From positions 1 to 40,131 of IMG/VR virus record IMGVR_UViG_3300045391_003787: 40,131 nt of DNA, one strand, 5' to 3'. Numbering within the stretch: position 1 is the first letter of the stretch; each line of letters starts with the position of its first letter. This stretch comes from a virus. Shown here in pieces: positions 1-40,131 of the stretch. The position numbers and the translations under genes were made by a program. The notes under the pieces are model-generated. The model made no database searches. It was given only the letters and a program-made list of their open reading frames with translations, and was not told the DNA's origin.

Positions 1-69
1 ACTGTTGATGATGCGGGTGGTGGGGATATTAGCATTACAGCAGGAACAACTACTGCCACTAATGGTTAC
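1..69. repeat. Terminal direct repeat. Nt 1-69 are identical to nt 40063-40131, indicating closure of a circular or circularly permuted genome with a unique length of about 40,062 bp.
   Basis: Direct comparison of both window ends. Both read actgttgatgatgcgggtggtggggatattagcattacagcaggaacaactactgccactaatggttac. Confidence 0.95.
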
Positions 70-411
70 GGGGCAAGTGTAAGTATTTTTGCTTCCAACG
101 GTACAGGAACTGGCGATGGCGGCTATGTCACTATAAAACCCGGTAATTCTACTGGTGGTGCTAAAGGTAAGATAGATTTATATTCGGCTGATGGAACAGG
201 AGTGGCAGAATTAGATGCCGATAATGTCTCTAGTATAAAAAACTTCTCTTTTCCCAATCAAGGTGGTACTTTTTGTGCATTTACGTCCGGCTCCGGCGCC
301 CCGGGGTCCACACCAACTTCTATTGGTCAATTTTATGTCGACACCACTGGTCTTAAATTCTATGGATCTACGGGAACGGCTAGTAGTTCAGACTGGAAAA
401 TACTAAATTAG
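1..411 (+). CDS. Glycine-rich tail fibre protein, C-terminal part. It continues from 39574..40131 across the genome junction, giving 300 codons in total.
   Basis: Frame 1 is open from nt 1 to the TAG at 409-411. With the 69-nt overlap removed, it is in frame with the ATG at 39574 (900 nt in total). The translation is rich in G/T/S/A (GGDISITAGTTTATNGYG...). Confidence 0.8.
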   Translation, partial: TVDDAGGGDISITAGTTTATNGYGASVSIFASNGTGTGDGGYVTIKPGNSTGGAKGKIDLYSADGTGVAELDADNVSSIKNFSFPNQGGTFCAFTSGSGAPGSTPTSIGQFYVDTTGLKFYGSTGTASSSDWKILN

Positions 412-421
412 TAAAGAAATA

Positions 422-430
422 TGGTATAAT
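422..430 (+). promoter_or_regulatory. Extended -10 promoter element TGGTATAAT, one of four identical copies
   Basis: Exact TGnTATAAT match in an intergenic gap, 10 nt before the ATG at 440. No Shine-Dalgarno sequence lies between them. Confidence 0.5.
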
Positions 431-439
431 TAATATAAT

Positions 440-1897
440 ATGGCTCTTACCGCACAACAAACTCAGCAATTAGATATAGCCTCGCAGAGAAAACTGGCTG
501 GCACCGCTACTCCGACTGATCTTGCTAACCTGGCTTACGCTACTAAAACCTATAATTATTCTTATAATCCTTCGGCTCCTACTACCACGACAGGGCCGAC
601 GGCGACTAGTCTTCCCGCTGGAATGACCCAGTTGACCTCTCCGGATCAGATTTCTCAGTACAATATTGCTGGACAGGTTGGGGCTACTGGTACTTCAGGA
701 TCCTATCTTTATGGCACTCCAAAGACTGCTATTCCAGCCGATGGCATTGGTACACAAACCCAGGTTAGTGTTAGTCCTCCTCCGCCTAATACTAATATTG
801 CCGATTCCTCGATTGCTGGGGCTACTAAACAAGCTGATTTAAATACACAAACTATCGATCAAGTGAAGTCTCAACTAGATCCAGTCAGCCAGCAGCTATT
901 TGATCTATATAACCAAGAGTCTGGTAAGTCTGCTTATACCGCTGGTCAGGAAACGGCCAATAATATTCCTGGTTTAAATCAGCAACTTGCCGATATAAAT
1001 GGTCAGATCCAGACCGGCGTGGCTGAGTATAATCAACTCAAAGACTCCATTGAGAAGTCCTATCTTGCAACATCTTTAGATAATCGAGGAAAGGCCATCA
1101 CGATGGATAGGATTATCGGCAATCAGGCCCAGATTGATTACAAAAAGCAGTTAGATAATGCGACTATCTTAAGCACTAAAGCCGGTGATATTGCTTTATT
1201 ACAAGCCAGAGCTTTGGGAGTTCAAGGACAAATTGAGGCAGCGCAAAAAGCGGTAGAGCGGGCAGTTGCTTTAAAATATGGACCAATTGAAGAACAAATT
1301 GCTACTAAGCAAGCTCAACTGCAGTTAATACAGCCTTTGCTTAATAAGCAAGAGAAACTACAGGCTAATGCTTTGCAGTTACAATATGATGCGCAAAAAC
1401 AAGCTCTTGCTGATGCTAAAACCAAGGAAACAGATTTCCAAAACTTATTAATTACAGCGGCAGCTAACGGAGCTCCAGCAGCTCTTATCACTAAAGCTCA
1501 ATTAACCAAAGATCCAGTTACAGCGGCTACCATATTGAGTGCTTATCTAAAATCTTCTTCTGGTGGTTCTCAGACTTCAAGTATTCAGGAGTATGAATAT
1601 TATGTTAAGCAAGAACAAGCAGCCGGTAGGAAACCGTTGAGTTATAATGAGTACCAAAATTTAGATGCCAATAGGAAAAGGTCCTTGTCTACAACCAATA
1701 ATGTTACTTATGGAACTAAATTAGAAGATCAACAGATTGCTGATTTTAATAAGGCGGCTGGTGAATATGTTCTAAAATTAGCTGCTAATGAAATTTCTTG
1801 GGGAGCTGCTTGGAATGCGATGAGAGCCCAATTCCCCCAGGCTTCGAATGATAGAATTGATGCGTCTTTGAATAAGGCTGCTTATTATCCAAAATAA
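440..1897 (+). CDS. Virion-module protein of unknown function, possibly an internal or ejection protein, with a Q-rich coiled-coil centre
   Basis: 485-aa ORF, tightly packed with the downstream genes and located between the fibre genes and the glycosylation cassette. No enzymatic motif recognised. Confidence 0.7.
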   Translation: MALTAQQTQQLDIASQRKLAGTATPTDLANLAYATKTYNYSYNPSAPTTTTGPTATSLPAGMTQLTSPDQISQYNIAGQVGATGTSGSYLYGTPKTAIPADGIGTQTQVSVSPPPPNTNIADSSIAGATKQADLNTQTIDQVKSQLDPVSQQLFDLYNQESGKSAYTAGQETANNIPGLNQQLADINGQIQTGVAEYNQLKDSIEKSYLATSLDNRGKAITMDRIIGNQAQIDYKKQLDNATILSTKAGDIALLQARALGVQGQIEAAQKAVERAVALKYGPIEEQIATKQAQLQLIQPLLNKQEKLQANALQLQYDAQKQALADAKTKETDFQNLLITAAANGAPAALITKAQLTKDPVTAATILSAYLKSSSGGSQTSSIQEYEYYVKQEQAAGRKPLSYNEYQNLDANRKRSLSTTNNVTYGTKLEDQQIADFNKAAGEYVLKLAANEISWGAAWNAMRAQFPQASNDRIDASLNKAAYYPK

Positions 1898-1899
1898 TT

Positions 1900-3330
1900 A
1901 TGGGCTGGGCTGAATTTAATGCACAGGCGACTGGAGGTATAAATGCTCCAGTTACACAGACTAAACCCTCCCAAACTGGCTGGGCAGCCTTTAATGCTGC
2001 TGCTACACCGACTAGACAACAAAAACAACTCGACATTATTAACTCCACTCCAACCCCCCCTCAAGGAATATTGGCCAATTTATGGAGTGGGTTTAAGTCT
2101 GTTTTTACAGAGAAGCAGAAGGTTCCCCAGTCAAAACCTAAGAATATATTTGAGAAAGCGATCGCTCCAATTGCTGATGTTCCAGCCCAGGCATTGATTG
2201 GTTTTACCAACTCTTTGCAAGACACCGTAAGAAAGTGGGCTTCTCCTGCACCTGTTTCGTCTAAGATAGGTTCTACAATTGATACAGCACTTAATGCGGC
2301 TAATGTAGCTTTTTCTCCAGTTACTTCAGCCTTTAGTGTAGCGGAGAATACCCCCTTAATTAAGTATCCTGCTAAAGCAATTGGGTGGGTATTTGGTAAG
2401 GCTGGAGATGTGGGTGGTTTCGTAGCAGACAAAGCCATCGATTCAATGCCGCTCACCCCGATAGCTAAAGAGAATTTAAAAGATCCCGTTCACAATTTAG
2501 GAGGGTTGCTTGGACAGACTATTCTCGGTGGTGGAGTTTTTAAGGGTGGCGAGAAGGTAGTCTTAAAAACCCTAGGGGATCATTTCATTTCTAATGTTCA
2601 AGATGTAGCCGTTAAAACAGAGGCTAAGACTCCTATCACTACACCAGAGATTGCTAAGCAAGTCGTAACGATGGCCGCTCAGAAAACAGTGGGGGAAATC
2701 CAGCAGGGGTTAACTAGTGCTACTGATAATGTTGGTGAAAATATAAAACCAAAAGCAGATACAGTTGCCGTCTCCCGGGGACAACTTCCTGTAGGAACTG
2801 GTAAGGAAAAGGTCTCTAGTTTAGAAGCAAGAATAAAAGAAAAATTGAATGCGGTTTCTCCCGAAGATAGAGCTGGACTTTCTACCTATAATGAAGTGAG
2901 TAAGTCAGAAAACATTAAGGCAGCCGCTAAATTTGTAGCTAAAGATCCAGAAGCGGCCATGGCGGTACTACGAGGAGATAAAGTCGCTCCTAAAGGGTTA
3001 CTCTATAACTCTATTTCTATTGCTTTAGAGGAACACATTAAAAACAATCCAACACTGGATATTGCTCAGCAAGCAGACTTAAACTTACGCCTTGCTTCTT
3101 TGCGTTCTACCCGTGCTGGTCAGGAAATCTCTGTTTTGACAGAACGGGATCCCAATAGTCCGGTGAAATATATGACAGATTTAACTAACGCTAAGGTAGA
3201 GGCATTAGGTGGTAGAGAAAAGCTAAAAACTTTACAGAATCAAGAACTAGGTGGGGCAACTAGAGCAATTAGAAGTAATAATCTTGTTAAAACTGATTGG
3301 AATTCGTTTGTAGAAAGTATAAGATGTTAA
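1900..3330 (+). CDS. Virion-module protein of unknown function
   Basis: 476-aa ORF starting 3 nt after the previous stop. It has a duplicated N-terminal GWA(E/A)FNA motif. Function not recognisable. Confidence 0.7.
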   Translation: MGWAEFNAQATGGINAPVTQTKPSQTGWAAFNAAATPTRQQKQLDIINSTPTPPQGILANLWSGFKSVFTEKQKVPQSKPKNIFEKAIAPIADVPAQALIGFTNSLQDTVRKWASPAPVSSKIGSTIDTALNAANVAFSPVTSAFSVAENTPLIKYPAKAIGWVFGKAGDVGGFVADKAIDSMPLTPIAKENLKDPVHNLGGLLGQTILGGGVFKGGEKVVLKTLGDHFISNVQDVAVKTEAKTPITTPEIAKQVVTMAAQKTVGEIQQGLTSATDNVGENIKPKADTVAVSRGQLPVGTGKEKVSSLEARIKEKLNAVSPEDRAGLSTYNEVSKSENIKAAAKFVAKDPEAAMAVLRGDKVAPKGLLYNSISIALEEHIKNNPTLDIAQQADLNLRLASLRSTRAGQEISVLTERDPNSPVKYMTDLTNAKVEALGGREKLKTLQNQELGGATRAIRSNNLVKTDWNSFVESIRC

Positions 3331-3331
3331 T

Positions 3332-5014
3332 ATGGCCTGGTGTTTAACTAAAGATGCAGAAGAAAAATTCTTAAAAGGTCTCCAAGACGGGTCTATTGAT
3401 CCGGCTAAACTCGTTAATATGACGAGCGAGGATAGACGAGCATTTCTTGGCAAATTTGTAGGCGATTGGAACGCTAAGTTTGTTAATACAGAGTTTGAGT
3501 CTAAACTTCTTCTCAAGAACCAGCAACGAGGACTTATTAACTGGGCATCTAAAGCCGCTGGTTTAAAGGAAGCAGCTAGAACTGATTTAGTTGATAAGAT
3601 AAACAAATTAGATAGAGCTTTAAATCCAGAAACAGAAAAACAATTTCTCTCAGATATTGTCCAACGCAGACTTGGGGTTCAAGTTACTCCAGCCGAAGCA
3701 CAAGTTATAACTCAGTATGCTGACAGGTTGAATCAACTATACGACAAAACAAAAAAACCTTTTGAACAATCTCGTCAGTATTGGGAGACAAGACAAGGAT
3801 TGCAAAAGTATATGCGAGATATAACTCCCGAGGCTCTACCTACGACTAAAATTGGTAAAGCTGGGCAACTTGCTTCGGATACTATTTCTATTTTACGGGC
3901 CGTTAAAACAGGTTTTGATTTATCTGCATTAGGTAGACAAGGACGTGCATATTTTGGAACAAGGGAGTGGAACCAAGCCGGTGCAAATTCACTTAGATAT
4001 GCAAAAAGTCAGTCCGCACTCGATAGTTTGGAGACTGATATGATGAGTTCTCCGTATGCTGATTTGATGTTGAAACCAGAGATTAAAAAAGCTCTTGGGT
4101 TAACTTTATTAGGTGAGAAATTCACGGCTCGAGAGGAAACATTTGCTTCTAAAGCTATTGATAAGATCCCTGGATTAAAGCAATCTGAACGTGCTTATGT
4201 CGGGTTTTTAAACGACTTGCGCTATAACCGTTTTGTTAATATTCTTGATAACCTTAAAGCTGCTGGAAACGATATTACTGGGAACACAAAGGCCGTTAAG
4301 GATTTAGCAGAAGTAATTGGTTCGGCGACAGGGCGAGGACATTTAGGGCCAGCCGAGGGAGCCTCGCAAGCCTTAGCTACGGTTCTCTTTTCTCCTCGTT
4401 GGTATGCCTCTCGTTTTCAAGTATTACTTGATCCAGTAACAAGAAGTGGTCCTGCTAGGGTGGAAGCTGCTAAAAATATTATGAGGTTGGCTGGTACTCA
4501 AGCGGCAATTTTGGGGCTTGCTCACATGGCTGGCGCAAAGACGGAAACCGATCCTCGTAGTTCTGATTTTTTAAAGTCTCTAGTTGGTAATACAAGATTT
4601 GATACGACAGGCGGAATCGGCCCATTTATAACCGCTATTGTTAGAACAGAAAAAGTCTTACGAGACCAACCGGCCGTGAAAAGCTCTACTACTGGGAAAA
4701 TAACTAAATTAAATACTGGCAAGTTTGGATCACAAACTTTATTTGATCTTTGGATAAACTTCTTTGCCGATAGAGCCTCTCCTATTGCAAGCATAGTAAG
4801 AGATATTGGTAAGGGGCATGACTTCAATGGTAATCCTGTCAAAATAAAAGCTAACAAAGACTTTGCTAATTATCTAATTACACAACTTGTTGAACCACTA
4901 TTTGCGTCGGACGTTCTCGGTGCATTTAATGACGCAGCCGGTGGTGTCGCTGGTCCACTAAGTGTTCCTGCTTCTTTATTTGGTGTTGGTGTAAATACCT
5001 ATAAGAATAAATAA
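3332..5014 (+). CDS. Virion-module protein of unknown function
   Basis: 560-aa ORF starting 2 nt after the previous stop, in the same operon. Confidence 0.7.
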   Translation: MAWCLTKDAEEKFLKGLQDGSIDPAKLVNMTSEDRRAFLGKFVGDWNAKFVNTEFESKLLLKNQQRGLINWASKAAGLKEAARTDLVDKINKLDRALNPETEKQFLSDIVQRRLGVQVTPAEAQVITQYADRLNQLYDKTKKPFEQSRQYWETRQGLQKYMRDITPEALPTTKIGKAGQLASDTISILRAVKTGFDLSALGRQGRAYFGTREWNQAGANSLRYAKSQSALDSLETDMMSSPYADLMLKPEIKKALGLTLLGEKFTAREETFASKAIDKIPGLKQSERAYVGFLNDLRYNRFVNILDNLKAAGNDITGNTKAVKDLAEVIGSATGRGHLGPAEGASQALATVLFSPRWYASRFQVLLDPVTRSGPARVEAAKNIMRLAGTQAAILGLAHMAGAKTETDPRSSDFLKSLVGNTRFDTTGGIGPFITAIVRTEKVLRDQPAVKSSTTGKITKLNTGKFGSQTLFDLWINFFADRASPIASIVRDIGKGHDFNGNPVKIKANKDFANYLITQLVEPLFASDVLGAFNDAAGGVAGPLSVPASLFGVGVNTYKNK

Positions 5015-5015
5015 T

Positions 5016-5222
5016 ATGGATAGACTGACACAGATAAGAAAGACGTTGGGATTTGCTAAGGATAAAGACTTGGCGATATTCAACGAGCTTACTAACATCA
5101 CTTCCAAACTTGAAGATCTAACTCAAAAAGAGTATACAGATATGTCTTCAACTAATGATCTTCTACAAGAGGTAGTCTCAGAACTTCAGAAACCCACCAC
5201 TGTTCATTTAATCTTAGACTAA
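5016..5222 (+). CDS. Small hypothetical protein
   Basis: 68-aa ORF packed between neighbours. Its stop overlaps the next start. Confidence 0.6.
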   Translation: MDRLTQIRKTLGFAKDKDLAIFNELTNITSKLEDLTQKEYTDMSSTNDLLQEVVSELQKPTTVHLILD

Positions 5223-5662
5223 TGAGAGACATTGAACTCCACATAAAAGCTGACGAGTTCCGAGCTAAGTTAGGCATTAAAGACGGTAAAGATGGTAAGG
5301 ACGGCAAGCAGGGCCCGCCAGGAGAGTCTATTCAGGGCAATAAAGGGGATACTGGTGAACCAGGACCAATCGGACCACAAGGGCCGGAGGGCAAAGAAGG
5401 ACCGGCTGGAAAAGATGGTTCCCCTGATACACCTTTCCAGGTCAGGGATAAACTAGAATCTCTACAAGAAGACGATCGCTTAGATGCTTCGGCTATCAGA
5501 AACCTACCAGAGATGACGCAAAACCCCGTGACTAAGAAGTATTTCTTTAGTGGCGGTGGTGGGAACAAATGGACAATTGGGGGATCTGGTCAAACCTTAA
5601 CTGTCAGCAACACCGCTCCTACCAATCCTGCGGTTGGGGACTTGTGGGTAGACATTACTTGA
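5222..5662 (+). CDS. Collagen-like (G-X-Y repeat) fibre protein
   Basis: The translation has 5 + 10 Gly-X-Y triplets (GKDGKDGKQGPPGES..GNKGDTGEPGPIGPQGPEGKEGPAGKDGSP), encoded at about 5285..5425. Confidence 0.75.
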   Translation: MRDIELHIKADEFRAKLGIKDGKDGKDGKQGPPGESIQGNKGDTGEPGPIGPQGPEGKEGPAGKDGSPDTPFQVRDKLESLQEDDRLDASAIRNLPEMTQNPVTKKYFFSGGGGNKWTIGGSGQTLTVSNTAPTNPAVGDLWVDIT

Positions 5663-5692
5663 CTTTTTTAACCAAAGTAAGACAATTAATAC

Positions 5693-6502
5693 ATGAAACT
5701 CTCGACAGTTATCCCGTCGTATAAAGATCCGAATCTTTTTAAGACTATCGAGGATATTTTAGAGAACAGCGAACTAGGGGATGAGCTAGAGGTCATAGCA
5801 GTTTTTGATGGATATTGGCCAACCGTTCCAGTAATCCAAGATTCTCACGTTAGATACGTCCATTTAGGTAAAAACCGAGGAATGAGAGGAGCAATTAACG
5901 CCGGGGTCGCTGTGGCCCGAGGCGAATTTTTTATGCGCCTGGACGAACACTGTTCTTTTGGTAAGGGATTTGATCGGATCTTAACTAGAGATTGCCAAGA
6001 GAATGAGGTTATGACGGCTCGTCGTTACTTTTTAGATGTCGACAAGTGGGAAGTGATGAAAGATAAGGGATTTGTTGACCATGAAAAGTTATCAATTCAA
6101 AATGTAACCGACACTGTTAAGAAGTTCTCGGGTCGACCCTGGAAAGAACGAGATGAGAAGCAAAAGGATGTGATGCTTTCCGAGACCCAGGCCATGCAAG
6201 GCTCAATGTGGATTGCGAATCGAGAGTTCTACTTAAAGACAGTTGGCGAAATGCAGACCGAAGGTTATGGACCTTTGATTCAGGACTCAGTAGAGGTTTG
6301 CATGAAATACTGGAAGGCTGGTGGACGGTTAATGCTCAATAAAAATACTTGGTTCGCTCACCGCCATCGTGATTTCGGGCGAACTCACAACAACGGCACC
6401 AAAGAGAATCCCGCTAAACAGGATCAGGGTTATAAATACGCACTAGACGTTTGGGGAGATTATTATACTAACGAACTTCTACCCCAATGGTCTAAGTGGT
6501 AG
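5693..6502 (+). CDS. GT-A fold glycosyltransferase with DxH motif (GT2/GT27-like, polypeptide GalNAc-transferase-like)
   Basis: N-terminal VIPSYKD...EVIAVFDG; metal-site motif RLDEHCSF (DEH at 5942..5950); C-terminal block VEVCMKYWKAGGRLMLNKNTWFAHRHR, colinear with the Gal/GalNAc-T motif. It is a paralog of 10619..11605. Confidence 0.7.
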   Translation: MKLSTVIPSYKDPNLFKTIEDILENSELGDELEVIAVFDGYWPTVPVIQDSHVRYVHLGKNRGMRGAINAGVAVARGEFFMRLDEHCSFGKGFDRILTRDCQENEVMTARRYFLDVDKWEVMKDKGFVDHEKLSIQNVTDTVKKFSGRPWKERDEKQKDVMLSETQAMQGSMWIANREFYLKTVGEMQTEGYGPLIQDSVEVCMKYWKAGGRLMLNKNTWFAHRHRDFGRTHNNGTKENPAKQDQGYKYALDVWGDYYTNELLPQWSKW

Positions 6503-6504
6503 CT

Positions 6505-7269
6505 ATGAAAAACCTCTTGGTATTTATAAATCCTCTAAAGACGTTCGAGGGAGCCGACTACTACAAAGAAATACATATCCTAGCGAAGCTGCAGATTGAT
6601 AATAGCCTAGCTTTTGGCTGGAAGCGTGAGGATATTATGATGGTGACTAACTTTCCTTACGAATATAATGGGGTACAAGCTATCGTGGTTCCTGACGAAA
6701 CTTTTGATGCAACCAAGAACACTGTTAGCAAGATCAATGGGATCTTAGCTTTGTTTGATATGGGGCTTATAACTGACGAACTATTTTGGTTCCATGACTT
6801 TGACGCTTTCCAGAACGCTCCTCTAGGAGAAGTAACACTAGGCGACAAGGTACTGGCTCTAACTAACACTACAGTTGATGATAGCCGTCTAAGCACCGGT
6901 GTTCTGTTTTTCTCACAAAGTGCTAGAGATTTATTTACCCAGTTGCAACAAAAGTGTCAGGAGAACTTAGTGAACGAAGAAGTTGGACTGAGACTTTTAC
7001 TCGCTGACCAACCACAACTGCAAGATCAGTTACTACTTTTAAACATCAGCCATAACTTTGCGATCAGAAAACGTCCGGTGGCCGACCAATATCAACAAGC
7101 CGAGAAACCAATAAAAGTTCTCCATTTCCATCCTACTGATAAACGTCTCTGTGATAGTGAACCCACCAAGAACAGTCTTGAGGTGGTATACGGACATAAT
7201 AGTCTAGGCGAATCTCTTTTGGGGGGTGAGTTAGAAGCAAGTTTTTGCAAATATGGTCTGACGGTATGA
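6505..7269 (+). CDS. Putative DxD nucleotide-sugar transferase, paralog family A, copy 1
   Basis: I place the start at ATG 6505 (MKNLL), 3 nt after the upstream stop. The ORF track opens at GTG 6496. Motifs are FWFHDFDAFQN (DxD) and KPIKVLHFHP. It is clearly paralogous to 7266..7997. Confidence 0.55.
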   Translation: MKNLLVFINPLKTFEGADYYKEIHILAKLQIDNSLAFGWKREDIMMVTNFPYEYNGVQAIVVPDETFDATKNTVSKINGILALFDMGLITDELFWFHDFDAFQNAPLGEVTLGDKVLALTNTTVDDSRLSTGVLFFSQSARDLFTQLQQKCQENLVNEEVGLRLLLADQPQLQDQLLLLNISHNFAIRKRPVADQYQQAEKPIKVLHFHPTDKRLCDSEPTKNSLEVVYGHNSLGESLLGGELEASFCKYGLTV

Positions 7270-7997
7270 AGAACCTTTTGTCCTTTACTAATCCTTCTGG
7301 AGAGTTTACCGACGAGGACAAAACACTCGTTAAGATTCATATTGATAACAGCTTAGATTTGGGTTGGAAAAAAGACGACATCTTACTGTTCACCAACTTC
7401 CCTTACGAGTACAACGGAGTTAAAGCTCTACCAGTTCCGGCCTTTGATATAAAGTGGGACAGAACTTCTAATAAAATTCCAGTCATCGAGTATCTACTCC
7501 TTGAGGGAATGTTCCCTGATCTTTACTGGTATCACGATTTTGATGCTTACCAGAATGAACCTTTCGATGAGGCAGAGTTAAGCGGCTTTGATCTTGGTCT
7601 GACCACTTATGGTTATAAGGATCAGATCAATGGTGGTTCATTCTTTTTTCGGGAGAACACTCATGACTTCTTTGATTATCTACTTAATCGTTTGATTCCT
7701 ACTTATCGCACTAGGGCCGATGAAAAGACTATGACTGATATGTGGCGTGAGGGTACTTTAAATAACTGGAACCACAAGATTTTAAACATCACCTATAATT
7801 TCGGTCAGCGTGGACCCAGTCGATGCTACAAACAAGCTGACAAGCCTCTAAAGGTTTTGCATTTCCACCCTTACTATCAGTTCTATCCCCATGACGACAC
7901 CAACATTAACGTCTTCATGCACGGACATAATCAGTGGGGTATTCCCATGATGTCGCAAAGATTAATTGACGTATTTAAGCATCATGGAGTCCAATGA
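7266..7997 (+). CDS. Putative DxD nucleotide-sugar transferase, paralog family A, copy 2
   Basis: MKNLL start at 7266 forms an ATGA overlap with the upstream stop (the track ORF opens at 7245). Motifs shared with copy 1: IDNSL.(F/L)GWK, TNFPYEYNGV, YWYHDFDAYQN, KPLKVLHFHP. Confidence 0.55.
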   Translation: MKNLLSFTNPSGEFTDEDKTLVKIHIDNSLDLGWKKDDILLFTNFPYEYNGVKALPVPAFDIKWDRTSNKIPVIEYLLLEGMFPDLYWYHDFDAYQNEPFDEAELSGFDLGLTTYGYKDQINGGSFFFRENTHDFFDYLLNRLIPTYRTRADEKTMTDMWREGTLNNWNHKILNITYNFGQRGPSRCYKQADKPLKVLHFHPYYQFYPHDDTNINVFMHGHNQWGIPMMSQRLIDVFKHHGVQ

Positions 7998-8664
7998 TCT
8001 AACACTCATAATGCTGACGGCCAACCGAGTACCGGCTGGCTGGGCTGAATTTCATAAAGAAAAACTCCTAGAAGCGGCCCAAGGTAAGCCAATTATTACT
8101 ATTTCCCGTGAGCCTTTAAATTGGGGTATAAACGTCCTTGATACCGAACGGCAGTCTATATCAAATATCTACTTCCAGCTTCTCAGAGGGGCAAAACTAG
8201 CCTCTACACGCTATATAGGAGTGGTTGAGGACGATTGCCTCTATCCAGCCGAGCATTTTGAGTTTAAACCGGCGGATGATGCCTTTTATTACAATGAGAA
8301 TCGCTTCAATGTCTTCACTTGGGGGCGGTCCATGTTTTGCTACAAGAAACGGGTGAGCAATTCTACCTTAATCGCTAATCGAGAATTAGTAATTAAAGCC
8401 TTAGAGGAAAGATTTGCTAAGTGGCCAGACGGAACGCCGACTGGAAACACGGGAGAATTAGGACGAGATAACATCGCTGATAAGTTAGGACTGCCTCATT
8501 ACCCGATGAGACTGTTTGAAACTTACTTTTCTGTAGTTCGAGTTGATCACCAATTAGGGGTAGATAGATTGTCCCGAACTCGTCGCAAAGGACCAGGAAT
8601 GTTAAAATCTTATGAGATCCCTATGTGGGGACGAGCTAAGGATATAGTTAATAAATTCAAATGA
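7984..8664 (+). CDS. Putative glycosyltransferase-like protein, paralog family B, copy 1
   Basis: Probable start at MESNDL (7984); the track ORF opens at 7966. It shares the pattern PII(T/S)(I/V)...P...G.N and acidic-x-D-x-LYP..(H/Y)F (VVEDDCLYPAEHF) with 8661..9332 and 9951..10622. Confidence 0.45.
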   Translation: MESNDLTLIMLTANRVPAGWAEFHKEKLLEAAQGKPIITISREPLNWGINVLDTERQSISNIYFQLLRGAKLASTRYIGVVEDDCLYPAEHFEFKPADDAFYYNENRFNVFTWGRSMFCYKKRVSNSTLIANRELVIKALEERFAKWPDGTPTGNTGELGRDNIADKLGLPHYPMRLFETYFSVVRVDHQLGVDRLSRTRRKGPGMLKSYEIPMWGRAKDIVNKFK

Positions 8665-9332
8665 CCGCCACAATTGTTTATTGCTCTAGTAATAGGGAAG
8701 ACGAAGCCTTCGAGCGAAGGATAAGAGAGTACTTGTTAAAAAACTGTGGGGGGCTACCAATTATTAGTGTCACCCAAAAGCCTACGGATCTTGGAACTAA
8801 TATTTGTGTAGGTGATGATATCGGGGTGTCAGGTTTTAATTTCTTTCGCCAGTGGCAGATTGGTTTAGAGGTCGCCAAAACGGATCTTGTGATTTCTGCC
8901 GAAGCCGATTGTCTTTACCCACCAGATTATTTCCAGTACCGCCCGCCTCGTTTAGACAAGTGCTATCGAAACTCCAACCTCTATGTGATGCCTGATTTGC
9001 GGAGTTTCTTTTTCAAGAAGTCAGAAGGAGCCACACACGCTCAAGTTATCGGACGAGAATTCTTTCTAAATAGATTAAACGAACTTTTCGTAGGAGCTCC
9101 CGAATGGTCGGCTGAGGAAAAGAACTTTCCTAAAGAGAGATGGAAGCAAGAAGATATTTTTTCTGAAGCCGAGATAGAGATGTATGAATCAGAGAACCCC
9201 GTCTTTCAGGTCAAAACCCATAAAGGGATGCGCTATTACACTCATTCAGATCGAACCCCTATCCCCGAGATAAAATATTGGGGCAATGGTACACCACTTC
9301 GTAATTATTTAATTAAAGGAATAGAAATATGA
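8661..9332 (+). CDS. Putative glycosyltransferase-like protein, paralog family B, copy 2
   Basis: ATGA overlap with the upstream gene. Motifs GLPIISVTQKPTDLGTNI and SAEADCLYPPDYF match copies 1 and 3. Confidence 0.45.
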   Translation: MTATIVYCSSNREDEAFERRIREYLLKNCGGLPIISVTQKPTDLGTNICVGDDIGVSGFNFFRQWQIGLEVAKTDLVISAEADCLYPPDYFQYRPPRLDKCYRNSNLYVMPDLRSFFFKKSEGATHAQVIGREFFLNRLNELFVGAPEWSAEEKNFPKERWKQEDIFSEAEIEMYESENPVFQVKTHKGMRYYTHSDRTPIPEIKYWGNGTPLRNYLIKGIEI

Positions 9333-9949
9333 CATTTAAAGAAGGACTAACACACTACGGCTTGCCTTACGAAATACCCGACTGTTCTCGGAATGGGCTG
9401 CCCCAATTCTTGGTAGACTCTGGTTATAAGGTCGGGGCCGAGGTTGGAGTTTATAAAGCCGAGTACTCCGAACGCTTCGCTAAAGTCGGTTTAAAACATT
9501 ATGCCATTGATCCTTGGATGGCTTTCCCGGGACAAGGACGGACCCAAAAGGTTCAGGAGAGACAAGAATTTTTATACGGTCATGCGCAGCGAGTCTTGGC
9601 TCCTTATCCCAACTGCACCATGATTCGTAAAACTTCGATGGATGCTTTAGCTGATTTTGCAGATAACAGTCTTGATTATGTGTACTTGGACGGCGATCAT
9701 TCCTTTCGCTTTGCAGCCGAGGATATAGTGGAATGGTCTAAGAAAGTCCGCCCGGGTGGAATCGTTGCCGGACATGATTATTGGAACACCGGACCCGATA
9801 AGTGGAACGTAGTTTGTCAGGTTAAAGCTGTTTTGGACGCATACATTAAGGTCTTTGAGATTAAGAGCTTTTACATCTATGGCAAGATGCACCCATTAGA
9901 CGAGCAGAAGAAAGACGATAAATTCCACAGTTGGTTATACATCAAATAA
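9329..9949 (+). CDS. Class I SAM-dependent methyltransferase (Methyltransf_24 / TylF-like O-methyltransferase)
   Basis: Motif I-like VGAEVGVYKAEYS and the characteristic YVYLDGDHSFRFAAEDIVEWSKKVRPGGIVAGHDY block. It is embedded in the glycosyltransferase cluster. Confidence 0.7.
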   Translation: MTFKEGLTHYGLPYEIPDCSRNGLPQFLVDSGYKVGAEVGVYKAEYSERFAKVGLKHYAIDPWMAFPGQGRTQKVQERQEFLYGHAQRVLAPYPNCTMIRKTSMDALADFADNSLDYVYLDGDHSFRFAAEDIVEWSKKVRPGGIVAGHDYWNTGPDKWNVVCQVKAVLDAYIKVFEIKSFYIYGKMHPLDEQKKDDKFHSWLYIK

Positions 9950-9950
9950 T

Positions 9951-10622
9951 ATGGATGGAATCCTGTATTACTCCGACAATACTTTTGAGGGGCCAATCTT
10001 CCAAGAGGTTCAAGACATCTTGAGTGGTACAGGATTACCGATCGTTAGCGTGACACTAAAGCCCCTGAAGTTTGGACAGAATATCGTGATGGATTTGCCT
10101 CGTTGTTATCCGACGATGGTTAAACAAATTATTGCTGGTTTGGAAAGTTTGCGAGTGCAGAATGTATTTTTTACTGAGCATGATGTTTTGTACAGCCCGT
10201 CTCATTTCTCGTTTGTTCCTCCTCGTCACGATATCTTTTATTACGATACTAATGTTTGGCGGTGGGATTATCCCAAAGAGAGGTACTTCACCTATGACCG
10301 CCTGCTTTGCTTGTCGATGATGTGTTGTGATAGAAAATTAGCTCTGGAGCATTACAAGAAGCGGTTGGAGATAATTCAAGATAATGGCTGGGATTTTCCT
10401 ACCAAAGGAGAACCAGCTTGGCAACGACGAATGGGCTATGAACCTGGTACTAAAAAGAAAAAGCGAGGGGGATTTACAGATGACGACTTTGAGACTTGGG
10501 CAGCCCCGCACCCTAGTATAGATGTTCGACACAAAGGGACTTTTTCTCCACCTAAAGTTAATTTACAAGATTTTAAATGGGAACCTACCGGCTGGCAGGA
10601 AACCACTATTAAACCTATATGA
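9951..10622 (+). CDS. Putative glycosyltransferase-like protein, paralog family B, copy 3
   Basis: Motifs GLPIVSVTLKPLKFGQNIV and FFTEHDVLYSPSHF align with copies 1 and 2. Confidence 0.45.
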   Translation: MDGILYYSDNTFEGPIFQEVQDILSGTGLPIVSVTLKPLKFGQNIVMDLPRCYPTMVKQIIAGLESLRVQNVFFTEHDVLYSPSHFSFVPPRHDIFYYDTNVWRWDYPKERYFTYDRLLCLSMMCCDRKLALEHYKKRLEIIQDNGWDFPTKGEPAWQRRMGYEPGTKKKKRGGFTDDDFETWAAPHPSIDVRHKGTFSPPKVNLQDFKWEPTGWQETTIKPI

Positions 10623-11605
10623 GAGATATATCAATCGTTATTCCGGCCAGGAACGAGGAGTTCTTAGCCAGAACTATTCAAGACATCTTAGAACACATTG
10701 AAGCCGATACCGAGATCATCGCTGTGTTAGATGGTCAATGGGCAGCCCCACCTATTGTTCAGCATGAACGAGTTAATGTTATCTATGTTCCAGAAGCTGT
10801 CGGACAAAGGGCCGCTGGGAATATTGGAGCTCGATTGGCGCAAGGAAAGTATATCTGGAAGTCTGACGCTCATTGTTCTTTTGATCAAGGGTTTGACCGT
10901 AAGATGTTAGAGTTCTTTAAAGAGGTGGGTGACGACGTAACAGCCGTGCCGATAATGAAGAACCTCCATGTCTTTGATTGGAAATGTTATTCCTGCGGTC
11001 ATAAAGAATATCAAGACAAGTATCCTCAAGCGGAAGACAATGCTTGTAAAAGTTGTGGGGCAAAGAACGTCAAAAAGAAGATGATTTGGCAACCCAAAAA
11101 AGGTACTCATGCTAGAGCTTACTGCTTTGATGCCTCTCCTAAATTTGGCTACTTCGAGCCATGGGAACACACTCCTGAGTACAAGAAAGACTTAGCAGAG
11201 AAAGGGTATACCGAATCCATGAGTTTACAGGGTAGTTGCTTTGTCTTAACTAAAGAAAAGTACTTCTCTCTACCAATTTGTGATGAAACGCTAGGTAATT
11301 GGGGAAACCAGGGAATCGAAGTTGCCTGTAAAACCTGGCTGTCTGGTGGACGTGTCTTAGTAAACCATAAGACCTGGTACGCTCATTGTTTTAGAACTAA
11401 ATCTGAGTTTGGTTTTCCCTGGCCGGTGTCCGGACGGGATCAAGAGAAAACCAAGAAGAACGTCAGGGATCTTTTGTGGGAAGGAAAGTTCGATAAAGCT
11501 GTCCGTCCAGTGAGTTGGTTGGTAGAAAAGTTCTGGCCAGTGCCAGGTTGGACCGAAGCAGACCTAAAACAGCTCAAAGAACACGAAGCAAATCTTCGTA
11601 AATAG
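10619..11605 (+). CDS. GT-A fold glycosyltransferase with DxH motif (GT2/GT27-like, polypeptide GalNAc-transferase-like) carrying an inserted Cys4 zinc ribbon
   Basis: SIVIPARNEE...EIIAVLDG; KSDAHCSF (DAH at 10865..10873); GNWGNQGIEVACKTWLSGGRVLVNHKTWYAHCFR, resembling WGGENxExSFRxWxCGG...GHxFR; inserted CYSC..(18 aa)..CKSC at 10985..11056. Confidence 0.7.
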   Translation: MRDISIVIPARNEEFLARTIQDILEHIEADTEIIAVLDGQWAAPPIVQHERVNVIYVPEAVGQRAAGNIGARLAQGKYIWKSDAHCSFDQGFDRKMLEFFKEVGDDVTAVPIMKNLHVFDWKCYSCGHKEYQDKYPQAEDNACKSCGAKNVKKKMIWQPKKGTHARAYCFDASPKFGYFEPWEHTPEYKKDLAEKGYTESMSLQGSCFVLTKEKYFSLPICDETLGNWGNQGIEVACKTWLSGGRVLVNHKTWYAHCFRTKSEFGFPWPVSGRDQEKTKKNVRDLLWEGKFDKAVRPVSWLVEKFWPVPGWTEADLKQLKEHEANLRK

Positions 11606-11624
11606 CCCGTAAAATGCTGAAAAA

Positions 11625-11633
11625 TGGTATAAT
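11625..11633 (+). promoter_or_regulatory. Extended -10 promoter element TGGTATAAT
   Basis: Exact copy of the motif in the 59-nt gap upstream of the 957-aa repeat protein gene. Confidence 0.45.
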
Positions 11634-11664
11634 AAAGGGATTGTGACTAATCCTAATCTTTTAA

Positions 11665-14538
11665 ATGGCTAGAATACACCAATCAGGAGCTGAACATAAC
11701 TCAGTTGTTGATGGAATTGACGACATAATTAGTGCTGGTGCAACCATTGTCACGACCCCTGTCTTGGGTAGTCGTTATGCTTGGAAATTAACTAGTGCGT
11801 CAGGAGCTTCATCAGTAGCATCTTACGCTCGTTTCGGTCACGCCAATTCAACCGGAGCAGCGGTTTATTATAAATGGGATTTTCAAGTAGATACTACTGG
11901 AGCGTTCTGGTTGTGTCAGTTTGCTTTTGGAACAACAAAGCGTGGTGGAATTAGATTTACAGGGGGAAAGTTACAATTAGCAACAGATATTACAACGGGC
12001 GTTGGGGCAACTTCGGTATCTGTTACCACTGGAGTTTGGCACACCTGTCAGGCTAAGTATGATGCGGCAACGGGAAATGCAGAATTTTATTTAGATGGGG
12101 TTCTGGTTGATACCGGACAAAACGTAACCACCGCCGGAAATAATGTAGACAATCTTTATATTGGTCAGTTTCAGCCAGTCAATAGCAATATGTACGTTGA
12201 TAATATTATTGTCAACGATACTACTGGTGCTAATGAGACTGGGTATCCGGCAAGGGGTGAGAGATTTGTAATTCTCTACCCCAATGCCGTAATGACCGAA
12301 GCGGCTACCGTGGGTGGTGCGCCTGGAGATGTTTATTTTAGAACCTCGGCAGGTGGTGCAGGGTCCGGTACAACATCTAACTGGAATCAAGTTGAGGAAA
12401 CCGATCCTGATGGTGATACTTCTTACGTTAGGAAAAACGCTAGTGAATCTAACCGTGATTGGTATCCGGTAGAAGATATTGCCACAGTTGGGTTTCCAGC
12501 AACGACAGATGAGGTGAATGTTGTAGCGGTTGGTGGTTATGTTGGAGGGAACGGAACCACCGATAGGTTCTTTAGGTATTTATACGAAACAGCAGCCGGA
12601 GCAACCGGGCTTCAGCGGTCCGCCAGCGTCAACGCCAACGTCAACGCTTATTTCCTATATAAAATTGGCGGTGTTGCTGGTGCTGACCAACAGTTACTTT
12701 CTTATCCTTCGGGTTCCGTTGGATCAGACCTAGATACCTATCAAATTGGTTGGGAAGCTAACGACGCTAACGCCCGTCAAATAAAGGGCTCAGCTTTTTG
12801 GCTGGAAGTTTCTTATATCGCTTCGGGTGTTTCTACTTCCCCTTCAGTCTCACCATCAATCTCTAAATCACCGTCCGTCTCTCCGTCCGTATCCGTCTCC
12901 CCCTCGGTTTCGGTCAGCCCTAGTATTTCTAAATCCCCTTCGGTTTCGCCGTCGGTATCACCATCGGTATCAGTCTCTCCAAGTATCTCCGTCTCTCCAA
13001 GTGTTTCAAAATCACCGTCAATTTCACCTTCCGTAAGTCCGAGTGTCTCCGTGTCCCCCAGCGTAAGTGTTAGTCCCTCGGTTTCTAAATCCCCTTCCAT
13101 CAGTCCGAGCGTTAGCCCCTCGGTATCAGTCTCCCCCTCAGTATCAGTTAGCCCAAGCTCTAGTTTATCTCCCAGCGAATCTCCTTCCGTTTCGCCCTCG
13201 GTTTCCACCTCCCCGTCCGTTAGTGTCTCACCTAGTGGTTCTCTATCACCTAGTATCTCACCAAGCGTTAGTCCCTCAGCTTCGACAAGTCCTTCGATTA
13301 GCGTCTCGCCGTCGTCGTCTTTATCTCCCTCGATCAGTCCTTCCATCTCACCTAGTTCGTCAGAAAGTCCCTCCATCAGTCCAAGTTCTTCGATCAGCCC
13401 GTCGGTGTCCCCATCGGTATCGGTGTCTCCATCAATCAGTGTTTCACCCTCGGTTTCTGTATCTCCCAGTTCTTCTCTATCACCCTCCCTTTCTCCGAGC
13501 GTTAGCCCCTCCGTCAGTGTTTCTCCTTCTGTTTCAACCTCTCCTTCGGTTTCTACTTCCCCATCTGTTTCTGTTTCACCTTCAAGTTCAATATCGCCTA
13601 GCGTATCGCCATCTAGTAGTGCGTCTCCATCTGTTAGCCCTTCGGTTAGTACCTCGCCTAGCGTTTCCACAAGTCCTTCGATTAGTGTTAGCCCTAGCAG
13701 TTCTGAGTCACCCAGTGTCTCACCGTCTTCATCTTTATCACCGTCTGTCTCTCCGAGTGTTTCTACCAGCCCTTCAATCTCTGTATCCCCAAGTTCGTCA
13801 GAGTCTCCTTCCGTTTCGCCTTCCAGTAGTGTCTCTCCTTCCGTAAGTCCAAGCGTAAGTACTTCACCTTCCGTCTCAGTTTCTCCTAGTGTTTCAACCT
13901 CGCCTAGTAGTTCATTAAGCCCCAGCATTAGCCCCTCTGTAAGTCCCAGCTCTAGTGAATCACCATCAGTCAGTCCCTCCTCATCAACTTCGCCCAGTGT
14001 CAGCCCCAGTGTCTCCACTTCCCCATCAGTTAGTACTTCCCCATCAGTAAGTGTCTCACCGTCGTCTTCTATTAGTCCCAGTGTCAGCCCGTCGGTTTCC
14101 ACTTCACCCTCACTTAGCCCTAGTGTCAGCACTAGTCCCTCAGTCTCGGTGTCGCCGAGTAGTTCACTTAGTCCATCTACGTCGCCATCGGTCTCAGTAA
14201 GTCCATCAACATCGCCGAGCGTTTCCGTTTCACCCAGCGTCAGCGAATCCCCCTCCATCAGTCCATCTATTAGTGCTAGTCCCAGTACCTCCCCCTCGGT
14301 ATCAGTATCACCTTCGGAATCCCCAAGTCTCAGTCCCTCAGTCTCTCCGAGTATCTCTTTTAGTCCTTCAATATCCCCATCGCCCTCTGCTCCAGCCTTT
14401 ACAGCTACTTTATATGAATGGAACGGCACTATTTGGATAAAGAAAGTTATGAAGTATTACAATGGGTCAGTTTGGATTAATAAGCCCCTTTACTATTGGG
14501 ACGGGTCAGCGTGGGTTGCTGTAGATAATTTAGGCTAA
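11665..14538 (+). CDS. Large virion surface or fibre protein: N-terminal LamG/concanavalin-like domain, (Ser-X)n tract of about 520 aa, and short aromatic C-terminal repeats
   Basis: 957-aa ORF. The N-terminal roughly 385 aa has a LamG-like pattern (WHTCQAKYD..GNAEFYLDGVLV...NLYIGQF...MYVDNIIVND). Residues about 389-908 have Ser at every second position. The C-terminus has three Y-x-(W/Y)-(N/D)-G-(S/T)-x-W units. Confidence 0.8.
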   Translation: MARIHQSGAEHNSVVDGIDDIISAGATIVTTPVLGSRYAWKLTSASGASSVASYARFGHANSTGAAVYYKWDFQVDTTGAFWLCQFAFGTTKRGGIRFTGGKLQLATDITTGVGATSVSVTTGVWHTCQAKYDAATGNAEFYLDGVLVDTGQNVTTAGNNVDNLYIGQFQPVNSNMYVDNIIVNDTTGANETGYPARGERFVILYPNAVMTEAATVGGAPGDVYFRTSAGGAGSGTTSNWNQVEETDPDGDTSYVRKNASESNRDWYPVEDIATVGFPATTDEVNVVAVGGYVGGNGTTDRFFRYLYETAAGATGLQRSASVNANVNAYFLYKIGGVAGADQQLLSYPSGSVGSDLDTYQIGWEANDANARQIKGSAFWLEVSYIASGVSTSPSVSPSISKSPSVSPSVSVSPSVSVSPSISKSPSVSPSVSPSVSVSPSISVSPSVSKSPSISPSVSPSVSVSPSVSVSPSVSKSPSISPSVSPSVSVSPSVSVSPSSSLSPSESPSVSPSVSTSPSVSVSPSGSLSPSISPSVSPSASTSPSISVSPSSSLSPSISPSISPSSSESPSISPSSSISPSVSPSVSVSPSISVSPSVSVSPSSSLSPSLSPSVSPSVSVSPSVSTSPSVSTSPSVSVSPSSSISPSVSPSSSASPSVSPSVSTSPSVSTSPSISVSPSSSESPSVSPSSSLSPSVSPSVSTSPSISVSPSSSESPSVSPSSSVSPSVSPSVSTSPSVSVSPSVSTSPSSSLSPSISPSVSPSSSESPSVSPSSSTSPSVSPSVSTSPSVSTSPSVSVSPSSSISPSVSPSVSTSPSLSPSVSTSPSVSVSPSSSLSPSTSPSVSVSPSTSPSVSVSPSVSESPSISPSISASPSTSPSVSVSPSESPSLSPSVSPSISFSPSISPSPSAPAFTATLYEWNGTIWIKKVMKYYNGSVWINKPLYYWDGSAWVAVDNLG
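12831..14388 (+). repeat. Coding tract for strictly alternating Ser-X repeats (SPSVSPSVSVSPS...)
   Basis: Read directly from the translation. The DNA copies are degenerate, with all six Ser codons and all four Pro codons used within the first 100 nt. Confidence 0.95.
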
Positions 14539-14541
14539 AGA

Positions 14542-14550
14542 TGGTATAAT
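14542..14550 (+). promoter_or_regulatory. Extended -10 promoter element TGGTATAAT ahead of the lysis cassette
   Basis: Exact copy of the motif, 4 nt after the stop of the 957-aa gene. Confidence 0.45.
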
Positions 14551-14553
14551 TAT

Positions 14554-14730
14554 ATGCATAGAACTAAAGCAGAAAGAATGGCTCATAATCGGCATGTTGT
14601 GCAATTAGGCTGGCTGGTTTACTACCGGAACAAGTTTATCTGTAATTTTTTTTATTTCTTATCAGGAGTTATAAGCCTCTATATCGGGAACCGAATAGCG
14701 GTTTTTTTCTTGACTGTATATGGCCGGTGA
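14554..14730 (+). CDS. Possible small membrane protein (58 aa)
   Basis: Hand-translated ORF MHRTKAERMAHNRH..FICNFFYFLSGVISLYIGNRIAVFFLTVYGR with a hydrophobic C-terminal half. Its ATG lies only 3 nt after the putative -10, so either the ORF or the promoter call may be wrong. Confidence 0.3.
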   Translation: MHRTKAERMAHNRHVVQLGWLVYYRNKFICNFFYFLSGVISLYIGNRIAVFFLTVYGR

Positions 14731-15001
14731 CATCTCAGGGCAAGACATATTTAATGTCATAAATGCCACTCGTTTAGAGTTGAATAATAACCTTACGAGT
14801 GCAGAAAAGGGCTTGACTTTAGCCGTTGAAAATCTAGGTAATAAGCTAGATAAACTACAAGAGGGTCGTTTGGCCGATGTAGAGAAGATGGCCTACGACA
14901 CTCATATAAGGTTCCAGCCGGTGGAAAGAATCGTTTATGGGCTGGTTGCTTTGGTTTTAGTAGCTGTATTTGGCGCAATACTTACCTTAGTGGTCAAATG
15001 A
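14720..15001 (+). CDS. Tail-anchored membrane protein, lysis-cassette component (holin- or spanin-like)
   Basis: 93 aa with a single C-terminal TM segment (IVYGLVALVLVAVFGAILTLVV), lying just upstream of the endolysin. Confidence 0.55.
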   Translation: MAGDISGQDIFNVINATRLELNNNLTSAEKGLTLAVENLGNKLDKLQEGRLADVEKMAYDTHIRFQPVERIVYGLVALVLVAVFGAILTLVVK

Positions 15002-15093
15002 AATTTCTCTCCTTTATATTTGGTATGTTACTGGGATCAGCCCTTTTTCTAATCTCTTTATTAATTTGGAGTAGAATTATATGGGGCTTTTAG
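14998..15093 (+). CDS. Small hydrophobic peptide (31 aa), lysis-cassette component
   Basis: ATGA overlap with the upstream stop. The translation is MKFLSFIFGMLLGSALFLISLLIWSRIIWGF. It overlaps the endolysin start by 13 nt. Confidence 0.4.
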   Translation: MKFLSFIFGMLLGSALFLISLLIWSRIIWGF

Positions 15094-15848
15094 ATTTTCC
15101 AATAAAGGATACTTACTCGATCAGCCAGGGGTTTGGAGAGAACTTAGTAAACTACCAGGCCCTCGGCATGAAGGGTCATAATGGGTTGGATATTGCCTGT
15201 GCGACGGGCTCGGGTCTTTATGCTTGCCAAGATGGAGAGGTCATTGGTGTTAATACGGGGCAGGCTTTGAATGATAAGACTGGCTACGGAAATTATATTC
15301 GCCAACTTACTACCATTGATCCGACTGACACTAATGTTCCTAATGCTGCCTACTACGACATTATTTATGGGCACCTCTTAACGGTGTATGTAAGACCGGG
15401 CGACAAGATTATTAAGGGGCAACTAATTGGTTTAACTGATAACACTGGAAATTCCACTGGTCCCCATTGTCATTGGGGTGTTCGTTACATGGATAACAAT
15501 AAGACTGTCCTTGATTACAACAATGGTTACTTTGGTTATGTAGACGTGAAACCCTTAATAAATCCAACGACCTTGGCTATTGTTTATCCCGTTGATAATC
15601 GCTACGGGCAAGCTCAAGACAAACTTCTGGAAGGATTTTGGGCTCTTAAAAATGAGGCTTATGCTAAACGTAAGTGTGCCGAGAACGCCGTGCCCTATAC
15701 TGATCGAATCAAGAAGGCTTTTGTATACGGGAAATGGGATAGCTTCACCAATTTAGATAAGAAGCAGTATGGGGTTTTTGATGTGGCTATGTACGAGACT
15801 TGGCTGCACCTCACTAAACCGGAATTCCTTAAGAAATTAGGGAGATGA
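15081..15848 (+). CDS. Peptidase M23 (LytM-type) endolysin
   Basis: Canonical M23 motifs HNGLD (HxxxD) and GPHCHWG (HxH), with the intervening GYGNYI block. Confidence 0.85.
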   Translation: MGLLDFPIKDTYSISQGFGENLVNYQALGMKGHNGLDIACATGSGLYACQDGEVIGVNTGQALNDKTGYGNYIRQLTTIDPTDTNVPNAAYYDIIYGHLLTVYVRPGDKIIKGQLIGLTDNTGNSTGPHCHWGVRYMDNNKTVLDYNNGYFGYVDVKPLINPTTLAIVYPVDNRYGQAQDKLLEGFWALKNEAYAKRKCAENAVPYTDRIKKAFVYGKWDSFTNLDKKQYGVFDVAMYETWLHLTKPEFLKKLGR

Positions 15849-15994
15849 CTCTCGTCAGGTGCCAGTTTTGTTTAAAGATTATTCAACGGTCCAAGCCGCC
15901 AGTGGGAATTGTGCGGTGCTTTTCTTGCAAGATGGCTGCTAATCGCAAACGGGCCTTGGATTTTATTAAACGGAAAAAGGAGGTGATTAAGTGA
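15845..15994 (+). CDS. Small Cys4 zinc-ribbon protein (49 aa)
   Basis: ATGA overlap with the endolysin stop. The translation is MTLVRCQFC...VRCFSC followed by a basic tail. Its stop overlaps the GTG start of the next gene. Confidence 0.5.
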   Translation: MTLVRCQFCLKIIQRSKPPVGIVRCFSCKMAANRKRALDFIKRKKEVIK

Positions 15995-16176
15995 ATACGG
16001 ATTTTTTGAAATCAAATAGATTCTGGGCTCTAGTTATTCTGGTCCTGGGTGGTTATCTTCAGGCTCAGGGTTTAATAGCGAGCGATTTTGGCTTGGCAAT
16101 TCAGACTTTGGCTCTCGGATTTGTGACCGTTGGGACAGTCGATAAATTTGCTAAGAGTTTAAGCGGTAAAAAGTAG
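15991..16176 (+). CDS. Small two-TM membrane protein, holin-like
   Basis: GTG start preceded by AAAGGAGGTGA. 61 aa with two hydrophobic segments and a basic C-terminus (SGKK). It is the last gene of the plus-strand module. Confidence 0.55.
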   Translation: MNTDFLKSNRFWALVILVLGGYLQAQGLIASDFGLAIQTLALGFVTVGTVDKFAKSLSGKK

Positions 16177-16302
16177 TACGCTAAGATAAACGACTTTAGT
16201 CTTCCCGGCGTACCGAGATTGGCAATTGGTTTGAGCAGTAAGGCCAATAACATCTGTTAGCTTTAGCTGCGACCAAAACAGAGGTCAGCGAGACACAAAA
16301 AT

Positions 16303-16323
16303 AGCCCTTTTAGGGCTTTTTTG
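16303..16323. terminator. Possible bidirectional rho-independent terminator
   Basis: Stem AGCCC (16303-07) / GGGCT (16313-17), with an A-run upstream and a T-run downstream. It lies at the convergence of the plus and minus modules. Confidence 0.5.
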
Positions 16324-16334
16324 TTTACATGGCA

Positions 16335-16363
16335 AGCCGACCTTTTCAGGGGTCGGCTTTTTT
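16335..16363 (+). terminator. Rho-independent terminator
   Basis: 8-bp stem AGCCGACC / GGTCGGCT with an 8-nt loop, followed by TTTTTT. Confidence 0.75.
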
Positions 16364-16440
16364 GCCTATTGGCTGCAAGCGACAGCTTGCTGTTCGTCCG
16401 AAGACGATTTTACTTACTCGGTGACTGCTAGGTGTGGCTC

Positions 16441-16626
16441 CTAAGCAGTCTTTTTTTCCTTCAGGCCCACAAGGTCGACTAGATTTACTTCAGCACGGAA
16501 GTAATCTTCTTCGTCCGGAGAAACGGTCTTCAGGACTTGTCCGTGACCGTTTTGACACGTCCACCAGCCGGTTTTCGTGTCGTAGAAGGCCGGACAAGGG
16601 CAACTACAACAAGTTACCTTGGCCAT
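16441..16626 (-). CDS. Small Cys-rich protein (61 aa), last gene of the island
   Basis: MAKVTCCSCPCPAFYDTKTGWWTCQNGHG... starts at an internal Met of the 112-aa track ORF. It overlaps the HNH gene end by 23 nt. Confidence 0.4.
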   Translation of the reverse strand: MAKVTCCSCPCPAFYDTKTGWWTCQNGHGQVLKTVSPDEEDYFRAEVNLVDLVGLKEKKTA

Positions 16627-16828
16627 GACTGCCTCCGATCCGCTCCTCGAGGCGTTCCAGCACTTCAATCGCTTCCTTGACCGTTCGGTTCCCGAACAGT
16701 GTGTGGAAAGCGACATGGTGCTTGGCCGAGAGATGGATGATGTTGTTGGGGAGGAAAGAGCCTCCTCTGCTCTTGGCAAGATTGTGATGCCGGGTCAGTT
16801 TCTTGCTTCGCCTGGATCGTTTGCCCAT
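16604..16828 (-). CDS. Small HNH-family nuclease-like protein
   Basis: Motif RHHNLAKSRGGSFLPNNIIHLSAKHHVAFHTLFGN (HH..SRGG...N....HH..H). I place the start at MGKRSRR because it forms a TGATG overlap with the upstream stop. Confidence 0.6.
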   Translation of the reverse strand: MGKRSRRSKKLTRHHNLAKSRGGSFLPNNIIHLSAKHHVAFHTLFGNRTVKEAIEVLERLEERIGGSHGQGNLL

Positions 16829-17034
16829 CAGACAGGGTCTCCGTTGTCCTTGCACTCCAGCACGATGGCGAAGTAGAAGTTGGTGTCATCCTTCTTCCAC
16901 TGGACCCCGTGAACGGTGAAGTCCGTGCAGTCCTTCATGGTGGTGATCGGCACCTCCGTCAGGACAGCCGCCGGGTGAGACGTTGGAGTGGGCACCGCTA
17001 CCAGAGCAGCGGCAATGGCGATTGATTTCATCAT
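16828..17034 (-). CDS. Small secreted protein with signal peptide (68 aa)
   Basis: MMKSIAIAAALVAVPTPTS... has a hydrophobic N-terminal leader. GGAGGTAAGTC lies directly upstream of the ATG. Confidence 0.55.
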   Translation of the reverse strand: MMKSIAIAAALVAVPTPTSHPAAVLTEVPITTMKDCTDFTVHGVQWKKDDTNFYFAIVLECKDNGDPV

Positions 17035-17037
17035 GAC

Positions 17038-17112
17038 TTACCTCCAGCCGATCAATTCGCAGAAAAAGTTGAGCCACTTGGCGATTGCCAGTTCCACTTC
17101 CCAGCGGTTCAT
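17038..17112 (-). CDS. Possible 24-aa peptide
   Basis: MNRWEVELAIAKWLNFFCELIGWR. It has an ATGA overlap with the upstream stop, and its 3' end carries the SD of the next gene. Confidence 0.3.
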   Translation of the reverse strand: MNRWEVELAIAKWLNFFCELIGWR

Positions 17113-17258
17113 TTGTCTGTTTCCTCGACTTGCTTTGAAGACATCGAGATGACGTAGAGCATCACGACACCGATCAAGAACAAGATCGAGACTGTTTCCG
17201 CCGGAAAGAAGTACAGGCCACCGCCGACGAATACGACACCAGCGATTCTCTTTTTCAT
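17109..17258 (-). CDS. Small membrane protein (49 aa)
   Basis: MKKRIAGVVFVGGGLYFFPAETVSILFLIGVVMLYVI..., hand-translated as 50 codons, with a TGATG overlap with the upstream gene. Confidence 0.5.
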   Translation of the reverse strand: MKKRIAGVVFVGGGLYFFPAETVSILFLIGVVMLYVISMSSKQVEETDK

Positions 17259-17431
17259 CAGCAACTCCCGACAGTATCCCAGTCGGTCACTGTCATAGCG
17301 ACGATCACGCCGCTAGTATGCCCATCATCATCTTCCGTGTATTCGATTGTACCGAGCGCATGGAAGGTGAGAGCGGGGTTGAAGTCTGGATGGTATGTAA
17401 ACTCCACATTCTCGACCTGCCATGTTTTCAC
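17258..17431 (-). CDS. Small acidic soluble protein (57 aa)
   Basis: GTG start overlapping the upstream TGA (GTGA). The translation is VKTWQVENVEFTYHPDFNPALTFHALGTIEYTEDDDGHTSG... Confidence 0.45.
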   Translation of the reverse strand: MKTWQVENVEFTYHPDFNPALTFHALGTIEYTEDDDGHTSGVIVAMTVTDWDTVGSC

Positions 17432-17565
17432 GGCCGTTCTCCAAACAGCTTACCCAAGATCTGACAGGCTATAAACCCGAAGATCGCCAGGAAAACTGAT
17501 AAGAAGAACAACAGTATGAATGGAGAGGCGAGAATGAGATGAGTGTAACACTTAAGTTTGTGCAT
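17428..17565 (-). CDS. Small membrane protein (45 aa), first gene of the island
   Basis: GAGGAGG lies 8 nt upstream of the ATG. The translation is MHKLKCYTHLILASPFILLFFLSVFLAIFGFIACQILGKLF... Confidence 0.5.
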   Translation of the reverse strand: MHKLKCYTHLILASPFILLFFLSVFLAIFGFIACQILGKLFGERP

Positions 17566-17592
17566 CTCCCTAACCTCCTCATATTAATTATA

Positions 17593-17979
17593 CTACAGGG
17601 CCAGGTACTTTTCTTTATAAAGGTCAATCCTTTTCCGCAAATCTAAGGCAGAATATTTAACCAGCCGGTACTTTTCCTTGTTTAGAGTCTCTAATATTCG
17701 AGCACCGTATTGTTGTTTTAATTTAATAGAATATTCATCCATGTTTCCTTTTTTAAAAACATTACATCCTACGCATTGAACATGGACATTGCGCTCATCC
17801 CATCTAAGTGATAACCAATTACGAGGGACGTAATGACCTGCCTGCATTTCCTTCCAATTGGCTCGCTTCCCACAGGTATAACAAGTACAAATCAGATCCT
17901 TGGAATTCTTGAGTCGGATGTACTCCGAAAAGATCTTATCTAGTTCTCGTTTAAGTTGGGCGTAGGTTTTCTTTTTCAT
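17593..17979 (-). CDS. ninG: NinG-like recombination protein
   Basis: The pattern LDKIFSEYIRL...CYTCGK...GHYVPR...RWDERNVHVQCVGCN matches my recollection of the lambda NinG family. I place the start at ATG 17979; the track opens at TTG 17985. Confidence 0.6.
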   Translation of the reverse strand: MKKKTYAQLKRELDKIFSEYIRLKNSKDLICTCYTCGKRANWKEMQAGHYVPRNWLSLRWDERNVHVQCVGCNVFKKGNMDEYSIKLKQQYGARILETLNKEKYRLVKYSALDLRKRIDLYKEKYLAL

Positions 17980-18149
17980 TGGCAATGAGAACAGAGTCCT
18001 TTTATATTAGCAAAAATCATCACATGACAAACACAACTGCAAATAGAGGGGATGGGGATTTCAAAAGTGAAAGTCTGTTCTTCAACCATGGGTATTTCTA
18101 CGCCACAGTCTTCGCAGTGGACCTTCTCGTTGCATTTATCGCACAGCAT
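17976..18149 (-). CDS. Cys-rich zinc-finger miniprotein (57 aa)
   Basis: Hand-translated as MLCDKCNEKVHCEDCGVEIP...CSCVCH...LCSHCQ, with an ATGA overlap with the ninG start. Confidence 0.5.
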   Translation of the reverse strand: MLCDKCNEKVHCEDCGVEIPMVEEQTFTFEIPIPSICSCVCHVMIFANIKGLCSHCQ

Positions 18150-18408
18150 CGATTAATTTGCTTAAAACTTCTCTGGCTTTAGTACCGTCTAGGTTATCTA
18201 GATGGGCGATGGCTTCTTGTATCTTAACACGAACAGCCTTCACATAGTGCCAGCTGTCAACTATCTCCTCTTCGATTGCTCCGATAAGATTAGGGCAGTC
18301 TAAAATACTACCGCCGCCGTGTTCATTGCGGCCTTGGTCGAACTTAATCGGAGCACGGTTGGCGAAATCGTCCGCCGCTCCATCTCTAAACTCTTCGGGA
18401 GTGATCAT
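18136..18408 (-). CDS. Hypothetical protein (90 aa)
   Basis: ORF within the tightly overlapped minus-strand operon. No confident family assignment. Confidence 0.6.
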   Translation of the reverse strand: MITPEEFRDGAADDFANRAPIKFDQGRNEHGGGSILDCPNLIGAIEEEIVDSWHYVKAVRVKIQEAIAHLDNLDGTKAREVLSKLIDAVR

Positions 18409-18644
18409 ACGTCTTTTATCTTTCTTATTTTAATAAGCCAATGACGAGGTATGACGGTGATATCTCCTTGTTCTTGATCGTCAGTGATATCAGAGACTAC
18501 GATAACACAGTCTTTATCCTTATAAATCTTTATACCTAGGGTCTTTCTTTTAGAGAGGTGCCTTTTGTAAGGTGGTTTTAAAAACTTAGACAACTCTATA
18601 TTGGAGTGTCCGGTAGCGTCTAACCATGAGACTTCGTAAATCAT
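18405..18644 (-). CDS. Hypothetical protein (79 aa)
   Basis: ORF with 4-nt overlaps on both sides. Confidence 0.6.
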   Translation of the reverse strand: MIYEVSWLDATGHSNIELSKFLKPPYKRHLSKRKTLGIKIYKDKDCVIVVSDITDDQEQGDITVIPRHWLIKIRKIKDV

Positions 18645-19528
18645 ATCGTAGCGTTGATTTTGACGCTAGCATATCCGTGCCAGTTTATATTGGGCTTTGC
18701 GTTAATAGTTGGACTACCCAGGGCCACTGGGACCATCGCCCCTTTTTCAACATATCCCCCTTGAAATCTACCGTCTCGTTTTGAATTTTGCATATAGCCT
18801 TTGAGATAAGACCCCGTAGAGACTAGTGTTATTTCTCTGTCCCTAAGAAATGGTTCTTTACCATGTTCTCCAAATACGGCTTCTACTCTGTTTAATTTTT
18901 TACTCGCTAGTGTATGCGTGTGGGCCATAAGCATCAGGTCGGCGTTAAATGAAGGGCTTAAGTTTATTAATTTACGGATTGGGTCAGAGGCGCTTGAGCC
19001 ATGGTGGCACCAGATTATAAAAGATGGGGTTTTGTGTTTACCTGTATTTTCAAATTCCACCTGAATCATGGCACATTCCCCAAGAAAAGGGGCTTTTAAA
19101 AAGGTGCAAAGTCTAGTGTCGGAAGTTCCTCCAGTTGAGAACTCCCAATAATGATGACCCTGTAGGAGCCCCAACCAGCGTCCACGAGTCGGTTCGAGTA
19201 TCTTTTGGATGAAAGCTAAATGGTCCTCAATTTTAGCCTCCAGAGCGTCATTAAACGAGTCATACTTAACCATAGCCTTATAGTTCTCTCGGTTAGAAGG
19301 ACTGGCTACATCTAAATAATCCCCCATGCCTATATAGTAAACATCGGGGGACTTACTGGTCTCTTTTATTAACTTGTCTAGATCTTCCCAGGCACTTCTG
19401 TTCGTTCCATCGTATTGTATGTCGCCTATCGGTATAATCGTTATTCCACGTTTAGGAAGATGTCTACGCCGGACAGTTTTCTGTGGTCTAAATTCGTCTT
19501 CCAAGTAAGGAAACGATTCTAATTGCAT
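18641..19528 (-). CDS. Calcineurin-like metallophosphoesterase
   Basis: Ordered motifs IPIGDIQYDG, GMGDYLDV, LLQGHHYWEF, WCHHGS and LMAHTHT match the metallophosphatase signature. Confidence 0.75.
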   Translation of the reverse strand: MQLESFPYLEDEFRPQKTVRRRHLPKRGITIIPIGDIQYDGTNRSAWEDLDKLIKETSKSPDVYYIGMGDYLDVASPSNRENYKAMVKYDSFNDALEAKIEDHLAFIQKILEPTRGRWLGLLQGHHYWEFSTGGTSDTRLCTFLKAPFLGECAMIQVEFENTGKHKTPSFIIWCHHGSSASDPIRKLINLSPSFNADLMLMAHTHTLASKKLNRVEAVFGEHGKEPFLRDREITLVSTGSYLKGYMQNSKRDGRFQGGYVEKGAMVPVALGSPTINAKPNINWHGYASVKINATI

Positions 19529-19551
19529 CAGGAAAATCCTTTCATATCTTT

Positions 19552-19560
19552 ATTATATCA
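19552..19560 (-). promoter_or_regulatory. Extended -10 promoter element (TGATATAAT on the minus strand)
   Basis: The reverse complement of attatatca is TGATATAAT. It lies in the 35-nt gap upstream of the phosphoesterase gene. Confidence 0.45.
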
Positions 19561-19563
19561 TAT

Positions 19564-19848
19564 TTAAAGCAAGTAAGCATTTGGCCTAGCTGGCGACAGC
19601 CCCAAAGACGGTTGTGAGTCTAGTATTAAAGGTTGCTCTGGAATGCGAGCAGCCAAGCCAAACACTTCAAATTTACCTTCGCCATGACTGATTAACTTCC
19701 CTGCTTTGCGAAGTTCTCTACATCGTTTAGAGGTCTCAGATCCAAACATCTGACCAAGGTACAGTTTACCCCCCATTTTAGCTGGGGTTATAGACCCGTT
19801 AGCTTCAACGTAGTGGATGATAAGTTCTTTTTGGGTTAGGTCTTTCAT
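19564..19848 (-). CDS. Hypothetical protein (94 aa), possibly a winged-helix DNA-binding protein
   Basis: ORF in the operon. The helix-turn-helix-like character is only a weak impression. Confidence 0.55.
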   Translation of the reverse strand: MKDLTQKELIIHYVEANGSITPAKMGGKLYLGQMFGSETSKRCRELRKAGKLISHGEGKFEVFGLAARIPEQPLILDSQPSLGLSPARPNAYLL

Positions 19849-20204
19849 AATCCTTTAATATTAGTTAAAAGATTATCAAGGTCTATCAAACACCCATCAA
19901 CATCAGCTTCGTGTCCATTAATGGCACTCCCCTCCCTTTCGTGTTTAATAGCAAGTTTTAATCCAAAAAGAATAAAATCTAAATCGGCTTTAATCGGTTC
20001 CAAAGTCTCTGTTCTGACTTGTTGTTCTAGGAGGGAAATGGCTTGAGTTAGGAAAATAACTTTTATAGTTTGGGCAAATGCTCTTATGTTATTTTTAATA
20101 ACTTCTTTTTCTTCTTGGGTTATATCAAAAGTCCAAACAAGCGTAGCTATGTAAGTTTCGGTCTTATCATCAAATTCTTTTAATATTTCTTCAGTGGTTG
20201 TCAT
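19845..20204 (-). CDS. Hypothetical protein (119 aa)
   Basis: ORF with a 4-nt overlap downstream. Confidence 0.6.
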   Translation of the reverse strand: MTTTEEILKEFDDKTETYIATLVWTFDITQEEKEVIKNNIRAFAQTIKVIFLTQAISLLEQQVRTETLEPIKADLDFILFGLKLAIKHEREGSAINGHEADVDGCLIDLDNLLTNIKGL

Positions 20205-20217
20205 ATCAGTCTTGCTT

Positions 20218-20391
20218 TTAGTCCTGTTTATACAGTGTTTGCCGAAAGACCCTACCTAATTCACCCCGTTTATTTTTTGCGGTGCCTGGCACCATTTTAG
20301 TAATCCACTTCTTAAAAAATCTAAATTCCTTATCTGACATTTCTTCGTGTTCGTAGATAGTAAGACGTGCTCGTATTTGTGGTTTTTTCAT
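20218..20391 (-). CDS. Small basic hypothetical protein (57 aa)
   Basis: Hand-translated codon by codon as MKKPQIRARLTIYEHEEMSDKEFRFFKKW.... It fills an otherwise empty gap. Confidence 0.4.
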   Translation of the reverse strand: MKKPQIRARLTIYEHEEMSDKEFRFFKKWITKMVPGTAKNKRGELGRVFRQTLYKQD

Positions 20392-20440
20392 ATAAACTCT
20401 GATTAAGTTAAATTAAATTCTTTCAAAATGTTTTCTTTGG

Positions 20441-20992
20441 TCATATTAGTTCAATGTCATTATTTACTTCATTACCCCATACGTCCCAACCGTCTCTTTT
20501 CAATCTCGCATAAAGTTCTAGCTTGTCCGTGTTAGGATAAAGACTTTCAATTATTTGGTATGCAATTTCTGGCTTTTGGCTGTGTTTCTTAACTTGTTCT
20601 GTAAATACTGAGTGGATTTTCCCTCTTTGCTCTAAAGCTACAGGCAATAATTTATTACGGTACATATATAACAAGTATTCGTGTCCAAATCTTATTGTAA
20701 AAGCGGCTGGTATGCCAGTAACTTTATTCCAAACCATTCTAGCGTGGAGTTTATAACCCAATTTTTTTGCTATTTGCTCTGCTTCAAATAAGTATTTATC
20801 AATAGTCCACAAAAATAAAACGCAGTTTTCTTGTGCTAACAATGTTGCAGAATATAAGTGTTCTTCAATTTCTTCTAGGGATATAGTTTGGTAGTCTAAA
20901 TCAGTGCCAGAGCTATTTGGTCGTACATTCTTTTTACCACCTTTTCTTATTTGCCACGGTGGGTCAGCATAAATTACCTGGTACTTTCTCAT
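20441..20992 (-). CDS. MT-A70 family N6-adenine DNA methyltransferase
   Basis: Catalytic motif YADPPWQ near the N-terminus, with size and layout typical of phage MT-A70 enzymes. Confidence 0.8.
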   Translation of the reverse strand: MRKYQVIYADPPWQIRKGGKKNVRPNSSGTDLDYQTISLEEIEEHLYSATLLAQENCVLFLWTIDKYLFEAEQIAKKLGYKLHARMVWNKVTGIPAAFTIRFGHEYLLYMYRNKLLPVALEQRGKIHSVFTEQVKKHSQKPEIAYQIIESLYPNTDKLELYARLKRDGWDVWGNEVNNDIELI

Positions 20993-21291
20993 ATTTCCTC
21001 TTTAATAGCTGAGATAAGGTCAGCGAGTGCTTTGTTGTAGCCGCTGTCTTGGGCTGTTTCCATTGGATTGTGGCGATAAATAGTTTTCTTGAGTTTGCTA
21101 ATGATTTCTAATATCCTCTCCCTCTCTTCTTTAACCCCTTTCTCATAAGCAGATTGATGGACTTGGGAGATGAACTCAATAACATCTTCAACCCACAACC
21201 CTCTTAATGGTCGCCATTCATCACCGTGGTCGTTAACAAACTTATGTATAAACTCTTTTTCCCAATCAGGGATTTCTTTAGTGTTATTCAT
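20989..21291 (-). CDS. Hypothetical protein (100 aa)
   Basis: ORF with a 4-nt overlap with the methyltransferase gene. Confidence 0.6.
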   Translation of the reverse strand: MNNTKEIPDWEKEFIHKFVNDHGDEWRPLRGLWVEDVIEFISQVHQSAYEKGVKEERERILEIISKLKKTIYRHNPMETAQDSGYNKALADLISAIKEEI

Positions 21292-21296
21292 ATTAT

Positions 21297-21518
21297 TTAT
21301 CTTCTAAACCAATCTAGGATACTTCTTCCAGGCACAGTTTTTAAGTTGCGATGGTTATAAAATTGCTTTTCTTCTTTTATTCTTTCTTCACAATTACATT
21401 CGATTTTAGTCAAATGATTTCTTTGTTCGCATTCTTTATCGTGGTAACCAGTAGTTTTTGTCATATTATCTAGGTTGATAGCTCTCGCACGATTTATTAG
21501 GTAAGACTTGTTTAGCAA
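21297..21518 (-). CDS. Hypothetical protein (73 aa)
   Basis: ORF in the operon. Confidence 0.5.
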   Translation of the reverse strand: MLNKSYLINRARAINLDNMTKTTGYHDKECEQRNHLTKIECNCEERIKEEKQFYNHRNLKTVPGRSILDWFRR

Positions 21519-21577
21519 ACACTTTAGCCCAGCAACTACGGCATCTCTTACTTCCTTTGTAGATTGGTTTGTGGCAA

Positions 21578-22009
21578 TCAGAGCAATTCTGGGTTTTCAT
21601 AGATGTTACCGATTACATCAAGTTCTGCTCCTTCATCATTGAGTTTATCAAATGACCAAAATCCTTTGCTAAATATACAATGGTAACTTCCGTCAGATTC
21701 TACTCCAAAACAACCATCCTTAAATATAACTGGAAGTAGGTGGGCAAATTCTTCTATTGGACCTTGGCCCTCATCTGTTATTGGTACTATTTCTTGGTCC
21801 ATCAGCGTGATGATATCCCCCTCATAAATCTCTTTACCATTCTTATCTTTGAGGCCAGTGTATTGCATCGGTTCGCTAATAACTCCGTGCGGTTTATCTC
21901 TTTCTGGTTGGAGCACTGCCCAACCATCTTTAATCTCAATAAGTTCAAGTGTTGGTTGAAGCATTCTTTTATTAGTCTTGTCGTAAACTCTAAATTTAAT
22001 TTCACGCAT
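21578..22009 (-). CDS. YopX-family protein
   Basis: MREIKFRVYDK...YTGLKDKNGKEIYEGDII...VIGNIYENPELL is the characteristic YopX pattern. Confidence 0.75.
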   Translation of the reverse strand: MREIKFRVYDKTNKRMLQPTLELIEIKDGWAVLQPERDKPHGVISEPMQYTGLKDKNGKEIYEGDIITLMDQEIVPITDEGQGPIEEFAHLLPVIFKDGCFGVESDGSYHCIFSKGFWSFDKLNDEGAELDVIGNIYENPELL

Positions 22010-22015
22010 ATTATT

Positions 22016-22435
22016 CTAAGATAGTTTAATTTTCCCCGAGTGTACTAACCTATGGTGACTTCTACAAAGCCAGGTAATAAACAGCGGTTTTGAGTAATCT
22101 GTGTGGTGGGCGTGTACTTCTTTTATCCCACAAATAATGCAGGGATTTGGGAACAGTTTGTTTGCTTTTTTGGCGTATTTTACTTTATCGTGTGACCTGA
22201 CAGCGAGTTTATTTTTTTCTTTCCAGCTATTAACACGTTGTAAGCACAATTCTTTATTTTGTTCTCGCCAGTTACGAGCGTACTCGACTTGGTAGTCTCT
22301 GTATTTATGGCTATTTTTTGCTACCGCTATATTGTGACAAGTTTTGCATTTTGCAAATAATCCATATTTACCACGTTTGTCCTTATAAAATTCACTATTC
22401 GCCTTTTCTTTTTTACAATTAGTACAGGTTTTCAT
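22016..22435 (-). CDS. HNH endonuclease-like zinc-finger protein
   Basis: N-terminal CxxC...CxxC, and C-terminal CIICG..EVHAHHTDYSKPL..TWLCRSHHRLVH. Confidence 0.65.
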   Translation of the reverse strand: MKTCTNCKKEKANSEFYKDKRGKYGLFAKCKTCHNIAVAKNSHKYRDYQVEYARNWREQNKELCLQRVNSWKEKNKLAVRSHDKVKYAKKANKLFPNPCIICGIKEVHAHHTDYSKPLFITWLCRSHHRLVHSGKIKLS

Positions 22436-22899
22436 TCCAGTATTGTTACTGGTAACACCTTCACACCCCAGGCTAAGGCTTCTCTATAATCTCGTTCAGT
22501 GTATCCCGCAAAGATATCAAAGCGACCGTCGTACCTAATGGCAGTGAAATCGTCGCAAGTGAATAAAATCCCTTCGATTTGGACTTTCGTACCTTTTTTA
22601 ATCCGTCTTGGACAAGCAATACTTCTGCCGACAATAGGGTTACTCCCCGTGGCGTTAATACAATGTTGTGGGCACGTTTCAATGGCGGTGTATTTTGTAA
22701 CTTCGGCATATATTACTTTAGGTTCATTATCACAGACAACATCTGTGAGACCACACGGGTCATTTACTTTTCCTACTCGTCCTTCTGGGTAATAAGGTTT
22801 AGTATCTACTCTCTGTACTGCGAAGCCGAGGATAGCTAGAGCAATACAGATACAGACGGTAAGGAATATTAGTATTTCTATGTTTGTTTTAGATTTCAT
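22432..22899 (-). CDS. Membrane-anchored 3D-domain (MltA/RlpA-like) cell-wall protein
   Basis: N-terminal TM segment (ILIFLTVCICIALAILGFAV), and a C-terminal pattern resembling a 3D domain (GRSIACP..IKKGTKVQIEG..FTCDDFT...RFDIF). Confidence 0.55.
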   Translation of the reverse strand: MKSKTNIEILIFLTVCICIALAILGFAVQRVDTKPYYPEGRVGKVNDPCGLTDVVCDNEPKVIYAEVTKYTAIETCPQHCINATGSNPIVGRSIACPRRIKKGTKVQIEGILFTCDDFTAIRYDGRFDIFAGYTERDYREALAWGVKVLPVTILE

Positions 22900-22977
22900 A
22901 TCTAAGGTTTAAGAGTAAAGTGCGCCACAATCAATCCTAAGACTAAACCAACTATTAACTGAGTGAATATATCCATA

Positions 22978-23421
22978 CTATCTCTTACTCTTCATGTTGC
23001 AGTCGTAGCACTTCTTGTAATTACCTTTAAACCACTGAGCCTTGCCACAACTTTCACACTTACGATAAGTCATCTCATCTCCTGTTTTACCAGTAAAGTG
23101 GTCGCCAATCTTAGGTTCTCTCTTATTTCCGTTGTAAGGCTTCTTGTGGTTGTCGATGTATTCAAGTTCTTCTTCACTGCCAAAGTCTACACCTTTCATT
23201 TCATCTTCTTCTAAAGATTCAGCTAACTCAACAATCTCTGGAGATACTTCATCGGTGGAGTATTTAATAAATAAGTCATCAACTATCTTGTTGCTTATTT
23301 CAACGAATCTTTGCAGGTTAGCAGGAGTTGCTTCTAAGGGATTGAAGCCAGCTTCACCAATTAACGTCCTAAATATACTCAAGAAACTGATTCGTTTATC
23401 TTTATTGTTCCAGTTGGTCAT
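22978..23421 (-). CDS. Hypothetical acidic protein with C-terminal Cys4 zinc ribbon (147 aa)
   Basis: ORF ending with CESCGK...CYDC. Confidence 0.6.
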   Translation of the reverse strand: MTNWNNKDKRISFLSIFRTLIGEAGFNPLEATPANLQRFVEISNKIVDDLFIKYSTDEVSPEIVELAESLEEDEMKGVDFGSEEELEYIDNHKKPYNGNKREPKIGDHFTGKTGDEMTYRKCESCGKAQWFKGNYKKCYDCNMKSKR

Positions 23422-23648
23422 AAATGTTTATTCTTAAAGCAAGTGTCGCAGTACTGCATGAAAGCATTAGGCATTTCTTCCAATCCACAACCCTTGCAAG
23501 GATTAATTAATTCTTCCCATCTAACTTCTATTCCCTCTATTTGGTTAGCGTGCTCTTGAAGCCACTTGAGATCGACTTTATCGACTACCATTTGTTGGAT
23601 AGTGCCGTTGTCTCTGCGATAATCGGCGTAGTATTTTTTAACTTTCAT
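23418..23648 (-). CDS. Hypothetical protein with a Cys cluster (76 aa)
   Basis: ORF with a 4-nt overlap. The C-terminus reads CKGCG...YCDTC. Confidence 0.55.
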   Translation of the reverse strand: MKVKKYYADYRRDNGTIQQMVVDKVDLKWLQEHANQIEGIEVRWEELINPCKGCGLEEMPNAFMQYCDTCFKNKHL

Positions 23649-23649
23649 A

Positions 23650-23895
23650 TTAGTTCTGATGTCTTATTTTGTCTTCTCTAAATAACTTAGCTTCTTGAAT
23701 ACTCATCTCTTGGTTCTCCTCTAAGTAGTTGAAAGTAATGTCTATATGATTGTGGATTCTTTTAACTAGGTCAGCGAACTTATCGGGAGTTTTAGCGAAG
23801 TAAGCTAATTTGTTTATATCCCCGTAGATAGTATGAAGTAACTCTACTTCTTGATCTACGTCGGTGTATTCGAATAGGTCTTTAATAAATGACAT
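23650..23895 (-). CDS. Hypothetical protein (81 aa)
   Basis: I place the start at MSFIKDL (23895), 1 nt after the upstream stop. The track ORF extends to 23949. Confidence 0.5.
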   Translation of the reverse strand: MSFIKDLFEYTDVDQEVELLHTIYGDINKLAYFAKTPDKFADLVKRIHNHIDITFNYLEENQEMSIQEAKLFREDKIRHQN

Positions 23896-23896
23896 A

Positions 23897-24022
23897 TTAT
23901 TTTTGTCTTGGTTTATCCCAATAGGGTGAGCGGCAATTCTTAGCACCACATCTCAGTGGTTTGCCTAAACGTGAGGGCCACTCATAGCCGCAACGTAGGC
24001 ATTTATATATCTTTAGTTTCAT
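23897..24022 (-). CDS. Zinc-ribbon miniprotein (41 aa)
   Basis: MKLKIYKCLRCGYEW...LRCGAKNCRSPYW. The start forms an ATGA overlap with the upstream ORF. Confidence 0.45.
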   Translation of the reverse strand: MKLKIYKCLRCGYEWPSRLGKPLRCGAKNCRSPYWDKPRQK

Positions 24023-24159
24023 AATCCAAAAATTGTTTTTATTATTATCCAAACAGATATTATTAGTCCTACAAGACAGGTGAGAAACATCGTACCGAAA
24101 ATCAGAAAGAATCCTATTGGACTTAATGCGTCTACTTGTTCGTCCCAATTATCCTTCAT
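24019..24159 (-). CDS. Small membrane protein (46 aa)
   Basis: Hand-translated as MKDNWDEQVDALSPIGFFLIFGTMFLTCLVGLIISVWIIIKTIFGL. Confidence 0.4.
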   Translation of the reverse strand: MKDNWDEQVDALSPIGFFLIFGTMFLTCLVGLIISVWIIIKTIFGL

Positions 24160-24160
24160 A

Positions 24161-24319
24161 TTATCTAGTGACTTTGCCTCTCGTGGGCATCCAGACGTGA
24201 CCGTGCTTTAATTCTTTGCATTCTCTGTCGGCGCATAAAGCTCCGTTAGCTCTAGCTCTTTCCCAAATCTTATCCATACGGTCATTGTATCTTTGGGCTC
24301 CGCTCTTAAAGTTTGACAT
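24161..24319 (-). CDS. Small hypothetical protein (52 aa), first gene of the minus-strand module
   Basis: Hand-translated as MSNFKSGAQRYNDRMDKIWERARANGALCADRECKELKHGHVW... Confidence 0.4.
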   Translation of the reverse strand: MSNFKSGAQRYNDRMDKIWERARANGALCADRECKELKHGHVWMPTRGKVTR

Positions 24320-24561
24320 AAATTTATAAGTTATTTGATTAATATTCTAAGGATACCACATCTACGGTACCTGTCAAGGGGGTATAAGCCCAATAAAATA
24401 AGGATATTATAGGGGGCTGTTGATATCTTTTAACTATAATACTTAAATGTCACAAACGGCTTCTAAGTATGGATTTAACCGACGCCAATATAAAAGACCC
24501 CACCATAGGCTATACATCCTGGGAAGACATAGAAATAGACTTAGGCACCCATAAGGTATAC

Positions 24562-24591
24562 TTGACAGTGAAAAAGGGTAGGATATATAAT
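24562..24591 (+). promoter_or_regulatory. Consensus sigma70-type promoter (TTGACA-N18-TATAAT)
   Basis: TTGACA at 24562-67 and TATAAT at 24586-91. Both hexamers are perfect and point towards the packaging and late genes. Confidence 0.7.
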
Positions 24592-24633
24592 TAATTCATC
24601 ATCATTGTTGGGCGGTGGTGGACAATCTACTCG

Positions 24634-24659
24634 CTCGCCCAACGGGCGAGTTTTTGTTT
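24634..24659 (+). terminator. Rho-independent terminator about 45 nt downstream of the consensus promoter, with a competing upstream hairpin
   Basis: Stem CTCGCCC (24634-40) / GGGCGAG (24644-50) with loop AAC, followed by TTTTTGTTT. GTTGGGCG (24607-14) can instead pair with CGCCCAAC (24636-43). Confidence 0.7.
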
Positions 24660-25028
24660 CTTAATAACTGTTAATCGTAGGATTTTATATACAGGGATAA
24701 GAACCCTGGATATTCATAGCTACCTACCTTTAGCAGTTGCTAGCAAACAAGCTAGGCCACCAGCCTTATCTGGTGAATAGTTCATTCATAAAGGCTATCT
24801 TTGAAGGGAAATATATTTTAAATGAGCTTTTAGGTGAGTCTTTGAGCGGATGAACCCTTAAGTTAGCCTTTACGAGTGAATTATTGAAGGGATAAGGCCC
24901 GAAGCGACAACACGATACCCGTACGGCATAATATAGGGCAACGATTCGTCGTAATCCTATGCCGGGGGGAGGAGTGGAGGAAGCGAAGGGGGCTCGGAGA
25001 GCATAGTATTACTAATGTAACCATTATT

Positions 25029-25205
25029 ATGAGAACATTACATTATACGGTTAGAGCTGTGAGAGTATCGGATGAGGTATGGCAAAGTCTCAAGGAATTA
25101 AGGCGTAAAGGTCGAGAGGACGGGGAGATGAGTTGGAATACACTATTTAAATTATTAATAGAAGCATATGGGAATGAGACCTTGCGAAGAGTGCCTAGAG
25201 AATAA
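25029..25205 (+). CDS. Small hypothetical protein (58 aa)
   Basis: Hand-checked ORF MRTLHYTVRAVRVSDEVWQSLKELRRKGRE.... It is the first plus-strand ORF after the long leader. Confidence 0.4.
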   Translation: MRTLHYTVRAVRVSDEVWQSLKELRRKGREDGEMSWNTLFKLLIEAYGNETLRRVPRE

Positions 25206-25416
25206 TTGGGGCAACTTTAAAAAGGGAGATGATGGATTTGTAACTGCAATTTGTCAGAATTGTGGCAAAGAAGTTAGTTGGAAAGCCAAGAAACAAGAGA
25301 AATCAATGAGCTGGAGTGAGATAACCCAAGCAATTTTAAAGATTGAATCCATGCTCAGAGATTTTGAGAAGAGATTAGAGCATTTAGAAAGACCTAAATT
25401 GATAGACGAGTACTAA
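25168..25416 (+). CDS. Zinc-ribbon protein with C-terminal coiled coil (82 aa)
   Basis: CEEC...(19 aa)...CQNC motif. The start could be 25168 or 25174. Confidence 0.55.
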   Translation: MGMRPCEECLENNWGNFKKGDDGFVTAICQNCGKEVSWKAKKQEKSMSWSEITQAILKIESMLRDFEKRLEHLERPKLIDEY

Positions 25417-25418
25417 TC

Positions 25419-25427
25419 TGGTATAAT
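25419..25427 (+). promoter_or_regulatory. Extended -10 promoter element TGGTATAAT
   Basis: Exact copy of the motif. The ATG at 25434 begins 7 nt after the -10, which would fit a leaderless transcript. Confidence 0.45.
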
Positions 25428-25433
25428 CTAGGT

Positions 25434-25586
25434 ATGGTATACATCCTAGGTATTTGGCTCCTTGGATTAGGGCTGTTTAGGCTAATAGATATAATGACTA
25501 AACAAGGCTTTTATTTGAAACAATATCTAATTTGGAGTATTTTGATAGCAGTATTACTAATAGCCGCAGCTTATGTTCAAAGTTGA
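25434..25586 (+). CDS. Small two-TM membrane protein (50 aa)
   Basis: Hand-translated codon by codon as MVYILGIWLLGLGLFRLI...YLIWSILIAVLLIAAAYVQS. Confidence 0.45.
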   Translation: MVYILGIWLLGLGLFRLIDIMTKQGFYLKQYLIWSILIAVLLIAAAYVQS

Positions 25587-25737
25587 AGTAGATTTTAATA
25601 AGTGGAATCCAGCAGCCGAGGAGGGGTGCTATACTCTCAAGTTTACAACTCAGGAGATACCAGACGATCTATTACTCTTAATTAAAGCCCATAAAGGTGG
25701 ACATGGGACTATTGAATTCAACGAAGATGGAGGGTGA
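25573..25737 (+). CDS. Small hypothetical protein (54 aa)
   Basis: Hand-translated as MFKVEVDFNKWNPAAEEGCYTLKF.... It overlaps both neighbours by a few codons. Confidence 0.4.
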   Translation: MFKVEVDFNKWNPAAEEGCYTLKFTTQEIPDDLLLLIKAHKGGHGTIEFNEDGG

Positions 25738-26116
25738 GGAAACTGAAATAAACAGTAATTTAACTGGGCCTTTTGTTAAGAATGATCCCAGGATTAATCG
25801 TGAAGGTAGGCCCAAAGAAACCGAGGAAACTAAGGCTAAACGTAAGTTAATCAAAGATTTAGTAGCCGAGTACAGACAGGCATTAGCTGAGGCATTACCA
25901 GTTATTACGCCAGTGTTATTAAAACAGGCCGCAAAGGGTGATATACAGGCGATAAAAGAGGTTAATGATCGAGTTATGGGTAAAGCTCCCCAATCTACGG
26001 ATATAACATCAGGCGGTGAGAAAATAACCCCTATTTATGGCGGGCTTTCAAACTTTAGCGATGTTCAAGAACACAACAGCAACCAAACGGATATTCAGCC
26101 TCAACAAGAGGATTAG
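25727..26116 (+). CDS. Putative terminase small subunit
   Basis: It lies immediately upstream of the large terminase. It has a basic N-terminal segment (NDPRINREGRPKETEE) followed by a helical region. The track ORF opens at GTG 25697. Confidence 0.45.
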   Translation: MEGEETEINSNLTGPFVKNDPRINREGRPKETEETKAKRKLIKDLVAEYRQALAEALPVITPVLLKQAAKGDIQAIKEVNDRVMGKAPQSTDITSGGEKITPIYGGLSNFSDVQEHNSNQTDIQPQQED

Positions 26117-27260
26117 AGCAGTCGCTGGTGGTACATCAGCCTCGAAGACTATCTCTATTTTGGTTTGGCTGATTGATTACGGCCAGACTACTAAGAACGA
26201 GATTTTAACAGTCGTCGCAGAGTCTTTTCCGCACCTACAATTAGGTGCGATCAGAGACTTTAGGACTATTATGGTCGCCCAAGGATATTGGGATGATGCT
26301 CGTTGGAATGACTCTAAACACGAATATACCTTTGAAAATGGGACTAAGTTAGAGTTCATATCGTTTGATAAGTTCGGTAAAGCCCACGGTCCTCGTCGAG
26401 ACGTCTTATTTATCAACGAGGCCAATAACATCCCCTATAACATTGCCGATCAGCTCATTACTCGTACGAGAAAGATAGTCTGGTTGGACTGGAACCCAAC
26501 AACTGAGTTCTGGTTTTATACAGAAATGCTTAATAAACGTCAGGACATAGACTTCATTACCCTGACTTATCTCGATAACGAGGCGCTAGACAACAATACG
26601 AAGCTTGAGATCGAGGCTCACAAAGCTAATAAGTCCTGGTGGACAGTGTATGGACTCGGGCAGTTGGGTGAAGTTGAGGGATTAATCTATAAAGGCTGGC
26701 AGGTTATTGATGAAATACCTCATGAGGCCCGTATAACACGCACAGGATTAGACTTTGGGTATACAAATGATGAATCAGCCATAGTGGATGTCTACTACCT
26801 CAATGGAGGCTATATTTTGGACGAGATCCTGTATCGCAAAGGCATGACCAACAAGCAATTAGTAGACACCTTGCAGTACAAAGAACAACAGGCTCTGGTA
26901 ATAGCTGATTCCGCCGAGCCTAAATCAATTGATGAGCTCAAAGCTTATGGGATAAACATCATGCCAGCGAAGAAAGGACCAGGATCGGTGGAGCGAGGGA
27001 TAGACTATGTTCGATCACAACGGATAAGTGTCACCAGACGGTCAGCAAATATCCTCAAAGAGTACAGGAATTATTTGTTTCTAGTCGATAAAGATGGTAA
27101 AATTACTAATGAGGAAGACCCGGCTTGTAAAAACCACTCCATGAGTGCCATTCGCTATGCGCTGGACTCACTCAGACCAAACGAGCAGGCCGTCCTCACT
27201 AAATTGAACCAAACCTTTAACCGAAACGAGCTGCGGTTTGTTAACAGTTCCAATAAATAA
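26037..27260 (+). CDS. terL: Terminase large subunit (PBSX/Terminase_3-like)
   Basis: Walker A-like AGGTSASKT, Walker B-like VLFINEA, and a C-terminal nuclease-like GLDFGYTNDESAIV. The start is uncertain (26037 or the Met at 26061). Confidence 0.8.
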   Translation: MAGFQTLAMFKNTTATKRIFSLNKRIRAVAGGTSASKTISILVWLIDYGQTTKNEILTVVAESFPHLQLGAIRDFRTIMVAQGYWDDARWNDSKHEYTFENGTKLEFISFDKFGKAHGPRRDVLFINEANNIPYNIADQLITRTRKIVWLDWNPTTEFWFYTEMLNKRQDIDFITLTYLDNEALDNNTKLEIEAHKANKSWWTVYGLGQLGEVEGLIYKGWQVIDEIPHEARITRTGLDFGYTNDESAIVDVYYLNGGYILDEILYRKGMTNKQLVDTLQYKEQQALVIADSAEPKSIDELKAYGINIMPAKKGPGSVERGIDYVRSQRISVTRRSANILKEYRNYLFLVDKDGKITNEEDPACKNHSMSAIRYALDSLRPNEQAVLTKLNQTFNRNELRFVNSSNK

Positions 27261-27262
27261 CT

Positions 27263-29110
27263 ATGACCTACGAGCAAGATTCAGTGTGTGAGTTAGTCCG
27301 GAAAGCGGAGCAGAACTATATTACCGGCACGACGACCATTGGGAAGTATGTGGAGTTCTCCCAGTACGAGAACATTGAAAAGATTGACGCTTACCTTAAC
27401 TCCAAGCACATTTCTGGCGACACCGACTCAATGGGCCGAGAAAAGCCCTTTTTTAACATAGTAACGAGTGCGGTAAATATCTGGTTTAGGGCGACCGACA
27501 TTGATCGCAAAGATATTAGAATAAAACCAACTAAGAAGTCTGACGTTGTACCAGCCTTTTTGGCTTCAATTCACCTACAGGAATGGATGAAACGAGAGGG
27601 CTTTGGCACCTTTTTAAATGACTGGGGACGCACACTGGCTCGTTATGGCTCAGCGGTTATTAAGTTTGTAGAATCAGGTGGGGAACTGCATTGTTCAGTC
27701 ATCCCCTGGAACCGCATGATCTCTGACACTATTGATTTTGAGAACAACCTAAAGATTGAGAAGCTCTACTACACACCAGCGCAGCTAAGAAAGAACAAGA
27801 ATTATGACCAGGAGGTGGTCGAGGCTTTGATTGAATCTCGATCCAAGAGACAAACACAAGGCAAACAGCACAAAGACAATATTAGTGAGTACATTGAGAT
27901 CTACGAGGTACACGGGGAACTACCGCTGTCTTATCTGACTGACAACGAGGAGGACGATGACGTGTACCAGCAGCAGATGCACATCATTTCCTTTAGTGGT
28001 AAGAAATACGGCTCTCGTTACTCCAAAGGATCATCGGATGACTATACGCTCTACAAAGGACGAGAGGCCAAAGATCCTTACATGATTACGCACTTAATTA
28101 AAGAGGACGGTCGAGCGCAGGCTATTGGAGCGGTTGAACACTTATTCGAAGCTCAGTGGATGCAAAACCACACCGCCAAACAGATCAAGGACCAATTAGA
28201 CTTGGCTTCTAAATTAGTATTCCAGACATCTGACGGCAATTACGCTGGTCGGAATGTCCTAACCTCTATCGAGAATGGCGATATACTTGTTTACAACACT
28301 AATGAACCTCTTACCCAGTTGGCGAACACTTCGCACGACATCACGTCGCTCCAAAACTTCGCCCAACAATGGAAGCAATTAGGTAACGAGATCAATGGAA
28401 TAAGTGAGTCATTGATGGGTGAGAACCCACCTTCGGGGACGGCGTGGCGACAGACTCAGGCTTTACTCCAAGAGTCACACTCGTTGTTTGAAATCATGAC
28501 TGAGAACAAAGGCTTGCACCTTGAGGATATGCTTCGTAAGTACATTATTCCTTACTTGAAGAAGCAACTTGATACGACAGACGAGATTGTAACGACCCTA
28601 GATGAGCAGGGAATCGCTCAGTTTGACGCAATGTATGTGCCGAGTGAGGTTATTAAGCAGTCCAATGAAATTATTAAGCAGCAGATTTTATCAGGCCAGA
28701 TCGCCTCACAACCTGATGCTCAACAGCTAGAGGCCGGAATTAAAGGCACGCTTGCTCAAGACGGCAACCAAAGGTTTATTAAGCCGTCTGATATACCAAC
28801 TAAAACTTGGAAGGATATATTCAAGGATATAGAATGGGAAGTAGAATGCGAAATAACACCAGAGAACAGCAACAAGGAAGCTGTACTAACAACTTTATCA
28901 ACGGTCTTACAGACTGTGGCAACGAATCCTTTAGTTTTACAGGACCCGAACATGAGATTAGTATTCAACCAGATTCTAACCGAGACCGGCAACATTTCTC
29001 CCCTACAATTGGCTCAAGTAGCCGCTCAACCACAGCCACAGACCCAGCCGCAACCACAAGCTCAACAGCCACAGCAGGTATTACAACCGCTAACTCAATC
29101 TAATAAATAA
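27263..29110 (+). CDS. Portal protein
   Basis: 615-aa ORF directly after terL, with size and position typical of a portal. It has a Q/P-rich C-terminal tail (QPQPQTQPQPQAQQPQQ). Confidence 0.65.
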   Translation: MTYEQDSVCELVRKAEQNYITGTTTIGKYVEFSQYENIEKIDAYLNSKHISGDTDSMGREKPFFNIVTSAVNIWFRATDIDRKDIRIKPTKKSDVVPAFLASIHLQEWMKREGFGTFLNDWGRTLARYGSAVIKFVESGGELHCSVIPWNRMISDTIDFENNLKIEKLYYTPAQLRKNKNYDQEVVEALIESRSKRQTQGKQHKDNISEYIEIYEVHGELPLSYLTDNEEDDDVYQQQMHIISFSGKKYGSRYSKGSSDDYTLYKGREAKDPYMITHLIKEDGRAQAIGAVEHLFEAQWMQNHTAKQIKDQLDLASKLVFQTSDGNYAGRNVLTSIENGDILVYNTNEPLTQLANTSHDITSLQNFAQQWKQLGNEINGISESLMGENPPSGTAWRQTQALLQESHSLFEIMTENKGLHLEDMLRKYIIPYLKKQLDTTDEIVTTLDEQGIAQFDAMYVPSEVIKQSNEIIKQQILSGQIASQPDAQQLEAGIKGTLAQDGNQRFIKPSDIPTKTWKDIFKDIEWEVECEITPENSNKEAVLTTLSTVLQTVATNPLVLQDPNMRLVFNQILTETGNISPLQLAQVAAQPQPQTQPQPQAQQPQQVLQPLTQSNK

Positions 29111-29112
29111 AC

Positions 29113-29646
29113 ATGGAAGATAAAAAACCACAACGCCGTGAGCGATTTGTTCTGGATAGGGAAAGAGACCTATTACAGTCTTATTTTAAAGACAATGAAG
29201 ACTTGCTATTGGCGTTGCGGAATTTACTGTTTGGATTTGATCTTGATGAAAGGGAGACGGCCATGTTAGCCCCAATGCTTAAGAGCCAGGAAACAATTGC
29301 CTTGTTAAATAAGATGTTTTTCCCACAACTAGGTAAAGATATTCCTGTAGGACAGTCAATTGATTTATGGATGATTATTAAACTAGAAGATCCTCAGCAG
29401 TATGATGTAAATCTCAAGGCCCATGAAGTTTTTCTAGCTAAAATAGACTCAGCTCTTAAAAGATTATTAGACCCAAAGGTTAAAGTAGATCTGACCTGTA
29501 AACAATCGCCCGCTGATATTAAAGGACGGAACACTTTTATCCAGCATATTGAGGGCCAGCTGACAGCTATTAGGGTACTAGCCAACGAGAAGGTAGAAAC
29601 TCCTGAAGAACGTATTATGAAACAAGCTAAAGATTCACTTAAATAA
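29113..29646 (+). CDS. Head-module hypothetical protein (177 aa)
   Basis: ORF between the portal and scaffold genes. Confidence 0.65.
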   Translation: MEDKKPQRRERFVLDRERDLLQSYFKDNEDLLLALRNLLFGFDLDERETAMLAPMLKSQETIALLNKMFFPQLGKDIPVGQSIDLWMIIKLEDPQQYDVNLKAHEVFLAKIDSALKRLLDPKVKVDLTCKQSPADIKGRNTFIQHIEGQLTAIRVLANEKVETPEERIMKQAKDSLK

Positions 29647-29647
29647 T

Positions 29648-29908
29648 ATGGCCAAGAAACTAACAATCAAAGGACGTACAAACAGCGAGGGTAAAGAATT
29701 GCCAGTCTATGCTGAGAAAGCCAAGGGCTGGGGACTGACACGAAGTGTTGGTAATCCTGTGCGATCACCAAGAGCGGCGGCCATGCAGGTTGCCAGTGTT
29801 CCTAGTAACGACTACTCCAAGGGAGTCGGAATGATAAATATGTCTCAAGGAGATATGCTGAAACGTGGTATTAAAAATATGGCAAAGAAACTCAAATTGA
29901 TTAAATAA
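29648..29908 (+). CDS. Small basic head-module protein (86 aa)
   Basis: ORF starting 2 nt after the previous stop. Confidence 0.55.
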   Translation: MAKKLTIKGRTNSEGKELPVYAEKAKGWGLTRSVGNPVRSPRAAAMQVASVPSNDYSKGVGMINMSQGDMLKRGIKNMAKKLKLIK

Positions 29909-29909
29909 T

Positions 29910-30074
29910 ATGAAAGCTAAACTAGGTTCCGGTAAAAGATTCGATCAATTGGCTAGTAAACTAGCAGCCAAAGGTGCTTCTAACCCTAAAGGTTTGGCAG
30001 CCTATATTGGTCGAAAGAAATACGGCAAGAAGAAGTTTCAGTCTTTGGCAGCAAAAGGAAATCCAGGTTACTAA
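29910..30074 (+). CDS. Small basic protein (54 aa)
   Basis: Hand-translated as MKAKLGSGKRFDQLASKLAAKGASNPKGLAAYIGRKKYGKKKFQSLAAKG. The pattern resembles small conserved proteins I recall from phage head modules. Confidence 0.5.
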   Translation: MKAKLGSGKRFDQLASKLAAKGASNPKGLAAYIGRKKYGKKKFQSLAAKGNPGY

Positions 30075-30159
30075 GCGCTAGATAGCTGTCCCTACTAAGC
30101 CGGGGCCAGCGATGTATCGCTTAGATACACTTAGGTCGAGCTAGACCATTAAATAGCTT

Positions 30160-30729
30160 ATGTCTTACCAAGACGACGAGGAGTTGGACTCTCAAAACCA
30201 ACCGACAGAGGAAGTCGTAAACACCGAAGTAGTCGAGACAACTGACGCAGAGCCAGAAGTCGAGGACACCCAGCCCGAGTACACGGAAGCCGAAAAGAAG
30301 GCTTATGCTCGAGCGAAGAAGGCGGAAGCTGAATTGAAAGCCTTAAAAGCACAATTAAAGCCCGCACCAAAAGAACCAGTACCCACCCCATCGGGGCTCG
30401 GTTCACTCTCACCAGTACAACTTGCCAGAGATTCTAAAGCCATAGCTGATCTCGTAGACGAAGACGTAGATTACGTCGCTACCTATGCGGATAAGTTTGG
30501 CGTAACACTCTCGGAAGCACGCAAAAATAAAGACGTGCAAGCGGTACTAAGAGTTAGAGCTGAAGAACGTCGTACCGCCGAGGCTACCTCAACAGGTAAT
30601 GCTCGACGGGGAACGAGTAAAATGTCTGATGATTCTTTAATGGCGAAAGCTGAGGCTGGTGACATACCAACTGATACCGACTCCTTAATGAGAATTGCTC
30701 AGGCTAGGCTCAAAAAAATGAAGCAGTAA
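30160..30729 (+). CDS. Scaffolding protein
   Basis: 189 aa with an acidic N-terminus and charged helical repeats (AEKKAYARAKKAEAELKALKAQLK), lying directly upstream of the capsid gene. Confidence 0.6.
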   Translation: MSYQDDEELDSQNQPTEEVVNTEVVETTDAEPEVEDTQPEYTEAEKKAYARAKKAEAELKALKAQLKPAPKEPVPTPSGLGSLSPVQLARDSKAIADLVDEDVDYVATYADKFGVTLSEARKNKDVQAVLRVRAEERRTAEATSTGNARRGTSKMSDDSLMAKAEAGDIPTDTDSLMRIAQARLKKMKQ

Positions 30730-30829
30730 CTTGCAGATGGGGGCTTAATAAAAATTAACCCCTAAATATACGGCTAACACATTATCAACCAAAACCCTAC
30801 GAGATAAGTACCGTTCCGCTTCTTTAGAA

Positions 30830-31639
30830 GTGGCCCTGCGTACCGCTCTTGTAGCGGAGAAGATCTGTGAAGTAGACCGCTCGGATGCTAAAACTATCCA
30901 GGCTCCTTACTTAACAGCTCCTTCGACCGTAGTTCAGGCCTTGGCGGGTACTTACACCCCTAACGCCGTAACTACCACCGACGACACATTAACAGTTTCC
31001 GACGAAGTAGTGGTCGCCACCCACGTCTTTGGCTTTGAGGATATAATCTCGAAGTTTGACTTGTTTGCGGCCTTTACTGAGGAACAGAACTTTGCGGTGG
31101 CCAAAGCTATCGATAAGTACGTTCTAAACGTAATCTTAGAAGCGGGTACTGGTTCCTACACCACGCCTGCTGGTGGTTTCACAACCGCCGCTAACATCAA
31201 CGTAATCATGTCTAACCTTATCGCTAAGGTGGCTGGTTACTCAGACTCTTACAAGGGTCTATTCCTCGTCATTGAAAACACTGACGTTCCTGGATTCATC
31301 CAGGCTCAGGCGACCAATGGTTTCTCCTTCGCTGACGCTGCGCTAAACAACGGTTGGATGACTTCCTACATGGGAGTCGACATCTACGTTGTCCGGGCTG
31401 CCACCTTCGAAGATGACACCACGACCAGTGATTCTGGATCGCAGACTTGGACCAACCTTGGCCACCGTTTGTTCGGTGTTAAGGGTGTCGCCACTTATGC
31501 TGCACCTCGAGGTCTTCAATTCGAGGAAAAAGGTGTTACTGGAAAGACAGGTAAGGAAATTGTCACTTACGGCTTGATTGGTGCCAAAGTTTGGACCCCA
31601 AAGTCTGATTTGATTGTCGATATTACTTTGACTTCCTAG
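30830..31639 (+). CDS. Major capsid protein (start uncertain; the reading frame is open from 30752)
   Basis: The gene follows the scaffold, and its size and composition fit a capsid subunit. GTG 30830 is the first canonical start, but it lacks an SD and 26 in-frame sense codons precede it. Confidence 0.6.
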   Translation: MALRTALVAEKICEVDRSDAKTIQAPYLTAPSTVVQALAGTYTPNAVTTTDDTLTVSDEVVVATHVFGFEDIISKFDLFAAFTEEQNFAVAKAIDKYVLNVILEAGTGSYTTPAGGFTTAANINVIMSNLIAKVAGYSDSYKGLFLVIENTDVPGFIQAQATNGFSFADAALNNGWMTSYMGVDIYVVRAATFEDDTTTSDSGSQTWTNLGHRLFGVKGVATYAAPRGLQFEEKGVTGKTGKEIVTYGLIGAKVWTPKSDLIVDITLTS

Positions 31640-31672
31640 TCCTTAGTATCTTAGTCATTTAACTAAAATACT

Positions 31673-32095
31673 ATGGCACTACCACAAGGAAATAACCCTA
31701 CATTAGATGGAATCTGGTTCCGTCCGGCGGTGCTGACGGCTGATGACGCAACGCCAACAGTTGTTGGCCAGAACACAATCCCGATGGGTTGTCGCTCAGT
31801 CAACGTCACGGCAGTTCAAAACGATGCGAATGATTGGATTACTTTGCCAGCTCTTTCGTCTGTTCCAACGGGTCATCGTATAGTCATTTGTTGTAATGCG
31901 GCCTCTAACTTCGAGTTAAGAACCCCCGCCACTTCCAACGAAAAGATTAACAACGTGGACTCCGATGGCACGAATGAATATCTGTGTACTGATACCGATG
32001 TCGTTATTGTTACCAAAATGAGTGATACCGCAGGCTGGATGGCTTACGAGTACACCAAATTAGGCGCCGTCGTTTCGGCTGTTATTCCTGATTAA
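31673..32095 (+). CDS. Putative capsid decoration or head-surface protein, paralog 1 (no repeat tail)
   Basis: 140 aa, colinear with the first 140 aa of the next gene (MAL..G.NP.LDG..., LP.LS.VP.GH.I, LRTPA.SN.KIN.VD.DG.N, GW.A.E.T.LGAVV.AV.P). Confidence 0.55.
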   Translation: MALPQGNNPTLDGIWFRPAVLTADDATPTVVGQNTIPMGCRSVNVTAVQNDANDWITLPALSSVPTGHRIVICCNAASNFELRTPATSNEKINNVDSDGTNEYLCTDTDVVIVTKMSDTAGWMAYEYTKLGAVVSAVIPD

Positions 32096-32106
32096 TTGCA
32101 TTACCT

Positions 32107-32844
32107 ATGGCACTCTCAAGTGGAACTAACCCGGTATTAGACGGAGTGAGGGTGACTGCAAATGGAATCACAGCTACTAACGTCGAATCCGGTCTAAACC
32201 AAATCTATCCTCAAGTACAATCGGTTAATATTAGTGGAATCACTAACGCTGAGTCAGACTTTGTTGTCCTGCCTTTGCTTAGTGACGTACCGGTAGGTCA
32301 TCACATCATCATCAACAATCAATCTGGCTATAACATTTATTTGCGAACGCCAGCTTCAAGTAATAACAAGATTAATGATGTCGACTGTGACGGTGCTAAC
32401 CAGTACCCCCTAACTAAAACGAATGTCTTAGAGTTAATCAAAAGAGATGGTACGGGTGGTTGGGTTGCTTTAGAGCACACCAACTTGGGTGCGGTGGTAA
32501 CAGCGGTGGTTCCGGCGGCTCATTCCTTGAGTCCGTCGGCTTCACCGTCGGCTTCACCATCTGTCTCACCTTCCGTGTCAGCGTCGCCTTCTAGGAGTCC
32601 AAGTATCTCACCATCAGTGTCACCGTCAGCGTCTTTGTCGCCAAGCGTGTCACCATCAGTCTCGGTCTCTCCGTCGGTTTCGCTATCACCAAGTAAATCG
32701 CCGTCCGTCTCACCAAGTGCGTCAACTTCACCAAGTTCTTCGGCTTCTCCGTCCGTGTCACCGTCGGTGTCAAAATCACCTTCTCTGTCACCTTCAATTT
32801 CGCCGTCGATCTCGCCAAGTTTCTCGCCCTCACAAAATCCGTAA
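32107..32844 (+). CDS. Putative capsid decoration or head-surface protein, paralog 2, with a 105-aa C-terminal (Ser-X)n tail
   Basis: The first 140 aa are paralogous to 31673..32095. The C-terminus reads SLSPSASPSASPSVSPSVSASPS...SPSFSPSQNP. Confidence 0.6.
   Translation: MALSSGTNPVLDGVRVTANGITATNVESGLNQIYPQVQSVNISGITNAESDFVVLPLLSDVPVGHHIIINNQSGYNIYLRTPASSNNKINDVDCDGANQYPLTKTNVLELIKRDGTGGWVALEHTNLGAVVTAVVPAAHSLSPSASPSASPSVSPSVSASPSRSPSISPSVSPSASLSPSVSPSVSVSPSVSLSPSKSPSVSPSASTSPSSSASPSVSPSVSKSPSLSPSISPSISPSFSPSQNP
32527..32841 (+). repeat. Coding tract for alternating Ser-X repeats
   Basis: Read from the translation of 32107..32844. Confidence 0.9.
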
Positions 32845-32921
32845 ACAACTTAATATCTTCTTTGGGCTGGGCAGTCACCTGGTCAGCCCTCTAGAGGACA
32901 TTAACCTCTTAAATAACTCTT

Positions 32922-33635
32922 ATGCAGTTTAATTCTAATGCGGACAGCCAAGATATAGTCCACGAAGTCTTGAAAATTTGTGATACCAGCACGAACAGCT
33001 ATCCGGTGGTTGATATCACTCGTCGCTGTAACACCGCCTTGGATCGTTTCTGGTTTTTAGCCATGACCTCTAATGGGTTGTGGCAGGTTGATGATCTAAA
33101 TAACTCCACCACTCTGCCGATTGGCACGACTAACGTGGTTTCTGGGCAGTATGATTACTCCCTGGCCTCCGATGTACTATTGATTGAGAAGGTTTTATGC
33201 AAAGATGCTAATGGAAATTGGCAAGAACTCGAGCCAGTCGACGTAACTGACTCCAAAAACGAGTCTCGAAACATCTGGACTCGTCCTTCTAGCAACTCTG
33301 GCTCGCCAACTAAGTACGATTTGGTGGCTAATTCCTTGTTACTTGATCCAGTCCCTAACTATAACTCGACCAATGGCTTAAAAGTGGTCTTCCAACGAGG
33401 CCCAAGTTACTTCGATACTGATGACAATACTAAAACTCCAGGCATTCCGGTTATTTTCCATACTTATATCGCTCGCTATGCTGCTCTGCAGTTTTTGATA
33501 GAAAAAAGACTCCCGGCTGTGCAAGGAATCGCTCAATTAGTAGCGGAAGATGAAGCCGCTATCAAAGATTGGTACGCTTTTAGAAATAAAGCTACTCGTA
33601 CTCGCTTAACAGTGCGGCAAGAAAGTAATAGGTAA
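32922..33635 (+). CDS. Virion structural protein of unknown role (237 aa)
   Basis: ORF between the head and tail genes. An adaptor or connector role is only a positional guess. Confidence 0.6.
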   Translation: MQFNSNADSQDIVHEVLKICDTSTNSYPVVDITRRCNTALDRFWFLAMTSNGLWQVDDLNNSTTLPIGTTNVVSGQYDYSLASDVLLIEKVLCKDANGNWQELEPVDVTDSKNESRNIWTRPSSNSGSPTKYDLVANSLLLDPVPNYNSTNGLKVVFQRGPSYFDTDDNTKTPGIPVIFHTYIARYAALQFLIEKRLPAVQGIAQLVAEDEAAIKDWYAFRNKATRTRLTVRQESNR

Positions 33636-33636
33636 T

Positions 33637-36600
33637 ATGCGAATGGCCAAGAAGAACATTGGCCCATTCCTCGCTTTCAACAGGGTTTGGTTCGTAATCA
33701 ACCAAAAGCGATTACTCTGGTTACTTAACTCCAAGTTAACCCGGCGATGGTTCCGCCGGGTACTTTGCATTGATGAAACTTTAGACATTGAGGAGATCTT
33801 CCCCAATTCTTATAAGGTTCATTTGATTGGAAACGTCTATAAGCAAGATTTCAGAACTCACGCAAAATATGGGAAGCGTATTTATCTTGCCTTTAAACCT
33901 TTATGGTGGGTAATTCACTACTGGGATGAACTTTTTGCTGATAGATATGCTCCTGAATGGAGTTATGGATTTACTACTTTAACAGTATTTCCTGACCCCA
34001 ACGCAGAGACTACCTCTGTCGATGGTTCTACGACAAGAAGTACTGCCGAGGCATGGGCTACCAAACGAGCAGCGGCCGCATCTAACACCGCCCAAGATAG
34101 TGCTACTACTGCTTACTTTGCACGCCTCACTTCCAATGGAACCCCTCAGTGGACAAACATGGATAGGGGATTCTTTTTGTTTGATACTTCTGCATTAGGT
34201 GCAACAGCCATTGTCGCTAGTGCAACATTTTCTATTTCCGGCGATAGTGGTGGTACTACCTTAGATCAATATAGTCAGGATTATTGTTTAGTTAGTTCTT
34301 CTCCGGCATCTAATACAGTTATTTCTACTGGGGATTACGACCAAGTGGGATCAACAGATTTTATAACCCGCGTTTCTTGTGGGTCTTGGAATGATACGGC
34401 GTATAATGATCACGCTTTAAATTCAAGTGGTATCGCAGCGATTTCGTTGACGGGTGTAACTAAGTTTGGAACTCGTCTTTCTGGAGATTTAGATAATGTA
34501 GAACCTAGTATTGGCGCTGGTGGGTTGAACTCTCGTGTAAGGTGTATTTTTGCAGACAACGCAGGAACAGCTAGTGATCCTAAGTTGGTAATTACTTATA
34601 CGTTGTCGTCTACCTCTCCTTCCGTCTCACCGTCTGTTAGCGTAAGTCCGTCTGTTTCCGTATCCCCATCCGTTTCAGTTTCTCCTAGCTCGTCTCTATC
34701 GCCCTCGGTTTCTCCGAGTGTGTCACCCAGTGTCTCAGTCTCCCCCTCGATAAGTGTGTCACCCAGTGTCAGTACCAGTCCATCAATTTCCGTTTCACCT
34801 AGCAGTTCTTTATCGCCGTCTGTTTCCCCTAGTAGCTCGGCTAGCCCGTCGGTGTCGCCTTCCGTTAGTGTATCGCCTAGCGTATCAAAGTCACCATCCA
34901 TATCACCCTCCATTTCCCCATCAGTGTCAGTAAGTCCATCAATTTCCGTTAGCCCCTCGGTATCAGTTTCACCTAGTATCTCTGTTTCACCTTCAGTTTC
35001 CGTTTCACCATCTAGTAGTCTATCTCCCTCCATCAGCCCGTCTGTTTCCCCAAGTGCAAGTGTATCTCCATCTGTCTCGGTATCCCCGTCAAGTTCTTTA
35101 TCACCATCTATCTCACCATCGGTATCACCCAGCGTTTCAGTATCACCTTCTGCTTCTGTTAGTCCTAGTAGCTCTTTAAGTCCCTCAATCAGTCCAAGTA
35201 TCTCACCATCAGTAAGTGTTAGCCCGTCTGTTTCCGTTTCACCATCTTCATCACTCTCACCATCTGTAAGCCCCTCGGTATCCCCTTCCGTCAGTGTTTC
35301 ACCGAGTGTCAGTGTTTCACCTTCTTCCTCTCTATCGCCATCCATCAGTCCGTCTGTCTCTCCTTCGGTATCTACTAGCCCATCAATTTCCGTTAGCCCC
35401 TCATCTTCTTTATCTCCATCAATATCACCTAGCGTTAGTCCGAGCGTTTCTGTGTCTCCGAGTGTTAGTGTTAGTCCATCCTCGAGTTTATCGCCAAGTG
35501 TTTCACCATCGGTCTCTCCCTCAGTATCAACTTCTCCAAGTGTTAGCGTCTCACCGTCGTCTTCACTTTCTCCATCAATAAGTCCGTCGGTGTCACCGTC
35601 GGTATCGGTCAGTCCATCAGTCTCAGTTAGCCCCTCTTCAAGTTTATCACCGAGCATATCGCCCTCCATCAGTCCATCCGTTTCGGTATCTCCATCGACC
35701 TCGGTGAGTCCATCTGTAAGTGTATCTCCATCGGTTTCTACTTCTCCATCAGTCTCAGTCTCCCCCAGCGTTTCCGTATCACCATCCTCTTCATTATCTC
35801 CCTCGATCTCACCGTCGGTTTCCCCGAGTGCTAGTACATCACCTAGTGCTTCTGTTTCTCCTTCTGAAAGTGTCTCTCCCAGCTCCTCGCTTAGTCCGAG
35901 TATTTCGCCCTCTGTATCACCCTCGGTTAGTACCTCACCTTCTGTTTCAGTCTCACCTTCTGTTAGTGTATCGCCAAGTTCTAGTTTGTCCCCTAGCATT
36001 TCTCCTAGTGTAAGCCCTTCTGTTTCTACAAGCCCAAGCGTCTCCGTCAGCCCTTCGGTAAGCACTTCCCCCTCCTCATCATTATCACCGTCCATAAGTC
36101 CATCAGTATCGCCCTCAGTTTCAATCAGCCCATCGGTATCACCCTCTGTCTCCGCTAGTCCGTCAGTAAGTCCTTCATCGTCACTCTCACCTTCCATTTC
36201 GCCATCAGTAAGCCCCAGTGTTAGTGTTTCACCTAGTGCTTCAGTATCTCCCAGCGTCTCAACTTCGCCTTCCGTTAGTACCTCACCATCCGTGTCGACT
36301 AGTCCTTCCGTTTCACCTTCCGTTAGTGTTTCTCCGTCAGTTTCACCGTCAGTCAGTAAATCTCCCAGTATTAGTCCATCAGTGTCTCCTTCGGTGTCGG
36401 TATCACCTAGTGTTTCCGTCTCTCCCTCTGTTAGCGTCAGTCCATCCGTTAGTCCGTCGGCCTCTCGGAGTCCCTCAGCTTCGCCTTCTTTCTCACCATC
36501 CAAGAGTCCAAGTATCTCCCCGTCCTTCTCGCCCTCTAGGAGTCCGTCGGTCTCCGTTTCTCCATCCGTCTCTACTAGTCCGACACCCTCATCTTCGGTT

Positions 36601-37032
36601 TCGCCTAGCATCAGTGTCTCCCCATCTATTTCGGTATCACCTAGTTCCTCTCCTTCACCCTCTCCAGGTGGGCATAATTGGACAAATCAAGACCAAAACC
36701 ACAGTTCGTGGACCAATCAAGATAAGAATTCAAGTAGTTGGACTAATCAGGATAAAGTAACAAGTACCTGGGAGAATCAGAGTAAAGTAACCAGTAACTG
36801 GGAGAATCAAGATAAGAATTCGAGTGCCTGGAGTAACCAAGTAAAGGTTGTTAGTACTTGGGAGAATCAGGATAAAATGGCAAGTTCGTGGACTAATCAG
36901 GATAAAAACTCGTCTAATTGGTCAAATCAGAGTAAAATTACTAGTAGTTGGTCTAATCAAAGCAAGAATCCAAGTACCTGGGAGAATCAAGATAAGGACC
37001 CTAGCACTTGGGATAACCAGGATAAAAGTTAA
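33637..37032 (+). CDS. Very large virion surface or fibre protein: N-terminal globular domain of about 320 aa, (Ser-X)n tract of about 690 aa, then about 12 Trp-containing decapeptide repeats
   Basis: 1131-aa ORF. The repeat organisation was read directly from the translation. Confidence 0.8.
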   Translation: MRMAKKNIGPFLAFNRVWFVINQKRLLWLLNSKLTRRWFRRVLCIDETLDIEEIFPNSYKVHLIGNVYKQDFRTHAKYGKRIYLAFKPLWWVIHYWDELFADRYAPEWSYGFTTLTVFPDPNAETTSVDGSTTRSTAEAWATKRAAAASNTAQDSATTAYFARLTSNGTPQWTNMDRGFFLFDTSALGATAIVASATFSISGDSGGTTLDQYSQDYCLVSSSPASNTVISTGDYDQVGSTDFITRVSCGSWNDTAYNDHALNSSGIAAISLTGVTKFGTRLSGDLDNVEPSIGAGGLNSRVRCIFADNAGTASDPKLVITYTLSSTSPSVSPSVSVSPSVSVSPSVSVSPSSSLSPSVSPSVSPSVSVSPSISVSPSVSTSPSISVSPSSSLSPSVSPSSSASPSVSPSVSVSPSVSKSPSISPSISPSVSVSPSISVSPSVSVSPSISVSPSVSVSPSSSLSPSISPSVSPSASVSPSVSVSPSSSLSPSISPSVSPSVSVSPSASVSPSSSLSPSISPSISPSVSVSPSVSVSPSSSLSPSVSPSVSPSVSVSPSVSVSPSSSLSPSISPSVSPSVSTSPSISVSPSSSLSPSISPSVSPSVSVSPSVSVSPSSSLSPSVSPSVSPSVSTSPSVSVSPSSSLSPSISPSVSPSVSVSPSVSVSPSSSLSPSISPSISPSVSVSPSTSVSPSVSVSPSVSTSPSVSVSPSVSVSPSSSLSPSISPSVSPSASTSPSASVSPSESVSPSSSLSPSISPSVSPSVSTSPSVSVSPSVSVSPSSSLSPSISPSVSPSVSTSPSVSVSPSVSTSPSSSLSPSISPSVSPSVSISPSVSPSVSASPSVSPSSSLSPSISPSVSPSVSVSPSASVSPSVSTSPSVSTSPSVSTSPSVSPSVSVSPSVSPSVSKSPSISPSVSPSVSVSPSVSVSPSVSVSPSVSPSASRSPSASPSFSPSKSPSISPSFSPSRSPSVSVSPSVSTSPTPSSSVSPSISVSPSISVSPSSSPSPSPGGHNWTNQDQNHSSWTNQDKNSSSWTNQDKVTSTWENQSKVTSNWENQDKNSSAWSNQVKVVSTWENQDKMASSWTNQDKNSSNWSNQSKITSSWSNQSKNPSTWENQDKDPSTWDNQDKS
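34606..36666 (+). repeat. Coding tract for alternating Ser-X repeats with a 26-residue super-repeat (SPSSSLSPS[IV]SPS[VI]SPSVS[VT]SPS[VIA]SV)
   Basis: The central part shows at least eight consecutive 26-aa units, each beginning SPSSSL. There is a single Thr-for-Ser exception near the end. Confidence 0.95.
36679..37029 (+). repeat. About 11.7 tandem 30-bp (10-aa) repeats, W-[TESD]-N-Q-[DSV]-K-x-x-S-x
   Basis: WTNQDQNHSS WTNQDKNSSS WTNQDKVTST WENQSKVTSN WENQDKNSSA WSNQVKVVST WENQDKMASS WTNQDKNSSN WSNQSKITSS WSNQSKNPST WENQDKDPST WDNQDKS. Confidence 0.95.
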
Positions 37033-37037
37033 TTTTT

Positions 37038-38504
37038 ATGCAAGCAAAAGATTTAGTTATTAATCAATGGTATAAGGGAATCGCTCAAAGCCCTCATGTG
37101 GGTTTTGGCAACATGACGAACCTAGATATCCGGAGCTTTCCCGGCGTTGTCAGGTTGAACTTTGCCCTAGAAAATAAAGGTAGTACGGTTGTGACCGACC
37201 ATATCCTCTGGCTAGTCAGAAATCGTGGTAATAACCATGAATTCTATGGCCTAGGCAGTAGCGGCAAAGTCTATACCTCAGCTGACGGGAGTTCGTGGAC
37301 CAACATCTCTGGAGTTGGGGCAGGGCAAGGACAGGGACTAGCAGTTTGGAAGAACTATCTATTCGTGGCTGCTGGTTCCACGGCGATTGATGTATATGGA
37401 CCCTTAAGTGGTTCTCCATCTTGGACGAATGGCTGGAAAACGGTGGATTCTGATTCTGCTGGACATCCCATGTTTATTAACAAAGACGACACTCTATATA
37501 TTGGGGCAGGTCAGTATCTAGCTAGTTTAGAAGAAAATTCTGGGCAGACATTTGCGCCTGGCACAGCAGCTTCCTATACCTGGATTTCTCAAGCCCTTGA
37601 TCTGCCAGCCGGGTATAGGATTCGGTGTTTAGAAGAATTAGGTAATAACTTAATGATTGGAACCTTTGTTGGAGCCAATACTTATGATTTTAGGATTGCT
37701 GATATCTTTCCTTGGAACGGAACCGACCCTTCTTTTGGTATCCCAATTCATCTAAATGAAACTGGGGTCAACGCCATGATTACAGTTAATAACCTACTTT
37801 ATGTCTTTGCTGGAAATGGTGGGCGGATTTATGTAACTAACGGGACGACGGCTACCCAGATTGGTAATATCCCTAAATACATCGCTAACACCGAGGGTGG
37901 AGCACAAATTTATACTTTACCTGGGGCTGTCATGAATCATGCCGGACGCATTTATTTCGGACTGTCTACTGCTAACAGCGTAGCGGGCATGGGAATTTGG
38001 AGCATTGATCCCAATCCAAGTGACGGGAATGTTTTAGTGCGAGAGCATTTAATCTCCACAGGCAACGAAGGAGCTACAAACGCTTTACAGGTAGGGGCTT
38101 TGATTTCCTATACTAACGAAGTTTTCTTTGCCAGTTGGATTGATAACTCTAGTTATGGAATTGATAAATTAAATAATAGTCTTAGAGTTACAAGCTATGG
38201 CGGTTACGCTGAAACTGCTTTATTTCCTGTCGGAACAAATTTAAACAAAGCGACTTTCCAACAAGGAGAGTTTAGTTTGTCTAGGCCACTGGCTACCGGA
38301 CAAGGAATTAGACTTAAGTACCGTAAGAACTTAACCGATAGTTTTACCACCATTGGAACGTGGATTTATTCACAACTCGGAGCCGTGGTTAGTCATAATT
38401 TCTTCACCGACATTTCTGATGCTGAATATTTACAAATTAGAGTGGAACTGACTACCGGAGAATTTAACGCTACCCCTGAGTTAAGAGAAATAAGATTACG
38501 GTAA
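37038..38504 (+). CDS. Tail or baseplate-associated structural protein (488 aa), possibly beta-propeller-like
   Basis: Long ORF between the giant repeat protein and the fibre genes. It has recurring G-x-hydrophobic strand-like motifs. The fold assignment is speculative. Confidence 0.6.
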   Translation: MQAKDLVINQWYKGIAQSPHVGFGNMTNLDIRSFPGVVRLNFALENKGSTVVTDHILWLVRNRGNNHEFYGLGSSGKVYTSADGSSWTNISGVGAGQGQGLAVWKNYLFVAAGSTAIDVYGPLSGSPSWTNGWKTVDSDSAGHPMFINKDDTLYIGAGQYLASLEENSGQTFAPGTAASYTWISQALDLPAGYRIRCLEELGNNLMIGTFVGANTYDFRIADIFPWNGTDPSFGIPIHLNETGVNAMITVNNLLYVFAGNGGRIYVTNGTTATQIGNIPKYIANTEGGAQIYTLPGAVMNHAGRIYFGLSTANSVAGMGIWSIDPNPSDGNVLVREHLISTGNEGATNALQVGALISYTNEVFFASWIDNSSYGIDKLNNSLRVTSYGGYAETALFPVGTNLNKATFQQGEFSLSRPLATGQGIRLKYRKNLTDSFTTIGTWIYSQLGAVVSHNFFTDISDAEYLQIRVELTTGEFNATPELREIRLR

Positions 38505-39568
38505 TGGAGTTTGATCCACAATATATCTCAACTCGGAAAGGGCAGGCCACTTCGCCTTTAGATGAACCGGTCATTCCTCACACGCATAATGGGATTGATA
38601 GCCCACTTTTAAGTGGTTCAGGTGGTGGTATACCGGCGGGAAGTGATAAGGATATTCAGTTTAACGACCAGGGGTACTTAGGTGGTGATGATAACTTCCA
38701 ATGGGATAAAACAACTAGAACTTTATCTATTGGTGATGCTAATTATGGAATAGGAATTATTCAGGGTCCAAATGCTTCAGTAAATTCAGGGGATAACGGT
38801 ACAGATGTAGATATTATTGCGGGTAATGGTTCGACAGGAACGAGCACCGGAGATGGTGGGGTAGTTTTGTTGCAAGGGGGGCAAGGGGATGCGGGTGGAG
38901 ACGTTGAACTAGATGCAGGAGTGGGTCTAACCGATGATGGTGGCGAAGTGAAAATATTCGGCGGTTCTACTTCTGCGACTAACGGCGGAAGGGGTGGGGG
39001 AGTAACGATTTATGCAGGAAATTCAGGACCTGGTACTGATGCGGAAGGTGGAAGGTTAGATATAGGAACAGGAAATGGGGATGGAAGTGCGAACGGAGGA
39101 GATTTAAGAATTGTTTTAGGGTCAGGAGGAAGCACTGCACAAAGACCAGGTTTTATACAAATTCTCTGTCAGCCTTATGGACAACAACCAGTTGAAAGAA
39201 TACAACAAGTAAATGCGATAAACACGACAGATGCTACACCAACTACATTACTTTCAATAGATACTAATAATTTTAGGGCTTATCATGTAGAAGCCAGGGT
39301 CATCGGTCATCGCACTGGTGGCAGCGCCGGTACAAACCACGATAGTGCGTCCTATTTAATAATAGGAACATTTAAGGCTACGAGTTTAACTACCGTATCT
39401 CAAGTTGGCTCGACCATGAATCTTTATAGTAATGAAGATCAAGTTGGGTGGGATGTTAATTTTGTAATATCTGCGGATAAAATATTAGTTCAAGTAACTG
39501 GAGCGGTTAATAATGATATTACTTGGACGGGTTGGGTCGAACATCAATTAAGCTATTTAACTAATTAG
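38504..39568 (+). CDS. Glycine-rich tail fibre protein
   Basis: The N-terminal motif DKDIQFNDQGYLGGDDNFQWDKTTRTLSIG is typical of phage fibre N-termini. It is followed by long G/D/T-rich stretches. Confidence 0.7.
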   Translation: MEFDPQYISTRKGQATSPLDEPVIPHTHNGIDSPLLSGSGGGIPAGSDKDIQFNDQGYLGGDDNFQWDKTTRTLSIGDANYGIGIIQGPNASVNSGDNGTDVDIIAGNGSTGTSTGDGGVVLLQGGQGDAGGDVELDAGVGLTDDGGEVKIFGGSTSATNGGRGGGVTIYAGNSGPGTDAEGGRLDIGTGNGDGSANGGDLRIVLGSGGSTAQRPGFIQILCQPYGQQPVERIQQVNAINTTDATPTTLLSIDTNNFRAYHVEARVIGHRTGGSAGTNHDSASYLIIGTFKATSLTTVSQVGSTMNLYSNEDQVGWDVNFVISADKILVQVTGAVNNDITWTGWVEHQLSYLTN

Positions 39569-39573
39569 TATTT

Positions 39574-40131
39574 ATGTCCATTTTCCATGCAGGTCTAAAA
39601 GGCATATTAAAGATAATGGCAAATTCTTCTAGCAAACAAGCAACTCTTGATGCCTCGGCAATCACTAATGATAGAACGTATACACTTCCTGATACAGCTG
39701 GAACATTAGTTCTGACATCGGATATTCCCGTTGTCACAGGAGATATTACAGCGGTTGGTGACGTCACTTCAGGAGCAGCTTTTGATGGCACCCAAGGCAA
39801 AACATTAACTTTATTAAAAGAGAATGAGGGTACAATTAAAGTTGGGAATTCCACTACGTCTAATACAATAGGTGGTAAGTTAGTAATTAGAGCTGGTGAT
39901 GGAAACGGGGCCGCCAATGGTGGGGATATTCAAATAAGCAGTGGATCCGGTGGAAGTACTAAAGATGCCGGAAGTATTATTTTATTAGGTGGAACCGGAG
40001 GATCTTCGGGGACAGGTGGCGATGGTTATGGTGGGGGCATTACTTTAATAGGTGGCACTAGTACTGTTGATGATGCGGGTGGTGGGGATATTAGCATTAC
40101 AGCAGGAACAACTACTGCCACTAATGGTTAC
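39574..40131 (+). CDS. Glycine-rich tail fibre protein, N-terminal part (continues at 1..411 across the genome junction)
   Basis: ATG at 39574, with the frame open to the window end and in phase with the frame-1 ORF at the window start. Confidence 0.8.
   Translation, partial: MSIFHAGLKGILKIMANSSSKQATLDASAITNDRTYTLPDTAGTLVLTSDIPVVTGDITAVGDVTSGAAFDGTQGKTLTLLKENEGTIKVGNSTTSNTIGGKLVIRAGDGNGAANGGDIQISSGSGGSTKDAGSIILLGGTGGSSGTGGDGYGGGITLIGGTSTVDDAGGGDISITAGTTTATNGY
40063..40131. repeat. Second copy of the 69-bp terminal repeat
   Basis: Identical to nt 1-69. Confidence 0.95.

What the first reader, a model, noticed from the sequence alone, without database searches (positions are those of the whole stretch)
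33637..37032. 1131-aa protein with a (Ser-X)n tract of about 690 residues organised in a 26-residue super-repeat
After a globular N-terminal domain of about 320 aa (motifs GFFLFDTSALG and ATFSISGDSGG), the protein becomes Ser-X alternation for about 2 kb of DNA.

In the central part, at least eight consecutive units of exactly 26 residues can be read: SPSSSLSPS(I/V)SPS(V/I)SPSVS(V/T)SPS(V/I/A)SV. Each is punctuated by SSSL. This higher-order periodicity of 78 bp argues for amplification by unequal recombination followed by divergence. It also suggests a regular structural or modification register.

Together with the other two proteins, the genome encodes roughly 1,300 residues of this repeat, which is about 10% of its coding capacity.
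Basis: seen in the sequence. Interest (0 to 1): 0.78.

Follow-up and report, generated by a model that had tools for sequence, protein, structure and literature searches.

The report
Serine-repeat stalk protein of a phage
A complete 40-kb phage genome, probably from a phage of the tiny Patescibacteria, encodes a 1131-residue protein whose middle 686 residues alternate serine with another amino acid. The same genome carries a block of sugar-transferase genes that travels with such tracts in dozens of other phages, so the tract is most likely a sugar-coated stalk on the virus particle.

Summary
ORF 33637-37032 encodes 1131 aa. Residues 324-1009 are a Ser-X tract in which 342 of 343 alternate positions are Ser. 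Eight consecutive 26-residue units occupy aa 457-664 (lag-26 autocorrelation z = 8; 0 of 2000 block shuffles reach it).

The repeat exists only at the protein level. The units are 93% identical in amino acids but 58% in DNA, codon choice is random, and the longest exact DNA repeat is 23 nt. This argues against recent unequal recombination and against assembly collapse.

The protein has four parts: a conserved helical N-terminus, a CBM-like beta-sandwich, the tract, and twelve W-x-N-Q-x-K decapeptides.

The genome also carries an eight-gene cluster (5693-11605): two GT2 enzymes, three GT-A-fold paralogs, a methyltransferase and two unknowns. In IMG/VR, 55 of 71 loci holding that GT-A family also hold an SP-containing Ser-X tract, against 1 of 78 control loci (p = 5e-25). 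The same cluster occurs in Patescibacteria genomes.

Best reading: a phage analogue of bacterial serine-rich-repeat glycoproteins, in which an O-glycosylated extended stalk carries a carbohydrate-binding head. Glycosylation is inferred, not shown. I found nothing like it in the literature searched.

The parts
33637..37032 (+). Gene C: 1131-aa protein made of an N-terminal conserved domain, a Ser-X tract and C-terminal Trp decapeptide repeats.
   Evidence: The start overlaps the stop of the adaptor gene, and homologues begin with the same MxKNIGPFLAF sequence.
33637..33990 (+). N-terminal sub-domain of helices plus a hairpin (aa 1-118). It is the most conserved part of the family (RTHxKYxKR; F19, Q23, W90, H94 and D97 are invariant). 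It may attach the protein to the virion.
   Evidence: Alignment A1 of 87 homologues. AF2 model with pLDDT 90.5. No structural match covers this part.
34009..34605 (+). Beta-sandwich of the carbohydrate-binding-module type (aa 125-323), ending in the conserved DPKLVITYT.
   Evidence: Foldseek against PDB matches the chondroitin-sulfate CBM 8wab (E = 7e-5, TM 0.66 on the target) and the alginate CBM 7vbo. Foldseek against BFVD matches CBM96-domain proteins and phage tail, tail-fibre and minor-tail proteins.
34606..36663 (+). Ser-X tract of 686 residues built from SPSx and SPSxSx blocks. It is the proposed O-glycosylated stalk.
   Evidence: Composition and block structure. Periodicity. Codon scrambling.
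35005..35628 (+). Eight consecutive 26-residue units, SPSSSL-SPS(I/V)-SPS(V/I)-SPS(V/A)S(V/T)-SPS(V/I/A)SV.
   Evidence: The units are 93% identical in amino acids and 58% in nucleotides. Codon pairs between units: 160 identical, 517 synonymous-different, 51 nonsynonymous.
36679..37029 (+). Twelve decapeptide repeats W-(T/E/S)-N-Q-x-K-x-x-S-x (aa 1015-1131). This is a C-terminal module shared with other family members and with the protein in the same genomic slot of a related phage.
   Evidence: TRF periods 30, 60 and 90. Repeat list. The same module is present in P0003, P0013, P0061 and P0106 and in L206:7790-9154, which has a different N-domain.
5693..11605 (+). Eight-gene glycosylation cluster:
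- GT2 enzymes at 5693-6502 and 10619-11605.
- u6496-family paralogs at 6496-7269 and 7245-7997 (invariant H-D-x-D motif; fold unknown).
- GT-A-fold u8661-family paralogs at 7966-8664, 8661-9332 and 9951-10622.
- Methyltransf_24 at 9329-9949.
   Evidence: Pfam. Alignment A2 shows an invariant E-x-D-x-L-Y motif. AF2 of u8661 gives pLDDT 94. Foldseek against PDB gives 101 hits at E <= 1e-3; the 50 listed are glycosyltransferases (SpsA, TarP, TarS, RmlT, GlyE) and sugar-nucleotide transferases such as KdsB. Co-occurrence with Ser-X tracts.
11665..14538 (+). Protein A (957 aa), directly downstream of the cluster. It has an N-terminal domain with a weak LamG-like signal, a Ser-X tract at aa 390-909 (nt 12832-14391), and a C-terminus with three aromatic (Y/W)xGxxW motifs.
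32107..32844 (+). Protein B (245 aa). Its N-domain is a paralogue of the 140-aa protein encoded just after the major capsid gene. Its Ser-X tail covers aa 140-243 (nt 32524-32835).
   Evidence: BLASTP of the two N-domains gives 46% identity, E = 2e-36. The orthologue in L206 also carries a Ser-X tail.
32922..33635 (+). SU10-type head-to-tail adaptor gene immediately upstream of gene C. It places gene C inside the virion structural module.
   Evidence: Pfam PF24175, E = 3.7e-7. phrog_399 structural protein.

Best explanation
**What it is.** Gene C encodes a virion-associated serine-rich-repeat protein of a podovirus-like phage whose host is probably a member of the Patescibacteria (Microgenomatia-type CPR bacteria).

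**Layout.** A conserved helical N-terminus and a carbohydrate-binding-module-like beta-sandwich are joined to twelve Trp-containing decapeptides by a 686-residue (Ser-X)n tract.

**Proposed mechanism (inferred).**
- In the infected cell's cytoplasm, the phage's own eight-gene cluster O-glycosylates the serines of the three Ser-X proteins. The cluster holds two GT2 enzymes, three GT-A-fold paralogs, two further DxD-motif proteins and a methyltransferase.
- This turns the tracts into extended, hydrophilic, protease-resistant bottle-brush stalks. If extended, gene C's stalk would be on the order of 170-230 nm.
- The stalks hold lectin-like heads or sticky aromatic tips away from the particle, for first reversible contact with glycan-rich surfaces.
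- The strict local sequence register (Pro every 4 or 6 residues, a fixed order of V/I/L, an SSSL marker every 26 residues) is maintained by selection on the peptide. Most likely it defines how the transferases decorate each serine.
- The host lineage has the same gene cluster next to its own Ser-X proteins, so the phage filaments probably resemble host surface glycoproteins.

**Shown:** the anatomy, periodicity, codon scrambling, folds, co-occurrence and taxonomic distribution.

**Inferred:** glycosylation itself, location on the virion, which end is attached, and the function in adsorption.
For: 1. The tract and its 26-residue register are real and non-random.
2. Selection acts on the peptide and not the DNA. 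The units show 93% amino-acid identity with random codon choice and a 10:1 ratio of synonymous to nonsynonymous codon differences. In 98 independent tracts the same-codon excess averages +0.013. L101 has eight perfect 26-aa units at 62% nucleotide identity.
3. Gene C lies in the structural module, between the SU10-type adaptor and downstream structural-size genes.
4. Its beta-sandwich resembles CBMs and phage tail and fibre proteins.
5. The window encodes two Pfam GT2 enzymes and a methyltransferase. It also encodes three paralogs whose confident AF2 model is a GT-A fold with an invariant ExD motif.
6. The cluster abuts Ser-X protein A here. In L043 it abuts the gene C homologue.
7. Co-occurrence is strong. 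55 of 71 non-redundant IMG/VR loci found through the GT-A family carry an SP-containing Ser-X tract (27 of 31 when at least 18 kb is held). This compares with 1 of 78 control phage loci lacking that family and 2 of 2 controls that have it (Fisher p = 5e-25).
8. The GT2b gene is fused to a u8661-family domain in L043 and L077.
9. The whole cluster occurs in Patescibacteria genomes. One case is a complete Woesebacteria chromosome, where it is interleaved with nucleotide-sugar genes. Another is a 744-kb Microgenomatus contig, where a Ser-X protein of at least 1188 aa follows it.
10. There are precedents for dedicated transferases glycosylating Ser-X stalks. These are the SRRPs (PMC6973325) and the staphylococcal SD-repeat proteins, where glycosylation protects against proteolysis (PMC3794999).
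11. There is a precedent for phage-encoded virion glycosylation: Che8 and Rita, as reported in PMC11256854 citing Freeman et al. 2023.
Against: - No direct evidence of glycans or of virion incorporation exists. Everything rests on gene neighbourhood and folds.
- The transferases could act on lipid-linked or cell-wall glycans instead. In the Woesebacteria chromosome the cluster looks like an ordinary surface-polysaccharide locus, with no Ser-X gene within 10 kb. Only 13 of 40 genome loci show a tract within 10 kb.
- A related phage contig (L201) has the full cluster but no Ser-X tract in the 18 kb that could be read.
- Several Ser-rich loci (L013, L034, L067) show no transferase in the DNA held.
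- The orientation of the protein on the particle is unknown.
- Host assignment rests on one gene cluster.
Confidence: 0.55

Rival explanations
1. The tract is an unmodified flexible or polyproline-II-like linker, an entropic spacer. The glycosyltransferase cluster would act on something else, such as host envelope glycans (receptor masking, superinfection exclusion) or a lipid-linked polysaccharide.
For: - Pro every 4-6 residues and half the residues being Ser are typical of disordered linkers.
- In the Woesebacteria chromosome the cluster sits among nucleotide-sugar and polysaccharide genes, with no Ser-X gene within 10 kb.
- L201 has the cluster but no tract in the part seen.
Against: - A plain linker does not explain why the identity and order of V, I and L are held nearly or completely constant while synonymous sites are saturated.
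- It does not explain the p = 5e-25 linkage of the GT-A family with Ser-X tracts in phage contigs.
- It does not explain the placement of the cluster directly beside tract genes.
Confidence: 0.2
2. The tract folds into a regular beta-solenoid or triple beta-helix fibre shaft. One 26-residue unit would be one coil, with V/I/L packed inside and serine ladders outside. Glycosylation could be present or absent.
For: - Strict polar/hydrophobic alternation, exact conservation of the X residues and a fixed super-period all fit.
- A period of 26 is the most frequent super-period among 98 tracts, occurring 11 times.
- Other members of the N-domain family carry beta-strand-like tandem repeats at the same position.
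Against: - Pro interrupts every 4 or 6 residues.
- Super-periods among homologous tracts range from 8 to 60 residues, and within gene C the unit changes from 26 to 32 and 34. There is therefore no conserved coil length.
- Tracts also occur as free C-terminal tails, as in protein B.
- No structure prediction of the tract was possible.
Confidence: 0.15
3. The tract is a recently expanded, recombination-prone contingency repeat whose copy number varies between virions.
For: - A higher-order repeat must ultimately have arisen by duplication.
- 12-mer repeats are slightly more frequent than in random back-translations (109 against 82 +/- 15).
- Three of 98 tracts elsewhere (for example in L147 and L113) do show an excess of shared codons.
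Against: - TRF finds no DNA-level 78-bp repeat.
- Synonymous sites and Ser codon classes are randomised.
- The longest exact repeat is 23 nt, which is too short for efficient homologous recombination.
- No near-identical genome was available to test polymorphism.
Confidence: 0.05
4. The tract is an assembly artefact or non-coding low-complexity DNA, or the real gene is the long antisense ORF 34596-36611.
For: Low-complexity translation, and a 671-aa ORF on the opposite strand.
Against: - The DNA is not repetitive: the longest exact repeat is 23 nt. Collapse or expansion is therefore unlikely.
- The same architecture is found in more than 50 independent contigs from many samples.
- The antisense frame is open in 100% of 500 random synonymous back-translations, so it is a forced by-product.
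Confidence: 0.02

Closest known systems
Serine-rich repeat glycoproteins (SRRPs) of Gram-positive bacteria (GspB, Fap1, PsrP, SraP, L. reuteri SRRP)
   Same: - Hundreds of residues of Ser-X alternation with small or hydrophobic X.
- A globular ligand-binding region N-terminal to the long repeat, and a distinct C-terminal end module.
- A multi-gene glycosyltransferase cluster beside the substrate gene.
- Glycosylation in the cytoplasm before the protein reaches its final place (PMC6973325).
- One structural neighbour of the phage GT-A paralog is GlyE (5gvw). I recall GlyE as one of the PsrP-modifying enzymes, but I did not check that here.
   Different: - No GtfA/GtfB priming pair, and no accessory Sec system: no ORF of SecA size exists in the genome.
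- No LPXTG anchor.
- Pro recurs every 4-6 residues, giving SPSx/SPSxSx blocks.
- The enzymes are GT-A fold, not the GtfA/GtfB pair.
- The carrier is a phage, and the lineage is Patescibacteria rather than Firmicutes.
Staphylococcal Ser-Asp dipeptide-repeat proteins (ClfA, SdrC-E) modified by SdgA/SdgB
   Same: A long dipeptide (Ser-X)n stalk sits between a binding domain and an anchor. Dedicated transferases add sugars stepwise to the repeat serines. Glycosylation protects the stalk from proteases (PMC3794999).
   Different: X is Asp there, whereas here it is Pro, Val, Ile or Leu. There are two enzymes there and up to seven here, plus a methyltransferase. Those are cell-wall proteins, not phage proteins.
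Virion glycosylation in mycobacteriophages (Che8, Rita; Freeman et al. 2023, as cited in PMC11256854)
   Same: Phage-encoded glycosyltransferases modify the phage's own structural proteins.
   Different: As reported there, the targets are major capsid proteins of actinobacteriophages, not dedicated Ser-X tracts hundreds of residues long. The gene families and the host phylum differ. The original paper was not available to me.
Hydroxyproline-rich and Ser-Pro-repeat glycoproteins of plants and green algae (extensins, arabinogalactan proteins) and mucins (from my own knowledge, not tested)
   Same: Ser/Pro-rich periodic peptides whose dense O-glycosylation stiffens them into extended rods. Their tandem units set the glycan pattern.
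   Different: Those are eukaryotic secretory-pathway systems that depend on prolyl hydroxylation or GalNAc transferases. There is no homology, only functional analogy.
Phage fibres and decoration proteins with CBM96-type or LamG-type heads
   Same: The beta-sandwich of gene C matches CBM96-domain and tail-fibre proteins. Proteins with Ser-X tracts in the large protein collection carry LamG (PF13385) or CBM96 (PF24517) domains.
   Different: Ordinary fibres use folded coiled-coil or beta-helical shafts. Within the gene C family, most members have no extension or have short beta-like tandem repeats. Only 2 of the best 120 have a Ser-X tract.

Membership tests
Serine-rich repeat glycoproteins (SRRP / accessory-Sec substrates) | Long repeat region with serine at alternate positions. 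| tested here: met
   342 of 343 alternate positions over 686 residues are Ser.
Serine-rich repeat glycoproteins (SRRP / accessory-Sec substrates) | Priming glycosyltransferase pair GtfA/GtfB (with DUF1975) encoded with the substrate. | tested here: not met
   Pfam scan of the eight cluster ORFs finds only Glycos_transf_2 and Methyltransf_24. The remaining ORFs are GT-A fold or of unknown fold. Not every ORF of the window was scanned.
Serine-rich repeat glycoproteins (SRRP / accessory-Sec substrates) | Export by SecA2/SecY2 with Asp proteins, and an aSec-type long signal peptide. | tested here: not met
   The only ORFs of 600 aa or more are A, C and the portal, so no SecA-sized gene exists. 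This is a 40-kb phage genome.
Serine-rich repeat glycoproteins (SRRP / accessory-Sec substrates) | C-terminal LPXTG cell-wall anchor. | tested here: not met
   No LPx(T/S/A)G motif in A, B or C. Gene C ends in Trp decapeptide repeats.
Serine-rich repeat glycoproteins (SRRP / accessory-Sec substrates) | O-linked glycans on the repeat serines. | not testable with these tools
   Needs mass spectrometry or lectin blots.
Phage-encoded virion glycosylation systems | Glycosyltransferase genes carried by the phage genome. | tested here: met
   Two GT2 enzymes (E = 2.7e-13 and 3.1e-16) and three GT-A-fold paralogs lie within a circularly closed 40,062-bp phage genome.
Phage-encoded virion glycosylation systems | Structural proteins of the virion carry the glycans. 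| not testable with these tools
   Only gene position (between the adaptor and downstream structural genes) and co-occurrence are available.
GT-A fold glycosyltransferases (for the u8661 family) | Rossmann-like GT-A fold with an acidic DxD-type metal/nucleotide-sugar motif after a beta-strand. | tested here: met
   - AF2 gives pLDDT 94.
- Foldseek finds 101 PDB hits at E <= 1e-3, including SpsA, TarP, TarS, RmlT and GlyE, with TM about 0.5. Nucleotidyltransferases such as KdsB are also hit, so the superfamily is certain but the activity is not.
- E81-x-D83 is invariant.
- No Pfam or PDB hit by sequence.
CBM96-type carbohydrate-binding modules (for aa 125-323 of gene C) | Beta-sandwich fold and a match to the family profile. 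| tested here: inconclusive
   Fold matches to 8wab and 7vbo and to CBM96-annotated phage proteins, but no Pfam hit by sequence. Ligand binding was not tested.
Contingency / slippage-prone tandem DNA repeats | Head-to-tail DNA copies of high nucleotide identity. | tested here: not met
   TRF finds none in the tract. The units are 58% identical. The longest exact repeat is 23 nt, about the level of random back-translation.

The most novel reading that the evidence does not exclude
Patescibacteria and their phages may share a previously undescribed protein-glycosylation system. In it, a set of GT-A enzymes would read a strictly maintained SPSx/SPSxSx peptide code.

- The super-repeat (26 residues here; perfect 26-residue copies in L101) would act as a template, fixing a repeating pattern of different glycans along a filament more than 100 nm long.
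- Phages would carry their own copy of the enzymes. Their capsid, neck and fibre proteins would then be clothed in host-like glycoprotein filaments, serving for adhesion or camouflage on the surfaces of these episymbiotic cells.
- The randomised codons under perfect peptide repeats would mark long-term selection both for the exact peptide and against recombinogenic DNA.
Probability: 0.3. Interest if true: 0.9.

Novelty: new variant of a known kind. Interest (0 to 1): 0.75.

Why it matters
- **Phage biology.** If the inference holds, this is a phage counterpart of bacterial serine-rich-repeat glycoproteins. About 10% of a 40-kb genome would be spent on three substrates and a further 15% on the enzymes.
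- **Reach.** The module recurs in more than 50 uncultivated phage contigs and in Patescibacteria genomes, a lineage whose cell surfaces and viruses are almost unknown experimentally.
- **Host prediction.** It gives a sequence signature for predicting hosts of CPR phages: the GT-A family together with an SPSx tract.
- **Enzymology.** It offers a candidate new family of protein O-glycosyltransferases.
- **Molecular evolution.** It is a clean natural example of near-perfect peptide repeats encoded by fully scrambled codons. This bears on how repeats are stabilised against recombination and on switching between the two serine codon sets.
- **Testability.** All of this can be tested with recombinant co-expression, without culturing the host.

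Tried and rejected
- **Known phages.** No record in the GenBank phage collection (INPHARED) matches the N-domain. The terminase is at best 43.5% identical to those of Flavobacterium phages, which says nothing about the host.
- **Exact-sequence look-up** of the terminase found no source contig.
- **Pfam and PHROGs** gave nothing for the N-domain, the W-repeat (a spurious Spt5 CTD hit, below the curated cut-off) or the downstream genes.
- **PDB sequence searches** were uninformative for the u8661 family, the u6496 family, the adaptor and gene 37038-38504.
- **hhalign** shows no relation between the u6496 and u8661 families. Pfam at E <= 1 gave only a weak Nucleotid_trans hint, in 1 of 6 members.
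- **Length polymorphism** could not be tested. The closest N-domain is 52% identical and lacks a tract. A metagenome scan for close relatives found none. Among 41 relatives found through the capsid protein (55-75% identity), only one (L241) has the N-domain and only one (L206) has Ser-X tracts.
- **Active avoidance of DNA repeats.** The idea was that DNA repeats would be fewer than chance allows. This is not supported: repeats are at or slightly above the random back-translation level.
- **Antisense and shifted-frame ORFs** (12813-14429, 34596-36611, 13067-13846, 36218-36760) are rejected as composition artefacts.
- **RNA genes.** No tRNA and no Rfam family was found.
- **Literature.** Searches for SPSVSPS-type motifs, CPR phage glycosylation and serine-rich phage proteins found nothing describing this.
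- **Freeman et al. 2023** could not be read.

Full report
**1. The observation**

The window is a complete phage genome. A 69-nt exact repeat joins its two ends, giving 40,062 bp. It encodes a large terminase, portal, major capsid protein, SU10-type adaptor and an M23 peptidase.

ORF 33637-37032 is open and encodes 1131 aa. Residues 324-1009 form a Ser-X tract in which 342 of 343 alternate positions are Ser. The tract is a chain of SPSx and SPSxSx blocks. In the centre, the block lengths repeat as 6-4-4-6-6, so SPSSSL recurs exactly every 26 residues eight times (aa 457-664) before the unit lengthens to 32 and 34.

Shuffling the blocks gives lag-26 identity of 0.615 +/- 0.016, against 0.742 observed (z = 8; 0 of 2000 shuffles reach it). 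The periodicity claim therefore survives a formal test.

Proteins A (11665-14538) and B (32107-32844) carry 520 and 104 residues of the same kind of tract. Together the three tracts make up 9.8% of the genome.

**2. The repeat is in the protein, not the DNA**

- Tandem Repeats Finder sees no period-78 array.
- The eight units are 93% identical as peptides and 58% identical as DNA.
- Among identical residues, only 23.7% use the same codon. That is the random expectation from codon usage: sum of squared frequencies is 0.18 for Ser, 0.25 for Pro and 0.30 for Val.
- Codon pairs between units split into 160 identical, 517 synonymous and 51 nonsynonymous.
- Serine columns differ in codon class (TCN against AGY) in 43.9% of pairs, against 41.2% expected.
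- Third positions show no memory at lag 26.
- Random synonymous back-translations of the same protein give a longest exact repeat of 18.6 +/- 2.1 nt, against 23 observed. They give 82 +/- 15 repeated 12-mers, against 109 observed.

Any duplication was therefore ancient, and the peptide has been held by selection. No substrate for unequal recombination remains, and short-read assembly has nothing to collapse.

The 671-codon antisense ORF is open in every random back-translation, so it is an artefact.

The same behaviour is general. In 98 independent tracts from related loci, the same-codon excess averages +0.013, and only three exceed 0.15. L101 has eight perfect copies of a 26-residue unit at 62% DNA identity.

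Super-periods vary widely among tracts. A period of 26 is the most frequent (11 tracts), followed by 16, 18, 8, 38, 20 and 42.

**3. The rest of the protein**

The first 323 residues belong to a large uncharacterised family with 728 hits and a best identity of 52%. Most members are about 330 aa and stand alone. 33 of the best 120 have C-terminal extensions, almost all made of different tandem repeats, and only two of those are Ser-X.

An AF2 model (pLDDT 90.5) shows a helical N-terminal sub-domain with no structural match. It is followed by a beta-sandwich resembling carbohydrate-binding modules (8wab, 7vbo) and CBM96-type phage tail and fibre proteins.

The C-terminus is twelve exact decapeptides, W-x-N-Q-x-K-x-x-S-x. 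The same module ends several family members. In L206, a relative by capsid protein (70% identity), it ends the protein in the same slot after the adaptor. That protein has an unrelated N-domain but also a Ser-X tract. 'Tract plus W-repeat' therefore behaves as one module, and the head domain as an exchangeable part.

Which end binds the particle is unresolved.

**4. The glycosylation cluster**

Positions 5693-11605 hold eight co-directional genes: two Pfam GT2 enzymes, a Methyltransf_24, three paralogs (the u8661 family) and two paralogs (the u6496 family).

The u8661 family has an invariant E-x-D-x-L-Y motif. Its AF2 model (pLDDT 94) matches 101 PDB structures at E <= 1e-3. The listed matches are glycosyltransferases (SpsA, TarP, TarS, RmlT, GlyE) and sugar-nucleotide transferases such as KdsB. 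In L043 and L077 this domain is fused to the GT2b homologue. The u6496 family keeps an H-D-x-D motif but remains unassigned.

The cluster is immediately upstream of Ser-X protein A. In L043 it is immediately upstream of the gene C homologue, which there carries an SPSL/SPSI tract.

**5. Co-occurrence test**

*Forward.* Among 80 IMG/VR loci found with the gene C N-domain, cluster homologues appear in only two (L043, L077), and both have SPSx tracts.

*Reverse.* 80 loci were found through the u8661 family. 67 of them contain a Ser/Thr-X tract. With strict criteria (pure Ser alternation of at least 30 aa, containing Pro) and after removing duplicates:

| Set of loci | With tract | Total |
|---|---|---|
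| Found through the u8661 family | 55 | 71 |
| Same, with at least 18 kb of DNA held | 27 | 31 |
| N-domain controls lacking the family | 1 | 78 |

Fisher p = 5e-25. The tracts in those loci sit on many different globular domains and reach more than 1100 residues.

This is the main support for a functional link. It is association, not proof.

**6. Host**

Close homologues of u8661 (up to 68% identity) and the whole eight-gene set occur in contigs of Patescibacteria MAGs. These include Daviesbacteria, Woesebacteria, Microgenomatus, Levybacteria, Roizmanbacteria, Yanofskybacteria and Saccharibacteria.

In a complete Woesebacteria chromosome the genes are interleaved with RmlD, a CapD-like dehydratase, UDP-GlcNAc 2-epimerase and a carbamoyltransferase, next to dprA. 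That is a cellular context. In a 744-kb Microgenomatus contig the cluster is followed by a Ser-X protein of at least 1188 aa.

The system therefore appears native to the host lineage and copied into, or exchanged with, its phages. Host assignment is probable, not certain.

**7. Interpretation**

The closest working analogy is the serine-rich-repeat and Ser-Asp-repeat adhesins of Gram-positive bacteria. Each has a binding head, a very long Ser-X stalk and a terminal module. Dedicated transferases glycosylate the stalk in the cytoplasm, and in the SD-repeat proteins this protects it from proteases (PMC6973325, PMC3794999).

Membership of that family fails on every mechanistic marker: no GtfA/B, no accessory Sec, no LPXTG. 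This is an analogue, not a member.

Phage-encoded virion glycosylation has a precedent in mycobacteriophages (PMC11256854, citing Freeman et al. 2023), but not with dedicated tracts like these.

I therefore propose a glycosylated stalk. The main rivals are an unmodified linker and a folded beta-solenoid. The exact conservation of the X residues argues against a mere linker. The frequent prolines and the variable super-period argue against a fixed solenoid.

**8. Novelty**

Full-text searches found no description of SPSx-type tracts or of this cluster in phages or in CPR bacteria. I rate it a new variant of a known kind. It is of high interest because it is widespread, lies in a poorly known host-virus system, and is directly testable.

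Noticed in passing
window 1-69 and 40063-40131: An exact 69-nt direct repeat sits at the two ends of the window. The sequence is therefore a circularly closed assembly of 40,062 bp, that is, a complete genome.
   Followed up: yes
L101:14887-15600: Eight perfectly identical 26-residue units (SLSPSISPSVSPSVSLSPSLSPSLSP) are encoded with only 62% nucleotide identity and random codon choice, including TCN/AGY and TTR/CTN switches. This is an extreme case of peptide conservation over saturated synonymous sites.
   Followed up: partly
window 34596-36611 (-), 12813-14429 (-), 13067-13846 (+), 36218-36760 (+): Long ORFs in other frames lie across the Ser-X tracts. The antisense frame of gene C is open in 100% of random synonymous back-translations, so these are by-products of composition and not genes.
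   Followed up: yes
window 5222-5662 (+): A 146-aa protein with a collagen-like G-X-Y stretch (Pfam Collagen, E = 5.5e-7) lies just upstream of the glycosyltransferase cluster. In the related contig L201, the homologous collagen-like start belongs to a fibre-like protein of at least 978 aa, followed by a CBM96 protein.
   Followed up: partly
window 31673-32095 and 32107-32844: Two paralogous genes (46% identity) lie directly after the major capsid gene, and only the second carries a Ser-X tail. The same pair, again with the tail on the second copy, is present in L206. They may be head decoration proteins.
   Followed up: partly
L043:8416-9966 and L077:3199-4824: The GT2b homologue is fused to a C-terminal u8661-family (GT-A-fold) domain, a gene fusion linking the two enzyme families.
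   Followed up: partly
L171 (Candidatus Woesebacteria chromosome CP066693.1, 218854-239492): The same transferase families are interleaved with RmlD, a CapD-like dehydratase, UDP-GlcNAc 2-epimerase and a carbamoyltransferase. This hints at the sugars used (deoxy- and N-acetyl-hexoses, carbamoylated or methylated).
   Followed up: partly
window 14380-14538 (C-terminus of protein A); C-termini of the Ser-X ORFs L173:15160-18750 and L183:13374-18263: Ser-X proteins tend to end in short aromatic motifs. Examples are YEWNGTIW / YYNGSVW / YYWDGSAW in protein A, LELYDGSLWHRLPMKKV-type ends in MAG loci, and WxNQxK repeats in gene C. These may form a common anchoring or binding tip.
   Followed up: no
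window 20441-20992 (-): A 183-aa ORF begins MRKYQVIYADPPW. The DPPW motif is typical of N6-adenine DNA methyltransferases. This was read from the sequence and not checked with a tool.
   Followed up: no
window 15850-17590 and 23420-25700: Two stretches have no ORF of 130 aa or more. The first has locally raised G+C (0.507 at 16-17 kb). No tRNA or Rfam family was found there, and they were not examined further.
   Followed up: no
L013:9980-12658 and L067:9956-11734: In other phages the N-domain family is fused to different serine-rich fillers. One is about 250 residues of nearly pure poly-Ser, followed by a large extra domain. The other is an S/T-only tract. The slot therefore accepts several kinds of hydroxyl-rich spacer.
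   Followed up: no
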